Shown here piece by piece: positions 1 through 64,000 of a stretch of DNA of 64,000 nucleotides. The stretch is from Prochlorococcus sp. AG-679-M23 (lineage in GTDB: Bacteria; Cyanobacteriota; Cyanobacteriia; PCC-6307; Cyanobiaceae). The position numbers were made by a program, and so were the translations under genes. The stretch is from assembly GCA_003208875.1 (NCBI GenBank), contig QCUR01000003.1:141766-205765 (forward strand), read 5' to 3'. Within the stretch, counting starts at the first letter, position 1; the number at the start of each line of letters is the position of its first letter. The notes under the pieces are model-generated. The model made no database searches. It had not been told where the DNA came from and saw nothing but the letters and a program-made list of their open reading frames with translations.

Positions 1-38
1 TGGAAACCAAATAATCTTCCAATAAAAACTTTTTTAAT

Positions 39-1517
39 ATGATCAAATTATTTAATACTTTAAGTAAAAACGTTGAAGTCTTTAAACCAATAGATGAAGT
101 AGTAAAAATATATTGTTGTGGCGTAACTGTTTATGATTTATGTCATCTTGGGCATGCAAGAAGTTATATAGCTTGGGATGTTCTTAGAAGGTTTTTAATT
201 TACAGAAATTATAAAGTTAAGTTTGTCCAGAATTTTACTGATATCGACGATAAGATTTTAAAAATAGCAAGAGAAGAAAATTGTTCAATGCAGGAAGTTT
301 CTCAAAAAAACATCATTGAATTTCATAAAGATATGGATTCATTGGGGATTATGAGACCAGACAGCATGCCTACTGCGACCAACTCTATTTTAAGCATCGT
401 TGAGTTAATTAAAATTTTAGAGAGTAAAGGATATGCATATTCTGTTGACGGAGATGTTTATTATTCAGTACTTAAAAATAAAAATTATGGGCAACTAAGT
501 AATCAAAATATTCAAGAACAAAATGTTAATCAACAGGGAAGAATTTCTGTGACGGAAAAAAGCAAAAAAGAGGCTCCTCAAGATTTCGCTCTATGGAAAA
601 ATGCAAAAGCTAATGAACCATCTTTTAATTCTCCATGGGGTCAAGGAAGGCCTGGATGGCATATTGAATGTTCAGCAATGGTAAAAGATGAATTAGGAGA
701 AACAATTGATATCCATTTAGGTGGATCTGATCTTATCTTTCCTCACCATGAAAATGAGATTGCACAATCTGAATCGGCAAATAATAAAAAACTGGCAAAT
801 TATTGGCTACATAACGGAATGGTCAATGTAAACGGACAAAAGATGAGTAAATCATTGAAAAACTTCACCACAATAAGAGACTTATTAGAATCAGGAACAA
901 GTCCAATGGCTTTAAGATATTTTGTTTTAACCGTAAACTATAGAAAGCCACTCGATTTTACCGATGAGGCTTTGAAAAGTGCCTCCGAAGCATGGAAAAA
1001 TATTAATGTTGCTCTTTCTTTTTTTGATATTACTAAAAAAGAAAATCTATCGATTGAGGTAAAGGAAACTAATGAATTTGTTGAAGAAACATATAAAGAT
1101 ATGATCAATTATGAAATATCTCAAAAAAAGATAAAGTTTACTAATGCTTTAAATAACGACCTTAATACAGCAGGAGCAATTGCAATCATTTATGAATTAG
1201 CCAAACCACTAAAAAACTTTATAAATCAATTCCAAAGAATTAAAAACCTTGAAATAAATACTAATGAAAAATTTCATCTTAGAGAAACTTTTAAAACACT
1301 AGAAGAACTGACTGATGTTCTTGGATTAAAAAAAGAAGAAATAATAATCGACAACAGAATCAACGAAGATCAAATACTATCCCTCATTAATAAAAGATTG
1401 GTAGCAAAAAAGGAAAAAGATTATGCAGAAGCCGACAAAATAAGAAATTCATTAAAGGAAAAAGGCGTAGAACTCATAGATCAATCCCCTGAGCTTACAA
1501 CATGGGTAAGGATCTAA
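39..1517 (+). CDS. cysS: Cysteine--tRNA ligase
   Basis: HLGH and KMSKS class I signatures; GRPGWHIECSAM motif. Confidence 0.97.
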   Translation: MIKLFNTLSKNVEVFKPIDEVVKIYCCGVTVYDLCHLGHARSYIAWDVLRRFLIYRNYKVKFVQNFTDIDDKILKIAREENCSMQEVSQKNIIEFHKDMDSLGIMRPDSMPTATNSILSIVELIKILESKGYAYSVDGDVYYSVLKNKNYGQLSNQNIQEQNVNQQGRISVTEKSKKEAPQDFALWKNAKANEPSFNSPWGQGRPGWHIECSAMVKDELGETIDIHLGGSDLIFPHHENEIAQSESANNKKLANYWLHNGMVNVNGQKMSKSLKNFTTIRDLLESGTSPMALRYFVLTVNYRKPLDFTDEALKSASEAWKNINVALSFFDITKKENLSIEVKETNEFVEETYKDMINYEISQKKIKFTNALNNDLNTAGAIAIIYELAKPLKNFINQFQRIKNLEINTNEKFHLRETFKTLEELTDVLGLKKEEIIIDNRINEDQILSLINKRLVAKKEKDYAEADKIRNSLKEKGVELIDQSPELTTWVRI

Positions 1518-1599
1518 ATTTTAAGAAAAAACCCAATTTAAATTTTTTATTTTTTAAATTCACCTTTAAGTGGGAAAATATTATAAATATTAGAGAAAA

Positions 1600-2829
1600 T
1601 TGAAATACATTACTGTGCTGGGTTCAACAGGTTCAATTGGGACTCAAACTCTCGAAATAGTTAGTGAACTTCCTGATAAATTCAAAGTAGTGGCTCTTTC
1701 AGCAGGGAGAAATATAGACTTATTAACGGAGCAAGTTAGTCAACATAAACCAGAAGTTATTGCTATCGAGGATGAAAATCTTTTAACAGATTTAAAAAAT
1801 AATATTAACAATTTAGGAATAAGTAATCCTCCTATAGTTTTAGGTGGTCGAGAGGCGATTAATTCAGTGGCAGCATGGGATTCTGCCGATACTGTAATTA
1901 CTGGAATAGTAGGATGTGCTGGACTTATTCCGACGATGTCAGCTATTAAGGCTGGTAAAAATATTGCGCTTGCCAATAAAGAAACCTTAATTGCCGCGGG
2001 ATCTGTTGTTATACCTGCTTTAAAGGAAAGCAAAAGTAGACTTTTACCTGCGGACTCTGAGCATTCAGCTATCTTTCAATGCATACAAGGATTACCTAAT
2101 TATGAAAATGCCGATTTTTCAACAGGTCAAATCCCAAATGGTTTAAAAGCTATTCATTTAACTGCATCAGGAGGTGCTTTTAGAGATTGGGCAGTAGAGG
2201 ATTTAAAAAATGTCACAGTGGAAGATGCGACTTCCCATCCAAATTGGAGTATGGGGAGAAAAATAACTGTAGATTCTGCGACTCTTATGAACAAAGGATT
2301 AGAGGTTATTGAAGCACATTATCTTTTTGGGACGTCCTACGAAAATATTGAAATTGTTATACATCCTCAAAGTATTATTCATTCAATGATTGAGATGGAA
2401 GATTCTTCTGTCCTAGCTCAATTAGGATGGCCTGATATGAAGCTCCCAATTTTATATGCAATGAGTTGGCCAGAAAGATTTAAAACTAATTGGAAAAGAT
2501 TTAATTTAACTGAGATTGGGCAACTTACATTTAAAAAACCGGACGAAGTAAAATATCCATGTATGGGACTTGCATATTCAGCAGGAAAATGTTCAGGAAC
2601 AATGCCTGCAGTACTAAATGCTGCAAATGAAATGGCAGTAGATCAATTTCTAAAAGAAAAAATTTCTTTTCAAGAAATTCCTATCTTTATAAATAAAACT
2701 TGTGAATCACATTTAAATAAAATCAACTTAAATCCAAAGTTAGAAGATATTCTAGAGGTTGATAATTGGGCGAGGATTTTTGTTCAAGAAGAGATAAAAA
2801 AAGGCAAAAAATATATCAACGTAGGTTAA
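1600..2829 (+). CDS. dxr: 1-deoxy-D-xylulose-5-phosphate reductoisomerase
   Basis: [20 protein letters not shown] and [13 protein letters not shown] motifs. Confidence 0.97.
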
Positions 2830-2834
2830 AAAAA

Positions 2835-3164
2835 GTGAACGTTCAAAAGCACTTATTACTTTGTGCAACGCCTACAAAACAAAAATGTTTTAAAGGCGAT
2901 GAAGGTAATAAGACTTGGGAATGTCTTAAAAAGACTTTAAAAAATTATGAGAATGATTCTTCTTCAAGAAATATACAAATAATGAGATCTAAAGTTGATT
3001 GTTTAAGGATATGTAAAAATGGACCAATTCTTCTTATTTGGCCTGATGGCATTTGGTATGAAAAAGTTTCTCCAGAAAAAGTATCAGAAATTTTCACCTC
3101 TCATGTAATTAATGGTAATCCAATCGAAAAGTGGATTTTCAAAAAAACTCCTTTTGAAAAATAA
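2835..3164 (+). CDS. Thioredoxin-like (2Fe-2S) ferredoxin
   Basis: Cys pattern LLLC..KCF..DCLRICKNGP..WPDGIWY; likely start is GTG at 2835 just after the dxr stop (track ORF begins 2766). Confidence 0.8.
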   Translation: MNVQKHLLLCATPTKQKCFKGDEGNKTWECLKKTLKNYENDSSSRNIQIMRSKVDCLRICKNGPILLIWPDGIWYEKVSPEKVSEIFTSHVINGNPIEKWIFKKTPFEK

Positions 3165-3183
3165 TTTTAAAAATATATATTTC

Positions 3184-4278
3184 TTAAAAACTTAAAAGCC
3201 AATTCTTAACTGCTTCATCAGACCAACAACCATTATTTGAATGAAAACCATTATGCCCCCCTTTATCAGTTATCAGAATAGTTAATTTATTAAATGATTC
3301 ATTCAAAGAATTTTTTAAATTTAAAGTAGATTGATATGGAACCCAAGGATCATCCTTAGCGTGGATTAAAAGAGTAGGGGGAAGATTCTTAATTAAATTT
3401 TGAATCCTAAAAATAGGTGAAGATTGATAATAATAATCCTCTAAAGATTTGAACCCCCAACTAGGTGCAGTGAAATTTGCATCAAATTCTCCTATCGTTT
3501 TTAAACCTTTAATTTTTTTACTCAAGCTACTTTTAGGCAATAAAATCCCTTCATTTTTAAATCCATCCCATAATTGCCTTTTCAAACGTTGCATTAACCA
3601 TTTTTGATATAAAAAATTTCGAGGCCTTTCTATACAATTGCTGCAAGATAATAAATCTAAAGGGCTACTAACGCAAGCCAATCCATCTAATAATTTTCTA
3701 CTACTATTTTTTGAGCTGTGGTCTAAGCAGGCATTAAGAAGAATAGTTCCTCCAAGGGATAATCCAACTCCAAATATAGGTAAATCTTCTTTGTTTTTTA
3801 AAGAATCTTTTAATTCAGAATTAAGAAGTTGTCTGAAAAATTTAAGCGCCAAAATAATATCATTCGAACATCTTGCGGAATAATTCCCTTTCGCCAAATA
3901 TCTGGCTGATCCAGCTCCTCTAAGATTTAATTTAAGAACTCCAAATCCATTATTAACTAACTTTCTAGCAATTCGTTTTAAACCAAAACGCCTAGTAGAT
4001 CCTCCTAATCCATGAGTAATAAGAACAATTCCTTTTAAACAATCTAAGTTCTCTGGGAACTCTAAGAACCCTAAAAGATAATCACCATCAAATTTTTTTG
4101 AGAGAATATTATTTATTGGTAAAAGTATTTTTTTATTTGTTTTAGCTTGGAGAAGATCAAAAATAAATGTATCTCTTAAAGTTTGAAGGTCCCCTCCAAT
4201 CCAAGGGAAAGCCTGTTTAAAAGGTCTTTTGTTTATATAATCTGAGAACTTAAATGAGAGATTACTATTTATCGCCAA
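3184..4278 (-). CDS. YheT-family alpha/beta hydrolase
   Basis: HGLGGS, GLSLGG nucleophile elbow, HAKDDPWVP, GGHNGF. Confidence 0.85.
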   Translation of the reverse strand: MAINSNLSFKFSDYINKRPFKQAFPWIGGDLQTLRDTFIFDLLQAKTNKKILLPINNILSKKFDGDYLLGFLEFPENLDCLKGIVLITHGLGGSTRRFGLKRIARKLVNNGFGVLKLNLRGAGSARYLAKGNYSARCSNDIILALKFFRQLLNSELKDSLKNKEDLPIFGVGLSLGGTILLNACLDHSSKNSSRKLLDGLACVSSPLDLLSCSNCIERPRNFLYQKWLMQRLKRQLWDGFKNEGILLPKSSLSKKIKGLKTIGEFDANFTAPSWGFKSLEDYYYQSSPIFRIQNLIKNLPPTLLIHAKDDPWVPYQSTLNLKNSLNESFNKLTILITDKGGHNGFHSNNGCWSDEAVKNWLLSF

Positions 4279-5701
4279 CTCCTAGATCCTTTAATTCTCC
4301 AATTAACTCACTTAAAACTTTCTTGGCATCACCAAAAACCATAGAGGTATTTGGCAAGTCAAACAAATCATTTTTTATACCCGAATAACCAGCGCTCATT
4401 CCTCTTTTTATTACAAAGACTGTTCTTGCTTCCTGGACATCAAGAACAGGCATTCCGTATAAAGGAGAACTCTTGTCATTTTTTGCTTGAGGATTAACAA
4501 CATCATTTGCGCCTAAGACCAAAACAACATCTGTTGCTGGGAATTCAGGATTAACAACATCCATTTCTTTGAGTTGTTCATAAGGAACATCTGCTTCTGC
4601 CAAAAGAACATTCATATGGCCTGGCATTCTTCCTGCTACAGGATGAATCGCATATACAACTTCAATACCATTTTGTTCTAGTTTTTTTGTTACTTCTCTC
4701 AAAGTATGTTGTGCTTGAGCCACAGCAAGACCATATCCGGGAACAACGATCACTCTATTTGCTGCCTCTAATGTTAATGCACATTCTTCAACACTACAGG
4801 AAGTTATATTTGTATATTCCCCTGATCCAGAAGATGTAGTAGTTTGTGCAGATAAAGAGCCTCCAAAAAGGACAGAAATCAGAGATCTGTTCATTCCTTT
4901 GCACATTACCTGAGTTAATATCAAGCCTGCTGCTCCCACCATTGCTCCAGCTACAATTAAAAGCTGACTGTCTACTACAAAACCTGCAGCTGCAGCTGCG
5001 ATACCTGAATAGCTATTTAAAAGAGATATAACAACCGGCATATCTGCACCACCAATTGGCAAAGTTACCCCAATTCCTAAAAGAGTAGAGGCTATAACTA
5101 AAAGCCAAATCGAACTAACATTACCGCTTATTAGGTATATGAAAGATATCAATGAAGTTACTCCAAAAACAATGTTTACAAAATGTCTAGCTTTAACCTG
5201 AGTCCATCCAGGGGTGGACAGCCAACCTTGTAATTTAGCCATTGCCACGATTGAACCTGAAAAAGTAATCGCACCAACAAATATTGAAACTGAAATTGAA
5301 GCATCATTAATAAAAGGTTCTAAAGATCCTGCTTTCGCTACTTCATTAAAAGGGAATAAAAATGCACCAATAGCTACCAATAGAGAAGACATTCCGCCAA
5401 AACCATTGAACAAAGCTACAGTCTCTGGCATTGATGTCATTGGAACCTTCTTAGCAAGTAAAGTTCCTAACAAACTTCCCACTAAGGATCCAACAATGAT
5501 CCATGCCCATGATTGAGATGGGATTCCAGAAGTACCTAGATAGTAGGAGAGTAAACCTACAACAGAAAGCAACATAGCAAATGCTGCTAATATATTTGCT
5601 TCTCTAGCAGACCTAACTTTTGATAACCCTTTTATACCAAGTGCTAATAAAAGAACTGCTAGAAGATCTATAACGAATTTAATAATATCAGGAAGATTCA
5701 T
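4265..5701 (-). CDS. pntB: NAD(P) transhydrogenase subunit beta
   Basis: IGGADMPVVISLLNSYSG, VPGYGLAVAQAQ, HPVAGRMPGHMNVLLAEA. Confidence 0.97.
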   Translation of the reverse strand: MNLPDIIKFVIDLLAVLLLALGIKGLSKVRSAREANILAAFAMLLSVVGLLSYYLGTSGIPSQSWAWIIVGSLVGSLLGTLLAKKVPMTSMPETVALFNGFGGMSSLLVAIGAFLFPFNEVAKAGSLEPFINDASISVSIFVGAITFSGSIVAMAKLQGWLSTPGWTQVKARHFVNIVFGVTSLISFIYLISGNVSSIWLLVIASTLLGIGVTLPIGGADMPVVISLLNSYSGIAAAAAGFVVDSQLLIVAGAMVGAAGLILTQVMCKGMNRSLISVLFGGSLSAQTTTSSGSGEYTNITSCSVEECALTLEAANRVIVVPGYGLAVAQAQHTLREVTKKLEQNGIEVVYAIHPVAGRMPGHMNVLLAEADVPYEQLKEMDVVNPEFPATDVVLVLGANDVVNPQAKNDKSSPLYGMPVLDVQEARTVFVIKRGMSAGYSGIKNDLFDLPNTSMVFGDAKKVLSELIGELKDLGVGDK

Positions 5702-5718
5702 TTTATGTAATTAATTGA

Positions 5719-6015
5719 TTATTTATTTTTTTTTGTAGGTTTACGACTAAACATTGCAAGCATTCTGTCCGTTACAAAAAACCCACCTACAACGTTAAAA
5801 AGGGCAAATCCAAGAGATATTGATCCGATTATTAATAATGGACTATTTGGCTCTGCTTTTATAATTGCAGTTAATGCTGCCAACATTGTTATACCTGAGA
5901 TGGCATTTGCCCCACTCATTAAAGGTGTATGAAGTGTTGGAGGTACTTTTCCTATTAACTCCAGACCTAATAAACTTCCAAGCAATAAAACCCAGAGCAA
6001 GCTATCAAAATTCAT
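5719..6015 (-). CDS. pntA: NAD(P) transhydrogenase subunit alpha part 2
   Basis: LHTPLMSGANAISG and NVVGGFFVTDRML. Confidence 0.95.
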   Translation of the reverse strand: MNFDSLLWVLLLGSLLGLELIGKVPPTLHTPLMSGANAISGITMLAALTAIIKAEPNSPLLIIGSISLGFALFNVVGGFFVTDRMLAMFSRKPTKKNK

Positions 6016-6030
6016 AATTTAATTAAGACC

Positions 6031-7161
6031 TCAATTTTCAAAAACTTTATTTTGAAGGATAACTCCTTCATTACTTAATAAACAGCCAGAGATTAATTCA
6101 TCCTCTTTATCTAGATTAATTACACCATCTTTTATGAAAGGTGTAATCAAAGATGTGAGGTTCTTAGCATAAAGTGTACTTGCATCATAAGGAACAGATG
6201 ATGGTAACTCGCCAGCTCCTATTAGCTTTACGCCATTCCTAATAATAGTTTCATTAGATTTTGTTCCTTCGCAATTACCTCCTTGAGATACGGCCAAATC
6301 AATAACTACTGCTCCAGGTCGCATCTTTTCAATCATATTAGAATCGATTAAAACAGGAGCTTTTTTACCTAAGACTTGTGCAGTACAAACAGCAACATCA
6401 GCTTCGGATAAATATTTAGTTAACGTAGCCTTTTGTTTAGAAAGGAATTCAGGCGTAACTGCTTTTGCATAACCACCTGATTCGCCTGGTTTTTCGTCAA
6501 TTTCAGGAAGTTCTATAAATCTTGCTCCAAGAGATTCAACTTGCTCTTTTACAGCTGGCCTAATATCTGAAACGAAAACAATAGCTCCAAGTCTTTTTGC
6601 AGTAGCAACTGCCTGCAATCCTGCAACCCCTCCACCAAGAACAACAACTTTCGCAGGCTGTACAGTTCCTGCTGCAGTCATAAGCATCGGAAAATATCTA
6701 TCAAGTTCACTTGCTGCTAAAAGAACTGCTTTATATCCTGCGATATTGGCTTGAGAAGAAAGTACATCCGATGATTGAGCTCTACTAATCCTTGGAAGTA
6801 ATTCCATTGATAAAGCTGAGATCTTTTGACTAGTTATAGTTTTTTGAAGTTTTTCATTAGCATATGGATTTAAAAGGCCTACTAGAATAGCACCTTTTTT
6901 TAACTTGCTTAAATTAGATTCAGAAGGAGGTTGAACACAAAAAACAACATCGACATTTTCCCAAATATTTATATTAGATTCACTAACAATTTCACCTCCA
7001 GATTCTTTGTATAAAGTGTTGTTAAACCCTGATAGTTCTCCAGCTGAACTTTCTACAAAAACTTCGCATCCAAGACCCTTTAATTTTTTTACAGCTGAGG
7101 GAGTAGCTGAAACTCTTCTCTCTCCAGAGGCTGTTTCAATAGGAATGAGTATCTTTGTCAA
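6031..7161 (-). CDS. pntA: NAD(P) transhydrogenase subunit alpha part 1
   Basis: ERRVSATP, PRISRAQSSDVLSSQANIAGYKAV, GGGVAGL. Confidence 0.95.
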   Translation of the reverse strand: MTKILIPIETASGERRVSATPSAVKKLKGLGCEVFVESSAGELSGFNNTLYKESGGEIVSESNINIWENVDVVFCVQPPSESNLSKLKKGAILVGLLNPYANEKLQKTITSQKISALSMELLPRISRAQSSDVLSSQANIAGYKAVLLAASELDRYFPMLMTAAGTVQPAKVVVLGGGVAGLQAVATAKRLGAIVFVSDIRPAVKEQVESLGARFIELPEIDEKPGESGGYAKAVTPEFLSKQKATLTKYLSEADVAVCTAQVLGKKAPVLIDSNMIEKMRPGAVVIDLAVSQGGNCEGTKSNETIIRNGVKLIGAGELPSSVPYDASTLYAKNLTSLITPFIKDGVINLDKEDELISGCLLSNEGVILQNKVFEN

Positions 7162-7293
7162 TTTATAGTTGTTTTAAACATACTAAAGATAAATTGAATA
7201 AAGTCAAAAGTCTTGGAGTTTGAGTTTTGTTAAAAATATATTTTCTTTTCTTTAAATCATGGCTATGAAAATTATATAAGTATTAAAAATCTA

Positions 7294-7872
7294 ATGAGCA
7301 TAAAAGCTATCGAATGCCCAGATGGAGTTTGTCATAGTCATCATGGCGGTCATGCTGTTCCAAGACAAACCATGCAGAGAAACTTAGAGAAACATGGTAA
7401 AGACTGGTGTGAAAAACTAGCTGAAAGAATTTATGAAATGTCAGTTGATACCTATTCTCAAACAGTAATGCCTAGCCTTCATTCATCAGGATGGCAAAGA
7501 AGACATCTAGATTGGGAATTTAAATTAGCCGAAAATGACTCTGAACCTGATGAAGCTCTTGTTGAAGGAATCATAAATGCTACTGAAAGTTTTCTAAGAA
7601 GCAGTGAGGTGCATAGATTATTCATACAAGAACTCGTACAGGGTACGTTTGAAGAAGCGAATGATAAAAAAATAATTTCTAAAGCTATAAAGTCTATTAT
7701 TGAAGAGGAAATAGTTATTTCGTTAAGAGAAAAAAAAGAAATTCTTTTAAGAAAAATATCATCAAAATTAGTTTCTGAAGAAAAAGTTAGCGAGGAGCTT
7801 GCAATAAATTCAGCGAAAGAAGGATTTGATGAAGTTGAAAGGTTACTCGTTAATCATACAGAGGCAGTTTAG
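7294..7872 (+). CDS. Conserved picocyanobacterial hypothetical protein with N-terminal Cys/His motif
   Basis: 192-aa ORF; N-terminus CPDGVCHSHHGGH. Confidence 0.75.
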   Translation: MSIKAIECPDGVCHSHHGGHAVPRQTMQRNLEKHGKDWCEKLAERIYEMSVDTYSQTVMPSLHSSGWQRRHLDWEFKLAENDSEPDEALVEGIINATESFLRSSEVHRLFIQELVQGTFEEANDKKIISKAIKSIIEEEIVISLREKKEILLRKISSKLVSEEKVSEELAINSAKEGFDEVERLLVNHTEAV

Positions 7873-8027
7873 ATCAAATTCTTTATATTTTTTTTATATT
7901 CACAGCAAATATAGGCTCAAATATTAACTAAATATTAAATTATTGTTTGAAAGTACAAAGTTGTAACTTATTAGACAATGATTTAACCAAACCATATGCT
8001 TATCTATAGTCAATTCCAAAGCAGGAA

Positions 8028-8264
8028 ATGTCTAATTTTATAAGGAAAAGAATTGATGTAGCAACCTGTTGGGCAACCAACAGAATATCCGTAATGGATA
8101 CTCTAGAAAAATACGAGGATAGTTACGCAATTGCAGAGGAGTTCAGAGAATGGATATTGCATATTGGTGAAGAAAATGAAAACCTAAAAAGTTCTGTATT
8201 AAATTTTCCTAATGAATTAAAAGAATTATTAAATCAAAAGATAAATGAGAACTTAATCGAGTGA
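8028..8264 (+). CDS. Hypothetical protein
   Basis: 78-aa ATG ORF with upstream AGGA, filling the gap before trxB. Confidence 0.7.
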   Translation: MSNFIRKRIDVATCWATNRISVMDTLEKYEDSYAIAEEFREWILHIGEENENLKSSVLNFPNELKELLNQKINENLIE

Positions 8265-8321
8265 AATCCGACCTTCATAAGTAGGGCTAATTGATTAATA
8301 TTAGAGAATATAAATATCTAA

Positions 8322-9698
8322 ATGGAAACAAAAGTGAAAGAGGACAATGTAGAAAATTTAGTGATAATAGGCTCTGGTCCAGCAGGTTATACAGCTGCTA
8401 TATATGCAGCCCGTGCAAACCTTCAACCTCTTTTAGTAACGGGATTTAATTCTGGTGGAATTCCAGGTGGTCAATTAATGACGACTACTTTCGTTGAAAA
8501 CTATCCAGGTTTTCCTGATGGAGTATTAGGTCCTGAATTAATGGATTTAATGAAAGCTCAAGCCGAAAGATGGGGTACAAATTTATATGAAAGTGATGTT
8601 ATTTCAATTGATACCAGCAAAAGTCCTTTTGAGTTACAAACCTTAGAAGGAGTCATTAAATCCAATTCAATTATTATCGCAACTGGCGCAAGTGCTAACA
8701 GGTTAGGAGTTATAAATGAAGATAAATTTTGGAGCAAAGGGATAAGTGCCTGCGCAATTTGTGATGGAGCGACGCCACAGTTTAGAGATGAAGAATTAGC
8801 AGTTATTGGAGGCGGAGATTCTGCATGTGAAGAAGCTGCATATCTCACAAAATATGGTAGCAAGGTGCATTTACTCGTTAGATCCGAAAAACTGAGAGCT
8901 AGTGCAGCAATGATAGATAGAGTAAAAGCTAATTCAAAGATTGAGATACACTGGAACACAAAAGTAGAGAAAGCTAATGGTACTGATTGGCTTGAAAACG
9001 TTGAAACCATTAACTCACAAAAAGGTAACGTCGAAATTAAAGTTAAAGGACTTTTTTATGCTATTGGACACACACCCAATACAAAGTTTTTAAATAATAA
9101 AATTGAATTAGATAAAAAAGGATATATCGCTTGTAAATCAGGGAGACCAGAAACTTCAATAGAAGGTATATTTGCGGCTGGCGATGTTGTAGATTCTGAG
9201 TGGAGACAAGGGGTTACAGCTGCTGGGACAGGATGCATGGCAGCATTAGCTGCTGAGAGATGGTTAGCAGAGAAGAATTTATCAAAAATAATTGTTAGAG
9301 AAACAAGCGAGCCAGAGAAAACATTGTCTTCATCAAGTTTCAATGAAGAGGAGACAAATGAAGATACGTTCGATTTAAATTCCGAATGGCAAAAAGGTAG
9401 TTACGCACTGAGGAAGCTTTATCATGAGAGTAATAAACCAATATTAGTTATTTTTAGCTCACCAAGTTGTGGACCATGCCATGTATTAAAACCACAACTT
9501 AAAAGAGTGATTAAGGAATTTGATGGAGCTGTACAAGGTATAGAAATTGATATAGATAAAGATCAGGAAATCGCTAAACAAGCAGGAATAAATGGAACTC
9601 CTACAATACAACTATTTAAAGAAAAATTACTTAAAAAACAGTGGCAGGGTGTTAAACAACGTAGTGAATTCAAAGAAGCGATACAAAATATCATTTGA
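8322..9698 (+). CDS. trxB: NADPH thioredoxin reductase fused to a C-terminal thioredoxin domain (NTRC-type)
   Basis: [14 protein letters not shown] reductase site, C-terminal CGPC domain. Confidence 0.95.
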
Positions 9699-9714
9699 GC
9701 AAATTATTTATTAT

Positions 9715-9981
9715 TTATTTCCTTCTAGCATTATTTTTAGAATTTCCAGTTCTTGGGCCACCACCTCCTGCATTTCTTTCACGATAGGTGATCCTTCCTC
9801 TTGTTAGATCATAAGGACTTATCTCCACAAGTACCTTATCTCCGGCTAACAATTTAATTCTAAATTTAGTTAACTTACCTGCTGCTCTGCATAAACATTG
9901 GTGACCTTCAGGTTGCTCTAAAGTAACCAAATAAAAACCATTTCCTTGTTCTTTTTCTATCACACCAGATGTTTCGATCAT
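9715..9981 (-). CDS. infA: Translation initiation factor IF-1
   Basis: RIKLLAGDKVLVEISPYDLTRGRITYR. Confidence 0.95.
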   Translation of the reverse strand: MIETSGVIEKEQGNGFYLVTLEQPEGHQCLCRAAGKLTKFRIKLLAGDKVLVEISPYDLTRGRITYRERNAGGGGPRTGNSKNNARRK

Positions 9982-10085
9982 TAAATAATTTATTTTCTAG
10001 ATTTATATTATCAGAAAAGAATAAACAAAATTTACCTCAACATAATTACGTCAGATGAAATAAATTAATTGCAAAGAATTTTGAT

Positions 10086-10298
10086 TTATACAAAAAATTT
10101 TATTTCATTAATTATTTGTAACTGACCATAATAAAAATTTGCCTTTGCAATTTTTTCAGGATCATCTAGTTGATCGAAAAAGACAAATCCTAAACTCTCC
10201 CATAAAGATGAGCCACAAACATTATTTAATTCATTAGTTGCCTCTTGAGCGATATTATTCAACTTACGCTCAAGATTTTTAGATTTAGAAATTGACAT
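10086..10298 (-). CDS. Hypothetical protein
   Basis: 70-aa ORF co-oriented between ycf39 and infA. Confidence 0.6.
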   Translation of the reverse strand: MSISKSKNLERKLNNIAQEATNELNNVCGSSLWESLGFVFFDQLDDPEKIAKANFYYGQLQIINEIKFFV

Positions 10299-10350
10299 CA
10301 GAAAAACTATTTATAGTACAAATATACTATAAAACTTACTTAATGCAACC

Positions 10351-11313
10351 TTAGAAAGGGAGTCTCTTTTTTTCTTCAATATTTAGATCAGCTTCCATTT
10401 CTTTAAGTCTTTTTAAAATCTGCTGATAATATTCTTTAATGTAACTTTCTAGAGAAGTAGAATCTTCTTTTTTAAGTTCTAACACTTCATAAGTATTACT
10501 CATATCAGCGTCTAAGGGGACTCCACTACTAGTAACTTCAGCGAAGGCTAATCTTTCAGAAACATTTAGTGCATCTTGAAAAAATGAAACCACATTTTGA
10601 GTTGCTTTTATTAGAAAAGGCGAAACTCTAAAAATCTTTGCTTTCTTATTACTATATTTTTCGCATAAAGAAATTACTTCATCAGAATCCCAGGCCCTTG
10701 GTCCAACTAAAGGAAGTGAAAGCTTATAAGATTTTGGCTTATTTATTGAGGAAACGACAATTTTAGCCATATCTTGGGTGTTCATATACGCGATTTTAGT
10801 TGGGGTGCCACTCATCCATACGGCTTGACTGTCTAAAACAGGTATAGCGAATTGACTAATGACACCTTGCATAAAAGCAGCGCATTTGAAAATTGTATAG
10901 TCAAAATTAGATTTCTCTAGAAGTTTTTCAGTGCAATACTTAACATCCATTAAGGGTACATTTCTAAACTTTTCTGTTGATAAAATCGAGAAAAAAATAA
11001 CCCTTTTTATTTTTTTCGATTCACAAGCATTAAAAAGATTAAGTTTACCGTCCCAGTCAGTTTCATATATACTTTTGGAATCTTCGGGTCTTCCAGTTGC
11101 GCTATCAATAACTACTTCAATATCTTGTAGAGCATAATCTATATCACCAGAGTTTAGTAAATTTCCTTTTGTAAGTTCACAACCCCATTCTTGGAGAAAA
11201 GAAGCTTTCCTAGGATTCCTAACGAAACATCTAACTTCATGCCCTTCTTCAATAGCTTGTTTTGCTATCTGCCTTCCAAGAGTTCCTGTTGCACCTACTA
11301 AAAGAATCTTCAT
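10351..11313 (-). CDS. ycf39: Ycf39-like NAD(P)H-binding atypical SDR
   Basis: GATGTLGRQ Rossmann motif, FLQEWG, WDGK, VPLMDVKYCTE; adjacent to petM. Confidence 0.85.
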   Translation of the reverse strand: MKILLVGATGTLGRQIAKQAIEEGHEVRCFVRNPRKASFLQEWGCELTKGNLLNSGDIDYALQDIEVVIDSATGRPEDSKSIYETDWDGKLNLFNACESKKIKRVIFFSILSTEKFRNVPLMDVKYCTEKLLEKSNFDYTIFKCAAFMQGVISQFAIPVLDSQAVWMSGTPTKIAYMNTQDMAKIVVSSINKPKSYKLSLPLVGPRAWDSDEVISLCEKYSNKKAKIFRVSPFLIKATQNVVSFFQDALNVSERLAFAEVTSSGVPLDADMSNTYEVLELKKEDSTSLESYIKEYYQQILKRLKEMEADLNIEEKKRLPF

Positions 11314-11371
11314 ACTTAAGGATGTTCTTAACTTTTCGAGATTAACTCACTTTCTATAGTATTCGTGAGAA

Positions 11372-11470
11372 TCAATCTCCTTGAAATTTTAATAATAATG
11401 CACCACCAACCAATCCAATTGGTATCAATATCCAAAACACAGCAGCAATACTAAAAATTTCTTTGGCCAT
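11372..11470 (-). CDS. petM: Cytochrome b6f subunit VII
   Basis: Not in track; my translation [32 protein letters not shown]. Confidence 0.9.
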
Positions 11471-11582
11471 AGGAAACTTAATCAATTATTATAATTTAAC
11501 GTTTATATGCATTTTTTTGTAGAAAAAATAACTAATGCAAATATCTTTAAATTATTTAAGAGAGGAATAAAGGGTTATTTAT

Positions 11583-12527
11583 ATGAACTCTATCGATAAA
11601 TCGCAAGAAAGAAACAAATCTAATTATTGGTATTGGAACGGATTTAAAATTTTTTGGAGTGTTAAAGGTGAAGATAATACACATCCAATGATTTTGCTTC
11701 ACGGGTTCGGCGCAAGTAGTAAACATTGGAGAAATAATTCTTACTACTTTGCTCAAAAAGGATATTCTGTTTACTCAATAGATTTAATTGGATTTGGCAA
11801 TTCAGCACAGCCAGGAATTAAAGACATAGGGAAATTAGATAATGGAGTTTGGTGTAATCAAGTCAGTGATTTTATTAAACAAGTAATCAGGCCAAAGACT
11901 TCTAAGAAGATAATTTTAATAGGAAATTCTTTAGGTTCTTTAGTAGCTTTAACATGCGCAGTCTATTTAAAGAATGAAATATTATCAGTTATCGCATCTC
12001 CTCTTCCAGATCCTCTAGTAATTAAAAAAAAGGAATCAGAACTTAATTCGATTTTTGAAAAATTTAGAATCAAACTTATAAAAATATTTTTCAGAATATT
12101 TCCTTTAGAAATAGTTCTATTTTTAATAAGTAAATTGGGAATAATAAAATTAGGACTTAATTCTGCATATTTCAAAAAAGATAAAGTAGATAAAGAATTA
12201 ATAAATATTGTTAGTAAACCAGTTTTAAGAAAGACTTCGGCAAGAGCACTAAGAGCTATGTGCATTGGTATGGCAACAAGGGGAGATAAGTTAAGGGCCT
12301 CTTACCTTTTGGAACAACTTAGTCTTTCAAAAAAAATTCCTTTTTTATTGTTGTGGGGAGAAAAGGATAATTTCATACCTTTATTTCTTGGCAAAAAGAT
12401 TGCAAAATTCCATAGATGGGTAGAATTGAAAATAATATCCAATTCAGGCCATTGTGTTCATGATGAAGATCCTTCATTATTTAATAAAATTTCTTATGAA
12501 TGGATTAGAGACTTAAAAACCTATTAA
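11583..12527 (+). CDS. Alpha/beta fold hydrolase
   Basis: LLHGFGAS, DLIGFG, GNSLG, GHCVHDE. Confidence 0.88.
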   Translation: MNSIDKSQERNKSNYWYWNGFKIFWSVKGEDNTHPMILLHGFGASSKHWRNNSYYFAQKGYSVYSIDLIGFGNSAQPGIKDIGKLDNGVWCNQVSDFIKQVIRPKTSKKIILIGNSLGSLVALTCAVYLKNEILSVIASPLPDPLVIKKKESELNSIFEKFRIKLIKIFFRIFPLEIVLFLISKLGIIKLGLNSAYFKKDKVDKELINIVSKPVLRKTSARALRAMCIGMATRGDKLRASYLLEQLSLSKKIPFLLLWGEKDNFIPLFLGKKIAKFHRWVELKIISNSGHCVHDEDPSLFNKISYEWIRDLKTY

Positions 12528-12530
12528 AAT

Positions 12531-13055
12531 ATGAAACATACATTATCAGTACTTGTTGAAGACGAATCAGGGGCATTAAGTAGAATCTCAGGTCTATTTG
12601 CTAGAAGAGGTTTTAATATCGATAGTCTCGCTGTTGGGCCTGCAGAAACTAAGGGGATTTCAAGATTAACGATGGTAGTAGAGGGTGATAATGAAACCCT
12701 TCAACAAATGACAAAACAACTTAATAAATTATTTAATGTTCTTGGAGTCGTTGATTTTACAAACCTTGCTGCAGTTGAAAGGGAATTAATGCTTCTCAAA
12801 GTATCGTCAAAAGAAGATACTAGAAGTAATATTTTAGATATCGTTCAAATATTTAGAGCAAAAGTAGTAGATGTGTCAGATATTGCTTTAACTCTTGAAG
12901 TGGTGGGAGATCCAGGAAAATTAGTTGCTTTGGAAAAGCTTCTTGAACCATATGGAATACTTGAAATTGCAAGAACAGGGAAAGTTGCTCTTAAGCGATC
13001 TTCTGGAGTAAATACTGAAATGTTAAAAATAAATAAATACTCTTTAGAGATTTAA
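12531..13055 (+). CDS. ilvN: Acetolactate synthase small subunit
   Basis: ACT domain [27 protein letters not shown]. Confidence 0.95.
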
Positions 13056-13711
13056 TTAGAAATTATGATTTCATAAATCAAATCTTCTCTATCTATTTCC
13101 TTTAATATTTCTATCCCTTTAACAACTTTTCCAAAGATTGAATATCTTCCATCTAATTCGGGGAATTTATTAGTTACAAAGAAAAACTCTGTAGAAGAAG
13201 AATTCCTTTCTCCACTTTTAACCATAGCTAATGATCCCTTTTCAAAAAAGTTAGTCAAAGTTTCAATTCCTGCGGGATCTAAAATTTGGTAACCATATTT
13301 TGGTTCGATTTCTTTTTTTAATTTTATTTCCAAGGGAATATTTCTTCTAAGTTTGTTTAAGTTTTGATTTTCTTTTTTGTAATAATTGTTTTCTGGATAA
13401 ATACCTGAATGAATTACTTTAACTTGAGGAAAATTAATTATCTTATAAAACCTTTTATTTTTATAGATATTTTTATTTACATTTTGAATAAAATTGCTTA
13501 CTGTAACTGGTTTATTTTTTCCATATAATTGAACATCAATATTACCCTTTGAAGTCTTGAAAACTACTCTTTGGTTCTTTTTTAAACAGTTAAGATCGAG
13601 CTTTTTACAATAAAAATTAGAATCAAAAGTATTTTTATAACTGCAACCTGTAATTAATAATAAAAATATCTTAAAAAATATAAGTGGTTTTAATAAATAA
13701 AATCTTCTTAT
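13052..13711 (-). CDS. Cyclophilin-type peptidyl-prolyl isomerase, probable lipoprotein
   Basis: Track shows only the C-terminal 93 aa; the frame stays open upstream through [24 protein letters not shown] and a lipobox LLLITGC to an ATA at 13711; [11 protein letters not shown] motif. Confidence 0.8.
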
Positions 13712-14265
13712 TTTAAACCCTCCAAATTTACATTTAGAAATTTGGCTAATCTTGCTCCTTCCTCTTCAACTTGAAGCAACGGTTTAAGTTCTCCTGCGCC
13801 ACTCAAAGGAAGTGCTTTTTTTCTGCCTTTAAGAACTAATGCAATTCTTCTTCTTGGATTAAATCCTTCACTTATATCAAGTTTTACTGACTTAATTTCA
13901 TCGAAACTTAATTTAACTTCAATATCCTTAAATAATCCTTTTCTTTTAATTTCAATAGATTGAGAATCTTTATCAAAAAAGTTATAACCAGAACCGAAAT
14001 TTATAAAAACCAAATACCATAAATAAATATTAAGCAAATTCGCTATTACTCCATAAGCACCCATTATTATTCCCTGAGGGATAAAAAGTAAGGTTGAAGG
14101 ATTACCTAAAGGGAGCAAATCTCTACCTGTATAGCTTGAGATCGCAGCTAAGATAAAACCTATACCGCCAATAGATAACATTCCTCCAATAAGGTAGTTC
14201 GATATTTTTCTTGAACCATTGATTTTTTGTTCAATTTTGTTAAAGGAAGAGAGATTTGATTGCAT
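13708..14265 (-). CDS. ycf4: Photosystem I assembly protein Ycf4
   Basis: GSRKISNY, FIPQGIIMGAYG, GSGYN, ARLAKFLNV. Confidence 0.95.
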   Translation of the reverse strand: MQSNLSSFNKIEQKINGSRKISNYLIGGMLSIGGIGFILAAISSYTGRDLLPLGNPSTLLFIPQGIIMGAYGVIANLLNIYLWYLVFINFGSGYNFFDKDSQSIEIKRKGLFKDIEVKLSFDEIKSVKLDISEGFNPRRRIALVLKGRKKALPLSGAGELKPLLQVEEEGARLAKFLNVNLEGLK

Positions 14266-14449
14266 AATATTTTTATTCTAGATGTCTATTCCTACTAATA
14301 TAACTTTAAATATAGAGTATTAATACCTAATTTTTAGCATTAAAGTTAGGAAAGCTTTACAAGGCATTTCATATATACAGATATTTCCCCACTTTACTCT
14401 CAATCTTTGTTACAGTCTCATCGTATCCCGAAGCTAAAAACGATTTCTC

Positions 14450-15526
14450 ATGACGATCGCCGTTGGAAGCGCCCCACAGAGAGGATGGTTTGATGTCCTT
14501 GATGATTGGTTAAAGCGCGACAGGTTTGTATTTATTGGTTGGTCCGGTTTACTACTTCTACCTTGTGCATATCTTGCAATAGGTGGATGGTTTGTCGGAA
14601 CAACATTTGTTACCTCTTGGTACACACATGGTATTGCATCTTCATATCTTGAAGGAGCAAACTTTTTGACAGCAGCTGTAAGTACCCCTGGAGATGCCAT
14701 GGGTCACAGTCTTCTATTTTTATGGGGTCCAGAAGCCCAAGGTAGTTTCGTAAGATGGCTACAACTTGGTGGTCTTTGGAACTTTGTTGCATTACATGGA
14801 GTATTTGGCCTTATTGGTTTCATGCTTCGTCAATTTGAAATTGCTGGTCTTGTAGGTATCCGACCTTACAACGCACTTGCTTTTTCAGCTGTAATTGCAG
14901 TTTTTACAAGTATCTTCCTTATCTACCCACTAGGACAGCATAGTTGGTTCTTTGCACCATCATTTGGTGTTGCTGCAATCTTCCGTTATATCTTGTTCAT
15001 TCAAGGTTTTCACAATATTACCCTTAATCCTTTTCACATGATGGGTGTTGCTGGAATTCTTGGTGGTGCACTTCTTTGCGCTATCCACGGAGCTACAGTT
15101 CAAAACACATTATATGAAGATACAAGTGTTTACACAGACGGTAAAGTTCAAAGTTCAACCTTTAGAGCTTTCGATCCAACACAAGAAGAAGAAACTTATT
15201 CAATGATTACAGCGAATAGATTCTGGAGCCAAATTTTTGGTATTGCTTTCTCTAATAAGAGATTCCTTCACTTCTTGATGCTATTTGTACCTGTTATGGG
15301 TATGTGGACATCTTCAATTGGTATTGTTGGTTTAGCACTTAACTTAAGAGCTTACGATTTCGTTAGCCAAGAGATAAGAGCTGCAGAAGATCCAGAATTT
15401 GAAACATTCTACACAAAGAATATACTTCTGAACGAAGGTATGCGAGCATGGATGTCTTCTGTGGATCAACCACACGAAAACTTTGTATTCCCTGAGGAGG
15501 TTCTTCCGCGTGGAAACGCCCTTTAA
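14450..15526 (+). CDS. psbD: Photosystem II D2 protein
   Basis: Canonical D2 sequence ending [11 protein letters not shown]. Confidence 0.99.
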
Positions 15527-16892
15527 TAATTTACTAAGAGCTCCTAACCAGAGTATTGAAGAAACTGGTTACGCTTGGTACGTAGGTAACGCCAGATTAA
15601 TTAATTTATCTGGACGTTTACTTGGAGCACACATTGCACACTCTGGCCTAATAGTATTTTGGGCTGGAGCAATGATGTTATTCGAAGTAAGCCATTTCAC
15701 ATTTGATAAACCAATGTGGGAACAAGGCTTGATTTGCATGCCTCACGTTGCAATGTTTGGGTTTGGAATTGGCCCTGGTGGTGAAGTTACTTCTGTATAT
15801 CCCTTCTTTGTTGCAGGTGTTATACATTTAATTTCCTCAGCAGTTTTAGGTTTTGGAGGAATTTATCACTCTTTAGCTGGCCCAGAAAAGCTCGAGCAAG
15901 ATTTTCCTTTCTTTTCAACTGACTGGAGAGATAAAAACCAAATGACTAATATATTGGGTTATCACCTAGTAGTTTTAGGGGTTGGTGCTTTATTTTTCGT
16001 AGCCGATTGGATGTTTATCGGTGGTGCTTATGACACATGGGCTCCCGGTGGAGGAGAAGTTAGATTGGTTAGTCCAACTTTAGATCCAAGAGTAATACTT
16101 GGTTATCTATTTAGGTCTCCATGGGGAGGTGCTGGTTCAATTATCGGTGTTAACTCAATTGAAGACATTGTTGGAGGCCATGTATACGTTGGTATAACTG
16201 CAATTATTGGTGGTTTATTCCATATCTTCACAAAACCCTTTGGATGGGCTAGAAGAGCATTCATTTGGAATGGAGAAGGACTTCTAAGTTATGCACTTGG
16301 TGGAATCTGTGTTGCAAGTTTTATTGCATCAACTTTCATCTGGTTTAACAATACTGCTTACCCTTCAGAATTCTATGGCCCAACAAACGCTGAAGCTTCA
16401 CAGGCCCAAAGCTTTACTTTCCTTGTGAGAGATCAAAGAATAGGAGCTAATGTAGGTTCAACAATGGGACCAACAGGATTAGGTAAGTATCTCATGAGAT
16501 CTCCTACAGGTGAAATTATATTTGGTGGTGAAACAATGAGATTTTGGGATTTCAGAGGACCATGGTTAGAACCTTTAAGAGGACCTAACGGATTGAGCCT
16601 TGAGAAAATTCAAAATGATATTCAGCCTTGGCAAGTTAGAAGAGCAGCTGAATATATGACTCATGCACCTAATGCTTCTATCAACTCCGTTGGTGGTATC
16701 ATTACTGAGCCTAATGCTGTTAACTTTGTTAACTTAAGACAATGGTTAGCTGCAGCTCAATTCTTCCTAGGATGGTTTACATTCATCGGTCACCTTTGGC
16801 ATGCAGGTCGTGCTAGAGCAGCCGCTGCCGGTTTCGAAAAAGGAATTGACAGAAAGAGTGAGCCAGCTCTAGAAATGCCAGATATTGATTAA
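15510..16892 (+). CDS. psbC: Photosystem II CP43 protein
   Basis: GTG start at 15510 after GAGGAGG, overlapping psb[28 protein letters not shown]. Confidence 0.98.
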
Positions 16893-16907
16893 CTCTAATC
16901 AATTTTC

Positions 16908-16936
16908 AAAAGACCCTTTTTAAGGGTCTTTTTTTT
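16908..16936. terminator. Bidirectional intrinsic terminator between psbC and maf
   Basis: AAAAGACCCT-TTTT-AAGGGTCTTTTTTTT hairpin. Confidence 0.85.
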
Positions 16937-17561
16937 ATGGGAAAATTCCTTCCTTAATAAGACTCTTTCTAAGCCATGGCAAACTTAAACCCATTACATT
17001 ACTAAAACAACCATCTATCCTTTCGATATATTTACCTCCCTTGCCCTCTAAAGCAAATCCTCCAGCACAATATAAAGGTTCAAGAGAGTCAACATAATTT
17101 TTTATCTCTTCATCTTGCAATTTAGAAAAATATACTTTAGAACTTACTGTTTTTTTAATTTTCTTTGTCACTTTTAGTATTTTTGAACTTGAGTCAAAAG
17201 TACTAAAAAGTAATGTATGTCCCGTATGGAGAAAACCAAATTCTCCAGACATTTGTGACCATCTTCTATATGCCTCTTCTTTATCTGATGGTTTTCCGAA
17301 AGGTCTTCCATTAAATTCGAATATTGAATCACAACCAAGAATTTCTACAGAACTATAATTAAACTTTTCTGGTAAGTCTATTTCTTGGATATTAAGAGCA
17401 ATCCTACTAGCTTTTTGAAAAGACAATTCGAGAGTTAAATTAGATATATCTTTCTCTTTTACTAAATCTTCATCAAAATTACTTGATATTTGAATAAATT
17501 CGATTTGAGAATTTTCTAGTAATTTCTTTCTAGATTGAGAAGCAGAAGCTAGAATTAACAC
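16935..17561 (-). CDS. maf: Maf family nucleoside triphosphate pyrophosphatase
   Basis: [30 protein letters not shown]. Confidence 0.92.
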
Positions 17562-17628
17562 AAATTTTTTTATCTAATTATAATTCAATTTACTTATTAA
17601 TAAATTTCAAGATTAATATAAATTACTA

Positions 17629-19158
17629 ATGGAATTAATAGAAAAACTACAACCTATTAAAAAGCCCTTAATGGTTTTAGGTACATCTAGCGGGGCAGGT
17701 AAATCTTTAACAGTTACGGCCATAGGCAGGATTCTTAAAAATTCAGGAGAAAAACCAATACCTTTTAAAGGCCAAAATATGAGTAACAATGCATGGGTTG
17801 ATTGGAATGGCGGAGAGATGGCATTTTCTCAAGCTTTACAAGCATTTGCTTGCGGGATAATTCCTTCTTCGGAGATGAATCCTATCCTATTAAAACCACA
17901 AGGGAATTCAACTAGTGAAGTCATTCATTTAGGAAGAAGTATGGGTATCACAACAGCAAAAGATTACTACAAAGATTGGTTTTCCTCTGGATGGGAAGTA
18001 ATTAAAGAAAGTTTGAATTCAATATATGAACGACACCCAAATTGTCGTTTAATTATTGAGGGGGCAGGAAGTCCTGTAGAGATGAATTTAATTCACAGAG
18101 ACCTTACGAACTTAAGAGTTGCAAAGTATTTAAATGCGAATTGCATTTTAGTAACTGATATCGAAAGAGGAGGCGTATTTGCTCAAATAATAGGAACTCT
18201 TGAGTTAATGAAACCGGAAGAAAGAAAACTCATTAAAGGTATATTAATAAACAGATTTAGAGGGGACCTTTCATTATTTGAAGAAGGTAAAAAATGGATA
18301 GAAAACAAAACAAAAATCCCTGTTTTAGGAATAATTCCTTGGTTAAATGATAAATTTCCTCCAGAGGATTCTTTAGATTTATTAGAAAAAAAATCATCTG
18401 TAACCAACCCTGAAATAAAGGTTGGAATTATCAAATTGCCATCTATAAGTAACTTTTCAGATTTTGATCCATTAGAAAATGAAGAATCAATATTAATCAA
18501 ATGGGTAATGGAATCTCAAAATTTAAATCAATTTGATTTTCTTATTATTCCTGGAAGTAAACAGACTATTCAAGATCAACAATTTCTTAGAGATTCTGGT
18601 CTATCAAAAGATATAAAAAATTATTCAAAGAATAAAGGTAATATTTTTGGAATTTGCGGAGGTTTACAAATGTTAGGAACAATTCTTGAAGACCCATTTT
18701 TTAAAGAAGGATCAAAAATCAATTTAGAGAAATCAATTAATGGAATTGGATTACTCCCTTTAAAAACAACTTTCCTTCAAAAAAAGATAACAAGGCAAAT
18801 AAATTCTGAGTCAATTTGGCCGCAAGTTACAGAAATCAACGGGTTTGAGATACATAACGGGGTAACTGAATTAGATAATAGTCAAGATACTTTTAAAATA
18901 AAACCTATTTTTAAGGATTTAGATCTTGGTTGGTATAAAGAAAATATTCAAGGAGGGACTATTGCAGGTACATATATTCATGGAATCTTTGAAAATGATT
19001 ACTGGCGAGATCACTATTTAAATTTAATTAGAAAAGGGAAAAACTTACCTTTATTAGACAAGAGAACAAGATCTTATAAAATGAAACGGGAAAACATTAT
19101 TGATAATCTCGCAAATGAATTTAAAAAAAATTTTAATATTTCATCATTGTTAAATTGA
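17629..19158 (+). CDS. cobQ: Cobyric acid synthase
   Basis: GTSSGAGKS, PFKGQNMSNN, MNPILLKP, GICGGLQMLG, GTYIHGIF. Confidence 0.96.
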   Translation: MELIEKLQPIKKPLMVLGTSSGAGKSLTVTAIGRILKNSGEKPIPFKGQNMSNNAWVDWNGGEMAFSQALQAFACGIIPSSEMNPILLKPQGNSTSEVIHLGRSMGITTAKDYYKDWFSSGWEVIKESLNSIYERHPNCRLIIEGAGSPVEMNLIHRDLTNLRVAKYLNANCILVTDIERGGVFAQIIGTLELMKPEERKLIKGILINRFRGDLSLFEEGKKWIENKTKIPVLGIIPWLNDKFPPEDSLDLLEKKSSVTNPEIKVGIIKLPSISNFSDFDPLENEESILIKWVMESQNLNQFDFLIIPGSKQTIQDQQFLRDSGLSKDIKNYSKNKGNIFGICGGLQMLGTILEDPFFKEGSKINLEKSINGIGLLPLKTTFLQKKITRQINSESIWPQVTEINGFEIHNGVTELDNSQDTFKIKPIFKDLDLGWYKENIQGGTIAGTYIHGIFENDYWRDHYLNLIRKGKNLPLLDKRTRSYKMKRENIIDNLANEFKKNFNISSLLN

Positions 19159-19406
19159 AACAATCAAAAATTAAAATTATATGGCCAAATAACATCGAGA
19201 CATATGCCTCAGAAGGAGACGATTGGTTTTCAATTGCTGAAAAGGTAGGTTTTGAAATTCCAACTGGATGTTTAACGGGGAGTTGTGGAGCTTGTGAAAT
19301 AGATGTTAATGGCGAAACGGTGAGAGCTTGTATAAGCAATATTCAAAGTAAAAAAGATTGTTCATTAAGCGTTTCTTTTACTACTGACCCTTTCTGGGAA
19401 AATTAA
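19155..19406 (+). CDS. 2Fe-2S ferredoxin-like protein
   Basis: GCLTGSCGAC...RAC. Confidence 0.88.
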   Translation: MKQSKIKIIWPNNIETYASEGDDWFSIAEKVGFEIPTGCLTGSCGACEIDVNGETVRACISNIQSKKDCSLSVSFTTDPFWEN

Positions 19407-19442
19407 ATTATTTAATTATTGAATTATTTTTATTAAGTACAA

Positions 19443-19456
19443 AAACGGAGAGGGTG
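19443..19456 (-). repeat. att copy 1 (tRNA-Ser 3' end)
   Basis: AAACGGAGAGGGTG identical to 30863-30876. Confidence 0.92.
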
Positions 19457-19522
19457 AATTACATCACACACCATATAGGTAGATATTGGAATACATGGGA
19501 CTCATTTTTGAGTAGTAAAGGC

Positions 19523-19543
19523 ATATCCACCAACATATCCAAG
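19523..19543 (+). repeat. Arm-type-like repeats, left end of cassette A
   Basis: ATATCCACCAAC followed by partial ATATCCAAG; same motif as the cassette C ends. Confidence 0.75.
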
Positions 19544-19607
19544 AAAACATTATTGGTATGAATAAGAATACTTTGGACGATAATGGAAAAAAAAATATTG
19601 AGTTTGC

Positions 19608-19702
19608 AAAAAAAAACCCCTATTTCTAGAGGTTTTTTTCTGGTTTTACTGAATCAAGTGTTTCCTTGTTTCCACTGTTTCAGTGAAACCTCTCCTACAC
19701 AC
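19608..19702 (-). ncRNA. yfr2: Yfr2-family (Cyano-1) small RNA
   Basis: Minus strand reads GTGTGTAGGAGA, then stem GGTTTCACTGAA/TTCAGTAAAACC enclosing tandem GGAAACA-A-GGAAACA; TAATAT -10 upstream; hairpin plus poly-U downstream; ends approximate. Confidence 0.82.
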
Positions 19703-19803
19703 ATACATATATTAGATCATAAAAATTTTTTTCGTGAAGGGGGTGAGTAATATTACTTAATTGTCACATTTACCAGTTTCGGCCTTTAATACTTAATTGC
19801 ATT

Positions 19804-19871
19804 AAAAAACACCCTAATTCTCAAGAATCAGAGCGTTAATATCAGAAATTAGTGTGTGAGGAGTTTCTAAT
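19804..19871 (-). ncRNA. Yfr1/Yfr10-like small RNA
   Basis: Yfr1 signature ACTCCTCACAC (19854-19864, minus) followed by terminator AACGCTCTGATTC-TTGA-GAATTAGGGTGTT-TTTT; ends approximate. Confidence 0.75.
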
Positions 19872-19917
19872 GTTATTAATCTAATAGAAAAGATCTCAAT
19901 TCTGTGTAGTGTTAACA

Positions 19918-20136
19918 CTATTTCTTTTCCCAAAATAGATAAAGATTTGAAAACTGATTTTTAGTATCTACTACTGCAGTGCTTGTTGAGATTAACTTCC
20001 AACCGGCAGAATTACGTTTTCTCATAATTGCTGCAATCTCATTTTCTTGTCTTTGAGTATTTGCATTGCCTACTGCGTAATAGATATCAAGATCATTTTC
20101 TACATATGACATATTTAAATGTGCTGGTTTATTCAA
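19918..20136 (-). CDS. Small hypothetical protein, DUF4177-like
   Basis: AIMRKRNSAGWKLIST resembles the DUF4177 'GWELV' motif. Confidence 0.55.
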   Translation of the reverse strand: MNKPAHLNMSYVENDLDIYYAVGNANTQRQENEIAAIMRKRNSAGWKLISTSTAVVDTKNQFSNLYLFWEKK

Positions 20137-20205
20137 AGTTAATAATACTCAATCTTTCATCGATACTGAAATGGATTCGATAGGGTTATTAGAAATAAGT
20201 ATTGT

Positions 20206-20310
20206 ATGGTTTTACCTTCACCTCAAATTGCAATTGGATTATTGCTTATAAGTATTGGAATCGTAGTCACCTTTGATATCAAAATTGATTTATTTAAAGG
20301 TAAAGAGTAA
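20206..20310 (+). CDS. Putative 34-aa single-TM micro-protein
   Basis: MVLPSPQIAIGLLLISIGIVVTFDIKIDLFKGKE; not in track. Confidence 0.4.
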   Translation: MVLPSPQIAIGLLLISIGIVVTFDIKIDLFKGKE

Positions 20311-20367
20311 AAGACAAAAGTTGGATATCTGGCAAAATGATTATATTAATTTGTTCAAAGAATAATC

Positions 20368-20499
20368 TTGTCAATTAAAGAACGCAATTACGATAATGAT
20401 GGAACAGATCCATCAGAAGAATATTTTAGAAAGAAGAAAAAAGATAATGATGATGATACCTACTTCCCCTTAGAAGAATCAGAACCACCACATTATTAA
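20368..20499 (+). CDS. Putative 43-aa acidic micro-protein
   Basis: TTG start; MSIKERNYDNDGTDPSEEYFRKKKKDNDDDTYFPLEESEPPHY; degenerate second copy at about 20941-21005. Confidence 0.4.
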   Translation: MSIKERNYDNDGTDPSEEYFRKKKKDNDDDTYFPLEESEPPHY

Positions 20500-20558
20500 G
20501 AACAGTAGAAAATTTATTGACAGATTCTTTAAAATTAAAAAAATAAAAAAATTTAAAT

Positions 20559-20963
20559 ATGACTGAACAAAGGAAAATAGAGAAATTTGGAGTCGGGAAT
20601 TTGTATCCTGATATTCATCCACCAGAATTTTCATTCTTTAAAAAAAAATGTATAGATGTAGCAATTGGATATGATGATGGTTTTACTTTCACTCCTAAAT
20701 TTGGGAATTTTAAAGAAACTGAAGATATTTTTGATTACCTAAAACAATATCTTGAAGATAAAGAATTAGAAAAATTAGATATTCGTTTTGATACCTTAAA
20801 AACTTGTATATACCAAATAAATCCTGAGACATTAGAACTTGGAGAATTATTGGAATGTGAAGGAAGTGATGTTAAATATTTTGAATGGAATAAACAAACT
20901 AAAAGTTTTGAAGAGGTTGAATCAAATTCACTAAGTGATGAAGAAGAAGAATATTTTCACTAA
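20559..20963 (+). CDS. Hypothetical acidic protein (cassette A)
   Basis: 134-aa ATG ORF. Confidence 0.7.
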   Translation: MTEQRKIEKFGVGNLYPDIHPPEFSFFKKKCIDVAIGYDDGFTFTPKFGNFKETEDIFDYLKQYLEDKELEKLDIRFDTLKTCIYQINPETLELGELLECEGSDVKYFEWNKQTKSFEEVESNSLSDEEEEYFH

Positions 20964-21021
20964 GTAATGATAATTCATATTTCCCTTCAGAAGAAACAGA
21001 GCAAGTTGAGACATTAATAAA

Positions 21022-21224
21022 ATGAATAAAGAGCATAATTATGAAGAAGGATTATTTAATTACGTTGTTTTGAAGGAAGAAAAGGAAGTGATCTTTTATT
21101 TACATAATCCCTATCCAGATTGCTTAAAAATTCCAGATATAATGAAACAAAGGTTTCCTAGTGATTCAAGAGCATAGTTGTAAATTCTTTGGATGATTTC
21201 AAAAAGTATGGAGCAAAAAGTTGA
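21022..21224 (+). pseudogene. Probable frameshifted small hypothetical gene
   Basis: ORF stops at 21177; a shifted frame near 21165 continues KSIVVNSLDDFKKYGAKS to a TGA overlapping the next TTG start. Confidence 0.5.
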
Positions 21225-21403
21225 GCACTAAATGGGATGACACTTCATGGCAGAAAGAGTTCTTGAATATGAAGGCACATTCGCCTTCAGATGCCAAACT
21301 CTTAATGGGAGGTGTAAAAGGATTGAAAGGTGCTTGGCGTTTAGGTGTTCTGCACGTTGAATACGAAAGACTGAAGAAAGCACAAGAGCAGCAACAACAA
21401 TGA
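21221..21403 (+). CDS. Small hypothetical protein (WxKE..LLxxGxK..G family)
   Basis: 60-aa ORF, coupled to the next ORF by ATGA overlap. Confidence 0.65.
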   Translation: MSTKWDDTSWQKEFLNMKAHSPSDAKLLMGGVKGLKGAWRLGVLHVEYERLKKAQEQQQQ

Positions 21404-21567
21404 AAGAAGAAACAAATTGGAAAAAAGAATTACTAGAAAGTAAGAAGTTCAATAATAAATTTTCAAAAAATATATTAGAAAATGGTGCAAAGAATTATAT
21501 GCAAGAAATCTATATAGGATATATGTATACCCGATGGAGAAAAATTAGAGAGAAATCTATACTATAA
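21400..21567 (+). CDS. Small hypothetical protein, probable paralog of the preceding gene
   Basis: Not in track; MKEETNWKKELLESKKFNNKFSKNILENGAKNYMQEIYIGYMYTRWRKIREKSIL. Confidence 0.6.
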   Translation: MKEETNWKKELLESKKFNNKFSKNILENGAKNYMQEIYIGYMYTRWRKIREKSIL

Positions 21568-21749
21568 GCATTACCATAAGTACCTACCACATCCCAAAAA
21601 GCATTCCACAACATTTTGATGGTGGTTATAGCGTTAATTTCAAAATGAGAATATAAAACTTTAAATCTATATAAAAACAACTATCCTGTATTTACAGGCA
21701 TTTTAAAGGATTAATTGTCACAAAAAAAGGTATAAGGATCTAAAAATAT

Positions 21750-21762
21750 ACGGAGAGGGTGG
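21750..21762 (-). repeat. att copy 2 (tRNA-Ser 3' end)
   Basis: ACGGAGAGGGTGG identical to 30865-30877. Confidence 0.92.
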
Positions 21763-21832
21763 ACATAGAATTCAATCTAGAATTCCAGTGTAGACCTACT
21801 CTGACCACAGTTTAGTTTAGTAATTCATATGA

Positions 21833-21854
21833 AACCTTGAGACAACCTAGAGAC
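21833..21854 (+). repeat. Arm-type-like tandem repeats, left end of cassette B
   Basis: AACCTTGAGAC-AACCTAGAGAC. Confidence 0.78.
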
Positions 21855-22081
21855 ATTTTAGTTTTTATTACTTAATCGATGGATTTAATTTATTGACTAC
21901 AAATATGGGTCTTCATCACATAGTTATTTCAACTGATTTAGAAGCAAAGAGTATAAAAAGAATTTCAACTGAGAATAATAGTGACCATGATGGAATAAGT
22001 TGTTTAATTAATTTTTAAAAGTTAACCAATGAAAATTAATATGGCACAATAAATATGATTTAGGAAATCCAAAAAATTATT

Positions 22082-22432
22082 GTGGATACTGCTGATAAAC
22101 TTTCGATTCTTCAAGAGAGCGTAAACGCTTTCTTCATTAAATTTTTTGATGGAATGTATCCAGAGAGAGTAGACAGAGATCCTGATTTAGTTAAGTTAAA
22201 ACGAATTGGAAATCTCAACCAATTCAATGGAATTGATAAGGATTTCCCTGATTTTGATATTAAAATGGATATCACGAAAGCATTTACTCATATTATTGAA
22301 CACGGTGATGGAATTGAAATGCTTAAGGAAGAAAATGTTCCATTTGAAGATAGTGTTGAAAGATTAGTTTTGGAAGAACTTACAAATACTGAGAATAGAT
22401 ATGGATATGATTTCAATGATGATGTTGAATAA
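22082..22432 (+). CDS. Hypothetical acidic protein (cassette B)
   Basis: 116-aa ORF, GTG start, abuts the next gene. Confidence 0.65.
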   Translation: MDTADKLSILQESVNAFFIKFFDGMYPERVDRDPDLVKLKRIGNLNQFNGIDKDFPDFDIKMDITKAFTHIIEHGDGIEMLKEENVPFEDSVERLVLEELTNTENRYGYDFNDDVE

Positions 22433-22780
22433 ATGAAAAAACTATTTCTTCTAATTTTAATATTTGGTTTTAATACTCCTGTAAATGCAGAACAATATCA
22501 AAGGCACAAATATACTTGCCCAGAATCTCAAAGTGAATGTAATGAAGGAGAAATAGCAGCAATTAAATTAGTAAATGACACTTATTGGGAAATGCTTTCA
22601 GAGAGAATCAAGGAAAATAAACATTATAAGTATCCTTGGTATTGGGTTTACAAAAAGGGGGAGTGTAAATATTCTGTCGCTGCGAAGGAAGATATGCCAA
22701 AGCATACAGTCACTATGGAATGGATTGATGTTGATATTTGCGAAAAAACCACTAAATTGTTGGATCTAAGACGCAGATGA
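22433..22780 (+). CDS. Putative secreted hypothetical protein
   Basis: Signal peptide MKKLFLLILIFGFNTPVNA; four Cys. Confidence 0.7.
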   Translation: MKKLFLLILIFGFNTPVNAEQYQRHKYTCPESQSECNEGEIAAIKLVNDTYWEMLSERIKENKHYKYPWYWVYKKGECKYSVAAKEDMPKHTVTMEWIDVDICEKTTKLLDLRRR

Positions 22781-22860
22781 AAATTAAAAAAAATATTCTC
22801 TCTAAGATTGCTAATCGATCATTATCCCAATTGGGTTCTTTTCTCATTGATTAAGACTAA

Positions 22861-25800
22861 TTAACTTGCAACTAATTCTTCTCCTAGAGTTTCTGCTTGT
22901 TGTAGAACAGTCTCAACTGCAGTAATTTGTTCATCTGGTGGATACTTATATCTCTTCAAAAGTGTTTTGATTTTAAGTCTCAGTTTTGCCCTGACATTTT
23001 CTTTATATTGCCAGTCAATATTTGCATCTCTCCTCATAATTTCTGCAAGTTCTCTTGCCATATTTGCAAGAACTTCTTCTTTCAAAAGTTTATGAGCAGA
23101 TGGGTTGTCTGCTAAAGCATCATAGAAAGATTGTTCTGCAGAAGATAAACCTAATGCAATCCCACGTTCTAAATCTTCTCTGAATTTCTTTGCCATTTCA
23201 ATTAGTTCTTCTATTACTTGTGCTGCTTCTATCGCCCTGTTTTCATATTTTTGCAATGATTTAGAAAGCATTTCACTAAAGTTTTTCTGCTTCACAACAT
23301 TTGTTCTGAACTTACTTTTTACTTCATCATTTATGAGTTTTTGAAGCAATTCAACTGCTAAATTTTTCTGTGGGATCTTACTTACTTCTGATAAGAATTG
23401 ATCTGACATGATACTTATATCTGGATTCTTGAGACCAGCAACTTTGAATACATCAGTTATTCCATCAGAGACTAATGATTCAGATAGAAGTTGTTGTAAT
23501 TCAAACCCATAAGTTTGAGGTGGACGTACAACAATATCTCCTTTTATTAGCATTGCTCTTATTGCTTGAAGGAATGCTATTTCAGGACTATGTTCAAGTG
23601 CTTCATCAGTTGTTCCACAAAGAGCAAATGCTTTCGTTATTTTTAGAACTGTATTGCAGAATCTTTTCTTCCCATCATCTATCTCGAGAATATGGTCAAG
23701 ACAATTTGGAATAATGTCTAATGCTTTTCCTTTCTCTCTAAAGTGACCCCATTCAACAGGATGTAAGAGATCTTCTGCTATTTGAATTTGTTCAAGAAGT
23801 ACACGAACTGCTTCACTGGTATCAAGTTTTATTTCCCCTTTTCCGTTTGCTGCTGTGTAAGTAGCAAGTGCCTCTTTGAGTTGTGGAGCAATACCTATGT
23901 AATCAACAATCAGTCCACCTGGTTTATCCTTGAAAACTCTATTGACTCTTGCAATTGCTTGAGCAAGATTTGCTTCTTTCATTGGTTTATCTACGTACAT
24001 AGTTGCTAAACAAGGTGCATCAAAACCCGTCAACCACATATCTCTTACAAGAACGATTTTGAGTGGATCATTTGGATCTTTGAATCTATTCTCTAAATCT
24101 TTTTTTTGTTGTTTGCTTGTGTGATGAGGTTGAAGAAGTTCCGACTCAGAAGCAGATGCAGTCATGACAACTTTTACAGAACCTTTCATATGATCCGAAT
24201 CTTTCCATGCTGGTTTGAGATCGACTATCTCGTTGTAAAGACGTGCACAGATTTCTCTACTCATTCCAACAATCAATGCTTTTCCAGGTTGCGTTTTAGA
24301 TCTTTGTTCATAGTGGGCAATAAGATCTTTTGCTACTTGTTTGAGTCGAGGTTCTGCTCCTACTAATGCTTCTAATGCTGCCCATCTACTTTTCGCCTTT
24401 TCAGTAGAAGAAATATCATCTTCATTTTCAAAAATTTCATCAAACCTACTATCTAAACTCGGAGTACTGCTTTCTTTGAGTTTTAGTTTTGCTAGTCTTG
24501 ACTCGTAATAAATTGGAACTGTTGCTCCATCATCTACTGCTTGCTGAATATCATAAATAGAAACGTAATGACCAAAGACTGCTTGTGTATCTCGATCATC
24601 TTGAGAAATTGGAGTTCCTGTAAATGCCAAGAAAGTTGCGTTTGGAAGAGCATCCCTCAGTCCTTTTGCTAATCCATATTTCACTTCTCCTGTCTTTGAA
24701 TCAATTCTTCCTTTGAAACCATATTGAGTTCGATGTGCCTCATCACAAATCACCACAATATTTTTTCTATCAGTCAATGCAGGGAATTTTTCTTCGTCCT
24801 TTTCTGTTGCAAATTTTTGAATGGTTGTAAAAATAATTCCTCCACTAGGTCTGTTATCTAATAGATCTCTTAGATCTTTTCTTGACTCTGCTTGCTTAGG
24901 TTTTTCTCCCAATAAATCTCCAGATCCAGTAAAGACACCAAATAACTGACCATCAAGATCTTGCCTATCAGTGACCATTACTAAGGTGGGATTTTGAAGT
25001 CTTTTATCGGTTAGAAGTTTTCCTGCTAAACATGCCATCTCGATACTTTTTCCTGCACCTTGCGTATGCCAAACAACTCCACCTTTGCGATCACCATCTG
25101 GTTTACTTGCCTCTATGACTCTTTCGACTGCAGTATTGACTGCATAGAACTGATGATAAGCAGCAATCTTTTTGATAATTTCTTTTTCTTCTTCAAAGAC
25201 ACAGAATGAACGTATGAAATCTAATAATCTTTTTTTATCGAATAATCCTCTAACTAAGGTTTCTAATTGTTTGAACTTTCCAAGTGGATCTAAATCTTGT
25301 TCTTTTTCAATAACTCTCCATTGCTGGAATCTTTCCTCATTCGCAGAAAGCGATCCTACTTTTGCATAAGTACCATCACTAATAACTAATAGAACATTTG
25401 GAGTAAATAAATCAGGAATATCTACTTTATAAGTTCTTAGTTGATTGAAAGCGTCCCAGATATCAGTTTTTTCATTTGCTGGATTCTTGAGTTCAATTAC
25501 TGCAATTGGGAGACCATTTATATAAACAACAACATCAGGTCTACGATTATTTTTTGGACCACTAATTGCTAATTGATTGACGACTAACCAATCATTTTTA
25601 TCAGGATTATCAAAATCAATAATTCTTAGTCGGATTCCAATTTCTTGGTTACCTTCCATGTAAGAAATAGGAAGTCCTTTGGTCATCCATATGTGAAATT
25701 GACGATTCGAAGCAACTAATCCAGGAATATTTGGATTGGTTATTTGTAGAACTGCTGAATCAATAGTTTTACTAGGAACTTCAGGATTCAATTTTATAAG

Positions 25801-25962
25801 TGCAGACTTCAAACGAACTGTTAGATAAACTTGTCTGAAATCAATTCTTTCAGGAGAGTCTCCATCAGGAGCAATATTTGGACCATAAACATATTGATAT
25901 CCGAGATCTTCAAACCATTCAATTGAAGTTTCTTCTATTAGATTTTCATCTATCAATGACAT
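22861..25962 (-). CDS. hsdR: Type I restriction endonuclease subunit R
   Basis: RPD-x13-ELK nuclease motif, HTQGAGKS Walker A, DEAH, FTGTP, WLTGFD, QAIARVNR. Confidence 0.96.
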   Translation of the reverse strand: MSLIDENLIEETSIEWFEDLGYQYVYGPNIAPDGDSPERIDFRQVYLTVRLKSALIKLNPEVPSKTIDSAVLQITNPNIPGLVASNRQFHIWMTKGLPISYMEGNQEIGIRLRIIDFDNPDKNDWLVVNQLAISGPKNNRRPDVVVYINGLPIAVIELKNPANEKTDIWDAFNQLRTYKVDIPDLFTPNVLLVISDGTYAKVGSLSANEERFQQWRVIEKEQDLDPLGKFKQLETLVRGLFDKKRLLDFIRSFCVFEEEKEIIKKIAAYHQFYAVNTAVERVIEASKPDGDRKGGVVWHTQGAGKSIEMACLAGKLLTDKRLQNPTLVMVTDRQDLDGQLFGVFTGSGDLLGEKPKQAESRKDLRDLLDNRPSGGIIFTTIQKFATEKDEEKFPALTDRKNIVVICDEAHRTQYGFKGRIDSKTGEVKYGLAKGLRDALPNATFLAFTGTPISQDDRDTQAVFGHYVSIYDIQQAVDDGATVPIYYESRLAKLKLKESSTPSLDSRFDEIFENEDDISSTEKAKSRWAALEALVGAEPRLKQVAKDLIAHYEQRSKTQPGKALIVGMSREICARLYNEIVDLKPAWKDSDHMKGSVKVVMTASASESELLQPHHTSKQQKKDLENRFKDPNDPLKIVLVRDMWLTGFDAPCLATMYVDKPMKEANLAQAIARVNRVFKDKPGGLIVDYIGIAPQLKEALATYTAANGKGEIKLDTSEAVRVLLEQIQIAEDLLHPVEWGHFREKGKALDIIPNCLDHILEIDDGKKRFCNTVLKITKAFALCGTTDEALEHSPEIAFLQAIRAMLIKGDIVVRPPQTYGFELQQLLSESLVSDGITDVFKVAGLKNPDISIMSDQFLSEVSKIPQKNLAVELLQKLINDEVKSKFRTNVVKQKNFSEMLSKSLQKYENRAIEAAQVIEELIEMAKKFREDLERGIALGLSSAEQSFYDALADNPSAHKLLKEEVLANMARELAEIMRRDANIDWQYKENVRAKLRLKIKTLLKRYKYPPDEQITAVETVLQQAETLGEELVAS

Positions 25963-27275
25963 TAGATACCAACCTCATCAATCATTCTTTCTGCATCAGA
26001 AATTATGAGTTCTCCCGAAACTAGTCTTGGAAGCAATGTATCTCTAAGTTCTTCTAGCAACATATTAGAAACTATATTCGAAGTTCTTTTTTTGAATAAT
26101 AATAAGGCAATTTTTTCGTAGCGTTCGCATATTTTATTAGGAGGCACAATAATCTTTAATTTTCTACAATCTTCTCTTCTTAGAAATCCTCTTGCACTTC
26201 CAGAAACCCATGAAGTAATTTCTTTGACCTTATTACTAAAGGAATAGTAAGTAAACATTTGGTCAATACTATTATTTTTTGATCTAATTCTCCACATATT
26301 TTGATTTAGTAAAGATGGAACAATATCACTTGAAACCAAACCTATTTTGCCTAAAGTTGCCCCAACCATTACAAATAACGTATCACCTTCAAGTAATTCA
26401 AATTTTCTAAATTCATCAAATTTATCTTTCTCAATAAAGACAGCATCCTTTTTATTGATAAAAGAATCTTCTCCAATGTTTAGTGTTCTAACTATAAAAG
26501 ATCCTTTTGTAGTGTAATCCTTACTTTTGAAAGCATATCCGCCACTCAAATCTGCAATTTCATCTAATTCTTTTACTTGCCATCCTTTTGGAATCTCTCC
26601 TAATTCAGAATCTTCAAATGAATCTGGAAATAAATTACTAATCTCGTCAGGTAATCCAGTTGAGAGACCTTCTACTTTTGCTTTTACAGGATCAAAATCT
26701 ATAAACCAAGATTTGAAAAGTGCTTTTGCTATTTCTTCAAGAGTTTCATTAGTTTTTTGATTGATTTCAATTTTTTTATCAAGGGTTCCAATGATATGTG
26801 CAATTGCTTTTTGTTCATGGAGAGGAGGATATTCAAATTCAAATCTTCCTAAAACCTTTGCATTTGCTCCTGCTTGTGCAGAACCAGTTTTTGAACCCCT
26901 TACGAAATTCCACCATGAGGAACTTCTCATACATCGCCATACATATGAAGGATCCACAATTTGTTTATTTACGCGAAATCTTATGAGGTAAGAAGCAAAA
27001 ACCACAAAAGATTCTCCTTGAAATAAATAATTTTCTCCAGTACTATTTCCTGTTCTCGCAACAACAATATCTCCATCGTTCAAAAGATATTTTGATTTTG
27101 AGGATGAATCTATTTCGCAGAATGGAACATCTCTCCATTGCACAAAACCATTTTGAATATCTGTAATTCTTAGGAATTTTGTGCCAGTATTTTCATCTGT
27201 TGCACTTGCTGTAAAACCATACTCGATTTTTTCTGAGACGTCAGCAAGTGAAGTTTTTTTCCAATTACTATTCAT
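25962..27275 (-). CDS. hsdS: Type I RM specificity subunit S
   Basis: Two TRDs; PPLHEQKAIA, ELGEIPKGW and LRDTLLPRLVSGE conserved regions; overlaps hsdM and hsdR. Confidence 0.94.
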   Translation of the reverse strand: MNSNWKKTSLADVSEKIEYGFTASATDENTGTKFLRITDIQNGFVQWRDVPFCEIDSSSKSKYLLNDGDIVVARTGNSTGENYLFQGESFVVFASYLIRFRVNKQIVDPSYVWRCMRSSSWWNFVRGSKTGSAQAGANAKVLGRFEFEYPPLHEQKAIAHIIGTLDKKIEINQKTNETLEEIAKALFKSWFIDFDPVKAKVEGLSTGLPDEISNLFPDSFEDSELGEIPKGWQVKELDEIADLSGGYAFKSKDYTTKGSFIVRTLNIGEDSFINKKDAVFIEKDKFDEFRKFELLEGDTLFVMVGATLGKIGLVSSDIVPSLLNQNMWRIRSKNNSIDQMFTYYSFSNKVKEITSWVSGSARGFLRREDCRKLKIIVPPNKICERYEKIALLLFKKRTSNIVSNMLLEELRDTLLPRLVSGELIISDAERMIDEVGI

Positions 27276-28842
27276 ATCCTATACGATTCAAATTCTCAGC
27301 AATTTTTTGATCTAATTTTGCTCCCTCTTCCTGTTGTGTTTTGAGTAAAGAGGTAAGTCTTTTCATCTTTTCATCAAAAGGTTCACCATCATCCTCTTCT
27401 TCTGGAGCACCAACATATCGTCCAGGAGTTAGAGCAAAACTATTCTTTTCAATCTCTTCAAACTTTGCGTTGTAGCAGAAACCTGCAACGTCCTCATACT
27501 CATCATCTTTACGCCAAGATTGGACAGTATCTGCAATCTTAGAAATATCTCCATCAGTGAGAATTCTCTCAACTCGATTTTTCATTGTTCCCATTTGGCG
27601 AGCATCAATGAATAAAGTTTCTCCTTTTCTATCTCTACCTCTTTGAGTTTTATCGTTAGTCAAAAACCATAAACAAACTGGAATTTGGGTATTCAAAAAT
27701 AATTGCCCAGGCAATGCAACCATAACTTCAACCACATCTTTTTTGACCATCTCTTCTCGAATATTCCCCTCATTACTTGTATTAGAACTCATAGATCCAT
27801 TTGCAAGAACTACTCCTGCTTGACCACCTGGTCTCAACTTCCAAAGCATATGTTGTAACCATGCATAGTTAGCATTTCCTGCTGGTGGTCTTCCATATGC
27901 CCAGCGAACATCACTTTCATATTTTTCCCCACCCCAATCAGAAATATTGAAGGGTGGATTAGCGAGTATGTAATCAAATTTTTGATCAAGATGCTGATCT
28001 CTTGCAAAAGTATCTGCAGGTTCTTGTCCTAAATCGGCAGAAAAACCCCTAATTGCAAGGTTTATTGCTGCTAATCGCCAAGTAGTAGGATTACTTTCTT
28101 GACCATAAATTGAAATAGCATCTCTTTCTCCTCCATGTGCTTCTATAAATCTTTCACTTTGAACAAACATTCCACCTGATCCACAACATGGATCATAAAC
28201 TCGACCTTTATCAGGAGATAAAACTGCAACTAATGTTTTTACAACGTGAGAAGGAGTATAGAATTGTCCTCCTTTTTTTCCTTCAGCACTTGCAAATTGA
28301 CCCAAAAAGTATTCAAAAACTTCACCTAAAACATCTCCCGAATTTTCTTGCTCAGTGAAACCAACGGTTGAAAAAAGATCTATTAGTTGTCCTAATATTC
28401 CAAATTCTAATTGAGCAGTACTAAATCTTTTATCTAACTTTCCCCTTAGGTCTGAGTTTTCATTCTCAATCGAAACCAATGCTTTATCAATACGCTGACC
28501 AATATCAGGTTGTTTTGCTTGATTTCTAAGTTCTTCCCATCGGGCATCTTTTGGAACCCAAAACACATTTGCTTGAGTGTAATAATCTCTATCTTCTAAT
28601 GCCTCTTGATGATCTTTAGGATCATCTCCAAGAAAATAATCTGAGTCTGGGGTGCTAACTATTTCTAATACTTTTTTCTGATGTTCAACAAAGGTATCCG
28701 AAACAAATTTTAGAAATATCAATGGAAGAACAAGATTCTTATATTCAGCAGCATCCATTTGAGCACGTAATTTATCTGCACTTGCCCAAAGAACTGCTTT
28801 GAAATCTTTTGGAGTATCTTCTTTCTTTTTAGGAATGACCAA
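27268..28842 (-). CDS. hsdM: Type I RM methyltransferase subunit M (m6A)
   Basis: LWASADKLR, GQFYTP, YDPCCGSGG, NPPF, LTPGRYVG. Confidence 0.96.
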   Translation of the reverse strand: MVIPKKKEDTPKDFKAVLWASADKLRAQMDAAEYKNLVLPLIFLKFVSDTFVEHQKKVLEIVSTPDSDYFLGDDPKDHQEALEDRDYYTQANVFWVPKDARWEELRNQAKQPDIGQRIDKALVSIENENSDLRGKLDKRFSTAQLEFGILGQLIDLFSTVGFTEQENSGDVLGEVFEYFLGQFASAEGKKGGQFYTPSHVVKTLVAVLSPDKGRVYDPCCGSGGMFVQSERFIEAHGGERDAISIYGQESNPTTWRLAAINLAIRGFSADLGQEPADTFARDQHLDQKFDYILANPPFNISDWGGEKYESDVRWAYGRPPAGNANYAWLQHMLWKLRPGGQAGVVLANGSMSSNTSNEGNIREEMVKKDVVEVMVALPGQLFLNTQIPVCLWFLTNDKTQRGRDRKGETLFIDARQMGTMKNRVERILTDGDISKIADTVQSWRKDDEYEDVAGFCYNAKFEEIEKNSFALTPGRYVGAPEEEDDGEPFDEKMKRLTSLLKTQQEEGAKLDQKIAENLNRIGYE

Positions 28843-28954
28843 TAAAAAATAATTGCTCTTATTTTATACCTAATTGCTATTTTGTTTGATTCAATGCTTA
28901 CTTTCTGACATGCGATTTGTTATTTTTTTAATTAGTTAAAGAGCGAATAAAATC

Positions 28955-29149
28955 ATGATTACTAATAAGAGATACCAAACGTTATTAATGCTTGCGACAA
29001 CAGGCAAACCTTTAAATAAAGACGCTACAGAAGAAGAAAAGAAATTCTACGAAGAATGTAAACATGACTATAAAGTCATGAAAGAAACCGCAAAGAAAAA
29101 GGGCATAAAGAATCCAATTTTAGAAATACCAATGGAAGTTGATTTTTAG
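28955..29149 (+). CDS. Small hypothetical protein (cassette B)
   Basis: 64-aa ATG ORF divergent from hsdM. Confidence 0.6.
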   Translation: MITNKRYQTLLMLATTGKPLNKDATEEEKKFYEECKHDYKVMKETAKKKGIKNPILEIPMEVDF

Positions 29150-29348
29150 AGAAATAATGCAACCACCAAAGACCTCTGAAGAATTAACAGAAATGTATCC
29201 CGATCTAGAACCTTGGCAAAGGGATGAACTAGAAATTTGGCACAGAGGATGGATTACTAAATTAATGACTGGAGATGCAACATCAAAAGAATATAATGCT
29301 GCAATACCTCCTCATCCAGATCCTCATCACCCTGAAGATGATGAGTAA
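29139..29348 (+). CDS. Small hypothetical protein (cassette B)
   Basis: 69-aa track ORF (an ATG at 29157 is an alternative start); Pro/His-rich C-terminus. Confidence 0.55.
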   Translation: MIFREIMQPPKTSEELTEMYPDLEPWQRDELEIWHRGWITKLMTGDATSKEYNAAIPPHPDPHHPEDDE

Positions 29349-29381
29349 AATAAGGTTTGAAAATTATTTGTATCTCTAAAA

Positions 29382-29425
29382 AACCTAGAGACTTTAAAAA
29401 AATAACCCTGAGACAACATAGAGAC
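29382..29425 (+). repeat. Arm-type-like repeats, right end of cassette B
   Basis: AACCTAGAGAC (29382), AACCCTGAGAC (29404), AACATAGAGAC (29415). Confidence 0.78.
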
Positions 29426-29549
29426 AAGAGTGGTCATTGTGGTAACTTATAAAAGTCAAACGGGTTAAAGAATACCTAAAACAACTCAGTCATAACAGTG
29501 AATCTGGACATTCTGACCAATTCTGACTACATCTTATTTGTATAAAAAT

Positions 29550-29561
29550 ACGGAGAGGGTG
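29550..29561 (-). repeat. att copy 3 (tRNA-Ser 3' end)
   Basis: ACGGAGAGGGTG identical to 30865-30876. Confidence 0.92.
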
Positions 29562-29629
29562 AAATTCACTTTCGTGTTTTAACGGCAGATACAGGAACAT
29601 CTGGGATGGTTAAAGGGATGTAGAGGCAA

Positions 29630-29653
29630 ATATCCACCAACACATCCACCAAC
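29630..29653 (+). repeat. Arm-type-like tandem repeats, left end of cassette C
   Basis: ATATCCACCAAC-ACATCCACCAAC. Confidence 0.8.
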
Positions 29654-29764
29654 ACCAAAAACTTGCCTATATTGGACGATATTGGATTGATAAATCTGTA
29701 TATAAATTACAATTTTATATATATTTTTTTCTAGGGATATAATTATCAAAATATTTAATAAAAA

Positions 29765-30652
29765 ATGAAAACACTCTATTCATTTTTAGTTTCATTATTA
29801 GTAATACCTTTTTCAACAACTATAGGACTAGGGTCTTTATATTTTTATAGTGAACTTGCAATTTTCACTAGAGAAGCAAAAGCAACAAACTGGAATGCAT
29901 TTAATCTAAATTTTAAAAAAGGGTTGAGATATCTTGATAAGGGTGAATATCAAAAGGCACTTGATGCTTACAACAGAGTAATTAAAATTTATGCACTTGA
30001 TGGACCTAGTTTCTACAACAGAGGCACAGCATATTTAGGATTAGGAAAATACAATGAGGCAATTAAAGACTTTTTAAAATCAATTAAATACGATAATGAG
30101 AAAGGCAACCAATATGCTTATAACAATATTGCAGTCGCATACGATAATCTTGGAGATTACAAAAATGCCCTTAAATATATCAACTTAGCAATAGATGCGT
30201 ACCCTAAATTTGGACTTTATTTTCACAATCGTGCTTACTATAATTTGGAGTTAGAAAATTTCAAAGATGCAGAAAAAGATTATGCGAAAGCAAAAGAAGT
30301 TTACTTAAAATATAAAAGTACAAGAATGATTGGAGATTGTCCAAAAGTTAAGAATCTAGAGCATTGCAAACTAGATTCTTGGTTCTATAACGATTTAGGT
30401 TATGCAAAAGAGAGTTTAGGAGATTTTAGAGGAGCATTGGTTAATTACGATAAAGCAATAGAAATAAATTATCCAAATCCAAATGAAGAAAAATTTATCA
30501 TATTCAATAATCGGGGAAATACAAGATATGAATTAGGTGATGAGAAGGGTGCTTGTAAAGATTACAAGTTTGCTGCATCAATAGGTGACGCGGAAGGAGT
30601 TGAGTGGTTGAAATCAAAGGATGGTAAATGGTGCGGAGAAATGGAATTTTAA
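29765..30652 (+). CDS. Tetratricopeptide repeat protein with hydrophobic N-terminus
   Basis: Repeated YNRG..Y..LG.Y..A..D...AI TPR units. Confidence 0.9.
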   Translation: MKTLYSFLVSLLVIPFSTTIGLGSLYFYSELAIFTREAKATNWNAFNLNFKKGLRYLDKGEYQKALDAYNRVIKIYALDGPSFYNRGTAYLGLGKYNEAIKDFLKSIKYDNEKGNQYAYNNIAVAYDNLGDYKNALKYINLAIDAYPKFGLYFHNRAYYNLELENFKDAEKDYAKAKEVYLKYKSTRMIGDCPKVKNLEHCKLDSWFYNDLGYAKESLGDFRGALVNYDKAIEINYPNPNEEKFIIFNNRGNTRYELGDEKGACKDYKFAASIGDAEGVEWLKSKDGKWCGEMEF

Positions 30653-30666
30653 AACATAAAAAGATT

Positions 30667-30754
30667 TATCCACCAACACATACTTTCTCCATCAAATATC
30701 CACCAACACATCAAAAAATATCCACCAACATATCCACCAACATATCCACCAACA
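30667..30754 (+). repeat. Five TATCCACCAACA direct repeats, right end of cassette C
   Basis: Copies at 30667, 30697, 30719, 30731 and 30743. Confidence 0.9.
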
Positions 30755-30865
30755 CATTTATGCATATACTGGTAAATGTTGGATTATATAGGACAAACAA
30801 CTTCTCTAAAATCCCATTTTGACCGCATTTTTGCCAACATAGCACTTCACAGGATGATAATTAAA

Positions 30866-30950
30866 CGGAGAGGGTGGGATTCGAACCCACGAATAGTTAC
30901 CTATTAAACGATTTCGAATCGTTCGCTTTCGACCACTCAGCCACCTCTCC
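30866..30950 (-). tRNA. tRNA-Ser(CGA)
   Basis: GGAGAGGTGGCTGAGTGGTCGAAAGC..., anticodon arm AACGA-TTCGAAA-TCGTT, long variable arm, GGTTCGAATCCC, discriminator G. Confidence 0.96.
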
Positions 30951-31001
30951 GTAATTAAATAATATATAAAATTTATAAATTCGTTTTTTTTATCTTATTT
31001 A

Positions 31002-32033
31002 TTAATTCCAACCCGCTTCTTTCATCATTTTGATTGCGAGAGAATTATTTTCACCTAACTCATCTACCGTGACTTTATCAGAAGTAAACTCCCCAAAGTT
31101 TTTGACTATTTCATTTTGATTAACTTCATTTAAAGGATGTTCAAAAGTAGGTGCGGCTAAACCCTTACTTCCTTCTGGTGAGGCTAAAAATTCAAGCAAT
31201 TTTATAGCTTCAGACTTGTTAGTAGCATATCTAGCAACACCTCCAGCACTAATGTTTACGTGTGCAGGATTGGGTGTAATAACAGACGTTTTTTTTGCAT
31301 ATAAAGAATCTCTTCTTCCATTAACACCGGCAAGCATTCTTGCAACATAGTAGTGATTGACAATCCCGACACCACATTTTTTCTTGGAAACTGCTCTTAC
31401 TATTGCAATATCACCTGGGAAGAAAGGTTTAGAAACATTAGAAATCATTCCACTTAACCAAGCTTTAGTTTCAGTCTCACCTTTATTAACTATTTGATTA
31501 GCTACCAGAGATTGGTTGTAAGGACTTTTTCTATTTCTTAAACATACTTTCCCTTTTAAAGAGGGATCAGCTAGATCCGAATAGTCCCTTATTTTATTAA
31601 CATCCACAACTTTTGGATTAGCAACCATGACCCTAACTCTTCTAGTTAGCGCATACCATTCCCTACCTGGATCTTTTAAACCATCTGGAACATCGTTCTC
31701 TAAATTTGATGAGTCAATTCTTTGCAGCAAACCTGCTTTTGCAGCATTAGTTATTCTTGCTGCATCAACAAGCAAAATCACATCTGCTTGAGAATTTTTT
31801 CCTTCTCTTTTTAATCTTTCAATTAAAGATATCCCGGCAGCTTCAATAAGTCTTACTTTTATCCCAGTTTCTTCCGCAAATTTCTTATAAACTCCTCTAT
31901 CGGTATTGTAATGTCTTCCTGAATAAACTTTCACTTCTTTTTCAGTTGAGTTAACAGGTATATTTGTATTAAATAAGAAAGTAAGGGTCAAAGCTGAATA
32001 AAAAAGTCTTTTTAGTTTTTGCACTTTTATCAA
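31002..32033 (-). CDS. futA: Fe(III) ABC transporter substrate-binding protein FutA/IdiA
   Basis: VYSGRHYNTD, YNQSLVA, VNHYYVARM, HVNISAGG. Confidence 0.93.
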   Translation of the reverse strand: MIKVQKLKRLFYSALTLTFLFNTNIPVNSTEKEVKVYSGRHYNTDRGVYKKFAEETGIKVRLIEAAGISLIERLKREGKNSQADVILLVDAARITNAAKAGLLQRIDSSNLENDVPDGLKDPGREWYALTRRVRVMVANPKVVDVNKIRDYSDLADPSLKGKVCLRNRKSPYNQSLVANQIVNKGETETKAWLSGMISNVSKPFFPGDIAIVRAVSKKKCGVGIVNHYYVARMLAGVNGRRDSLYAKKTSVITPNPAHVNISAGGVARYATNKSEAIKLLEFLASPEGSKGLAAPTFEHPLNEVNQNEIVKNFGEFTSDKVTVDELGENNSLAIKMMKEAGWN

Positions 32034-32126
32034 TTAGTATCTATGGTTACTTTATATATATCCAACGAGCAAGAATCCTAAAAGAAATTTTCTATACACG
32101 GCCTTGTATCATTTTTTATACATAAA

Positions 32127-32792
32127 ATGAATTATTTAACGCACCAGCTACTTAATGAAGAGGAAATAGAAATATTAAATAACAATATAAAAAAACAAAA
32201 TAATCTTTGGGAAGATGGAAAAAAGACCGCGGGAAGTCATGCTTCAAAAGTAAAAAATAATTTGCAATTAAATAGAAATTCGGAAGTTTCAAAAAAATAT
32301 TCTCAATTAATTAATAAAAAGATCCTTGCCAACTCGCTAATTAAGAGTTTTTCACTACCTAAAATAATCCATGGAACTATGTTCACCAAATCATCGCTAA
32401 ACATGGGTTATGGGAGACATATTGATAATCCATTTATGTCTTCAGGTAGATCAGATTTATCGTTTACTATTTCATTAACTAATAAAGATTTTTATGAAGG
32501 TGGAGAGTTAGTAATTGAAACGATTAACTCTGAGAAAGAATTTAAGCTAAATGCCGGTGAGATAATTATTTATCCAAGTACTTATTTACATTCAGTTAAA
32601 GAGATAAAAAATGGTGAAAGATTAGTATGCGTTGGATGGATCGAAAGTTATGTTAAATCAATTGAACAAAGAGAGTATTTATTTGATCTTGATGCGGGAG
32701 CAAAAAGCATATTAGCTAAACATGGCAGGTCGGATGAACTTGATTTAGTTTTTAAATCTTATTCAAACTTTCTTAGATTGCTTGGCAACTAA
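32127..32792 (+). CDS. PKHD-type Fe(II)/2OG hydroxylase (PiuC/YbiX family)
   Basis: WEDGKKTAG..VKNNLQ, HIDN, RSDLSFT, YEGGEL, YPSTYLHSV, GER. Confidence 0.92.
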   Translation: MNYLTHQLLNEEEIEILNNNIKKQNNLWEDGKKTAGSHASKVKNNLQLNRNSEVSKKYSQLINKKILANSLIKSFSLPKIIHGTMFTKSSLNMGYGRHIDNPFMSSGRSDLSFTISLTNKDFYEGGELVIETINSEKEFKLNAGEIIIYPSTYLHSVKEIKNGERLVCVGWIESYVKSIEQREYLFDLDAGAKSILAKHGRSDELDLVFKSYSNFLRLLGN

Positions 32793-32867
32793 AGAAACAT
32801 TTTATACATGCTGAAGAAATTAGTTATTTAATTATTTAATATATTAATAGTTAAGTTTAAATTTAAA

Positions 32868-33107
32868 ATGCCTAAAAGAAGTGCAATAGCATTATTTGTA
32901 GCAGCAACAAGTGCCCTTTCCATAGCGGCAACAGAGGATATTTCCTTGAAAGCCGGAGAAAATGATATGGGAGGTTTAAAAGAATGGAATACTGATATGC
33001 CAGTTAACTCAGATTTTATATTGGATGAAGCAGCCCAAAAATTAGCTGATGAAGCTGCTAAATCAAGTATGTGTATACCAATTGGAGAGGGTGAAAACTG
33101 CTGGTAA
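32868..33107 (+). CDS. Small putative secreted peptide with C-terminal Cys pair
   Basis: Signal-like N-terminus; ends MCIPIGEGENCW; followed by a terminator. Confidence 0.7.
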   Translation: MPKRSAIALFVAATSALSIAATEDISLKAGENDMGGLKEWNTDMPVNSDFILDEAAQKLADEAAKSSMCIPIGEGENCW

Positions 33108-33151
33108 AAAAATTTCCTAATATCAACAACAAAGTAAATATTTAAGTAGTT

Positions 33152-33182
33152 AAAAAAAAACGCCCTATTCAGGGCGTTTTTT
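33152..33182. terminator. Bidirectional intrinsic terminator
   Basis: AAAAAAAAACGCCCT-ATTC-AGGGCGTTTTTT. Confidence 0.88.
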
Positions 33183-33199
33183 AGTTTCAAAATCTAGTT

Positions 33200-34483
33200 C
33201 TAGAATTTGAATGTAGTTTCTAAAAGTGCACCAGTCAGGTCTGAACTTGCTGTTCCGTTTCTGTCGGAACCACCAAATACAGTTGGAGTTACATTAATAG
33301 AATCATTCACTTGGAATGAATAATAAGCTTCCCAAGCAAAAGGATCAGTTGTTTCTGACTCTTTCTTTTGTGGCTGACCGAAAGCTAATCCAATTCTGTC
33401 ATCAGCTTGGAAAATATCTTGCCAGTTTAAACCTACAAAATACATATTTGTATTACTGTTTGAACTAGCATCTGTTTCAGATGTATCAAAACCAACAGAA
33501 ATTGAAGGGGTAGCATTTCCTGTTTCTGCAGGTCTCCACCATCCTCTTAAACCAATATTGGTACTATTACCATCTCCAGCTCTGGTTTTACCAGCTGAAG
33601 TAGTGAAGTAACTATCAGTCCATCCGTTGTACTTTTGGTTAACAATCGCTGATACTGAATACTGTGGTTGTGTATAACCAACTTGAGTAGCCCAACTTGT
33701 CTTACCATCGTTAGTTAAAACACCTGTAGATTCGTTACCTTTTTGAGTAGTGAAGTTTGTGCTAAAAGCTAGTCCACTATCACCAGTCCATGTCAAGCCT
33801 GCTCCAGGACTTGTACTTGCACCATATGCTGACGCATTACCACCAAGAGTAAACTGTTTTAAAACAGGTTTGTAAATTGATGGGGTTGTACCATGCATAT
33901 AGTAGTTTTCAATCTTAGGTCCAGCAGTAAATGTAAACTTGTCACCTACAGGCATTGAGTACCACAACTTATCAACCTTGAATCCATCTCCATTCTGGTT
34001 GGCAGATGATAAATATGTACCATATGCAGTTTCGTTAAATGGTAGGGTTTTTTCTCCAGCGGAATCTTTAGGACCGTTTCCAGTCTTAATTCTTACGTAA
34101 AGATTGTCATCCCCAGTAAAACTTGTATTCAAGTTCATTACGTACATGTACTGGAAAACAGTAGCTTCATTAAGAGCAGTAATGCTATCATCAGCATCAA
34201 GAGCTCCAACAGAGAAAACTGCTTTACCATCCATTGTTGTGGTATCAGAGAAACCACCTGCTTCAAAATCGTTAAATTGAGTTTCTAAACCATCAATTTT
34301 ATCGTTGACTGTTGCAAGTTCATTTGCAAAAGATTTGCTATTAAATTGTTGTTTTTTTGAAGATGATTTACTACGAGAGTAGCTATTCATACTTTCAATA
34401 TTAATGTCGTTAGCTTGAGCACCGATCGGAGCAATTAAGCCGATAGCTGCACTAGCAACCAACATTTGTTGGAAGAGTTTCAT
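33200..34483 (-). CDS. som: Som-type (OprB-like) outer membrane porin
   Basis: MKLFQQML signal, coiled coil then FSDTT, LNTSFTGDDNLYVR, C-terminal TTFKF. Confidence 0.92.
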   Translation of the reverse strand: MKLFQQMLVASAAIGLIAPIGAQANDINIESMNSYSRSKSSSKKQQFNSKSFANELATVNDKIDGLETQFNDFEAGGFSDTTTMDGKAVFSVGALDADDSITALNEATVFQYMYVMNLNTSFTGDDNLYVRIKTGNGPKDSAGEKTLPFNETAYGTYLSSANQNGDGFKVDKLWYSMPVGDKFTFTAGPKIENYYMHGTTPSIYKPVLKQFTLGGNASAYGASTSPGAGLTWTGDSGLAFSTNFTTQKGNESTGVLTNDGKTSWATQVGYTQPQYSVSAIVNQKYNGWTDSYFTTSAGKTRAGDGNSTNIGLRGWWRPAETGNATPSISVGFDTSETDASSNSNTNMYFVGLNWQDIFQADDRIGLAFGQPQKKESETTDPFAWEAYYSFQVNDSINVTPTVFGGSDRNGTASSDLTGALLETTFKF

Positions 34484-34487
34484 TTTA

Positions 34488-34495
34488 CCTCACAC
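34488..34495 (-). promoter_or_regulatory. Yfr1-family sRNA seed site in the som 5' UTR
   Basis: GTGTGAGG 4 nt upstream of the ATG, complementary to CCTCACAC. Confidence 0.7.
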
Positions 34496-34624
34496 GGAAA
34501 AAACCCACACGAATGGGTAAACAAATTGTATCGAGTGTAACCTTATTGAGTAGGAAAATAAGATTCCTTTGCAAGTATCAATTTATACATAAGCCCTTAT
34601 TTTTGAATATTAATCTCTAGATTT

Positions 34625-35497
34625 TTATTTTTTCACTAATGGGAAGTTTAATAACTCTCTCTCTTTCACCCATGAAGAGGCAACTTCTCTTGCTAAATTT
34701 CTAATCTTTTCAATGTATTGAGCACGATCTGTTACCGAGATTACTCCTCTCGCATCAAGTAAATTAAATACGTGACTACATTTTAAAACATAATCAAGAG
34801 CAGGGTAAGTAAGCTTCTTTTCAGTTAATAAATTTGCTTCATCTTGGTAGATCTCAAATAATTTTCTGAGATTTTCAGGATTAGATTCAGTGAAATTATA
34901 TGAGCATTGACCTTTTTCAAATTGGAGCCAAATGTCACTATATTTCAAATCTTTATTCCATTTCAAGTCCCAAATACTTTCCTTATCTTGCAAGAACATT
35001 GCAATCCTCTCTAAACCATATGTAATTTCAATTGGTATTGGTTTACAATCAATTCCACCACACTGTTGGAAATAGGTAAATTGAGTAACTTCCATCCCAT
35101 CTAACCAAACCTCCCAACCTACTCCCCACGCTCCTAGGGTAGGTGACTCCCAATTGTCCTCTACAAACCTTATGTCATGATCTCTAGGATTTATTCCAAG
35201 AAATTCTAAAGATTTCAAATATTTTTCTTGAATCCCATCTGGGGAAGGCTTAATTATTACTTGATATTGAAAATAATGTTGAGCACGATTGGGATTATCA
35301 CCAAATCTTCCGTCTGTTGGTCTTCTACATGGCTCAGCATATGCAACAGACCAAGGTTCGGGTCCAATTGCCCTCAAAAAAGTATGAGGATTCATTGTTC
35401 CCGCTCCCTTTTCAGTATCGTAAGGCTGCATAATCAAACAACCCTCTTTGGACCAAAAATTATTTAAATTTTGAATTATATCCTGAAAAAACATCAA
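34625..35497 (-). CDS. glyQ: Glycine--tRNA ligase alpha subunit
   Basis: [40 protein letters not shown]. Confidence 0.97.
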
Positions 35498-35649
35498 ATT
35501 TTAAGAAGTTTAGAATTTAGATCAATGCCATTAAACATAATAACAAAACTTAAAACAAAAAATATTTTCAACTCTAATTTTTCAAAAGCATTATCTGGTA
35601 TGTGGATAGTATAAAATTTAATCCAATATAAACATAAATTAGAAATTAA

Positions 35650-36036
35650 TCATGAAAAAAAATCTAATGGCAATGGTCCAAAAGTATTAGATTCTTTTGC
35701 ATCTTCATCATATTGGCAAGTTATTAAAATTCCTTCTCCCAGACCATTTTCAGATCTTATATAAACATTTCCAGTTTTTTGATTACCTTTCAAAAAAACA
35801 CTTCCATCAGCATGAAGCGAATCTAAATTACCAAATTTTATTGAGGGATATTTATTAGAAATTGATTGCACTACTTCAATAGCTTTAGTATCACAAGGTG
35901 CCATTATTCCTATTGTTATCCAATCGGCATTATAAATATTAGTTTCTAGTTCTTCTAAAAGTTTTTTTATTTGACTACTGCTTAAAAAAGGAGCAGATCT
36001 AAGACTGTTTAAATCAACTAAATTATTTATTCCCAT
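35650..36036 (-). CDS. DUF1824-like protein
   Basis: WITIGIMAP, VFLKGNQKTG, GLGEGILIT, TFGPLPLDFF. Confidence 0.7.
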   Translation of the reverse strand: MGINNLVDLNSLRSAPFLSSSQIKKLLEELETNIYNADWITIGIMAPCDTKAIEVVQSISNKYPSIKFGNLDSLHADGSVFLKGNQKTGNVYIRSENGLGEGILITCQYDEDAKESNTFGPLPLDFFS

Positions 36037-36062
36037 TTAATTAATACCTAAAAAAATAATAC

Positions 36063-36395
36063 TTAACCAAATGTTCTTCCATTCCAAGCCCACATTGAAG
36101 CAGACACATCCTCGAAAGAAATATAAATCTTATCTATTGGAATTCCCATTTTTTCATAAACAAAATTAGATATTGGCTTTGCCATTTCTGAAGGATTTAA
36201 ACAGCCTATTGACTTAATCTCTAAAAAGCAGCAAGGGCTTTCATCATCGAAATACATTTCGGAATTATCATCTAATTTAGCCATAACGAATCTTTTAGAT
36301 TTATTTGTTAAAGACGAGACTAATATTGAGATTTCTTCAAGTAATTTTTGCTTATCCTCTATTTTTGCAGATGTAGAAACATTAATGTAAGGCAT
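36063..36395 (-). CDS. MIF/phenylpyruvate tautomerase-like protein
   Basis: N-terminal catalytic Pro (MPYI), EIKSIG, WAWNGRTF. Confidence 0.88.
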   Translation of the reverse strand: MPYINVSTSAKIEDKQKLLEEISILVSSLTNKSKRFVMAKLDDNSEMYFDDESPCCFLEIKSIGCLNPSEMAKPISNFVYEKMGIPIDKIYISFEDVSASMWAWNGRTFG

Positions 36396-36397
36396 AT

Positions 36398-36568
36398 TTA
36401 TGCAGCTAAATTATCTTTTTGAAAATCATTTTGTAGATAAAAAGTTTTAGTTTTTAAACCTTTTTTTGATGAAAGATATGCCATATCGTATTGACTAATT
36501 CCGTTTTTATATGGATTGAAAAGGGCGTTTTTAGATCTACTTTTTTTGCTCCTTTTAGATTCAATCAT
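36398..36568 (-). CDS. Small hypothetical protein (56 aa)
   Basis: Not in track; MIESKRSKKSRSKNALFNPYKNGISQYDMAYL..., stop 2 nt before the MIF gene start. Confidence 0.45.
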   Translation of the reverse strand: MIESKRSKKSRSKNALFNPYKNGISQYDMAYLSSKKGLKTKTFYLQNDFQKDNLAA

Positions 36569-36721
36569 TTTAATTAAATTGATATTTAATAATTTAACTT
36601 TTTTTGAATAGATGTCTAGTTTTTTTTTAAAATCTTTAATTAATTAAGTGCTAAATATATTTCAAAATCACAATATGAATATCTATTTACTAAATTTAAA
36701 ATATGTCTCATTAAAATCGAC

Positions 36722-37360
36722 TTGGAAGTTTTAAATAATTATCAAAGAAAAAAGCTTGATGAGAGTAATGACGAAGAATTTTATTCTGACCCAAAATTTG
36801 TCTATCATCTAGATGCTAACTTCAGGCAATATCTATCAAATGTTTATAAAACTGAAATCGCAGATTATTCAACTGTCCTTGATTTAATGTCAAGTTGGGA
36901 TAGTTATTTACCAAAAGAGAAAAAGTATAAAAAAGTTATTGGACATGGATTAAACAAACAAGAACTGGAAAAAAACAAAATTTTTGATTCTTATTGGATA
37001 CAAAATTTCAATTTAAATCAAGAGATTCCTCTAGATAGTGGAAGCGTTGATTATTGTTTAATGGTGGCAGCTTGGCAATATTTACAATACCCAGAAAATT
37101 TAACCAAAGAAATCGTAAGAATTTTGAGTAATCAGGGCAAGATTATGATTGCTTTTTCAAATAGAGCATTTTGGCATAAGGCTCCTAATATATGGACTAC
37201 ATCTACTGAAGAAGAGAGAATAAAATATGTAAGAGAAGTATTAATCACAAACGGATTTAATGAACCAAAAATCATTAAAAAGTTTAACGAACCTTCTCTT
37301 AATATTTTTAATTTTTTAAATAAAGATCCTTTTTATTGTTTAATTGCGACTAAAGAATAA
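36722..37360 (+). CDS. SAM-dependent methyltransferase domain protein
   Basis: FYSDPKFVYHLD, VLDLMSSW, GHGLN, FSNR. Confidence 0.85.
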   Translation: MEVLNNYQRKKLDESNDEEFYSDPKFVYHLDANFRQYLSNVYKTEIADYSTVLDLMSSWDSYLPKEKKYKKVIGHGLNKQELEKNKIFDSYWIQNFNLNQEIPLDSGSVDYCLMVAAWQYLQYPENLTKEIVRILSNQGKIMIAFSNRAFWHKAPNIWTTSTEEERIKYVREVLITNGFNEPKIIKKFNEPSLNIFNFLNKDPFYCLIATKE

Positions 37361-37467
37361 ATTATTAATTTAATGCAGTATAGGAAAAGTTAATGAAAAG
37401 CTAATAATTAAAATCCATAGCCATACTTTTGAATAGTTACTAATATTGGGTAGTTTAAAAATTTTCA

Positions 37468-37713
37468 ATGGGATCTAAAAGAGAAAAATACCCTGAAAAA
37501 TGTCCATGGGATCTAGGACCTAATCAAGATTTGGCAAAAGAAGAAAACTGGACACTAAGATTAGGGGAGGCAAATGTATGTTTTAGCAAAAACAAACTAG
37601 ATGCTAATTACTTTCATGTAATCAGTAATGAAAATGAAGAGCAAATTCTTGCTTTTAGAGCAAGGCTTCTTTATCAGAAATTACTTGATAAAGGATTTAG
37701 ATTAGTAGAGTAA
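37468..37713 (+). CDS. Hypothetical protein
   Basis: 81-aa ATG ORF. Confidence 0.6.
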   Translation: MGSKREKYPEKCPWDLGPNQDLAKEENWTLRLGEANVCFSKNKLDANYFHVISNENEEQILAFRARLLYQKLLDKGFRLVE

Positions 37714-37724
37714 AAAGTGAACCA

Positions 37725-38375
37725 CTAGACTAATAAACTTAGATCCTCAAAAATAAACTTTTGTATTTCTTCTTCTTGGTTTTTATTTAAGTATTTTATA
37801 GATCTTGAATTAAGTATCCAAATATCTTGAGAACCAATATTAATAAATCTATCCTCATATTCCAACTTCAAAGAATTAGCCTTAAGAGTATTAGGATCAA
37901 TTTGTTGGCTAGTATATTTTTTACTTAGGAATCCATTCCCAGTATCGAAGAATTCTTGAACAAAAATTTCTATGATTATTCCGTGGATTTTTCTATAAAC
38001 CATATTTATACAATTATTTTTGACACGATATTTATCACCCTCACTTTTACCGGAAACCATCATTTCAATTCCACTTTCTGAATCTTTAATTAAATTAAAA
38101 TTATTTTTCGAGTGAATTTCTTTAAATTCTCTTTTTACCCTATGGATAGACACTTCGAATAATTGTGAGGATATACTTTTAACTATTTTTTGATCATCAA
38201 TATTATCTATTTCAGGTTTAAAATCTTTACCTAAAACAAAATTACCTTTATAGGTATCATTATTCACGGAGAAAATGCATTTACCTTTATACCCACTAAA
38301 TTTACTATCCCACGTATATCTTCTTTCATAAGCATTTTTAAAAAGTTCTTTGCAGTTTATTTCTGTTAAATTCAT
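37725..38375 (-). CDS. DUF3386-like protein
   Basis: LFKNAYERRYTWD, SQLFEVSIHRVKREF. Confidence 0.75.
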   Translation of the reverse strand: MNLTEINCKELFKNAYERRYTWDSKFSGYKGKCIFSVNNDTYKGNFVLGKDFKPEIDNIDDQKIVKSISSQLFEVSIHRVKREFKEIHSKNNFNLIKDSESGIEMMVSGKSEGDKYRVKNNCINMVYRKIHGIIIEIFVQEFFDTGNGFLSKKYTSQQIDPNTLKANSLKLEYEDRFINIGSQDIWILNSRSIKYLNKNQEEEIQKFIFEDLSLLV

Positions 38376-38407
38376 TATTTAATAAGCATGTTTAATAATA
38401 ATTTTAC

Positions 38408-38443
38408 AAAAAAATCCCCTCTAATTAATAGAGAGGATTTTTT
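38408..38443. terminator. Intrinsic terminator downstream of pcb
   Basis: AAAAAAATCCCCTCTA-ATTAA-TAGAGAGGATTTTTT. Confidence 0.8.
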
Positions 38444-38457
38444 CGTAGTTAATTTAA

Positions 38458-39516
38458 CTAATTTTGTGTAATTTTTGCATTCTCCATATTGTCAAAAGCT
38501 TGACCAATTTTCTTAAAGTCAAATCCCATAGCTCTTAGAGCATGCCATAAATGACCTTGTAAAAAGAAGAATCCTAAATAAAAGTGCGTATTTGCAAGCC
38601 ATGCTCTAGAACTATAAGCTCCAGAACCTAAATCAACAGTGTCAGTAAAGTAAGGAGCAAATTCAAATGAAAGCTTTAATGGTTCCCCATAAAGATCAAC
38701 TGGATAAATAGTAGTATTTGAAGCACACCAGAATGCTGCTACAAAAGCCATATAAGAAACTCCTACTACTGAGTAAGAGAGGATCGCCTCAGCACCTAGT
38801 AATCCTTTACCTTTGAATTCTGTATATTCTCCAAATTGTTTTGTGCAAATATGGAAAACCCCTCCAATAATTTCTAAGAAGGCTAAGAACGCATGACCAC
38901 CCATAATATCTTCCAAGCTATCAATTTTAAGAAAATCAAACTGATGATTCCAAATAGCAGCGATATCTAAATTGTAAATTACTTGTCTTGTGGAACCAAT
39001 CGCAGGATCGTAAATACCATGAATGCGAGCCCATTCAACAAACATTATTGCTCCAAGTCCTAAGAAAATAAGATGATGACCAAGTATAAAAGTCAATTTA
39101 TCAGGATCATCCCACTCGAAATCAAATTTTTGAGGCTTACTATTTTCTGGATAATCTCCAAGATCACCTGCAAATTTGTTGGAATGTAATAATCCACCAG
39201 CACCTAATACTGCTGAGAAGATTAGATGCAATGTGCAAATTACAACAATTCCATATGGTTCTGTAATGACTCCATTCTCAATCCCTCCAATCCCAATGCC
39301 AGCGAGGTGAGGCAAAACAATTGCTTTCTGAGCACCCATTGGAATACTGGCGTCATAACGAGCTAATTCAAATAATCCAAAAGCCCCTGCCCAGAACATC
39401 ATTAATCCTGCATGTGCAGCATGAGCAGCTATGAATTTACCTGAACGGCCAACAACACCAGAATTACCTGCGTACCAGTCATAGGTAACATCAGTTTTTC
39501 CGTAGTTTTGTAACAC
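38458..39516 (-). CDS. pcb: Pcb/IsiA-family chlorophyll a/b-binding antenna protein, probably iron-stress type
   Basis: YDWYAGN, AAHAAHAGL, LGHHL, GHLWHALRA; no CP43 large loop; downstream of flavodoxin. Confidence 0.93.
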   Translation of the reverse strand: MLQNYGKTDVTYDWYAGNSGVVGRSGKFIAAHAAHAGLMMFWAGAFGLFELARYDASIPMGAQKAIVLPHLAGIGIGGIENGVITEPYGIVVICTLHLIFSAVLGAGGLLHSNKFAGDLGDYPENSKPQKFDFEWDDPDKLTFILGHHLIFLGLGAIMFVEWARIHGIYDPAIGSTRQVIYNLDIAAIWNHQFDFLKIDSLEDIMGGHAFLAFLEIIGGVFHICTKQFGEYTEFKGKGLLGAEAILSYSVVGVSYMAFVAAFWCASNTTIYPVDLYGEPLKLSFEFAPYFTDTVDLGSGAYSSRAWLANTHFYLGFFFLQGHLWHALRAMGFDFKKIGQAFDNMENAKITQN

Positions 39517-39658
39517 TTGATTTAAATAAACAGCAAATTGAGCTTATTGCTAATTCGAGTGATTTTTACAAGATCTTTACAGGCATTAATCATTTATGTA
39601 AAAAAAACATACCATCAGAGAACAAATGTTACAAAGGAACAGAAATATCTTAAAAGAT

Positions 39659-40183
39659 TTATCCCAGTGAAGGAATTTCGCCTTTTAATTGAGAAGCCCA
39701 TGTTTCTAGACGAGAGTCTGTTAAATCAGATTCACTATCTTCATCAAGTGGTAACCCACAAAAGCTTTCACCCATTACGCTCTTTGACTCATCAAACGTA
39801 TAAGCAGATTTATCTACATAGCCAACCATTTCGGCGCCTGCTTTTGTGAAATAACTATGTAATTCTTCCATTGCATCGCAATAGTTTTCTGTATAGGTAG
39901 ATGAATCCCCTAAACCAAAAATGGCTACCTTTTTTCCTGACAAACTTAGTTCCCCAATATCCTCTAATATTGAGTCCCAAGCAGTTCCAGACCTTTCCTC
40001 ATCTGCTCCAGTATTCCATGTAGGAATACCACAAATTATTCCATCAAGGCCTTCGAATTCCGAAAGATCATCAACATCGGAAACATCCTTAGGTGATTCT
40101 GCTGAAGAAATAAAGTTGTGAAGACGATCAGCTACGTCTTCAGTTTTTCCGGTTGTAGTTGCGTAATAAATTCCTACGGTCAT
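39659..40183 (-). CDS. isiB: Flavodoxin
   Basis: YATTTGKTE, PTWNTG, FGLGDS. Confidence 0.95.
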   Translation of the reverse strand: MTVGIYYATTTGKTEDVADRLHNFISSAESPKDVSDVDDLSEFEGLDGIICGIPTWNTGADEERSGTAWDSILEDIGELSLSGKKVAIFGLGDSSTYTENYCDAMEELHSYFTKAGAEMVGYVDKSAYTFDESKSVMGESFCGLPLDEDSESDLTDSRLETWASQLKGEIPSLG

Positions 40184-40323
40184 AACTTCAAAATGTTTAC
40201 ATTAAAATAATAAAATTAAAATACGATAAATTAATTTTTATAAAAACTTTTTCATGTATATTTTTATACAAATTAACGTAAAAAAATCTGTCCCTAGCAA
40301 TCTAACTTGAACAGTATCTAATA

Positions 40324-41058
40324 ATGCTAAGTAATAATCAAAAAACTAATCTCAATAAGCTGATTAAAGATTTTAATTTTTCAAGTTCAAAAAAATATAA
40401 ATTAATTGTTTTATTGGGCCTGCTGGGTGATTTTGATAGTTTTGAATACGCAATAAATTTGAAAAATTTTATAAACAATACTCAAAATAAGGATATAGAT
40501 ATTTTTGCAATCGCAATTGGTAACAAAATCGGTAAAGACAAATTTTGCAAATTTACAGGATTTCCTAATAAGAATTTAGAAGTAGTTTACGATAATAAAA
40601 TTCACGAGGACCTTAAGGTTTCAAAAGGTATTGATATTGGACTGGGAGGTTGGATGAATATGTTGATAATGTTATCAGGAATATACTCTTTAAAAACGAT
40701 TAAAGAGGTCATTAGAGGTTATACCGGTGATAGAAATTCAAAACAAATTTTTTCTGACGAGGATCAAATAAATCTTTTCAATTTAATAAAATTTTCTGGA
40801 GTGTTCTTCAAATATACATGTGGTGATGGTTATTTAAGGCCTTTTGAATTGGCTACTTACAGATTAAATAACATGTTGGAAATTCTTCAAAACTGGAATG
40901 ATTACATTCTTGATAATAAGTATCTTCCTCAAAGGGGGGCTTCCTTTCTATTAGATGATAAAGACCAAATTATTTACAACTATTTTTCCAATGATGTGCT
41001 TGGGTATTCTTCTAAAATGGAAGATCCCTTAGCGTTTTTATCTGAGAAATGTAAATAA
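40324..41058 (+). CDS. AhpC/TSA-like (peroxiredoxin-like) protein
   Basis: LGDFDSFEYA, LRPFELAT, QRGASF. Confidence 0.75.
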   Translation: MLSNNQKTNLNKLIKDFNFSSSKKYKLIVLLGLLGDFDSFEYAINLKNFINNTQNKDIDIFAIAIGNKIGKDKFCKFTGFPNKNLEVVYDNKIHEDLKVSKGIDIGLGGWMNMLIMLSGIYSLKTIKEVIRGYTGDRNSKQIFSDEDQINLFNLIKFSGVFFKYTCGDGYLRPFELATYRLNNMLEILQNWNDYILDNKYLPQRGASFLLDDKDQIIYNYFSNDVLGYSSKMEDPLAFLSEKCK

Positions 41059-41330
41059 TGAATTCTTTAAATATCGAGTTTTTCGGATACATTGCTGCAA
41101 TCTTAACTACAGCTGCTTTTCTACCACAGTTAATTAAAACGTTAAAGACGAAAAAAGCTGAAGATGTCTCTTTAGTTACTTTAATAATGTTTATATGCGG
41201 TGTTTTGTCTTGGATTATTTATGGATATAGAATCTCCTCATTACCAATTTTAATAGCAAACATTATCACTTTAATACTTAATTTATTTATTTTAATTTCA
41301 AAAATATATTATTCCCGAGATATTAGATAG
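41058..41330 (+). CDS. SemiSWEET/PQ-loop transporter
   Basis: TTAAFLPQLIKT..DVSL, W..YG, ANII. Confidence 0.88.
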   Translation: MNSLNIEFFGYIAAILTTAAFLPQLIKTLKTKKAEDVSLVTLIMFICGVLSWIIYGYRISSLPILIANIITLILNLFILISKIYYSRDIR

Positions 41331-41415
41331 TGATAATTAGTTAATCTAAAAGTATTAATTTGCCCGTAAAACATTTAAATAAAGCCTAATATAAATCAAA
41401 TAACAAATTTAAGTC

Positions 41416-41640
41416 TTGAAATCTTCTAAATGCTGGGTTTGGTTTAAAGGAAGCCTCAATGAAGGGGGATATTGGAAAGAGGGTTTTAGTTGCACCTTTG
41501 ATGAAAAGCCTGGAATACTAATAGAAAGCCCATCATACGTAACATGTAGAGTTCCAAATTGGCGTGTCCTTACAAAAGAACCTGAAGATTTAAAAAAAAC
41601 ACCTTTGATTCCAGAAAATGCAATTTGGAAAATAATTTAA
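41416..41640 (+). CDS. Conserved hypothetical protein
   Basis: 74-aa ORF, Trp-rich, CRVPNWRV. Confidence 0.65.
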   Translation: MKSSKCWVWFKGSLNEGGYWKEGFSCTFDEKPGILIESPSYVTCRVPNWRVLTKEPEDLKKTPLIPENAIWKII

Positions 41641-41748
41641 ATTAAATAAAAAATATATATTCATCACATAACTCCTAAAAAGGTAGGATTATTTTATTAA
41701 AAATAAATTAATACTATTTACGATCTTTTTATAAATATTATTCCTTTC

Positions 41749-42627
41749 TTGATTTTAGGTTTTTTTATTGGAAAAAGAAAACCTAAACTATCAGAACTTA
41801 TCGCTTTACCCCTAATTAAGTATGGTATTCCGTTGAGTGTAATGGGCCTCTTATTAAAAGAAGGAATTGATCTAGATTTAATTAAAACTGCTTTAATTGC
41901 TTTTCTATCAATTGGATTTTTAATAGTTCTTATTAATTATTTATCAATATTTAAAACAAGACTACCTAATTACTCTTTACAATTAGCTGGTTTAATAGGT
42001 AACACTTCATTTCTAGGGATCCCAATTGCATTAGCCCTCCTTCCCACAAGTACTATTAATTTTACGATAGGATTCGATTTAGGAACAACTCTATTTGCTT
42101 GGATATTTGGGCCTTTCTTTCTAAAAAAGAGGATAAACACTAATACAAATCTTAATTTCAATGAACTTTTAAAAGCAATACTAAATAGCCCTGCCTCAAG
42201 AGGAATAGTAGGTGTACTGATTGCATATCTTTTAGGGTTGGAAAATGTTTTAGGAGATTATTTGTGGATCCCAGCAAGAATAGTAATAGTTCTAGCGATA
42301 GTTGTTGTTGGAACAAGATTAGGAATAATCACAAATAGCAAAACTAAATTTTTTAATTTGAATAAAGGGATTAAATATTCAATAATTTTAAAATTATTAA
42401 TTTTCCCTCTATTTATATTTGTTTTTAGCAAGATCTTGGGCTTTAACTTAAACGAGACTTCAGCGGTGGTTCTTCAGGCAGGAACACCCTCAGCTGTATC
42501 AACAATCTTGATGGCTGAGGCTTATAAAACAAATCAAAAGATTGCAGCTACAATTCTTTTTACAACAACATTAATTTCAATTATTACGATTCCTATTCTG
42601 GCAAATATAATAAATTTTTCTAAATAA
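41749..42627 (+). CDS. AEC (auxin efflux carrier) family transporter
   Basis: GNTSFLGIP, KLLIFP, QAGTPSAVST; true start may be upstream. Confidence 0.88.
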   Translation: MILGFFIGKRKPKLSELIALPLIKYGIPLSVMGLLLKEGIDLDLIKTALIAFLSIGFLIVLINYLSIFKTRLPNYSLQLAGLIGNTSFLGIPIALALLPTSTINFTIGFDLGTTLFAWIFGPFFLKKRINTNTNLNFNELLKAILNSPASRGIVGVLIAYLLGLENVLGDYLWIPARIVIVLAIVVVGTRLGIITNSKTKFFNLNKGIKYSIILKLLIFPLFIFVFSKILGFNLNETSAVVLQAGTPSAVSTILMAEAYKTNQKIAATILFTTTLISIITIPILANIINFSK

Positions 42628-42740
42628 ACTCAGAAATAACCCCTTTAAACAAGAATATATATATTCATCTAAACAACATATTTGCTGATAATTGTAAATA
42701 ATATATCCGGATATTTACATAATGTCTTAAGATTTATAGT

Positions 42741-42992
42741 ATGAAGTCAGTAAATCCTAAAAATGAATATATCCCTCTAGATCTTAAAATCTCCGTAAGA
42801 AGAGATACTTTACGACTCATTTCAGAAATGGCTCGTGATATGGGGATTAGTATCAATGAGGTTTTTAGTTTTTTGGCGGAGGATTCGGTCATAGATTTAG
42901 AATTATTAGATAATTTAAATAATGTCGAAATTCCAAATAAATGTAGTTTGGATGACCTAAAGAATGAAATGCTTAAAAAAAAGCTTTATTAA
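42741..42992 (+). CDS. Hypothetical protein, possible ribbon-helix-helix
   Basis: LKISVRRDTLRLISEMARDMGISINEV. Confidence 0.55.
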   Translation: MKSVNPKNEYIPLDLKISVRRDTLRLISEMARDMGISINEVFSFLAEDSVIDLELLDNLNNVEIPNKCSLDDLKNEMLKKKLY

Positions 42993-44794
42993 AATTTTTC
43001 CACTTTTTTATTTCTCCAGTTAGCTTCAAAACCATTAATTAGTAAATTAGTTGCTTGATCATTTAAATCACTTTTTTTGATCCTCCATAGATTATAAATT
43101 CCATAAAAACCTAGTTTTTGATGACTAATATTTGACCAATGTTCTTCAATAGATGAATATTTATCTATAACAACCAAAAAGGTTTCCTTATCGTAATTAG
43201 GTTTATCTTGAAAATTAATCCTTCTATCAAAAGTTAATCTTTCGGATAAATTAATTACTCCTTCTGCATTTCTAGATTCATAAAAAACTATCTGTTTTGA
43301 GTAGAAATGTAATGATGGTTTTCTTATTCCAATCATTGCAAGAGTTTCACCACCCTGTCGAGAATTTAAAATTTGTTTTGAGATATTACGTAAAGGTAAT
43401 TGTCTAGATGTATCTCCTAATTTCCTAATTGGAGGCATCAAAACAGTTTGTCCCAGCAATAGTAATAATTGAAGATAAAGAAAAGTATTTTGGGATCTCA
43501 AAACAAATAAAACAATTCCAACGAAAGCAAAAGCAAAGAAAAACAATCTTGCTTTAAGAATTATTCCGGTACTCAATAAGTTTGACGCAAGATTTGGCAT
43601 TTCAGGATCATTTATTGTGTTCAACCAAATATTTGATAAAAAGAATGCTATTGATAACCCAAGCAGGATAAAAAGATTAATAATCCACAAAAAGGAAAAG
43701 GCTTTTTTTTGATTTTGAAGCTTCGTATAACTATTGCTTGTCAGAATTGCTGCAGCTGGGATAGCAGGAAGCCAGTAGCTTGGAAGTTTTGTTGCAGAAA
43801 TACTAAAAAAAATAAAAACAGAACCCAGCCAACATAAACAATAAATAAATAAGCTTTCTGAAGGGATGCAACCTTTTTTTAAACTAGTTTTCAAGTCTTT
43901 AAAAGCCTCAAATATTCCGTGAAATAAAAGAGGAGTAAATGGTAATGATCCTATAACCATTATGTATAAAAAGAACCAAATAGGTTCTGCATGATTATTA
44001 ACTACTGATGTATATCTCTGAAAATTGTGATAGCCAAAAAAACTATCCCAAAAAGGTTTACCTTCCTTTATTAACTCTAAAACGTACCAGGGCAAGCTTA
44101 ACAAAACTGTAATTAATAAACCTCTTTTAGGTTTTATTTTGTCAAGTAAATCCCTCCAATCCTTTTGAATGGATAAAAAAGATGAAATAGTCAATGCAGC
44201 AAGGACAAAAGCTACTGGTCCTTTGGTTAAAATTGCAAGCCCCAAAAAAAACCATGGAGAGATACAATTTTCTTTTTTATTACTAGCCATTCTTCTCCAA
44301 AATAAAAGAAGGCTTATTCCTAAATTCCCGCATAAGAGTGCATCACTTACCGCAGTTCTGCTCCAAATAATTATTAGTGGAGACAAGGCAAAGCTCAAAG
44401 ATGCCACTATCGGCGTAGCTAATTTTCTCTCACCTTTTTGAGGCCAACAATATATTGTATCTCCAATCATTAGCATCAAAAACAATGAAGCCAATGCCGA
44501 AGGAAGTCTTGCTGATATTGTTCCAAGGCTATCCCATACCTCGTTTTTCGGTAAGGAATAGAACAAGCCCATTAGCCAATAAATAAGTGGTGGTTTATCA
44601 AATCGGAAAATACCATTTACTTTTGGGGTTAACCAATCGCCAGATTCACTCATTGCCTTCCCCGCAGCAGCAAAAAGGGGAGGAGTTTCATCTACCAATC
44701 CTGTAAAACCTAAACCTAAAAGAAAAATTATTATTCCAAAAAACAAAACTACTAAAAAAGTTAGAAGCCTTTCTTTAGATTTAAAAAAAATCAT
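42989..44794 (-). CDS. ArnT/GT39-family membrane glycosyltransferase
   Basis: DE motif, RFDKPPL, LTKGP, TKLPSY; multi-TM. Confidence 0.9.
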   Translation of the reverse strand: MIFFKSKERLLTFLVVLFFGIIIFLLGLGFTGLVDETPPLFAAAGKAMSESGDWLTPKVNGIFRFDKPPLIYWLMGLFYSLPKNEVWDSLGTISARLPSALASLFLMLMIGDTIYCWPQKGERKLATPIVASLSFALSPLIIIWSRTAVSDALLCGNLGISLLLFWRRMASNKKENCISPWFFLGLAILTKGPVAFVLAALTISSFLSIQKDWRDLLDKIKPKRGLLITVLLSLPWYVLELIKEGKPFWDSFFGYHNFQRYTSVVNNHAEPIWFFLYIMVIGSLPFTPLLFHGIFEAFKDLKTSLKKGCIPSESLFIYCLCWLGSVFIFFSISATKLPSYWLPAIPAAAILTSNSYTKLQNQKKAFSFLWIINLFILLGLSIAFFLSNIWLNTINDPEMPNLASNLLSTGIILKARLFFFAFAFVGIVLFVLRSQNTFLYLQLLLLLGQTVLMPPIRKLGDTSRQLPLRNISKQILNSRQGGETLAMIGIRKPSLHFYSKQIVFYESRNAEGVINLSERLTFDRRINFQDKPNYDKETFLVVIDKYSSIEEHWSNISHQKLGFYGIYNLWRIKKSDLNDQATNLLINGFEANWRNKKVEKF

Positions 44795-45885
44795 TTAATA
44801 TAATTTTGTGTTTGATATTCTTTGATAACCTTATTAAGCCAAGTCACTACTTTATCAGCAAATATATTTGAAGAAGCATTACTATCTACCCATTCTCTAC
44901 AATTTTTTCGGTCAATCTTATTAATGATTTTTATGTAATTAAGTAGGCCTTGCTTATCATCAGGTTTTGCTAGGTAACCAGTTTTTCCATGCTGAATAAT
45001 TTCACTTGGCCCTCCCCTTTTATATGCGACAACAGGTACTCCACAAGCTAATGCTTCAACTACTACATTTCCATAAGCTTCGTTCCATTTGGGAGTATTA
45101 AGTAAAGCTCTACAAGTTCCAAGTTCTTTCTGTAACTTATCAGTTTCTACAAAACCTTTCCATTCTAAAATCCCTGGAGAGAATAACTTTTCAATTTTTA
45201 ATGCATATGATTCATCTTGAACAATTCCCCAAACATTAAGTTTTTCGCCAAGAGCATTAGCCACATATGCTGCATCCTCTAAACCTTTTTCAGGTGCTAC
45301 TCTTCCTACCCAACCCAGAGGACCATTTTTACAATCTTGAAATACATAATTACCTAAATTAAATCCGTTGCCAATAATAATTGGATTTTCAATAAAAGGA
45401 TAATCAGATGCTTGTATCTTTGAGTGAAAAGCAAAGTTATTAGGAAATTTGGAATAAACTTTTGAAATTAAATTACTTATAACAAAACTTTCAGAACCCA
45501 TACTAATAATATGAGCAATTGGAATGTCCATATTTAGAGTCATCCAAATTGGTAGCCAATCATAAGAAAAATTCAAAATAATATCTGCTTTCTTTCCTAT
45601 ATCTATTGCCTTTTCAATCATTCCTGATAAAAGGGAATCATCAGGAATACTTACCGACGAATAATAATCTTGGTGTTGCCAACTTTTTTGCTCTTTTCCC
45701 TCCACAAAATGTAATTTTGCTTTTTTACTAACTTCAAATAATTTAGATTTATTTGGGGCCACTACGTCAACTGTATGACCTTTTACAATCAAGCCAGAAA
45801 CTAAAGAGTTTAGAGTAAGCTCTACTCCTCCACCTTTACCACTGCCTAAAAAACCAATAGGAGTACTAATTAAAACTATATGCAT
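44791..45885 (-). CDS. GT4 glycosyltransferase
   Basis: GRVAPEKG, EAYGNVVVEALACGVPV. Confidence 0.9.
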   Translation of the reverse strand: MHIVLISTPIGFLGSGKGGGVELTLNSLVSGLIVKGHTVDVVAPNKSKLFEVSKKAKLHFVEGKEQKSWQHQDYYSSVSIPDDSLLSGMIEKAIDIGKKADIILNFSYDWLPIWMTLNMDIPIAHIISMGSESFVISNLISKVYSKFPNNFAFHSKIQASDYPFIENPIIIGNGFNLGNYVFQDCKNGPLGWVGRVAPEKGLEDAAYVANALGEKLNVWGIVQDESYALKIEKLFSPGILEWKGFVETDKLQKELGTCRALLNTPKWNEAYGNVVVEALACGVPVVAYKRGGPSEIIQHGKTGYLAKPDDKQGLLNYIKIINKIDRKNCREWVDSNASSNIFADKVVTWLNKVIKEYQTQNYIK

Positions 45886-45914
45886 TCTTTAAAAATTATT
45901 TTCCTATTGACTTA

Positions 45915-46856
45915 CTAAATATTAGTCTTAGTATTTGAAAATTCCCATATAGACTTTCTCTGGCTGACAAAGAAAACTGATATTAGGACAAAACCCACTC
46001 CTATCCATTGAATGATTGTTAATCTTTCATTAAGGTAAATACCACCACTAAGGAGCGCAAATATTGGTGTTAAAAAGGCAAGAGTGCTAAATCCTGTTAT
46101 TTCTTTATTATTTGCAAAATAGAAAAATAAACCATATGCCAAAGCGCCTCCAAAGATACTTGCAAATGACATAAGTCCCCAATCAAATATGGACCAATTT
46201 GGTATCAATTGAAAATTTGTTTGTAAGCAATGTTTAAGAATAAGAGGAACACTCCCAAAAACCATGTGCCATCCAGTTACTGCAACTGGATCACTTTTAG
46301 TACATGTGAATCTTATCAAAATTGTTCCAAGTGCCATTGCTAGAGAGGCTCCAAGCATCCATAATTCTCCAACATTAAATGCAATATCACTAATACTCTT
46401 ATCAGACATTAACCACCAACTTTCCAAAAGTTCTTTTGGAACTCCTAAAAAAACTATTCCACCTAAGCCAAAAAGTAGCCCTAACCATCCAATTGGATTA
46501 ATTAAATTACCAAAAATCGCTCTTGCCAAGATTGCTACCATCAAAGGTTGAGAATCAATCAACACAGAGCCGAGCCCTGCACCTGTCTTAGATATCCCAT
46601 ATGTTAAAAATAATTGAAAAAAAGTTGCGTCTATGATTGTAAAAACCAAAAACCATTTCAAATCACACTTATAAATTTTTAAATCTCGTTTAAATAAATA
46701 TGTTGTAATAAGAACAAGAATTCCGGCAGGTAGAAGTCTTAATGAAGCGACAAAATCTGGACCAGCACTAGATACTAGAGGGGTCATGGCTGCCATTGAA
46801 GTCCCCCATAGAGCAAAAGGGAGTATCATTAAAAACCAATTTAGGATTGAATTCAT
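45915..46856 (-). CDS. DMT/EamA family transporter
   Basis: Multi-TM; LWG, RLLPAG, SQPL, ERLT. Confidence 0.88.
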   Translation of the reverse strand: MNSILNWFLMILPFALWGTSMAAMTPLVSSAGPDFVASLRLLPAGILVLITTYLFKRDLKIYKCDLKWFLVFTIIDATFFQLFLTYGISKTGAGLGSVLIDSQPLMVAILARAIFGNLINPIGWLGLLFGLGGIVFLGVPKELLESWWLMSDKSISDIAFNVGELWMLGASLAMALGTILIRFTCTKSDPVAVTGWHMVFGSVPLILKHCLQTNFQLIPNWSIFDWGLMSFASIFGGALAYGLFFYFANNKEITGFSTLAFLTPIFALLSGGIYLNERLTIIQWIGVGFVLISVFFVSQRKSIWEFSNTKTNI

Positions 46857-46909
46857 TAGTTCTGCTGATAGTCTTTTTAAAGTAGATTTATGATTTGTAC
46901 CTTAAAAGA

Positions 46910-47719
46910 ATGATTTGGCCTTTTAGACGTAAGTCAAAAAAAAGAATGGCTCGTATAGTAATTGATGAGCCAATTACAAGTTCAACAAGAGTTTCTGTCC
47001 TTAAAGCTCTAAAACAAATTGAGGATAGAGAATTCCCTGCATTAATACTTAGGATAGACTCCCCTGGAGGTACCGTCGGCGATAGCCAAGAAATATACTC
47101 TGCTATTAAAAGACTAAAAGAGAAAGGTTGTAAAGTCGTAGCAAGTTTTGGAAACATATCAGCTTCTGGTGGAGTATATATCGGAGTTGCGTCTGACAAA
47201 ATTGTAGCGAATCCAGGAACTATAACGGGTTCGATTGGGGTAATAATCAGAGGAAATAATTTATCTGAACTTTTGAATAAAATTGGTATTAAGTTTGAGA
47301 CAGTAAAAAGCGGGATTTATAAAGATATTCTTTCACCAGATAAGCCTTTAAGTAAGGAAGGAAGGGAACTCTTACAAGGATTGATAGATGAAAGTTACAA
47401 ACAATTTACAGAGGCTGTATCTGAAGGTAGAAATTTACTTGTTGAAGAGGTAAAGAAATTTGCTGATGGAAGAATCTTTACTGGAACACAAGCAAAAGAT
47501 CTAGGATTAGTTGACAAGATTGGAGATGAGTTTGTTGCAAGGGAGCTTGCAGCAGAGATGGTAAAAATCGATCCAAAAATACAACCAGTTACTTTTGGTA
47601 AAAAGAAAAAGAAAATATTAGGACTTATACCAGGGAGTAGAATTGCAGAGAAAATTATTCAAAATATATTTTTTGAAGTAAATTCATCTAATAAAATACT
47701 TTGGTTATATAAACCCTAA
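46910..47719 (+). CDS. sppA: Signal peptide peptidase SppA
   Basis: RIDSPGG, ASGGVY, TGSIGV, KSG.YKD; ATG at 46910 preferred over track TTG at 46895. Confidence 0.92.
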   Translation: MIWPFRRKSKKRMARIVIDEPITSSTRVSVLKALKQIEDREFPALILRIDSPGGTVGDSQEIYSAIKRLKEKGCKVVASFGNISASGGVYIGVASDKIVANPGTITGSIGVIIRGNNLSELLNKIGIKFETVKSGIYKDILSPDKPLSKEGRELLQGLIDESYKQFTEAVSEGRNLLVEEVKKFADGRIFTGTQAKDLGLVDKIGDEFVARELAAEMVKIDPKIQPVTFGKKKKKILGLIPGSRIAEKIIQNIFFEVNSSNKILWLYKP

Positions 47720-47726
47720 ATCCGAT

Positions 47727-48110
47727 ATGATTGAAAAATTTGAAGGAAATTACCAATTAACAATCATAAGAGGGGCTACTACTGCAAAAAATAATTCTAA
47801 AAAAGAAATCGAGAGTGCTGTAGTTGAATTAATCGAAGAATTAATTGCAAGAAATAATATTGTTGTAAATAATTTGTTATCGATTACATTTACTGTTACC
47901 AATGATTTAGATGCATGTTTTCCTGCTTCCATTGCAAGAAGATGTAAAAGTCTTGATTCCGTTGCATTCTTAGACTGCCAACAAATGTACGTGCCAAATG
48001 ATGTTGATTTTTGCATTAGATTAATGGCACAAGTTTTGTTAACTCCCAATCAATCTGTTAATCATCCTTATTTAAGAGGCGCTTCAAAATTAAGGGCGGA
48101 TAGATGTTAA
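47727..48110 (+). CDS. aroH: Chorismate mutase, AroH class
   Basis: IRGATT, FTVTNDL..FPA, CIR, HPYLRGA..LR. Confidence 0.92.
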   Translation: MIEKFEGNYQLTIIRGATTAKNNSKKEIESAVVELIEELIARNNIVVNNLLSITFTVTNDLDACFPASIARRCKSLDSVAFLDCQQMYVPNDVDFCIRLMAQVLLTPNQSVNHPYLRGASKLRADRC

Positions 48111-48176
48111 TCTTATTAAAACAATTTTCTCTAATAAATTCGATAGTTAAGTAACTAATTATCTATTTACTTAAAT

Positions 48177-48752
48177 ATGATGTTTAACAAACAAAAAAAA
48201 TTCATTTTAAATTTAAAAATTTTAAAGTTTTTATTTTTTTCACCATTGTTAATTTCAATTCCATTTTACCTCGCAAATAGTGGTGCAAAAGCAGGATTGG
48301 AATTCCAGTGGAATCAAGATTCAGGATATCGAAAATTAAAATGGTACCAAAAAGAGGATAAAAGAAAATTTAGAAATACAATTTTTTTCTTCTTAAGACC
48401 TTCTGATAGAGAAACAGGACTTCTAAAAATTACATTAAAAATCCCCGAAACATTCGATTCAAATCTTAAAGATAAAGTAAGTCTATGTGAGGTAAAAATA
48501 GGAGGCTATGAAGGTCGTACTAAATGTTTAAAAGATATACCTGCAGATATAGAGATAAATGAAGATAATTCATCACTAGATATTTTTCCTTATAGCCCAA
48601 TACCTTCAAATAAAAATAGTTACGCGATTGTTTTTAAAAAAATATTTAATCCTAAAAAGTCTGGTCTTAAACAATTTCATTCTTTTGGTCAGTATGTTCG
48701 AAAGAATAGCTCTTCAAGATATTTAGGAAGCTGGACTATATTGATCAATTAA
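48177..48752 (+). CDS. DUF2808-like secreted protein
   Basis: Signal region; LEFQW, FNP..SG, YLGSW; upstream of rpmH. Confidence 0.7.
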   Translation: MMFNKQKKFILNLKILKFLFFSPLLISIPFYLANSGAKAGLEFQWNQDSGYRKLKWYQKEDKRKFRNTIFFFLRPSDRETGLLKITLKIPETFDSNLKDKVSLCEVKIGGYEGRTKCLKDIPADIEINEDNSSLDIFPYSPIPSNKNSYAIVFKKIFNPKKSGLKQFHSFGQYVRKNSSSRYLGSWTILIN

Positions 48753-48782
48753 ATGATAAATTAATAAAGGATAATAAAAAAA

Positions 48783-48920
48783 ATGACAAAAAGAACATTC
48801 GGCGGAACATCAAGGAAAAGAAAACGTGTATCTGGTTTTAGGGTAAGAATGCGTTCTCACACAGGAAGAAGAGTTATTAAAAGCAGAAGAAAAAGAGGTA
48901 GAGAAAAAATAGCAGTTTAA
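48783..48920 (+). CDS. rpmH: 50S ribosomal protein L34
   Basis: Not in track; [45 protein letters not shown]. Confidence 0.95.
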
Positions 48921-48928
48921 CATTTTTT

Positions 48929-49318
48929 ATGATGGCCTTGCCCAAAACTATGCGTTTAAAAGGTCATAGGACTTTTGATTATATTCATAAAAATTCCGCT
49001 AAATATTATGGGAAATTAATGACTTTCAAAATAGCCAAATCAAATCCAAATATTCTCATCTCCCATAACAATATTCATAGTTTAAATAATTTTAAAATTG
49101 CCATATCAATAAGTAAGAAAGTTTCAAAAAAAGCAGTAGAAAGAAATAAACTTAGGAGAATATTGCAGGATTGTTTATTAAAAAATTTCAGCGAGGAGAA
49201 TAACCACAAACCTTATTGGTTACTTGTTAACCTGAAAGCTGGTAATTTCTACAATGATAAGATAAATCTATTGGAGGAATTTCAATACCTAATTTTTAAG
49301 TCAGGTTTATTTAAATGA
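48929..49318 (+). CDS. rnpA: Ribonuclease P protein component
   Basis: ISKKVSKKAVERNKLRR (RNR motif); follows rpmH. Confidence 0.93.
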   Translation: MMALPKTMRLKGHRTFDYIHKNSAKYYGKLMTFKIAKSNPNILISHNNIHSLNNFKIAISISKKVSKKAVERNKLRRILQDCLLKNFSEENNHKPYWLLVNLKAGNFYNDKINLLEEFQYLIFKSGLFK

Positions 49319-49728
49319 TTAACATTAATGAAGAATCGTTTTATGAGGGTGGCCCAGCAAAAAGTGATTTAATAATCAATTTATTTGCTGGTTTAACTCT
49401 TCTTGGTCTTCCATTTACATTCGCTGCAATAGTAAGGGCCTTATGGTTAAGATACAAAATTACCAATAAAAGAATAACTATTGATGGAGGATGGTTTGGT
49501 AAAAATAAAACTCAAGTATCTTTAAGCAATATTGAAGAGATAAGATCTATCCCGAGAGGATTCGGATCTTATGGGGACATGGTTTTAATACTCAACGATG
49601 GCTCCAAGGTTGAGATGAAATCTTTACCTTTATTTAGAGAAAAACAAAAATTTATTGAGGAAAACATGGTTAAAAGATCACAAACATTAAATCTTAATGA
49701 GGTTGAGGGATTTGCTACTAAATCTTGA
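49315..49728 (+). CDS. Bacterial PH-domain membrane protein
   Basis: YEGGP, RYKITNKRI, GDMVL. Confidence 0.78.
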   Translation: MININEESFYEGGPAKSDLIINLFAGLTLLGLPFTFAAIVRALWLRYKITNKRITIDGGWFGKNKTQVSLSNIEEIRSIPRGFGSYGDMVLILNDGSKVEMKSLPLFREKQKFIEENMVKRSQTLNLNEVEGFATKS

Positions 49729-49801
49729 TTAAATTAATTACAAAAGTATTATTATCCTGTAAAATCAAAGTGACAAATAAAATCAAATCTTCTTTAATAT
49801 C

Positions 49802-50941
49802 GTGATCGGGTTCATTTCAGAGAAATTATTAATCCCGATTCTAGATTTTTTCTACGGGTTAGTACCCAGTTATGGATTGGCCATAGTTGCACTAACAGTC
49901 GTAATTAGAATCGCTCTATTCCCACTAAGCGCAGGTTCTATTAGAAGCGCTAGGAGAATGAAAATAGCTCAGCCTGTAATGCAAAAAAGGCAAGCAGAAA
50001 TAAAGTCCAAATTTTCAAGCGACCCAAAGAAACAGCAAGAGGAATTAGGAAAATTAATGAATGAATTTGGTAGCCCTCTCGCAGGATGTTTACCTTTAAT
50101 TGTTCAGATGCCTGTTTTATTTGCATTATTTGCAACTTTAAGAGGATCACCATTTGCAGATGTACCTTACAATATCAACTTAAAAGTCTTACCCCAAGAT
50201 CAAATTGCGGCTATTGATCCTAAACCTTATAAATCTCCGAGACATTCAATCTTTGTTACAGAAAAATCCCATTTTCCTGTTATTGCCACTCTACCTAACG
50301 GTACCAAATTGGGTTCCGAAGAATCAGTTAAGATAAACTTGCAAACAACAAATGGGAACAATTATTCTGAAGTACTTTCAAAATATGATAATGGTTCAAG
50401 ATTTCTTCCAACTTGGACAGTTTCAAAAGGTTCAGAAAACATTAAAGTTTCTCAAGAGGGATTAGTTACCGCAATCAAGCCAGGGGATGCAACAATTGAA
50501 GCTAAAATACCTGGATTGGCAGCAAAAAGTGGATTTTTGTTTATTAAAGCACTTGGACAGGTTGGGTTTTATGTAGACGGTTCAATTAATTGGGATATAG
50601 CTACTTTAGTTGGAGCTTTCGGTTTAACCTTACTACTCTCACAAGTTTTATCTAGTCAGGGGATGCCTTCAAACGCTCAACAATCCACTGCTAACAAAAT
50701 CACTCCTGTAATGATTACAGGTATGTTCTTATTTTTTCCTTTACCAGCTGGAGTATTACTTTACATGGTTGTAGCGAACATATTCCAGGCATTTCAGACT
50801 TTTCTTCTAAACAAAGAAGCTCTTCCAGAAAACTTACAAAAAATTCTTGATGATCAATTAACAGGCAAAAATAAAGTAATACCTTCCACTGCCAACATTT
50901 CAGATAAAAGATTACCATTTGAACCTAATAACAAAAAATAG
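49802..50941 (+). CDS. yidC: Membrane protein insertase YidC
   Basis: [32 protein letters not shown]. Confidence 0.95.
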
Positions 50942-50961
50942 TTTTTCTTTTTAGATAGATA

Positions 50962-52428
50962 ATGGAATCTTGGAGTAGAAATTTCGAATTACTTATAAAC
51001 TCCAGAACTCCTCTAATTTGGATAAGGACCAAAGAAGAAGAAAGATTATCCAAAGTTATAGATCAATCATGTAAAAAATTAAATATTAAAAGGTTCGTAT
51101 CTTGGGATTGTGTTAATGGAATCAAGGGAGTACTAAATGAAAATGGCAAATTTTCGAACAATCCGCTAGGAGTTCTTAATTGGATAAAGGAACAAACGTC
51201 TGAATTACCTACAATTTTATTGGTAAGAGACTTTCATAAGTTTTATGATGATCCATCTATCAGTAGAACAATAAAAGAATTATCATCTTCACTCAGAGAA
51301 ACGAAAAATCACCTAATTCTTAGTTCACATATATTGCCATCATCTGAAGAACTTGACGATTTAATTACAATAATTAACCTACCTCTTCCTGATTTAAGTG
51401 AACTGACAGCTCTTATAAAAAAAATTGCTTTTAATACTGATTCTGATTTAAGCGAACAAGACCTAAACGAGCTTGCCATAGCTTCAAGTGGATTAAGCGA
51501 AATAAAAGTTAAGCAAGTAACAGCAAAAGCACTCACTCAAAGAGGGAAAATCAGTAAATATGACATTAAAGATATTCTTGAAGAGAAAAAACAAGTTATT
51601 GCTAGAAGTGAAATATTAGAATTTTGTGAAAGTAAGTCAAGTCAAAATGATATTGGAGGTTTGAAATTATTAAAAACTTGGCTTAAACAAAGATATAGAG
51701 CTTTTTCAAAAGAAGCCCAAGAATACGGATTGCCAATTCCTAAAGGTGTCTTATTAGTTGGACCACAAGGAACTGGGAAATCTTTAACAGCCAAATCAAT
51801 TTCTGAAAGTTGGTCAATGCCTCTTCTTAGACTTGATGTCGGTAGATTATTTTCAAGTCTTGTAGGGTCAAGTGAGGCAAGAACAAGAGAGACAATTTCA
51901 AGAGCAGAAGCAATGTCTCCCTGCATCCTATGGATTGATGAAATTGATAAGGGATTTGGTGGGGATGCTAGAAGTGATGGAGGAACTAGTCAAAGAGTTT
52001 TAGCTAGTTTGCTAACTTGGATGGCAGAAAAAGAATCAGCAGTATTTGTAATTGCTACCGCTAATGCTATCGATAAGCTCCCAGCAGAATTATTAAGGAA
52101 AGGCAGATTTGATGAGATATTTTTTCTTGATTTACCTAATTCTGAAGAAAGATTGAGTATCCTTGATTTGCATCTTAAGAAAAGGAGACCAAGCTATAAT
52201 TTTCCTCTTTCAACAATAATTGATCGCACAGATGGATATTCAGGAGCGGAACTTGAGCAAGCAGTTATAGAGGGTATGCACTTTTCATTTTCTGAGAATA
52301 GAGAATTAATGGAAAAAGATTTAATTAAAGCTGTTTCTGAATTAGTTCCATTATCTCGAACAGCTAAAGAACAAATTGATTTCTTAAAAGAATGGTCTTC
52401 TACAGGCCGAGCTCGTTCTGCCTCTTAG
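50962..52428 (+). CDS. ycf46: Ycf46-like AAA+ ATPase
   Basis: GPQGTGKS, WIDEIDK, RKGRFDEIFF. Confidence 0.88.
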   Translation: MESWSRNFELLINSRTPLIWIRTKEEERLSKVIDQSCKKLNIKRFVSWDCVNGIKGVLNENGKFSNNPLGVLNWIKEQTSELPTILLVRDFHKFYDDPSISRTIKELSSSLRETKNHLILSSHILPSSEELDDLITIINLPLPDLSELTALIKKIAFNTDSDLSEQDLNELAIASSGLSEIKVKQVTAKALTQRGKISKYDIKDILEEKKQVIARSEILEFCESKSSQNDIGGLKLLKTWLKQRYRAFSKEAQEYGLPIPKGVLLVGPQGTGKSLTAKSISESWSMPLLRLDVGRLFSSLVGSSEARTRETISRAEAMSPCILWIDEIDKGFGGDARSDGGTSQRVLASLLTWMAEKESAVFVIATANAIDKLPAELLRKGRFDEIFFLDLPNSEERLSILDLHLKKRRPSYNFPLSTIIDRTDGYSGAELEQAVIEGMHFSFSENRELMEKDLIKAVSELVPLSRTAKEQIDFLKEWSSTGRARSAS

Positions 52429-52554
52429 TTTCTTTTCAATTTAAAAATGTAAATTAAGTTAGTAATCCCTATATTTAATTAATTTTTCATCAAAAAACTC
52501 TAATAATGATTTGAGATAAACTATCTTATTAGGATATAAAAAAAATTAAAAAGA

Positions 52555-53832
52555 GTGTTAGATCAAAAATTAATAAGAGAAAATCCAACATTTGTGAAAG
52601 ATAATCTTTCCTTAAGAGGAAAAGTTTATAATATTAATTTCATACATAAGCTAACAGTAGAAAGGAAAGAAATAGATATAGAAATATCAGGTCTGCAATC
52701 AGAGAGCAAAAAATTAAGCAAAATAATTGGACAAGAAATAAGAAGTTCTAACAACACTAATTCTCAAGAACTAGACGAGCTTAAGGAAAAGGGCAATCAA
52801 TACAGAGTAAAAGTTTCTGAATTTGAAGAAAAAAAAAGAATATTAGATAAACAACTTAAAGAGGAAATCTCAAAATTACCTAATTTTCCAAGTAAAGAGG
52901 CACCTTTTGGAAAAAATGAAAATAATAATATTAAGATTAAAGAATGGGGCGATCCTCTAAGAAAAGATAATCTCAAAACTCACTGGGAAATAGGAGAAAA
53001 TTTAAATCTATTTGATTCCATAAAATCAACCAAAATTGCAAAAAGTCGTTTTATTACTCTTACAGGCAGTGGAGCGAAGTTGGAGAGGGCTCTTGTAAAT
53101 TTCATGTTAGATGTTCATACAAATAACGGGTACTTAGAATTAATGCCTCCAGCATTGGTAAATACAGAAAGTCTTGAAGGATCTGGCCAGCTTCCGAAAT
53201 TTTCAAATGAAAGTTTTAAGTGTGATAATGATGATTTATGGCTCTCTCCAACAGCAGAAGTACCTTTGACGGCTTTTCATAAAAATGAGATTATTGATCC
53301 AAAATATTTACCTTTAAAATATGTAGCTTACAGTCCATGTTTTAGAAGAGAAGCAGGTAGTTATGGAAGAGATACAAAAGGTTTAATAAGGCTTCATCAA
53401 TTTAATAAAGTCGAATTATATTGGTTTTGTGATCCGAATAAATCATTAGAAGCTCATAAAGAGATAACTGCAGATGCAGAAAGTATATTAAAAAAACTGA
53501 ATTTGCCATACAGACTAGTAGATATTTGTACTGGAGATTTAGGCTTTTCTTCTAGCAGAACTTTTGATCTTGAGGTTTGGTTGCCTAGCAGTAAATCTTA
53601 TAGGGAAATATCCAGTTGCAGTAATTGTTTAGACTTTCAGGCTCGAAGATCATCTATAAGAACAAAAATTGATAAGAAAAATTCATATATACACACTTTA
53701 AATGGAAGTGGTTTAGCTATAGGGAGAACAATGGCAGCAATTCTTGAAAACGGTCAACAATCTGATGGGAATGTTAAAATTCCGGATGCTTTAGTTCCTT
53801 ACTTTGGATCATCTTTCATAAAAACCACTTAA
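52555..53832 (+). CDS. serS: Serine--tRNA ligase
   Basis: [39 protein letters not shown]. Confidence 0.97.
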
Positions 53833-53841
53833 TATATACTA

Positions 53842-54921
53842 ATGAACGTTTTAACCTCAATAACTGTCTTGGGATTCCTCATTTTTTTTCATGAAATGGG
53901 TCATTTTCTTGCGGCAATATTACAAGGAATATACGTTGATGGGTTTTCTATTGGCTTTGGTCCCTCAATAATACAAAAAAAATATAGGGGTATAACTTAC
54001 TCATTTAGAGCCTTTCCTTTGGGAGGATTTGTTTCATTCCCTGATGAAGAAATCAACAACATTGAACCTGATGATCCAAACCTTTTAAAAAATAGGCCAA
54101 TCATTCAAAGAGTAATTGTGATATCTGCTGGAGTATTTGCTAACTTACTGCTTGCTTATACGATTCTAATATTGAACGTAACTAGTATCGGTATCCCTTA
54201 TGATCCAGAGCCAGGAATTTTAGTTTTAGCAACTCAACCAGAAAAAGCTGCTTTTAAAGCCGGTTTAGAAGCAGGGGATAAAATTCTAAAAATAGATGGA
54301 AATATATTAGGTGTAGGAGATAAAGCAGTAAAATCACTTGTAAAAAGAATCCAAAGTTCATCAGAAGAATCAATATCAATTGAGATTGAGAGAGAGAACT
54401 CTTATCAAAAGTTAACTTTAATTCCTCAAAATATAGATGGCAAAGGGACAATTGGAGCTCAGTTACAACCAAATATCAAAAAAGAAACAAAAAAAACAAA
54501 AAATATTAATGAACTTTTTCACTATACTAATAAGGAGTTTTCATCCCTATTAATAAAAACAATCCAAGGTTATAAAGGACTAATTACAAATTTTTCATCA
54601 ACAGCACAACAATTAAGTGGGCCTGTAAAAATTGTTGAAATTGGAGCTCAGTTATCTGAGCAAGGTGGCACTGGAATATTATTATTTGCTGCATTGATAT
54701 CTATAAATTTAGCAGTTTTAAATTCTCTGCCATTACCACTTCTTGATGGTGGTCAACTTGTTTTTACTCTTATTGAAGGCTTAAGGGGAAAGCCAGTCCC
54801 AGTTAAAATTCAAATAGCTGTTACTCAATCAAGCTTTTTTCTTTTAGTAGGACTTAGCGTCCTATTAATAATTAGAGATACTAGCCAATTACTTATAGTT
54901 CAAAGATTGCTTAATCAATAA
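53842..54921 (+). CDS. rseP: RIP metalloprotease RseP
   Basis: HEMGH, PDZ domain, NSLPLPLLDGG. Confidence 0.93.
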   Translation: MNVLTSITVLGFLIFFHEMGHFLAAILQGIYVDGFSIGFGPSIIQKKYRGITYSFRAFPLGGFVSFPDEEINNIEPDDPNLLKNRPIIQRVIVISAGVFANLLLAYTILILNVTSIGIPYDPEPGILVLATQPEKAAFKAGLEAGDKILKIDGNILGVGDKAVKSLVKRIQSSSEESISIEIERENSYQKLTLIPQNIDGKGTIGAQLQPNIKKETKKTKNINELFHYTNKEFSSLLIKTIQGYKGLITNFSSTAQQLSGPVKIVEIGAQLSEQGGTGILLFAALISINLAVLNSLPLPLLDGGQLVFTLIEGLRGKPVPVKIQIAVTQSSFFLLVGLSVLLIIRDTSQLLIVQRLLNQ

Positions 54922-54985
54922 TTTATTTTTTATTTTGATAGTTAAGCTGTTAGTATAAGTATTATATTTTTGTAGAAAACTTTTA

Positions 54986-55288
54986 ATGGCTAAAAAATCA
55001 ATGATTGCTAGAGAGGTAAAACGTAAAAAGCTAGTAAATAAATATGCTGCAAAGAGGAAATTATTATTAGATGAATTTAATGCTGCTAAAGATCCAATGG
55101 AAAGATTGGAAGTACATAGAAAGATTCAAGGACTCCCAAGGAACTCAGCTCCAACAAGAGTTAGGAATAGATGTTGGGCCACAGGTAAACCAAGAGGTGT
55201 ATATAGAGATTTTGGATTATGCAGAAATCAATTAAGACTAAGAGCTCATAATGGCGAATTACCAGGGGTAGTTAAATCTAGTTGGTAA
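54986..55288 (+). CDS. rpsN: 30S ribosomal protein S14
   Basis: [10 protein letters not shown]...LPGVVKSSW. Confidence 0.97.
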
Positions 55289-55480
55289 TTAAACAAAAAA
55301 TTCATAGATTTTAAGAAATTAATTAATTCTAATATTTTAGAAAAAGCCCAGTGATCCTAGTACATTAAGGACTTTATCAATCCTACTCTAGGAATTTTTT
55401 TAAAACCTTATTTAAATAATTCTCTCAATATGTACCTATGAGATGTAAGAATAATTATGTATAGATTTATAATTTAAAAA

Positions 55481-57646
55481 GTGGAAGAAAAAAATACGTC
55501 GATCACGTTTGACGGACGAGAGATACGACTAACTACTGGACTATATGCTCCTCAAGCTGGAGGAGCTGTAATGATCGAATGTGGAGACACATCTTTATTA
55601 GTTACCGCAACAAAAACAAACAAGAAACAACCTGCAGATTTTCTACCTCTAATATGTGATTACGAGGAAAAATTATATGCTGCCGGAAGAATCCCAGGCG
55701 GTTTCATGAGAAGAGAAGGTAGACCTCCCGAAAGAGCAACATTAATAGCAAGGTTAATAGATAGGCCAATGAGGCCTCTTTTCCCTTCATGGATGAGAGA
55801 CGAGATACAAATAGTTGCTTCTTGCCTTTCACTAGATGAAAGAGTGCCCGCAGATGTTCTAGCAGTAACAGGAGCTTCTATTGCGACCTTGTTAGCAGAA
55901 ATCCCATTTTATGGCCCAATGGCTGCAGTGAGAGTAGGGCTTATAGGCGATGACTTTATTTTAAATCCTAGCTACAGAGAAATCGAAAAAGGTGACCTTG
56001 ACATTGTTGTAGCAGGATCTCCAGAAGGAATTGTAATGATTGAGGCAGGAGCTAATCAACTTTCTGAACAAGATACTATCGAAGCAATAGATTTCGGTTA
56101 TGAGGCTGTAACCGAACTAATTAAAGCTCAAGAAAATCTCCTTAAAGACTTAGGCATAAAACAGGTTAAGCCTTCAGAACCAGAAGAAGATAAGGCATTA
56201 GCCACATATTTAGAGAAAAACTGCACGAAACCAATAGATCAAGTTCTAAAGAAATTTGATCAATCTAAAGAAGAGAGGGATCTCGAATTAGATAAAATAG
56301 AACTCGAAGTGCAAACGAAAATTGATTCACTTAAAGATGATAATCAATTAAAAGTTCTTACTTCAGAGAATGAAAAACTAATACATTCTGACTTCAAAAA
56401 GTTAACAAAAAAATTAATGAGAGCACAAATCATTAATGATGGTAAAAGAGTTGATGGTAGAGATCTCGATGAAGTTAGAAAGATATCTGCTTCTGCTGGA
56501 ATACTACCGAAAAGAGTCCATGGCTCAGCATTATTTCAAAGAGGGTTAACCCAAGTCTTATCTACAACCACTTTAGGTACTCCAAGTGATGCTCAAGAGA
56601 TGGATGACCTAAATCCAAGCACTGAGAAAACTTTCTTACATCACTATAATTTTCCACCTTATTCAGTTGGAGAAACTAGACCCATGAGAACTCCAGGGAG
56701 AAGAGAGATAGGTCATGGAGCATTAGCAGAAAGAGCAATAATCCCAGTACTTCCTGGGAAAGAAACATTCCCATATGTCCTAAGAGTAGTAAGTGAAGTC
56801 TTAAGTTCTAATGGTTCCACCTCTATGGGATCAGTTTGTGGGAGTACACTTTCATTACTAGATGCGGGTGTCCCTCTAAAAGCTCCTGTTAGTGGTACTG
56901 CAATGGGTTTAATTAAAGAAGGGAAAGAAGTCAGAATCCTTACAGATATTCAAGGGATTGAGGATTTCCTTGGAGATATGGATTTCAAAGTTGCAGGTAC
57001 TGAAAAAGGCATAACTGCATTACAAATGGATATGAAGATTACTGGATTACCCGTATCTGTTATTTCTGATGCTATCAAAAAAGCTCGTCCAGCTCGATTG
57101 CATATTCTAGAAAAGATGCAGGAAGCAATCGACAAACCACAAGAATCATTATCACCTCATGCACCAAGACTTTTAAGCTTCAGGATTGATCCTGAACTTA
57201 TTGGGACTGTAATTGGCCCTGGAGGTAGAACTATTAAAGGAATTACAGAAAGGACCAATACAAAAATAGATATTGAAGACGGAGGAATCGTAACTATTGC
57301 ATCTCATGATGGTGCTGCTGCTGAAGAAGCTCAAAAAATTATAGAAGGATTAACTCGAAAAGTACATGAAGGTGAAATCTTCTCAGGAGTGGTTACAAGA
57401 ATCATTCCTATCGGAGCTTTTGTTGAAATCCTTCCAGGTAAAGAGGGGATGGTTCATATCTCTCAATTATCTGAAGCAAGGGTTGAAAGAGTTGAAGATG
57501 TTGTAAGACAAGGCGACGAAGTAACAGTTAGAGTTCGAGAAATCGATAGTAGAGGGAGAATTAATCTTACTTTGAGAGGGGTTGCTCAAAATGGTGGTAT
57601 GTCTTATCCTGAGCCAACACCAACACCAGTAGCACCTCTTAGTTAG
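55481..57646 (+). CDS. pnp: Polyribonucleotide nucleotidyltransferase
   Basis: [38 protein letters not shown] and S1 domains. Confidence 0.97.
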
Positions 57647-57648
57647 AA

Positions 57649-58551
57649 CTAAAGAGGATATAAATCGTTTTTCTTAATTATTTCTTTTATCTCAGAGCAT
57701 ATATTGCTATGGGTAATGTGATTATTTGATGCAACTATAATTCCTCCATGTTCGAAGTTTGACTTTCCATAAGAAAGTTCTTCATTATCTAAATTTGTTA
57801 TTGCTCCTCCAGCAGCCTTCAAAATAGCCTCAGGCGCAGCAAAATCCCAATCTTTTGGAGCACTTTTCCCTGGAAGGCTTAAGCAAATATACAAATCACT
57901 TTCTCCTCTGACAATTGAGGTGATCTTACATCCTATACTTCCCATAATTAAGACTTCATTAAAGTTAATTTTTTTGATCAACTTTTGTAGCGTTTCATTA
58001 TTATGGTTTTTACTAGTTACTAAAGTCATTTCTTCAAGATTTTTTTTATTAGGTTGATTAGATTTAAGATGAGATTTATCTCTTTTCTCACACCAAACCT
58101 CTTCTCCGTTACTTATCCATAATTCATCTTTTTCAGGTATTAAAACAACTCCAATATATGGTTTTTGCTCATAATTTAATGCTAAGTGCATAGCATAATT
58201 ACTTGTTCCCTGAATGAAATCCTTCGTTCCATCAAGGGGATCAAGTACCCACAACCAGTCTGCGCGAGTATTATGATTATTAGAATCTATCTTTACATTC
58301 TCTTCGCTTAATATTTCCCAATCTATATCCTTATATTTTTCATTAATTCTTTGAATTATTACCTCGTTTACTTTTAAATCAGCTAGTGTTACAGGGTCTT
58401 CAATATTATCATTTTTTAAAATATTGCTTTTATAGTTTGTATCTTTAAGTACTTTAGAATAGTAAAGTAGGATATCAGCAGCTTCCCAACTAAAAATCCT
58501 CAAATCTTCAATAAGACTATTAATTTTTAAACCTGATGGTAATTTAATCAC
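57649..58551 (-). CDS. cysQ: 3'(2'),5'-bisphosphate nucleotidase CysQ family
   Basis: SEE, DPLDGTKDF, WDFAA. Confidence 0.88.
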   Translation of the reverse strand: MIKLPSGLKINSLIEDLRIFSWEAADILLYYSKVLKDTNYKSNILKNDNIEDPVTLADLKVNEVIIQRINEKYKDIDWEILSEENVKIDSNNHNTRADWLWVLDPLDGTKDFIQGTSNYAMHLALNYEQKPYIGVVLIPEKDELWISNGEEVWCEKRDKSHLKSNQPNKKNLEEMTLVTSKNHNNETLQKLIKKINFNEVLIMGSIGCKITSIVRGESDLYICLSLPGKSAPKDWDFAAPEAILKAAGGAITNLDNEELSYGKSNFEHGGIIVASNNHITHSNICSEIKEIIKKNDLYPL

Positions 58552-58554
58552 TTA

Positions 58555-59421
58555 ATGAATATTAAATCTTCATCCTCTCATAAAAATCAAGAACCTGAAA
58601 GTGGTTTTTTATATATTGTTGGTACACCTATAGGAAATTTAAACGACCTTTCTTCTAGGGCTATAAATATTCTTAAAAATGTTTCTTTAATCGCTTGCGA
58701 GGATACAAGGCAGACAAAAAAAATAATGAGCAAATTCGAATTCACAAATAAACTTATAAGTTTTAATAAACATAATTCTTTTAAAAAAATTCCAACATTG
58801 ATTAGTGATCTTAGTTCAGGTAAATCAATCGCACTAGTTAGTGATGCAGGAATGCCAAGTATTTGTGACCCTGGAGAAAATCTTATTAAAAACGCTAGGA
58901 ATAATGGAATAAACGTAATTTGTATACCTGGACCATGTGCTGCTTTAACTGCACTTGTATCTAGTGGCCTTCCATCCTCAAAATTTATATTTGAAGGTTT
59001 TCTTACGAAAAAGAATTCAGAAAGAGAAAAAATTCTTTTAGAAATAAGTAAAAGAGAAATAACAACAATAATATTTGAATCACCCCATCGTCTTATAAAA
59101 CTACTTTATGAATTAGAAAAATATTGCGGGGGGGGCAGAGAAATAAGAGTTTGTCGGGAATTGACCAAAAAATTTGAGCAACACATTGGCGATACTATTT
59201 ATGAAGTTATCGACTTTTTCAAGAACAAAGAAGTAATTGGTGAAATTACAGTTATAGTTAATGGGAAAGAAAAATCTAACAATAATATATATTTTGATAG
59301 CTTTGAAATAAAAAAAGACCTTAATGATTTAACTGAAGCAGGATTAAGCTTATCAGCAGCATCTAAATACTTAGCAAAAAAGAATAATCTTCCAAAAAGC
59401 ACGGTTTATAATATGTACTAA
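58555..59421 (+). CDS. rsmI: 16S rRNA C1402 2'-O-methyltransferase
   Basis: VGTPIGNL, CEDTR, SDAGMP.I.DPG, ESPHR, RELTK. Confidence 0.94.
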   Translation: MNIKSSSSHKNQEPESGFLYIVGTPIGNLNDLSSRAINILKNVSLIACEDTRQTKKIMSKFEFTNKLISFNKHNSFKKIPTLISDLSSGKSIALVSDAGMPSICDPGENLIKNARNNGINVICIPGPCAALTALVSSGLPSSKFIFEGFLTKKNSEREKILLEISKREITTIIFESPHRLIKLLYELEKYCGGGREIRVCRELTKKFEQHIGDTIYEVIDFFKNKEVIGEITVIVNGKEKSNNNIYFDSFEIKKDLNDLTEAGLSLSAASKYLAKKNNLPKSTVYNMY

Positions 59422-59445
59422 AATTAATTTAATTAGTTCTTATTA

Positions 59446-59676
59446 ATGTTATTTTCTTTAAAAAAAATATTCTTTATTATTACATTTAACTCTACTTTAT
59501 TTTTACTATTAATGATTGGAATTCAAAATAGTGAGAATAGTAGAAAAGTAAATCTAATTTTAACCGAAACAATTAAATTACCCATAAGTTTCATAATTGG
59601 ATTAAGTTTTATAAGTGGTTCATTAACCGGAAGTATTGTATCAACAAGCTTCACAAAATCAAAAACAATCAAATGA
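59446..59676 (+). CDS. Small two-TM hypothetical protein (LapA-like)
   Basis: TM-GIQNS-...-LP-TM pattern. Confidence 0.6.
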   Translation: MLFSLKKIFFIITFNSTLFLLLMIGIQNSENSRKVNLILTETIKLPISFIIGLSFISGSLTGSIVSTSFTKSKTIK

Positions 59677-60357
59677 TTAAAGAGCAATTAATTTATCCTC
59701 AGTTACAATTCTTGAGATACCTCTGGACAATAAAAGAGGAGCAACAATCCTAAAAACGTTAGTATTTGGAACTTTTATAACTTTTTGATCTTTAGTACAA
59801 ATTCTTTTTGCATTTTTCAAATCTTCAAAAATTTGAATTGTTGTTCTATTTAAATCTTCCTGAGAAAGAAATTTCCAATCTGGAAAATCTTTTAAAAATT
59901 TAGTTTCCAATTCAATTTTTTTATCCACAATCATGAATACTATTTTTGGTAGATCAACCTCCGAAATAGGTACAGATGATAAATCTTTTTGTGTAACATT
60001 TTCAATTTGATAATCTAGAGGAGCGATTTCAATTAATTGATTCATATACGAGAAATCTTCTTCTTTTCTATCATCACCGATTTCAGAACGATAATTCTTT
60101 TCTTTTAGATCATCGTTTTTAATTTCTGTTTTATTTCTAATAGAAAAATTTGTGTCTTTATTTTTATTGGATTTCTTAGTTGATTTTGCGCTTGAAATTA
60201 GTTCATTATATTTCTTTTCTCCTAAAATTCTTTTTAAATTTCTAGTTATTGTTAAATTTGTACAATTAAATTTTTTAGATAATTCATCAATAGTCTTACC
60301 ATTAGTAAAAAAATCACTTATTTCATTTTTCTGTTTTTCTGAAAGTCTCTTAGGCAT
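59677..60357 (-). CDS. Hypothetical protein with N-terminal HTH
   Basis: GKTIDELSKKFNCTNLTITRNLK. Confidence 0.7.
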   Translation of the reverse strand: MPKRLSEKQKNEISDFFTNGKTIDELSKKFNCTNLTITRNLKRILGEKKYNELISSAKSTKKSNKNKDTNFSIRNKTEIKNDDLKEKNYRSEIGDDRKEEDFSYMNQLIEIAPLDYQIENVTQKDLSSVPISEVDLPKIVFMIVDKKIELETKFLKDFPDWKFLSQEDLNRTTIQIFEDLKNAKRICTKDQKVIKVPNTNVFRIVAPLLLSRGISRIVTEDKLIAL

Positions 60358-60491
60358 AGATTTATAAATAATGTATGATTTAATTTAAGATTAATAATAA
60401 TCTAATATAAATTATCTTTTTGCATAATAAATATCTCGAAAAAAATTATTTTTATTGTTGAAGCTTTAACTGTCAGATATAATATCAAGAT

Positions 60492-60565
<74 letters not shown>

Positions 60566-60584
60566 TATATTTTTTCACACATAA

Positions 60585-61889
60585 ATGAATGAAACGAACA
60601 AAATTAAGTTTTTTAAAAAAAGAACTTTAGGAGAATATGGAAGTTTACTTTTTCTTGCGGGAATATTCTTTTTACCTTCAACATTATTTATAGGACTATT
60701 ATTATTATTATCTGCATCTATTATAGGAGCTTTTTTACAAGACAAATCTTTTTTTAAAGATAGATGGAATTATTCTCTTTTATGTTTTGGTGCATTAATA
60801 CTACTTAGCACGTTTCTACAAAACTACATTTTATTAAATAACTTTGATAAAATTTGGGATCCAAAGCTATCAATAATTGGGTTAGGCAATTGGCTTCCAT
60901 TTATTTGGTTCTTTTGGGCCTTGCAGCCATACCTTAATTCAAAACAAGCAAGATTATTATTTTCAATAGCTCTTTTAGCTGGAAGCTTTCCTGTATTAAT
61001 AACGGGATATGGTCAATACTTTTTTAATTGGACTGGCCCTTTCGAAACACTTAATGGACTAATTATTTGGTACCAAAGACCTATAGAAATTCCTGGAGGA
61101 TTAACCGGTTTATTTAATAATCAGAACTATGCAGGAACGTGGCTTAATTTTATTTGGCCATTTTGCATTGTTTTCCTCATGAAGAAAAGAAACTCCTTTT
61201 TTAAAAGAATAATTAGCTTTGTATTCCTTATTTCTGTGGGTTTTGCAGCATTTTTAACCTTTTCAAGAAATGCATGGTTAGGTATATTAATATCTTCATT
61301 AATTATTTCAGAAAAAAAAAGACTCGTATTTACGATATTGGGAATTGGATTAATGTTTATTTTTTTATTCTCTCCAATCTTCAGTGAGGTAATTCAAAAT
61401 AGTATAAGAAATATTTTACCTGAGAGAATCTTCCTAGAATTTTCTCATGAGGGATATGTTGGACTAGATGTTACTAGAACCGAAATTTTCTCAAGCGCAA
61501 TTCAACTTATAAAAAACAATCCTATTTTTGGCATTGGAGCTGGATCATTTCCAGAAATATTTAATTCTCAAACAGGCTTTTGGAAAGGCCATACTCATAA
61601 TCTTCTTCTTGAATTAGCTATTAGTTATGGGTTGCCTGCAACCATTGTTATTTTTATTACTTTCAGTTTTATAATAATTTTATCAGGTAAAATTATTTTC
61701 TTACAAAAAAGATTAGATATAATTTCACCAATTGATAAAGCAATTTGGGCATCATTATTTTTCTTTTTAATTTCACAATTAGCGGATATACAATATTTTG
61801 ATGGAAAGATAAGTACGGTTATGTGGATATTCATGGCAGCACTTAAAAAAATAATAGATATCAGTAATAAACCAATCTTAGAACGTTAA
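60585..61889 (+). CDS. O-antigen ligase/polymerase family protein
   Basis: Multi-TM; LTFSRNAWLG, PIFGIGAGSF, HTHNLLLE. Confidence 0.88.
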   Translation: MNETNKIKFFKKRTLGEYGSLLFLAGIFFLPSTLFIGLLLLLSASIIGAFLQDKSFFKDRWNYSLLCFGALILLSTFLQNYILLNNFDKIWDPKLSIIGLGNWLPFIWFFWALQPYLNSKQARLLFSIALLAGSFPVLITGYGQYFFNWTGPFETLNGLIIWYQRPIEIPGGLTGLFNNQNYAGTWLNFIWPFCIVFLMKKRNSFFKRIISFVFLISVGFAAFLTFSRNAWLGILISSLIISEKKRLVFTILGIGLMFIFLFSPIFSEVIQNSIRNILPERIFLEFSHEGYVGLDVTRTEIFSSAIQLIKNNPIFGIGAGSFPEIFNSQTGFWKGHTHNLLLELAISYGLPATIVIFITFSFIIILSGKIIFLQKRLDIISPIDKAIWASLFFFLISQLADIQYFDGKISTVMWIFMAALKKIIDISNKPILER

Positions 61890-61892
61890 AAA

Positions 61893-64000
61893 ATGGAATT
61901 TAAAATTATAAAAAATGATTATGCAATAATTCTTTTAATTATTATATTAAGTACTTTAGTAGATTATTTTTATATCTCACAAATTAATAACCCTCCAGCT
62001 TGGGACCAAGGATTTCATCTAAGTAACGTCTTTAAGATGTATAACATTTTAGGCGACCAAGGCATTGGTATACCTGAAAAATTTAATCAATTATTAAATG
62101 TCACTGACAGCTATAGAGGCCCTTTAACATATTTTATATCGGCTCTATTTTTGAAATTATTCAATAATACTTATAAATTTGCTTATCTTTCAAATCAGAT
62201 TTTTAATATAATTTGTATTATTTCTATATTCCATCTTGGCAAATTAGTAAAAAACAAATCTACTGGTATATGGGCTGCATTACTTTTCACGTTTAGTTCA
62301 GTTATATTAAGTCAACGTACAGATTATTTAATCGACCTTTCACTTACATCATTTAGCACACTTGGATTTTTATTTTTTACTAAATGGTATTTTAATAAAC
62401 AAAAGTTTAGTTTTTATTCATTTTTAGCAGGAGCTATATTAGGTTTAATATTTTTAACAAGACCTACAGGAGTAGTTATATTTTTTCTTTCATTTTTGTT
62501 AATTATATTAAAATCAATCAAATCTAAATATACTTTTGATAATAGCTTAAGAGAATTTATATTTTTTTTTACAGCATTTATAATTGTAATTTTCCCCTGG
62601 TTTTCTCGAAATTGGTTGACTATTATTACATCTACTATTAATGCTTGGAAATGGGGTGTCAATTATCAAGATGGCCTTGAGTTTTATTCAATTGGAAGCT
62701 GGTTATATTATCTGAAAAGAATACCCTTAATGTTTGGAGCAATTAACTTTTCAATTTTTTCAATGATATTTTTGATAGAGAGGTTATTCCAGAAAAATCT
62801 ATTAACATTCAAAATTAAATCATTAGAAAAAATCGATTTATGGTTCTTATTATATATAATTAATTGCTACTTAATTATAAGTTTAATGTCTACAAAAGAC
62901 ATTAGATTTCTTATACCTATTTACCCAATTATTTGTATTTATTTGGCTAGATTCTTGGACACAAAAGATTATAAATTTTTTTCAATTAAACTTAAAAAAT
63001 TAATAATGATAATATCAATAATTTGTTCATTATTATTATCTAAAAATGATTTAAATAACAAGAACTTAAATAATTATTCTTCATACAAGTGGCCTCATAC
63101 TGATATTCTAAATGAGATAAAAAAGGAAAACAAAAATCTAGTTTCAACTTTAGCAATATTGCCTGATACTAAAGAAATTAATACTTTTAACCTCGAAGCA
63201 GAGGCTTCTAGGCAAGGAGAATATGTCGCAGTTAGACAGATTATTAGTAATAAAGAGACATATAAAGATGATTTAGAATTTTTTGACTGGTTTCTTGTAA
63301 AAACAGGTTATCAAGGGGTGATGTTTAACGAAGCAAAAAATTTACTTAATGAATATTTATCAAATAGTCCTTCTTTTATAATTCACAAGGAATGGCTCTT
63401 GCCAGACAAAAGTAAAGTTTCCCTCTTTAGGAGAAAAGTATTAAATAGTTATCTACTAAAGCAAGATTGTAAAAACAGTTCATCAAATTTAGATATTAAA
63501 AAAATCCCAGAAGGTATAAGATTAAGTCTAATAGGTAAAGGAAATACAATAAAATCTTCAAGTTTATTAATAGATTTTATAAATGAAGATTTTAAAAATT
63601 ATACAAATATTTCTTTGGGCAACGGTTCTTTTCATAGAAAATTCGATGAAAAAAGTTGCTATTTTTTGACCCAGGATATTCCAGTTACTTTTGATGAAAA
63701 AATTCAAAGGGGAATAAATATTAAAGCGAGACTTTTAGATAAAAAAGGAATAATAAAAGATTTAAATTTAATTGATAATGAAATAATGCTCAAAGATAAC
63801 TCTAAAAATAGGAGCATTATAAGAATGACTAATAAGATTGCAAAAGTTGATTTATTAGGTGATTATTTAAGAAAAGGAGAATTTGAAAAACTTTTTAATT
63901 TAGTTGGAGTAATTAATCAAAGTGATCCAAACCAAATATATCTCAAAGATGCTGAAAAAATATATTTACAGAGGTACAATGATAATAAAAACATAAAGAA
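61893..64000 (+). CDS. GT39/PMT-like membrane glycosyltransferase, running off the window end
   Basis: Not in track (no stop in window); ATG 61893, PPAWDQGFHLS, YRGPL, DYLIDL, STKDIRF. Confidence 0.8.
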   Translation, partial: MEFKIIKNDYAIILLIIILSTLVDYFYISQINNPPAWDQGFHLSNVFKMYNILGDQGIGIPEKFNQLLNVTDSYRGPLTYFISALFLKLFNNTYKFAYLSNQIFNIICIISIFHLGKLVKNKSTGIWAALLFTFSSVILSQRTDYLIDLSLTSFSTLGFLFFTKWYFNKQKFSFYSFLAGAILGLIFLTRPTGVVIFFLSFLLIILKSIKSKYTFDNSLREFIFFFTAFIIVIFPWFSRNWLTIITSTINAWKWGVNYQDGLEFYSIGSWLYYLKRIPLMFGAINFSIFSMIFLIERLFQKNLLTFKIKSLEKIDLWFLLYIINCYLIISLMSTKDIRFLIPIYPIICIYLARFLDTKDYKFFSIKLKKLIMIISIICSLLLSKNDLNNKNLNNYSSYKWPHTDILNEIKKENKNLVSTLAILPDTKEINTFNLEAEASRQGEYVAVRQIISNKETYKDDLEFFDWFLVKTGYQGVMFNEAKNLLNEYLSNSPSFIIHKEWLLPDKSKVSLFRRKVLNSYLLKQDCKNSSSNLDIKKIPEGIRLSLIGKGNTIKSSSLLIDFINEDFKNYTNISLGNGSFHRKFDEKSCYFLTQDIPVTFDEKIQRGINIKARLLDKKGIIKDLNLIDNEIMLKDNSKNRSIIRMTNKIAKVDLLGDYLRKGEFEKLFNLVGVINQSDPNQIYLKDAEKIYLQRYNDNKNIK

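Follow-up and report, generated by a model that had tools for sequence, protein, structure and literature searches.

We analysed a window of 64,000 nucleotides from Prochlorococcus sp. AG-679-M23 (contig QCUR01000003.1), in which a tRNA-Ser(CGA) gene was found on the minus strand at 30865-30951 by ARAGORN, with Rfam concordant. The 3' end of this tRNA forms a 12-mer, ACGGAGAGGGTG, exact copies of which begin at 19445, 21750, 29550 and 30865, all on the plus strand, with distances of 2305, 7800 and 1315 bases between successive copies. Allowing one mismatch gave no additional match in the window (expected, 0.03; none of 100 shuffles reached four), and across the whole genome (1,645,990 bases, both strands) the 12-mer is confined to these four island copies; the reversed control pattern gave zero. 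The distal copy starts 38 bases past the stop of a ferredoxin-like gene (19155-19406). The four direct copies, as well as the three intervals of approximately 2.3, 7.8 and 1.3 kb with sRNAs and small ORFs, a type I restriction-modification (R-M) system and a TPR protein, had been reported in a preliminary description of this DNA, and their positions, spacings and contents all hold. We refer to the 12-mer as the core, to the intervals as cassettes A, B and C, and to the sequences next to the cores as arms, with arm families numbered F1, F2 and so on; loci of relatives carry the letter L and their genomes the letter G.

19445..19456, plus strand: core copy 1 (distal), exact 12-mer
19457..19551, plus strand: P'-like arm of cassette A (F1 type), with ATATCCACCAACATATCCAAG as its last bases; alignable to relatives' F1 arms and to the arm on the right of core 3
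19637..19704, minus strand: Cyano-1 RNA (Rfam RF01701, 70.1 bits)
19794..19871, minus strand: Yfr10 sRNA (Rfam RF02362, 68.3 bits)
20559..21567, plus strand: small ORFs of cassette A, 134, 51, 60 and 55 aa (ORF list, family searches)
21575..21749, plus strand: degenerate right end of cassette A, by eye like the 'GTACCACAT' (F8) arms of L025 and L026 and not F1
21750..21761, plus strand: core copy 2, exact 12-mer
21762..21860, plus strand: F2-type P'-like arm of cassette B, with TAGAATTC repeats by the core, then AACCTTGAGACAACCTAGAGACA at 21833-21855
22082..22780, plus strand: two ORFs, 116 and 115 aa, function unknown (ORF list, family searches)
22861..25962, minus strand: hsdR, type I restriction subunit, 1033 aa (Pfam HSDR_N, SWI2_SNF2, T1R_D3-like, T1RH-like_C)
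25962..27275, minus strand: hsdS, specificity subunit, 437 aa (Pfam Methylase_S, two stretches)
27268..28842, minus strand: hsdM, methylase subunit, 524 aa (Pfam HsdM_N, N6_Mtase)
28949..29549, plus strand: right module of cassette B, conserved (91% identity in L016 and L020) and comprising two small ORFs and an F2 P-like arm
28955-29149 and 29139-29348, plus strand: the right-module small ORFs, function unknown (ORF list)
29550..29561, plus strand: core copy 3, exact 12-mer
29562..29660, plus strand: P'-like arm of cassette C (F1 type), in which ATCCACCAACAC occurs twice at 29631-29654
29765..30652, plus strand: TPR-repeat protein, 295 aa, cargo of cassette C (Pfam TPR_1/2/8)
30660..30864, plus strand: P-like arm of cassette C (F1 type), in which ATCCACCAACA occurs five times (30670-30758), followed by ACTGGTAAATGTTGGATTATATAGGAC and approximately 70 bases to the core
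30865-30876, plus strand: proximal core, the last 11 nt of the tRNA plus one base, exact 12-mer
30865..30951, minus strand: tRNA-Ser(CGA) (ARAGORN, Rfam)

Sequence identity among the core copies ends at the 12-mer, and the flanks differ immediately; in relatives the identity often ends at 11 bases, CGGAGAGGGTG, which are the last 11 nt of the tRNA. Read by eye, the 12-mer has no dyad symmetry. Within the genus, 57 of the 186 genomes having the 12-mer carry two to four copies (counted from the table), and in those multi-copy genomes for which places are listed the copies are grouped on one contig and one strand, apart from a few drafts in which they are split across contigs. A partial copy of a tRNA-Pro elsewhere in the same genome spans approximately 51 nt.

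Cassettes B and C are bounded at both ends by exact cores and matched arm repeats: each has its own short tandem repeat by both ends, at distances from the core like those of arm sites. The F2 P-like arm of cassette B bears ACCTAGAGAC, ACCCTGAGACA and ACATAGAGACA at approximately 29380-29426, and GAGACAACMTAGAGACA has two copies genome-wide, one by each end of this cassette. The motif CCACCAACA[CT]AT has seven copies in the genome, all in the island and all on the plus strand, near both ends of cassette C and the left end of A. To quantify the matching of ends, we compared 24 cassettes of at least 450 bp from the window and 18 multi-core loci of relatives (19-21 loci counted in all; intervals of 97 and 375 bp were left out). 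At least three non-AT-rich 9-mers are common to both ends in 15 of these 24, whereas shuffled pairings average 3.4 and never exceed 9; none of the 5000 reached 15. Because their ends match, B and C can be regarded as discrete units. The remaining nine cassettes, A among them, have no matched ends, so decay and fusion are common; in L113, for example, two cassettes have become fused where a core was lost.

Cassette A does not form a single clean unit. Its block of sRNAs and small ORFs is old and widely conserved, and its ends do not match: the left (F1) arm and the degenerate right end, which is of another type, share no 9-mers. The 60- and 55-aa ORFs are paralogues matching phrog_16908 and phrog_869 (function unknown), and 21182-21550 is conserved in 8 of 20 relatives' loci. 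In most relatives the ferredoxin-to-tRNA interval holds this sRNA and small-ORF content as a conserved resident, and the core on its left is usually no longer intact. The preliminary description had read the whole island as an array of cassettes delimited by att copies; this stands for B and C, with their matched ends and att-like boundaries, and fails for A, which may have been resident for longer, as a composite formed by fusion and partial decay that by chance keeps its left att site here.

The arms are uncoupled from the cargo that they enclose. In cassette B, hsdR, hsdS and hsdM overlap or abut on the minus strand with the expected domains, which identifies a type I R-M system, a defence against phages. 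B-type ends (91-96% identical) enclose three different R-M systems in three genomes: the type I system of the window, a type I system in L020 with a protein identity of just 31-34%, and an N6_N4 methylase with ResIII in L016. The left F2 arm of B is 93-96% identical to those of L016 and L020, and the 115-aa ORF beside it also occurs in cassettes of L016 (83% aa identity) and L024 (87%); family searches with the right-module small ORFs gave no matches. Conversely, hsdR and hsdM of the window recur in L018 (86-87% aa identity), inverted and flanked by arms of another family. In cassette C, the left arm is 93.9% identical to L015 (4993-5106), and the TPR gene has 87.9% nucleotide identity to L113, where the flanks have 78-79%. 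The interior of cassette C is also covered by metagenome contigs from four marine runs, each of a different study, that differ from it at 0-4 positions per 227-700 bases. Between genomes, the arms of B and C are 88-96% identical compared with 72-80% for the neighbouring core genes, and F1 arms line up as conserved blocks between genomes whose flanking genes are 72-80% identical. Judged by eye, the genus-wide pool appears to comprise at least nine arm families. Most of its cargo consists of R-M and further defence genes, TPR proteins and various enzymes, with a DnaB_C-like helicase (307-319 aa) in F1-armed cassettes of L018, L021, L022 and L091; the repeats may have a role other than that of integrase arm sites, for instance as iterons.

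Presence and absence of a cassette also coincide exactly with the core. The L020 locus of genome G074, which is 93.8% identical to the window over 17000-21548, carries a B-type cassette that meets the tRNA exactly at the 12-mer, with cassette C absent and an F1 P arm left of the B-type cassette in place of the window's sequence; this is the kind of strain difference that had been anticipated for the interval. In the contigs compared, which are blind to rare forms, we found no excision joint or circle junction exactly at the cores.

None of the cassettes was found to encode a recombinase. In six-frame whole-genome searches (E <= 0.01) the contig of the window had no match to either PF00589 or PF00239, consistent with the earlier statement that the window lacks a tyrosine or serine recombinase. 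Within the cassettes of 28 multi-core loci, none was detected among 77 ORFs of at least 100 aa and 53 open frames of 55-109 aa; one cassette frame (L015:7674-7919, E 4.6e-20) encodes an AlpA-type excisionase. For 18 genomes with a core and a PF00589 match listed on the same contig, the nearest match lies 61 kb off. The recombinases of this genome all lie away from the island: a tyrosine integrase of 386 aa, a fragment of an integrase, and a small serine recombinase that belongs to the core genome. A tyrosine integrase of 386-389 aa occurs in 91 of 92 good genus genomes and a small serine recombinase of approximately 225 aa in 88 of 92. The sole recombinase at tRNA-Ser(cga) among the loci read is that of G152, a 197-aa resolvase-type enzyme (PF00239, E 5.8e-25) in a 2.6-kb element directly at the tRNA; the end of this element away from the tRNA has a P'-like arm of F1 type, but the tRNA end lacks the matching P arm. 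A search for a Ser-tRNA-specific integrase elsewhere in the genome, also suggested earlier, yielded none for Ser(cga) by profile searches, and searches of the genus, viral contigs, phage records and metagenome contigs revealed no helper element that combines the cassettes' arms with a recombinase.

We consider it probable that the island is an accretion array of small cassettes, similar to the CIMEs discussed below and related to tycheposons, that were moved in trans. A site-specific recombinase acting on the final 11-12 bases of tRNA-Ser(CGA) would have inserted the cassettes, drawn from a genus-wide pool of such units. B and C would be intact units without an integrase, each consisting of core, P'-like arm, cargo, P-like arm and core, and circularization of either would restore an attP-like site with repeats flanking the core on both sides. 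We infer that the recombinase acts in trans, as already proposed in the preliminary description, in which trans-acting integrases would excise the cassettes singly or in combination. Sites of lambda-type tyrosine integrases have a short core with arm repeats on either side, and AlpA-type excisionases are the usual partners of tyrosine integrases. Given this arm layout and the AlpA-type gene in one relative's cassette, the enzyme is, judging from sequence, most likely a tyrosine integrase with arm-binding activity, and it could come from an unseen helper element or be the host's own core integrase. Counting against this, core identity with the tRNA extends over 11-12 bases, compared with approximately 51 for the tRNA-Pro copy of the same genome and approximately 40 nt for tycheposon att sites (bioRxiv 10.1101/2020.12.28.424599), so the proposed recombination chemistry is tentative. 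That the cassettes are still mobile today is possible, although we lean slightly against it.

An unlikely alternative is that the island consists of inert scars: ordinary integrase-bearing tycheposons would have inserted serially and lost their integrases, with the present variation due to deletion and homologous recombination. The tycheposon preprint, in the text available, reports tandem elements parted by partial tRNAs, fragmented integrases and scattered partial tRNAs (bioRxiv 10.1101/2020.12.28.424599), and the nine cassettes lacking matched ends, the fused pair of L113, the left core of the sRNA block gone in most relatives and the lack of visible activity in the contigs compared, where rare forms are invisible, all fit such a history. 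However, simple decay should leave some integrases, and there is neither a whole one nor a fragment in the 130 ORFs and frames of the 28 multi-core loci, nor any PF00589 match within 61 kb of the site in the 18 genomes with a readable distance; inert remnants are also at odds with arms of B and C that are better kept than the adjoining core genes, and with different cargo between the same arms. It is hardly credible that the 12-mer and repeat blocks are instead terminators, regulatory sites or similar signals conserved between genes, in an island replaced by homologous recombination with no site-specific recombinase. The arm repeats do appear to mediate fusion and deletion in L113, and the same R-M operon lies inverted inside other arms in L018, from which it follows that some cargo moves independently of att sites; but the 12-mer derives from the 3' end of the tRNA itself and is confined to this island within the genome, junctions fall exactly at it with unrelated sequence on either side, and the family-specific repeats match across cassette ends far above chance, a pattern accounted for by a split attP but not by terminators.

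The G152 element raises the prospect that a small serine recombinase, either the core enzyme of approximately 225 aa or an element-borne one, moves the cassettes, the repeats being accessory res-like sites. We regard this as very unlikely. The G152 enzyme does lie at tRNA-Ser(cga) with an F1 P'-like arm, the core copy is nearly ubiquitous in the genus, and SSR is among the gene labels in a figure legend of the tycheposon preprint (bioRxiv 10.1101/2020.12.28.424599). Nevertheless, such an enzyme was seen at the site only in G152 among the loci read, its element has no matching P arm on the tRNA side, and this genome has no G152-like element-borne copy; the absence of visible dyad symmetry in the 12-mer, the lambda-like arrangement of arm repeats around a short core and the excisionase of AlpA type all speak against it.

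Moved in trans, the cassettes would resemble several known systems in part. Tycheposons are defined by a site-specific integrase, a tyrosine recombinase or rarely a large serine recombinase, have att sites of approximately 40 nt and form islands at seven tRNAs: Pro-tgg, Ser-tga, Ala-ggc, Thr-ggt, Arg-tct, Met-cat and tmRNA (Hackl et al., bioRxiv 10.1101/2020.12.28.424599). They share with the cassettes the genus, insertion at a tRNA 3' end, tandem stacking, newcomers beside the tRNA and defence or niche cargo, and the DnaB-like helicase, excisionase and small serine recombinase of some relatives' cassettes are gene types also labelled in tycheposons. The link drawn in the preliminary description holds for genus and tRNA 3' end; in contrast to tycheposons as described in the preprint text, the tRNA used here is Ser(cga), which is not on that list, the stretch in common is 11-12 nt, the window's cassettes and those of relatives examined have no integrase, and both ends bear family-specific arm repeats, which that text does not mention. 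Pfam detected no helicase, primase, terS or MCP, the tycheposon hallmarks of replication and packaging, in the window's cassettes. CIMEs of streptococci lack integration and transfer genes, keep attL and attR, and accrete in tandem with ICEs (ICEberg 2.0, PMC6323972). The window's cassettes likewise contain no integration or transfer genes, and have in common with CIMEs, as that source presents them, tandem arrays at one chromosomal site and an expected dependence on another element's recombinase; they differ in that no cognate autonomous element (ICE or IME) was found, in their far smaller size (0.6-7.8 kb) and in that many arm families share one core. We know of no conjugation in Prochlorococcus.

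Integrons have intI and attI beside the array, attC-type sites and cassettes read one way from a common promoter. The earlier comparison with an integron-like platform is apt in a loose sense: there are rows of one-to-few-gene units, each with a recombination site, swapped between strains at one site. Here, however, no intI is adjacent, the anchor is a tRNA gene, the boundaries are a 12-nt tRNA-derived core with direct repeats, unlike attC by eye, and genes occupy both strands and have signals of their own; since the R-M genes of B are on the minus and the gene of C on the plus strand, there is no common promoter. IMEX elements use host Xer recombinases, as in the CTX/TLC arrays at dif of Vibrio cholerae.

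A bolder extension, which we consider doubtful and distinctly improbable, is that the tRNA-Ser(CGA) 3' end is a host-serviced capture site, at which a core-genome recombinase inserts and excises a free-floating pool of cassettes without integrases. The 386-389-aa tyrosine integrase would be the candidate enzyme or, less likely, the core small serine recombinase, recruited by the family-specific arm repeats directly or via small adaptor proteins. As in IMEX, there would be no integrase of their own, tandem arrays and a host tyrosine recombinase doing the work; in contrast, the IMEX target is dif and not a tRNA-Ser 3' end, and the link of the core 386-aa integrase to these sites is conjectural. 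A single host enzyme for all arm families would need loose specificity or family-specific adaptors, for which the cassette proteins searched offered no candidate. If true, Prochlorococcus would have an integron-like platform that shuffles R-M and accessory genes with no need of an element-borne integrase, and a host-serviced site would explain the continued movement of island genes outside 'functional elements'.

Besides its place in the tRNA-Ser(cga) gene, the gene's 3' end recurs three times across the island. The + strand 12-mer ACGGAGAGGGTG, which is the complement of the last 11 bases of the tRNA plus one more, is found by exact search in the direct repeats reported in the preliminary description, and no further site was found in the window at one mismatch. 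The main features are as follows.

Features of the tRNA-Ser(cga) island and its surroundings
19445, 21750, 29550 and 30865, + strand: exact copies of the 12-mer core
19445 to 21750, cassette A: Cyano-1 RNA and Yfr10 (Rfam), with small ORFs without families
21750 to 29550, cassette B: hsdR, hsdS and hsdM of a type I restriction-modification system, - strand, with two unknown ORFs at either end
29550 to 30865, cassette C: one TPR protein of 295 aa
30865-30951, - strand: tRNA-Ser(cga) (ARAGORN; Rfam concurs)
60491-60566, + strand: tRNA-Arg(tct), a published island tRNA 3.4 kb from the contig end; the assembly breaks within that island
Arm repeats: ATCCACCAACAC and ACCTWGAGACA

Four copies of the 12-mer in the window compare with 0.03 expected by chance, and four were reached in none of 100 shuffles. 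Across the whole assembly of 1,645,990 bases, searched on both strands, the 12-mer occurs at these four places only, all forward and none outside the island, and the reversed 12-mer used as a control pattern gave zero matches; the shuffles and the whole-genome count thus rule out chance repeats. Core-to-core spacings are 2305, 7800 and 1315 bases, and sequence identity among the copies stops at the 12-mer. Testing the last 12 nt of 38 tRNA genes and one tmRNA gene revealed extra copies for three tRNAs only: three for tRNA-Ser(cga), one for tRNA-Pro(tgg), and one for tRNA-Thr(ggt), which is a duplicate of the whole gene. The two tRNA-Thr(ggt) genes lie 4.5 kb apart (G000:C1:357149-357220 and 361660-361732, G000 being this genome), and the interval between them may be another element, given that Thr(ggt) is among the published island tRNAs. 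For tRNA-Pro(tgg), a partial copy spanning ~51 nt lies 2.2 kb downstream (G000:C3:117522-119822), a classical long att-type repeat as opposed to the 12-nt core at Ser(cga); the two ends of this interval have no common 9-mers.

The island is framed by conserved genes, with psbD, psbC, maf, cobQ and a small 2Fe-2S ferredoxin gene on the left, and the tRNA, an iron-type solute-binding protein, a 2OG oxygenase and glyQ on the right. Its division into sRNAs and micro-ORFs (A), type I restriction-modification (B) and TPR (C), as originally proposed, is borne out by the Rfam and Pfam content. Two adjacent paralogous micro-ORFs of A (21221-21403, 60 aa; 21400-21567, 55 aa) match phrog_16908 and phrog_869, both of unknown function, and are kept in 8 of 20 relatives' loci. 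Searches of Pfam, PHROGs and the ESM Atlas gave no usable function for the small conserved ORFs at 22082-22780 and 28955-29348 or for the 133-aa ORFs found beside arms of family F4 (see below). Rfam also reports IsrR, the antisense RNA of isiA, at 15924-16107 (- strand, 157 bits) and 38946-39114 (+ strand, 54 bits); the former falls within the psbC (CP43) gene and is probably CP43/IsiA coding similarity, not a genuine IsrR.

A feature absent from the preliminary description is the presence of matched repeats at the cassette ends. Two or three tandem 11-12-bp repeats lie ~65-100 bases to the right of every core copy (the P'-like arm), and two to five copies of the same motif lie ~100-200 bases to the left of the next core (the P-like arm). 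The motif of C is ATCCACCAACA(C/T): CCACCAACA[CT]AT occurs seven times in the genome, always on the + strand, with one copy by the left end of A, one in the left arm of C and five in its right arm. The motif of B is ACCYTGAGACA/ACMTAGAGACA, and GAGACAACMTAGAGACA occurs twice in the genome, one by each end of B. We designate the arms at C and at the left end of A as family F1, and those of B as F2. A second set of short repeats is found near the core, TAGAATTC in B and ..TGGAC..AGGAC in F1 arms. If B or C were circularised, the repeats would flank the core on both sides, judging from the sequence. An attP with arm-type sites has such a layout.

The same arrangement was observed in the 20 loci fetched from relatives, where each cassette tends to bear one motif at both ends and the motif varies between cassettes; at least nine arm families can be told apart by eye (e.g., CCCGCCAACA, ACCCTAACAC, CCCCACACTAC, TATCACAAACA and GTACCACAT). 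Among cassettes of at least 450 bp (n = 24 including the window; two of 97 and 375 bp were dropped), 15 have at least three non-AT-rich 9-mers common to their own two ends, compared with a mean of 3.4 and a maximum of 9 for shuffled pairings, 15 being reached in 0 of 5000; matched ends are absent in the other nine of the 24, A included. Eight F1 P'-like arms, and likewise eight P-like arms, align with long conserved blocks, in genomes whose neighboring core genes are just 72-80% identical to those of the window.

To describe the wider distribution, we used a set of 285 genus genomes, one per species. The 12-mer is present in 186 of these, with two to four copies in 57 (our own count from the table), and the reversed control pattern matches 0 or 1 times per genome. 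In the multicopy genomes, the places listed cluster on a single strand of a single contig at distances from 97 bases to 7.5 kb, except in a few draft genomes, where the copies are split across contigs. The fetched loci comprise 18 multicopy and two single-copy ones. The F2 motif is rare (4 of 285 genomes); 24 contigs of the species-genome collection have the F1 double repeat, in 33 stretches altogether, all but one titled Prochlorococcus. Among the cargo of the relatives' cassettes are many TPR proteins and several systems of restriction-modification or a restriction-like kind; also present are a DnaB_C-like ATPase, sulfotransferases, polysaccharide lyases, 2OG oxygenases, MORN proteins, an HNH nuclease and unknowns. 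The DnaB_C-like ATPase (307-319 aa) recurs next to TPR proteins in F1-armed cassettes of four loci (L018, L021, L022 and L091), and may represent a replication module or a defence pair.

Comparison of the interval across genomes, the check suggested in the preliminary description, shows that presence or absence of cassettes and changes of neighbor occur exactly at the core, and that arms and cargo reassort. Locus L020 (genome G074) matches window positions 17000-21548 at 93.8% identity and continues with an F1 P arm (92.5% identity to 30744-30876) and then the core. The cassette after that core matches the ends of B in its first 113 and last 650 bases (95.6% and 91.5%), and its final core adjoins the tRNA directly: C is missing, with the junction exactly at the 12-mer, and B-type units therefore have different neighbors in the two genomes. 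B-type ends (93.4% and 91.3%) also lie directly at the tRNA in L016 (G044), where the tRNA-side flank is 76% identical. The cargo within these ends is a type I system with proteins just 31-34% identical to those of the window plus a YgjP-like gene in L020, and an N6_N4 methylase with a ResIII helicase-nuclease in L016.

Conversely, the hsdR and hsdM of the window recur in L018 at 86-87% protein identity, with hsdS at just 40%. There, the restriction-modification operon and the two small ORFs of 28955-29348 (L018 10527-16385, 84-86% nucleotide identity) are inverted with respect to the cores and enclosed by CCCCACACTAC-family arms, so operon movement independent of the att arms occurs as well. 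The core, left arm and TPR gene of C recur in L113 at 87.9% identity, versus 78-79% for the flanks, with the TPR unit joined to a MORN-protein unit across a lost core. At L113 11030-11075, the TPR gene is followed by a coreless P'-arm fragment (CCACCAACAC...CTTGCAGATACTGGACGAT), the MORN-protein gene and an F1 P arm; from this sequence, L113 looks like two cassettes fused via recombination between arm repeats.

The original proposal of three integrase-less cassettes is well supported for B and C, which stand as discrete integrative units, but A is not clean. On the left it ends in a good F1 arm and on the right in what looks like a degenerate version of the GTACCACAT arms found in L025 and L026, and the two ends have zero common 9-mers. 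The Cyano-1/Yfr10 block, a small ORF ending in ...EESEPPHY and the micro-ORFs of 21182-21550 are widespread in relatives, most of which have the first exact core to the right of the sRNA block and lack an intact core before it; the window, L012 and L024 alone have a core and arm directly before the block, and L017, L020 and L009 have weaker traces. We take A to be an old composite of cassettes, near-fixed and with decayed inner sites, a history that fits accretion and decay, not a unit excisable at present.

As first described, no tyrosine or serine recombinase is encoded in the window: six-frame whole-genome searches gave no match to PF00589 or PF00239 on its contig, and matches elsewhere in the genome are confined to contigs C4 and C6 (PF00589) and C2 (PF00239, a single match). 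None was found among 56 cassette ORFs of at least 100 aa from 18 loci, 53 further stop-free cassette frames of 55-109 aa, or 21 ORFs from ten more multicore loci (drawn from 19 of the 24 F1 contigs, the other five being omitted as likely duplicates). Neither in these cassettes nor next to the tRNA is a recombinase encoded, with one exception: in G152 (locus L040, ~6824-9390), a 2.6-kb element directly at tRNA-Ser(cga) encodes a 197-aa resolvase-type serine recombinase, the sole recombinase seen at the site, together with a thiamine-binding protein and a T5orf172/GIY-YIG protein. This element has a distal core with one mismatch and an F1 P'-like arm, without a matching P arm.

Recombinase genes are also present elsewhere. 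Nearly all of 93 genomes with a completeness of at least 90% have an integrase-like open frame of ~389 aa; in this genome it has 386 aa and lies between hemH and cobO without a nearby tRNA, and in complete genomes it is 0.6-1.0 Mb from tRNA-Ser(cga) by coordinate difference. Among the matches listed for 18 genomes with both on one contig, the nearest PF00589 match is at least 61 kb from a core copy. Against PDB sequences, this core integrase gave a weak XerA-like match in the catalytic domain only (E 0.02). A small serine recombinase of ~225 aa, distinct from that of G152, is also core (88 of 92 good genomes) and lies 0.3-0.4 Mb from tRNA-Ser(cga); the third recombinase match of this genome is a 189-aa integrase fragment near a contig end. 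One cassette frame, in L015, is an AlpA-type excisionase. Its cassette (7674-11198) also encodes a 1103-aa Mrr_cat_2 nuclease-helicase-HTH protein, likely a defence gene, which ends 15 bases short of the tRNA core; a candidate serine recombinase beside the tRNA, suggested by an HTH-like C-terminus, proved by Pfam to be the end of this protein.

Related elements or excision products were also sought in viral and metagenomic data. Viral contigs gave nine matches to the core plus AAATT, all inside long phage ORFs without a tRNA or further core and regarded as chance matches, and none to the F1 double repeat; blastn of phage records with the natural P-core-P' junction L015:7200-7620 gave no match. 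The 50 metagenome-contig matches to an F2 17-mer are likewise regarded as chance: none has a core and most are not AT-rich. Contigs from four marine metagenome runs add up to a high depth over 19000-21465 and 30508-31300, with less over B and the least inside C; as a ranking of parts cannot be based on contig depth, this pattern is not counted as evidence. The joints listed from these runs (e.g., 19343>30865, 20499>30668, 21110>30864, 21837>29462 and 29348>20387) have short sides of 20-77 bases, mostly with the intervening sequence not known; none is a clean core-to-core excision or circle junction, and they probably stem from relatives with other arrangements.

The cassettes are bounded by the last 11-12 bases of the tRNA, the intact ones with matched family-specific repeats in both arms. 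Each intact cassette probably entered as a circle, its P-core-P' site recombining with a core copy, either that of the tRNA or an internal one; insertion would have left the tRNA intact and shifted older units outward, with the recombination enzyme presumably supplied in trans. This enzyme seems more likely to be a tyrosine integrase than a serine recombinase because of the arm layout, which is that of lambda-type tyrosine integrase sites, the AlpA-type gene, AlpA-type excisionases being usual partners of tyrosine integrases, and a core without dyad symmetry. The differing arm families would imply either several helper integrases absent from the assemblies, or one enzyme with adaptor proteins.

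Tycheposons, as described in the preprint, include tandem elements parted by partial tRNAs and remnants such as fragmented integrases; it names seven island tRNAs, Ser(cga) not among them, and att sites of ~40 nt (Hackl et al., bioRxiv 10.1101/2020.12.28.424599). These att sites, like the partial tRNA-Pro copy here, contrast with the 11-12 nt at tRNA-Ser(cga). As far as described there, the published screen sought integrases and partial tRNAs (bioRxiv 10.1101/2020.12.28.424599), and we infer that units without an integrase and with just 11-12 tRNA bases would escape it. The nearest formal category is the cis-mobilizable element (CIME), which has lost integration and transfer genes and kept attL and attR (ICEberg 2.0, PMC6323972); unlike a CIME, the cassettes have no known cognate autonomous element. 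Integrons and Xer-dependent IMEX arrays are functional analogies only. We found no description of integrase-less cassettes or a tRNA-Ser(cga) island in Prochlorococcus in the literature searched; the preprint supplements and journal version may list more. In sum, we regard the island as a CIME-like cassette system related to tycheposons, in which the tRNA is unlisted, the core very short and the arms family-specific.

The locus thus holds a population of very small cassettes with an elaborate, well-conserved recombination-site architecture and no recombinase. If inert, they are still a record of many different elements taken up at the site. If mobilised in trans, they would provide a route for fast exchange of anti-phage restriction systems among co-occurring cells, and, their attP-like and attB sites being defined, a tractable system in which to identify the enzyme. 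We consider their interest moderate to high, because they make directly testable the question of how island genes lying outside elements move.

Follow-up and report, generated by a model that had tools for sequence, protein, structure and literature searches.

A Prochlorococcus island cassette with its own family of putative arm-type repeats shares a tRNA-Ser(CGA) att core with neighbours of another repeat family

Three segments, designated A, B and C, are stacked at the 3' end of tRNA-Ser(CGA) in the window (the whole 64-kb stretch of DNA that was analysed, from a Prochlorococcus-type genome), and each is bounded by copies of one short att core. Segment B is probably a CIME-like cassette, devoid of an integrase, from a second attP family that shares this tRNA core; we favour a tycheposon-like descent and regard the repeats near its two ends as putative arm sites bound by an integrase.

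The 12-bp core, ACGGAGAGGGTG, corresponds to the 3' end of tRNA-Ser(CGA) and borders B as well as its neighbours A and C. The tRNA gene itself lies at 30865..30951 on the minus strand, and its 3' end (30865-30876) constitutes the fourth core copy, i.e. attB. The other copies, read on the plus strand, are found at 19445..19456 (copy 1, the distal limit of both segment A and the island), 21750..21761 (copy 2, the A/B junction) and 29550..29561 (copy 3, the B/C junction). A search of the window with ATACGGAGAGGGTG, allowing up to 2 mismatches, returned 4 matches (at 19443, 21748, 29548 and 30863) where 0.10 were expected, and none of 100 shuffles reached 4. From core to core, B thus extends over 21750-29550 (7.8 kb), and both of its cores are exact.

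Near the ends of B, five repeat units were found, all in a single orientation. The short arm (21833..21854, plus strand) reads AACCTTGAGAC-AACCTAGAGAC, with units starting at 21833 and 21844, at gaps of +71 and +82 from the core; the long arm (29382..29425, plus strand) contains AACCTAGAGAC at 29382 (gap -157), AACCCTGAGAC at 29404 (-135) and AACATAGAGAC at 29415 (-124). The spacing of units in B is always a multiple of 11 bp. The degenerate word AAC[AC][CT][AT]GAGAC has 5 matches on the plus strand of the 64 kb and 0 on the minus strand, and 5/5 fall inside the ends of B; under a first-order Markov simulation the mean was 0.19 and the maximum 2, so that 0/200 runs reached 5. The 11-mer with at most 1 mismatch has 4 matches, every one at the ends of B, whereas a search loosened to 2 mismatches yields 11 matches against 13.45 expected, a number equalled or exceeded in 76/100 shuffles. 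Chance is therefore ruled out as the source of the specific word, the loose search being at chance level. Taken as sequence, this 2+3 layout, with repeats in both arms and away from the crossover core, is that of integrase arm-type sites. Closer to the left core, another direct repeat, TAGAATTCAA-TC-TAGAATTCCA (21766..21787, plus strand; 12-bp period), is conserved in locus L009 and is a candidate core-side or accessory protein site.

A different word occupies nearly the same positions in C. Its short arm (29631..29654, plus strand) reads TATCCACCAACA-CATCCACCAACA, at +69 and +81 from the 12-bp core, and its long arm (30667..30754, plus strand) contains five exact TATCCACCAACA units at -186, -156, -134, -122 and -110; the cargo is a TPR-repeat protein of 295 aa (29765..30652, plus strand). 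The left arm of A belongs to this C-type family, with one exact TATCCACCAACA unit at 19524..19535 (plus strand), +67 from core copy 1, followed by a partial copy. At five positions the arm offsets of B and C agree to 1-2 bp, yet the B word and TATCCACCAACA have no evident similarity on either strand. These results bear out what the first-pass annotation had described for B: five motif copies, found exactly where it had placed them; the same att core as the neighbours; a geometry matching that of cassette C (measured here as +71/+82 and -157/-135/-124 in B); and repeats unrelated in sequence to those of C.

A and C would accordingly be assigned to another attP family, which matches B in core and arm geometry and differs from it in the arm word, TATCCACCAACA. 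The shared core combined with different arm words suggests that one attB is the target of two or more arm specificities. Identical core and arm geometry in both cassette types would also suit a single integrase serving both, the arm words then having no part in specificity and the cassettes no individual address; the tycheposon preprint (bioRxiv 10.1101/2020.12.28.424599), which gives each tRNA its specific integrase, points the same way. We consider this very improbable, because the two words have no evident resemblance to one another, because arm sites are read sequence-specifically in studied systems (PMC4880445), and because related phages at one attB are reported to have different arm sequences, presumably with different specificities (PMC3203893).

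No integrase was found among the 61/61 ORFs of at least 100 aa in the window, and no recombinase family was detected at E<=0.1 in 35 stop-to-stop frames covering the non-cargo sequence of A, B and C. The scanned cargo ORFs of two related Prochlorococcus loci gave the same negative result. These loci came from a scan for the exact tandem dimer AACNYWGAGACAACNYWGAGAC in a collection containing one genome per species. Twelve loci were retrieved; 3 are from 2 Prochlorococcus genomes, and the other 9/12 belong to other taxa (GC 45-74%) and were rejected as relatives, being unrelated tandem duplications. None of the 12 is an autonomous element with the B motif, and since the pattern was an exact dimer and each species was represented by one genome, absence of the motif from further genomes is weak evidence. 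The search of elements for the motif, proposed as a check in the first-pass annotation, thus recovered it in 2 further Prochlorococcus genomes, in both cases in B cassettes without an integrase. The annotation had also held that at least two integrase specificities share one attB. B, C and the left end of A agree with this, since they combine one core with unrelated repeats at near-equal distances; its extension would give each repeat family a presumed helper integrase of its own, and no integrase was found in the window or in the scanned ORFs of the two related loci.

What B does encode is a type I restriction-modification (R-M) system together with four small ORFs without family match. On the minus strand lie hsdR (22861..25962, restriction subunit, 1033 aa), hsdS (25962..27275, specificity subunit, 437 aa) and hsdM (27268..28842, methyltransferase, 524 aa). 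Two plus-strand ORFs at 22082..22780 (116 and 115 aa) are cargo specific to this copy of B. The other two form a right-end module, also on the plus strand: a conserved ORF of 64 aa (28955..29149; 265 metagenome clusters) and a conserved acidic ORF of 63 aa (29157..29348; 107 metagenome clusters), the ATG start of the latter having been chosen from homologues. AF2 models the 64-aa protein as three helices (pLDDT 85); its fold gave no match in the PDB at E<=0.001 (0/32 among the matches listed), and Pfam and PHROG searches with the protein gave none. As excisionases, the two small proteins were rejected, having no Pfam or PHROG match and, for the 64-aa model, no PDB fold match. A blastn search ('distant') of phage records with window positions 28900-29700 found no match.

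In all three genomes these two small ORFs sit directly upstream of the right arm, and tandem repeats of 11-12 bp are also typical of iterons. The repeats could thus be bound by a protein other than an integrase, such as a directionality factor, a replication initiator or a transcription regulator, possibly the product of one of the small ORFs. We find this improbable, if less so than a single shared integrase. The repeats stand at fixed distances from the core in both ends, and two unrelated families follow the same geometry; C and its remnant described below have repeats and lack these ORFs; the three-helix model is without database match, and the second small protein is strongly acidic. Moreover, an iteron origin would have its cognate rep gene adjacent, and no replication protein family was found in B or C.

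Comparison across genomes supports the reading of B as a cassette with arm-type ends, in that the ends are conserved while the cargo is swapped. Homology with AG-676-L21 covers the left end from the core to 5 bp past the repeat dimer (21762..21859, plus strand), and the right end is 91% identical across 656 bp. In AG-676-L21, B carries another type I R-M system as its cargo (HsdR 31% and HsdM 34% identical to those of the window), and in the third genome a HamB-like helicase stands behind the same right end. The same B frame thus holds two unrelated type I R-M systems and one HamB-like helicase; its position is identical in all three genomes and only the cargo differs. C varies independently of B. 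It is absent from AG-676-L21, where B directly adjoins the tRNA, and in AG-670-O17 it has shrunk to a cargo-less remnant of 215 bp (mini-C) made of core, arms and core only, whose two units have offsets of +69/+81 to one of the cores and of -122/-110 to the other. When the B-tRNA and B-C-tRNA junctions are compared, the switch falls exactly within the 12-bp core. Independent mobilisation of the cassettes, which the first-pass annotation had considered possible, is matched by this independent variation of C and not by B, which occupies the same place in three genomes; present-day mobility may be suspected.

A less mobile history would read the repeats as former arm sites of dead relics: the cassettes would now be fixed, and the cargo swaps as well as the loss or shrinkage of C would be due to homologous recombination and deletion, without any part played by a helper integrase. 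We regard this as rather unlikely, although it is the strongest of the competing explanations. The ends of B are 91-96% identical between genomes and the chromosomal left flank 86-93%; B ends about as diverged as the flank fit vertical inheritance of an old insertion and give no indication that the repeats are under selection. One B repeat unit bears a substitution in AG-670-O17. The right end of A has lost its C-type arm in the window, an arm still present in L009; mini-C is the product expected from in-register recombination between direct 12-bp units of both arms; no integrase was found in the window or the related loci; and the tycheposon preprint reports degenerated remnants and partial tRNAs in islands. 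Against dead relics stands the junction switch exactly inside the core, the outcome expected if C were gained or lost site-specifically. Both arms of B also retain all five units intact in 2/2 genomes with both ends visible (the window and L009).

All together, these observations are best accommodated if B goes back, most likely, to a tycheposon-like element whose tyrosine integrase recombined it into the 12-bp core. That integrase would have bound the AACCTAGAGAC-type repeats as its putative arm-type sites, of which the short arm has two and the long arm three; with the arms brought together at the core, an attP of about 270 bp would be restored. In its present form, B would retain a left end of about 110 bp and a right end of about 635 bp, the right one including both small conserved ORFs, with a slot for defence cargo between them, and would move only if the cognate integrase were supplied in trans. 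A more far-reaching version is doubtful: tRNA-Ser(CGA) may serve as a cassette platform, on which integrase-less 'address labels' of core and arms, down to 215 bp, are maintained in the population as docking frames exchanging defence cargo, the arm word choosing which integrase, encoded elsewhere, moves which cassette in trans. Such integrases could come from transient tycheposons or from a Prochlorococcus core-genome integrase, which is named in the Figure 3 legend of the tycheposon preprint. Were this so, it would amount to an integron-like division of labour made from lambda-type att sites.

According to the same preprint, elements carrying an integrase make up 3.6% of Prochlorococcus island material, and much of the rest is transferred DNA without clear boundaries. 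Here, core copies delimit three stacked segments to the base, and two attP families can be told apart among them by the subterminal repeats. If the repeats are arm-type sites, they would offer a sequence handle for typing island segments that lack an integrase and for pairing each with a candidate integrase, and could be used to probe which kind of recombination, site-specific or homologous, exchanges the defence cargo.

Among known systems, tycheposons are the nearest in setting. As described in the preprint, they share with B a Prochlorococcus island by a tRNA, partial tRNA copies between elements and defence cargo, and like the segments here they form stacks in which the newest element lies closest to the tRNA. 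B has the island tRNA, partial tRNA flanks at 21750 and 29550, and type I R-M cargo. ORF and frame searches of B found no inward-facing site-specific integrase at one end, and Pfam, PHROGs and PADLOC profiles found no hallmark gene (primase, helicase, polymerase or excisionase). Without integrase and replication module, B falls outside the stated tycheposon definition. The seven integrase-associated tRNAs of the preprint include tRNA-Ser(tga) and not Ser(cga). In the preprint's main text, 'arm-type', 'direct repeat' and 'arm' have 0 occurrences, and arm sites and subterminal repeats go unmentioned there; that text is likewise silent on an arm-binding domain in tycheposon integrases. An integron gene cassette was rejected, since no integrase was found in the window and the boundaries of B are direct copies of the tRNA 3' end, not attC-type elements.

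In its make-up, B resembles the CIMEs of the Streptococcus ICESt1 family, which have lost the integration genes, kept attL and attR, and accrete in tandem at an att site at a tRNA end (PMC5704250). Such elements derive from an ICE or IME and can be mobilised by the integrase of a neighbouring or newly arriving element (PMC5704250); for B, the sequences searched yielded no candidate helper. B likewise lacks integration and transfer genes, retains attL and attR at the sequence level, and belongs to a tandem array at a tRNA end; unlike a CIME, it has no conjugative context and no adjacent functional element for mobilisation in cis, and its neighbours have a different arm word.

For the repeats themselves, the parallels are phage attP sites. 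Phage lambda Int uses its N-terminal domain to bind arm-type sites, which lie in the P and P' arms (PMC4880445), and B has the sequence layout of such a lambda-type (heterobivalent) attP, with short repeats in each arm, well away from the core. In mycobacteriophages, Pixie and Tweety at tRNA-Lys and Cluster K1 at tmRNA have, like B, paired or tripled repeats of the 11-bp class around a common, tRNA-derived core, although there attP adjoins the integrase gene of an autonomous phage, whereas B is without integrase and its arm sites are putative (PMC3203893). The putative arm sites of Pixie are arranged 2+3 and directly oriented; Tweety shares its integration site but differs from it in arm sequence (PMC3203893), and B and C stand in the same relation. 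The arrangement is therefore known in kind, since both CIMEs and the use of one attB with differing arm sites (PMC3203893) have already been described, and it is the setting that is new.

The 3' end of tRNA-Ser(CGA) (30865-30951, minus strand), ACGGAGAGGGTG, is repeated at 19445, 21750 and 29550, giving core-to-core spacings of 2305, 7800 and 1315 bp. When a 14-mer of this core was searched with up to two mismatches, four matches were obtained against 0.10 expected, and none of 100 shuffles reached four. These copies delimit three stacked segments, A, B and C, downstream of the tRNA. B (21750-29561) carries hsdR, hsdS and hsdM (a type I restriction-modification system). It also has two ORFs of about 115 aa without assignment and, adjoining its right arm, two small ones; the cargo of C is a TPR protein. 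In segment A, Rfam matches to Cyano-1 RNA (19637-19704, minus strand, 70.1 bits) and Yfr10 (19794-19871, minus strand, 68.3 bits) place small RNA genes inside an att-bounded segment.

The first-pass annotation had named five repeat units in the B ends, and we found all of them at the positions it gave. A loose search with the 11-mer (two mismatches) was uninformative, with 11 matches against 13.45 expected. The family AAC[AC][CT][AT]GAGAC matched five times in the window, always on the plus strand and within the B ends, and neither on the minus strand nor anywhere else; Markov simulations expect 0.19 matches, and 0 of 200 reached five. The other word, TATCCACCAACA, is present in seven exact copies (eight at one mismatch or fewer), all at the ends of A and C. 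Counted from the 12-bp core, the B units lie at +71 and +82 in the left, short arm and at -157, -135 and -124 in the right, long arm; those of C lie at +69 and +81, and at -186, -156, -134, -122 and -110. In both segments a short arm of two sites marks the tRNA-distal end and a long arm of three to five sites the tRNA-proximal end, with all units in one orientation. The proposal that B shares the geometry of C with an unrelated word therefore holds: near-identical positions are occupied on a common scaffold, and two repeat families on one core are supported structurally. If the core joined them, the B sites would cover about 270 bp. Judged from the sequence, the anatomy matches what attL and attR look like in a tyrosine-integrase element that has arm-type sites.

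We scanned a genome collection with the B repeat pattern and obtained 12 loci. Nine were short tandem duplications in unrelated taxa, by our estimate about the chance number for this pattern; the other three came from two Prochlorococcus single-cell genomes, both with B-type ends at tRNA-Ser(CGA). AG-676-L21 shows the order A, core, B, tRNA, and C is absent from its loci. Its B left end is 95.6% identical to that of the window over 113 bp, the homology starting at the core and ending 5 bp past the repeat dimer, and the right ends match at 91.5% identity over 656 bp. The 6.7 kb between these ends could not be aligned to the window, except for 132 bp of hsdM at about 70% identity; they encode a different type I system (HsdR 31% and HsdM 34% identical to the window proteins) and a YgjP-like peptidase. 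At the AG-670-O17 locus, the B right end is preceded by cargo that includes a HamB-like DEAD-box helicase together with a 2OG-Fe(II) oxygenase, the left end falling outside the locus. Junction alignments change partner exactly within the core.

C and A also vary. In AG-670-O17, C is reduced to 215 bp core to core, without cargo (10147-10362 of the locus): the core and a left arm with two TATCCACCAACA-type units (+69/+81) run directly into sequence otherwise found after the last unit of the right arm, and the right boundary is the core within the tRNA. Measured from that other core, the same two units lie at -122/-110. It is a complete arm pair with nothing between, and on its sequence is what would be left by in-register recombination between arm repeats. 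The right end of A differs between the window (21549-21747) and AG-676-L21 (L009, 2382-2649). The latter has a right arm of the C type, which over 133 bp shares 92% identity with that of window C; the former is unrelated sequence whose sole repeat trace is an inverted unit with two mismatches at 21617, and may represent either a third type of arm or an arm that has decayed. At 15664/15665 of the AG-670-O17 locus, the equivalent of window 36177, inside a MIF-family gene, is joined to inverted 20985 in segment A, which reflects either an inversion, one end of which lies in the island, or a chimeric join made in assembling the single-cell genome.

No recombinase family was found in the window ORFs of at least 100 aa (61 of 61 scanned), in 35 stop-to-stop frames from the non-cargo parts of A, B and C (E<=0.1), or among the ORFs scanned in the related Prochlorococcus loci (20 + 8), the remaining ORFs there lying where the loci align with integrase-free parts of the window. 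The two small ORFs at the right end of B (28955-29348) are real genes; all three genomes conserve them, and 265 and 107 clusters, respectively, represent them among metagenome-derived proteins. For the 64-aa protein, the predicted model consists of three helices, with no PDB match at E<=0.001 among the matches listed. Metagenome-derived relatives of these ORFs are many and near-identical, some clusters holding hundreds to more than 1000 members, so the right-end module is probably common in wild populations; despite this abundance, only two species-representative genomes matched the B DNA pattern.

The surroundings are cyanobacterial: the window has 32% G+C and encodes psbD/psbC-type photosystem II proteins, CobQ, an iron-type solute-binding protein, flavodoxin and other housekeeping proteins, and among the retrieved loci its nearest relatives come from Prochlorococcus single-cell genomes. 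Two IsrR matches (15924-16107, minus strand, 157.2 bits; 38946-39114, plus strand, 54 bits) lie antisense to two PSII/Pcb-type genes. The tRNA-side flank (31002-35500; solute-binding protein, 2OG-Fe(II) oxygenase, a 427-aa protein without Pfam match, glyQ) is about 76-78% identical to both relatives, the left flank and the sequence past 35635 86-93%. A tRNA-Arg(TCT) (60491-60566) is among the seven island-associated tRNAs listed in the tycheposon preprint (bioRxiv 10.1101/2020.12.28.424599); window-wide searches placed neither repeat family nor the Ser core near it.

Is B still active? Against this, no helper integrase was found in the window or related loci, the B ends show no higher conservation than the left flank of the chromosome, and the position of B is identical in all three genomes. 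Some site-specific turnover is suggested by C, which occurs complete, not at all or in reduced form, its boundaries falling exactly at the core, and by the five B units, intact in both genomes where the two ends are visible. We infer that the repeats would bind integrase, that two integrases would exist and that B may still be mobile; the addressing of each cassette by its own helper integrase is a plausible hypothesis.

Comparable systems are known. Since B lacks an integrase, it falls, at the sequence level, under the definition of a CIME (integration genes lost, attL and attR kept, tandem accretion; PMC5704250). It falls outside that of a tycheposon, which section 4 of the preprint bases on integrase, hallmark genes and organisation. 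Degenerated remnants are described in the preprint, as are stacks of elements with partial tRNAs between them; the tRNA it names is Ser(tga) and not Ser(cga), and its main text makes no mention of arm-type sites or subterminal repeats. In lambda Int, a small N-terminal domain binds arm-type sites in the P and P' arms (PMC4880445). In mycobacteriophages, paired 11-bp repeats lie on either side of tRNA or tmRNA cores. Pixie carries 2+3 repeats in direct orientation; in Tweety, which uses the site that Pixie uses, the arm sequences differ and so, "presumably", does the recognition specificity (PMC3203893). B and C present the same situation, one site with different arm sequences: a new example of an arrangement already known, in a setting for which the literature examined gave no earlier description.
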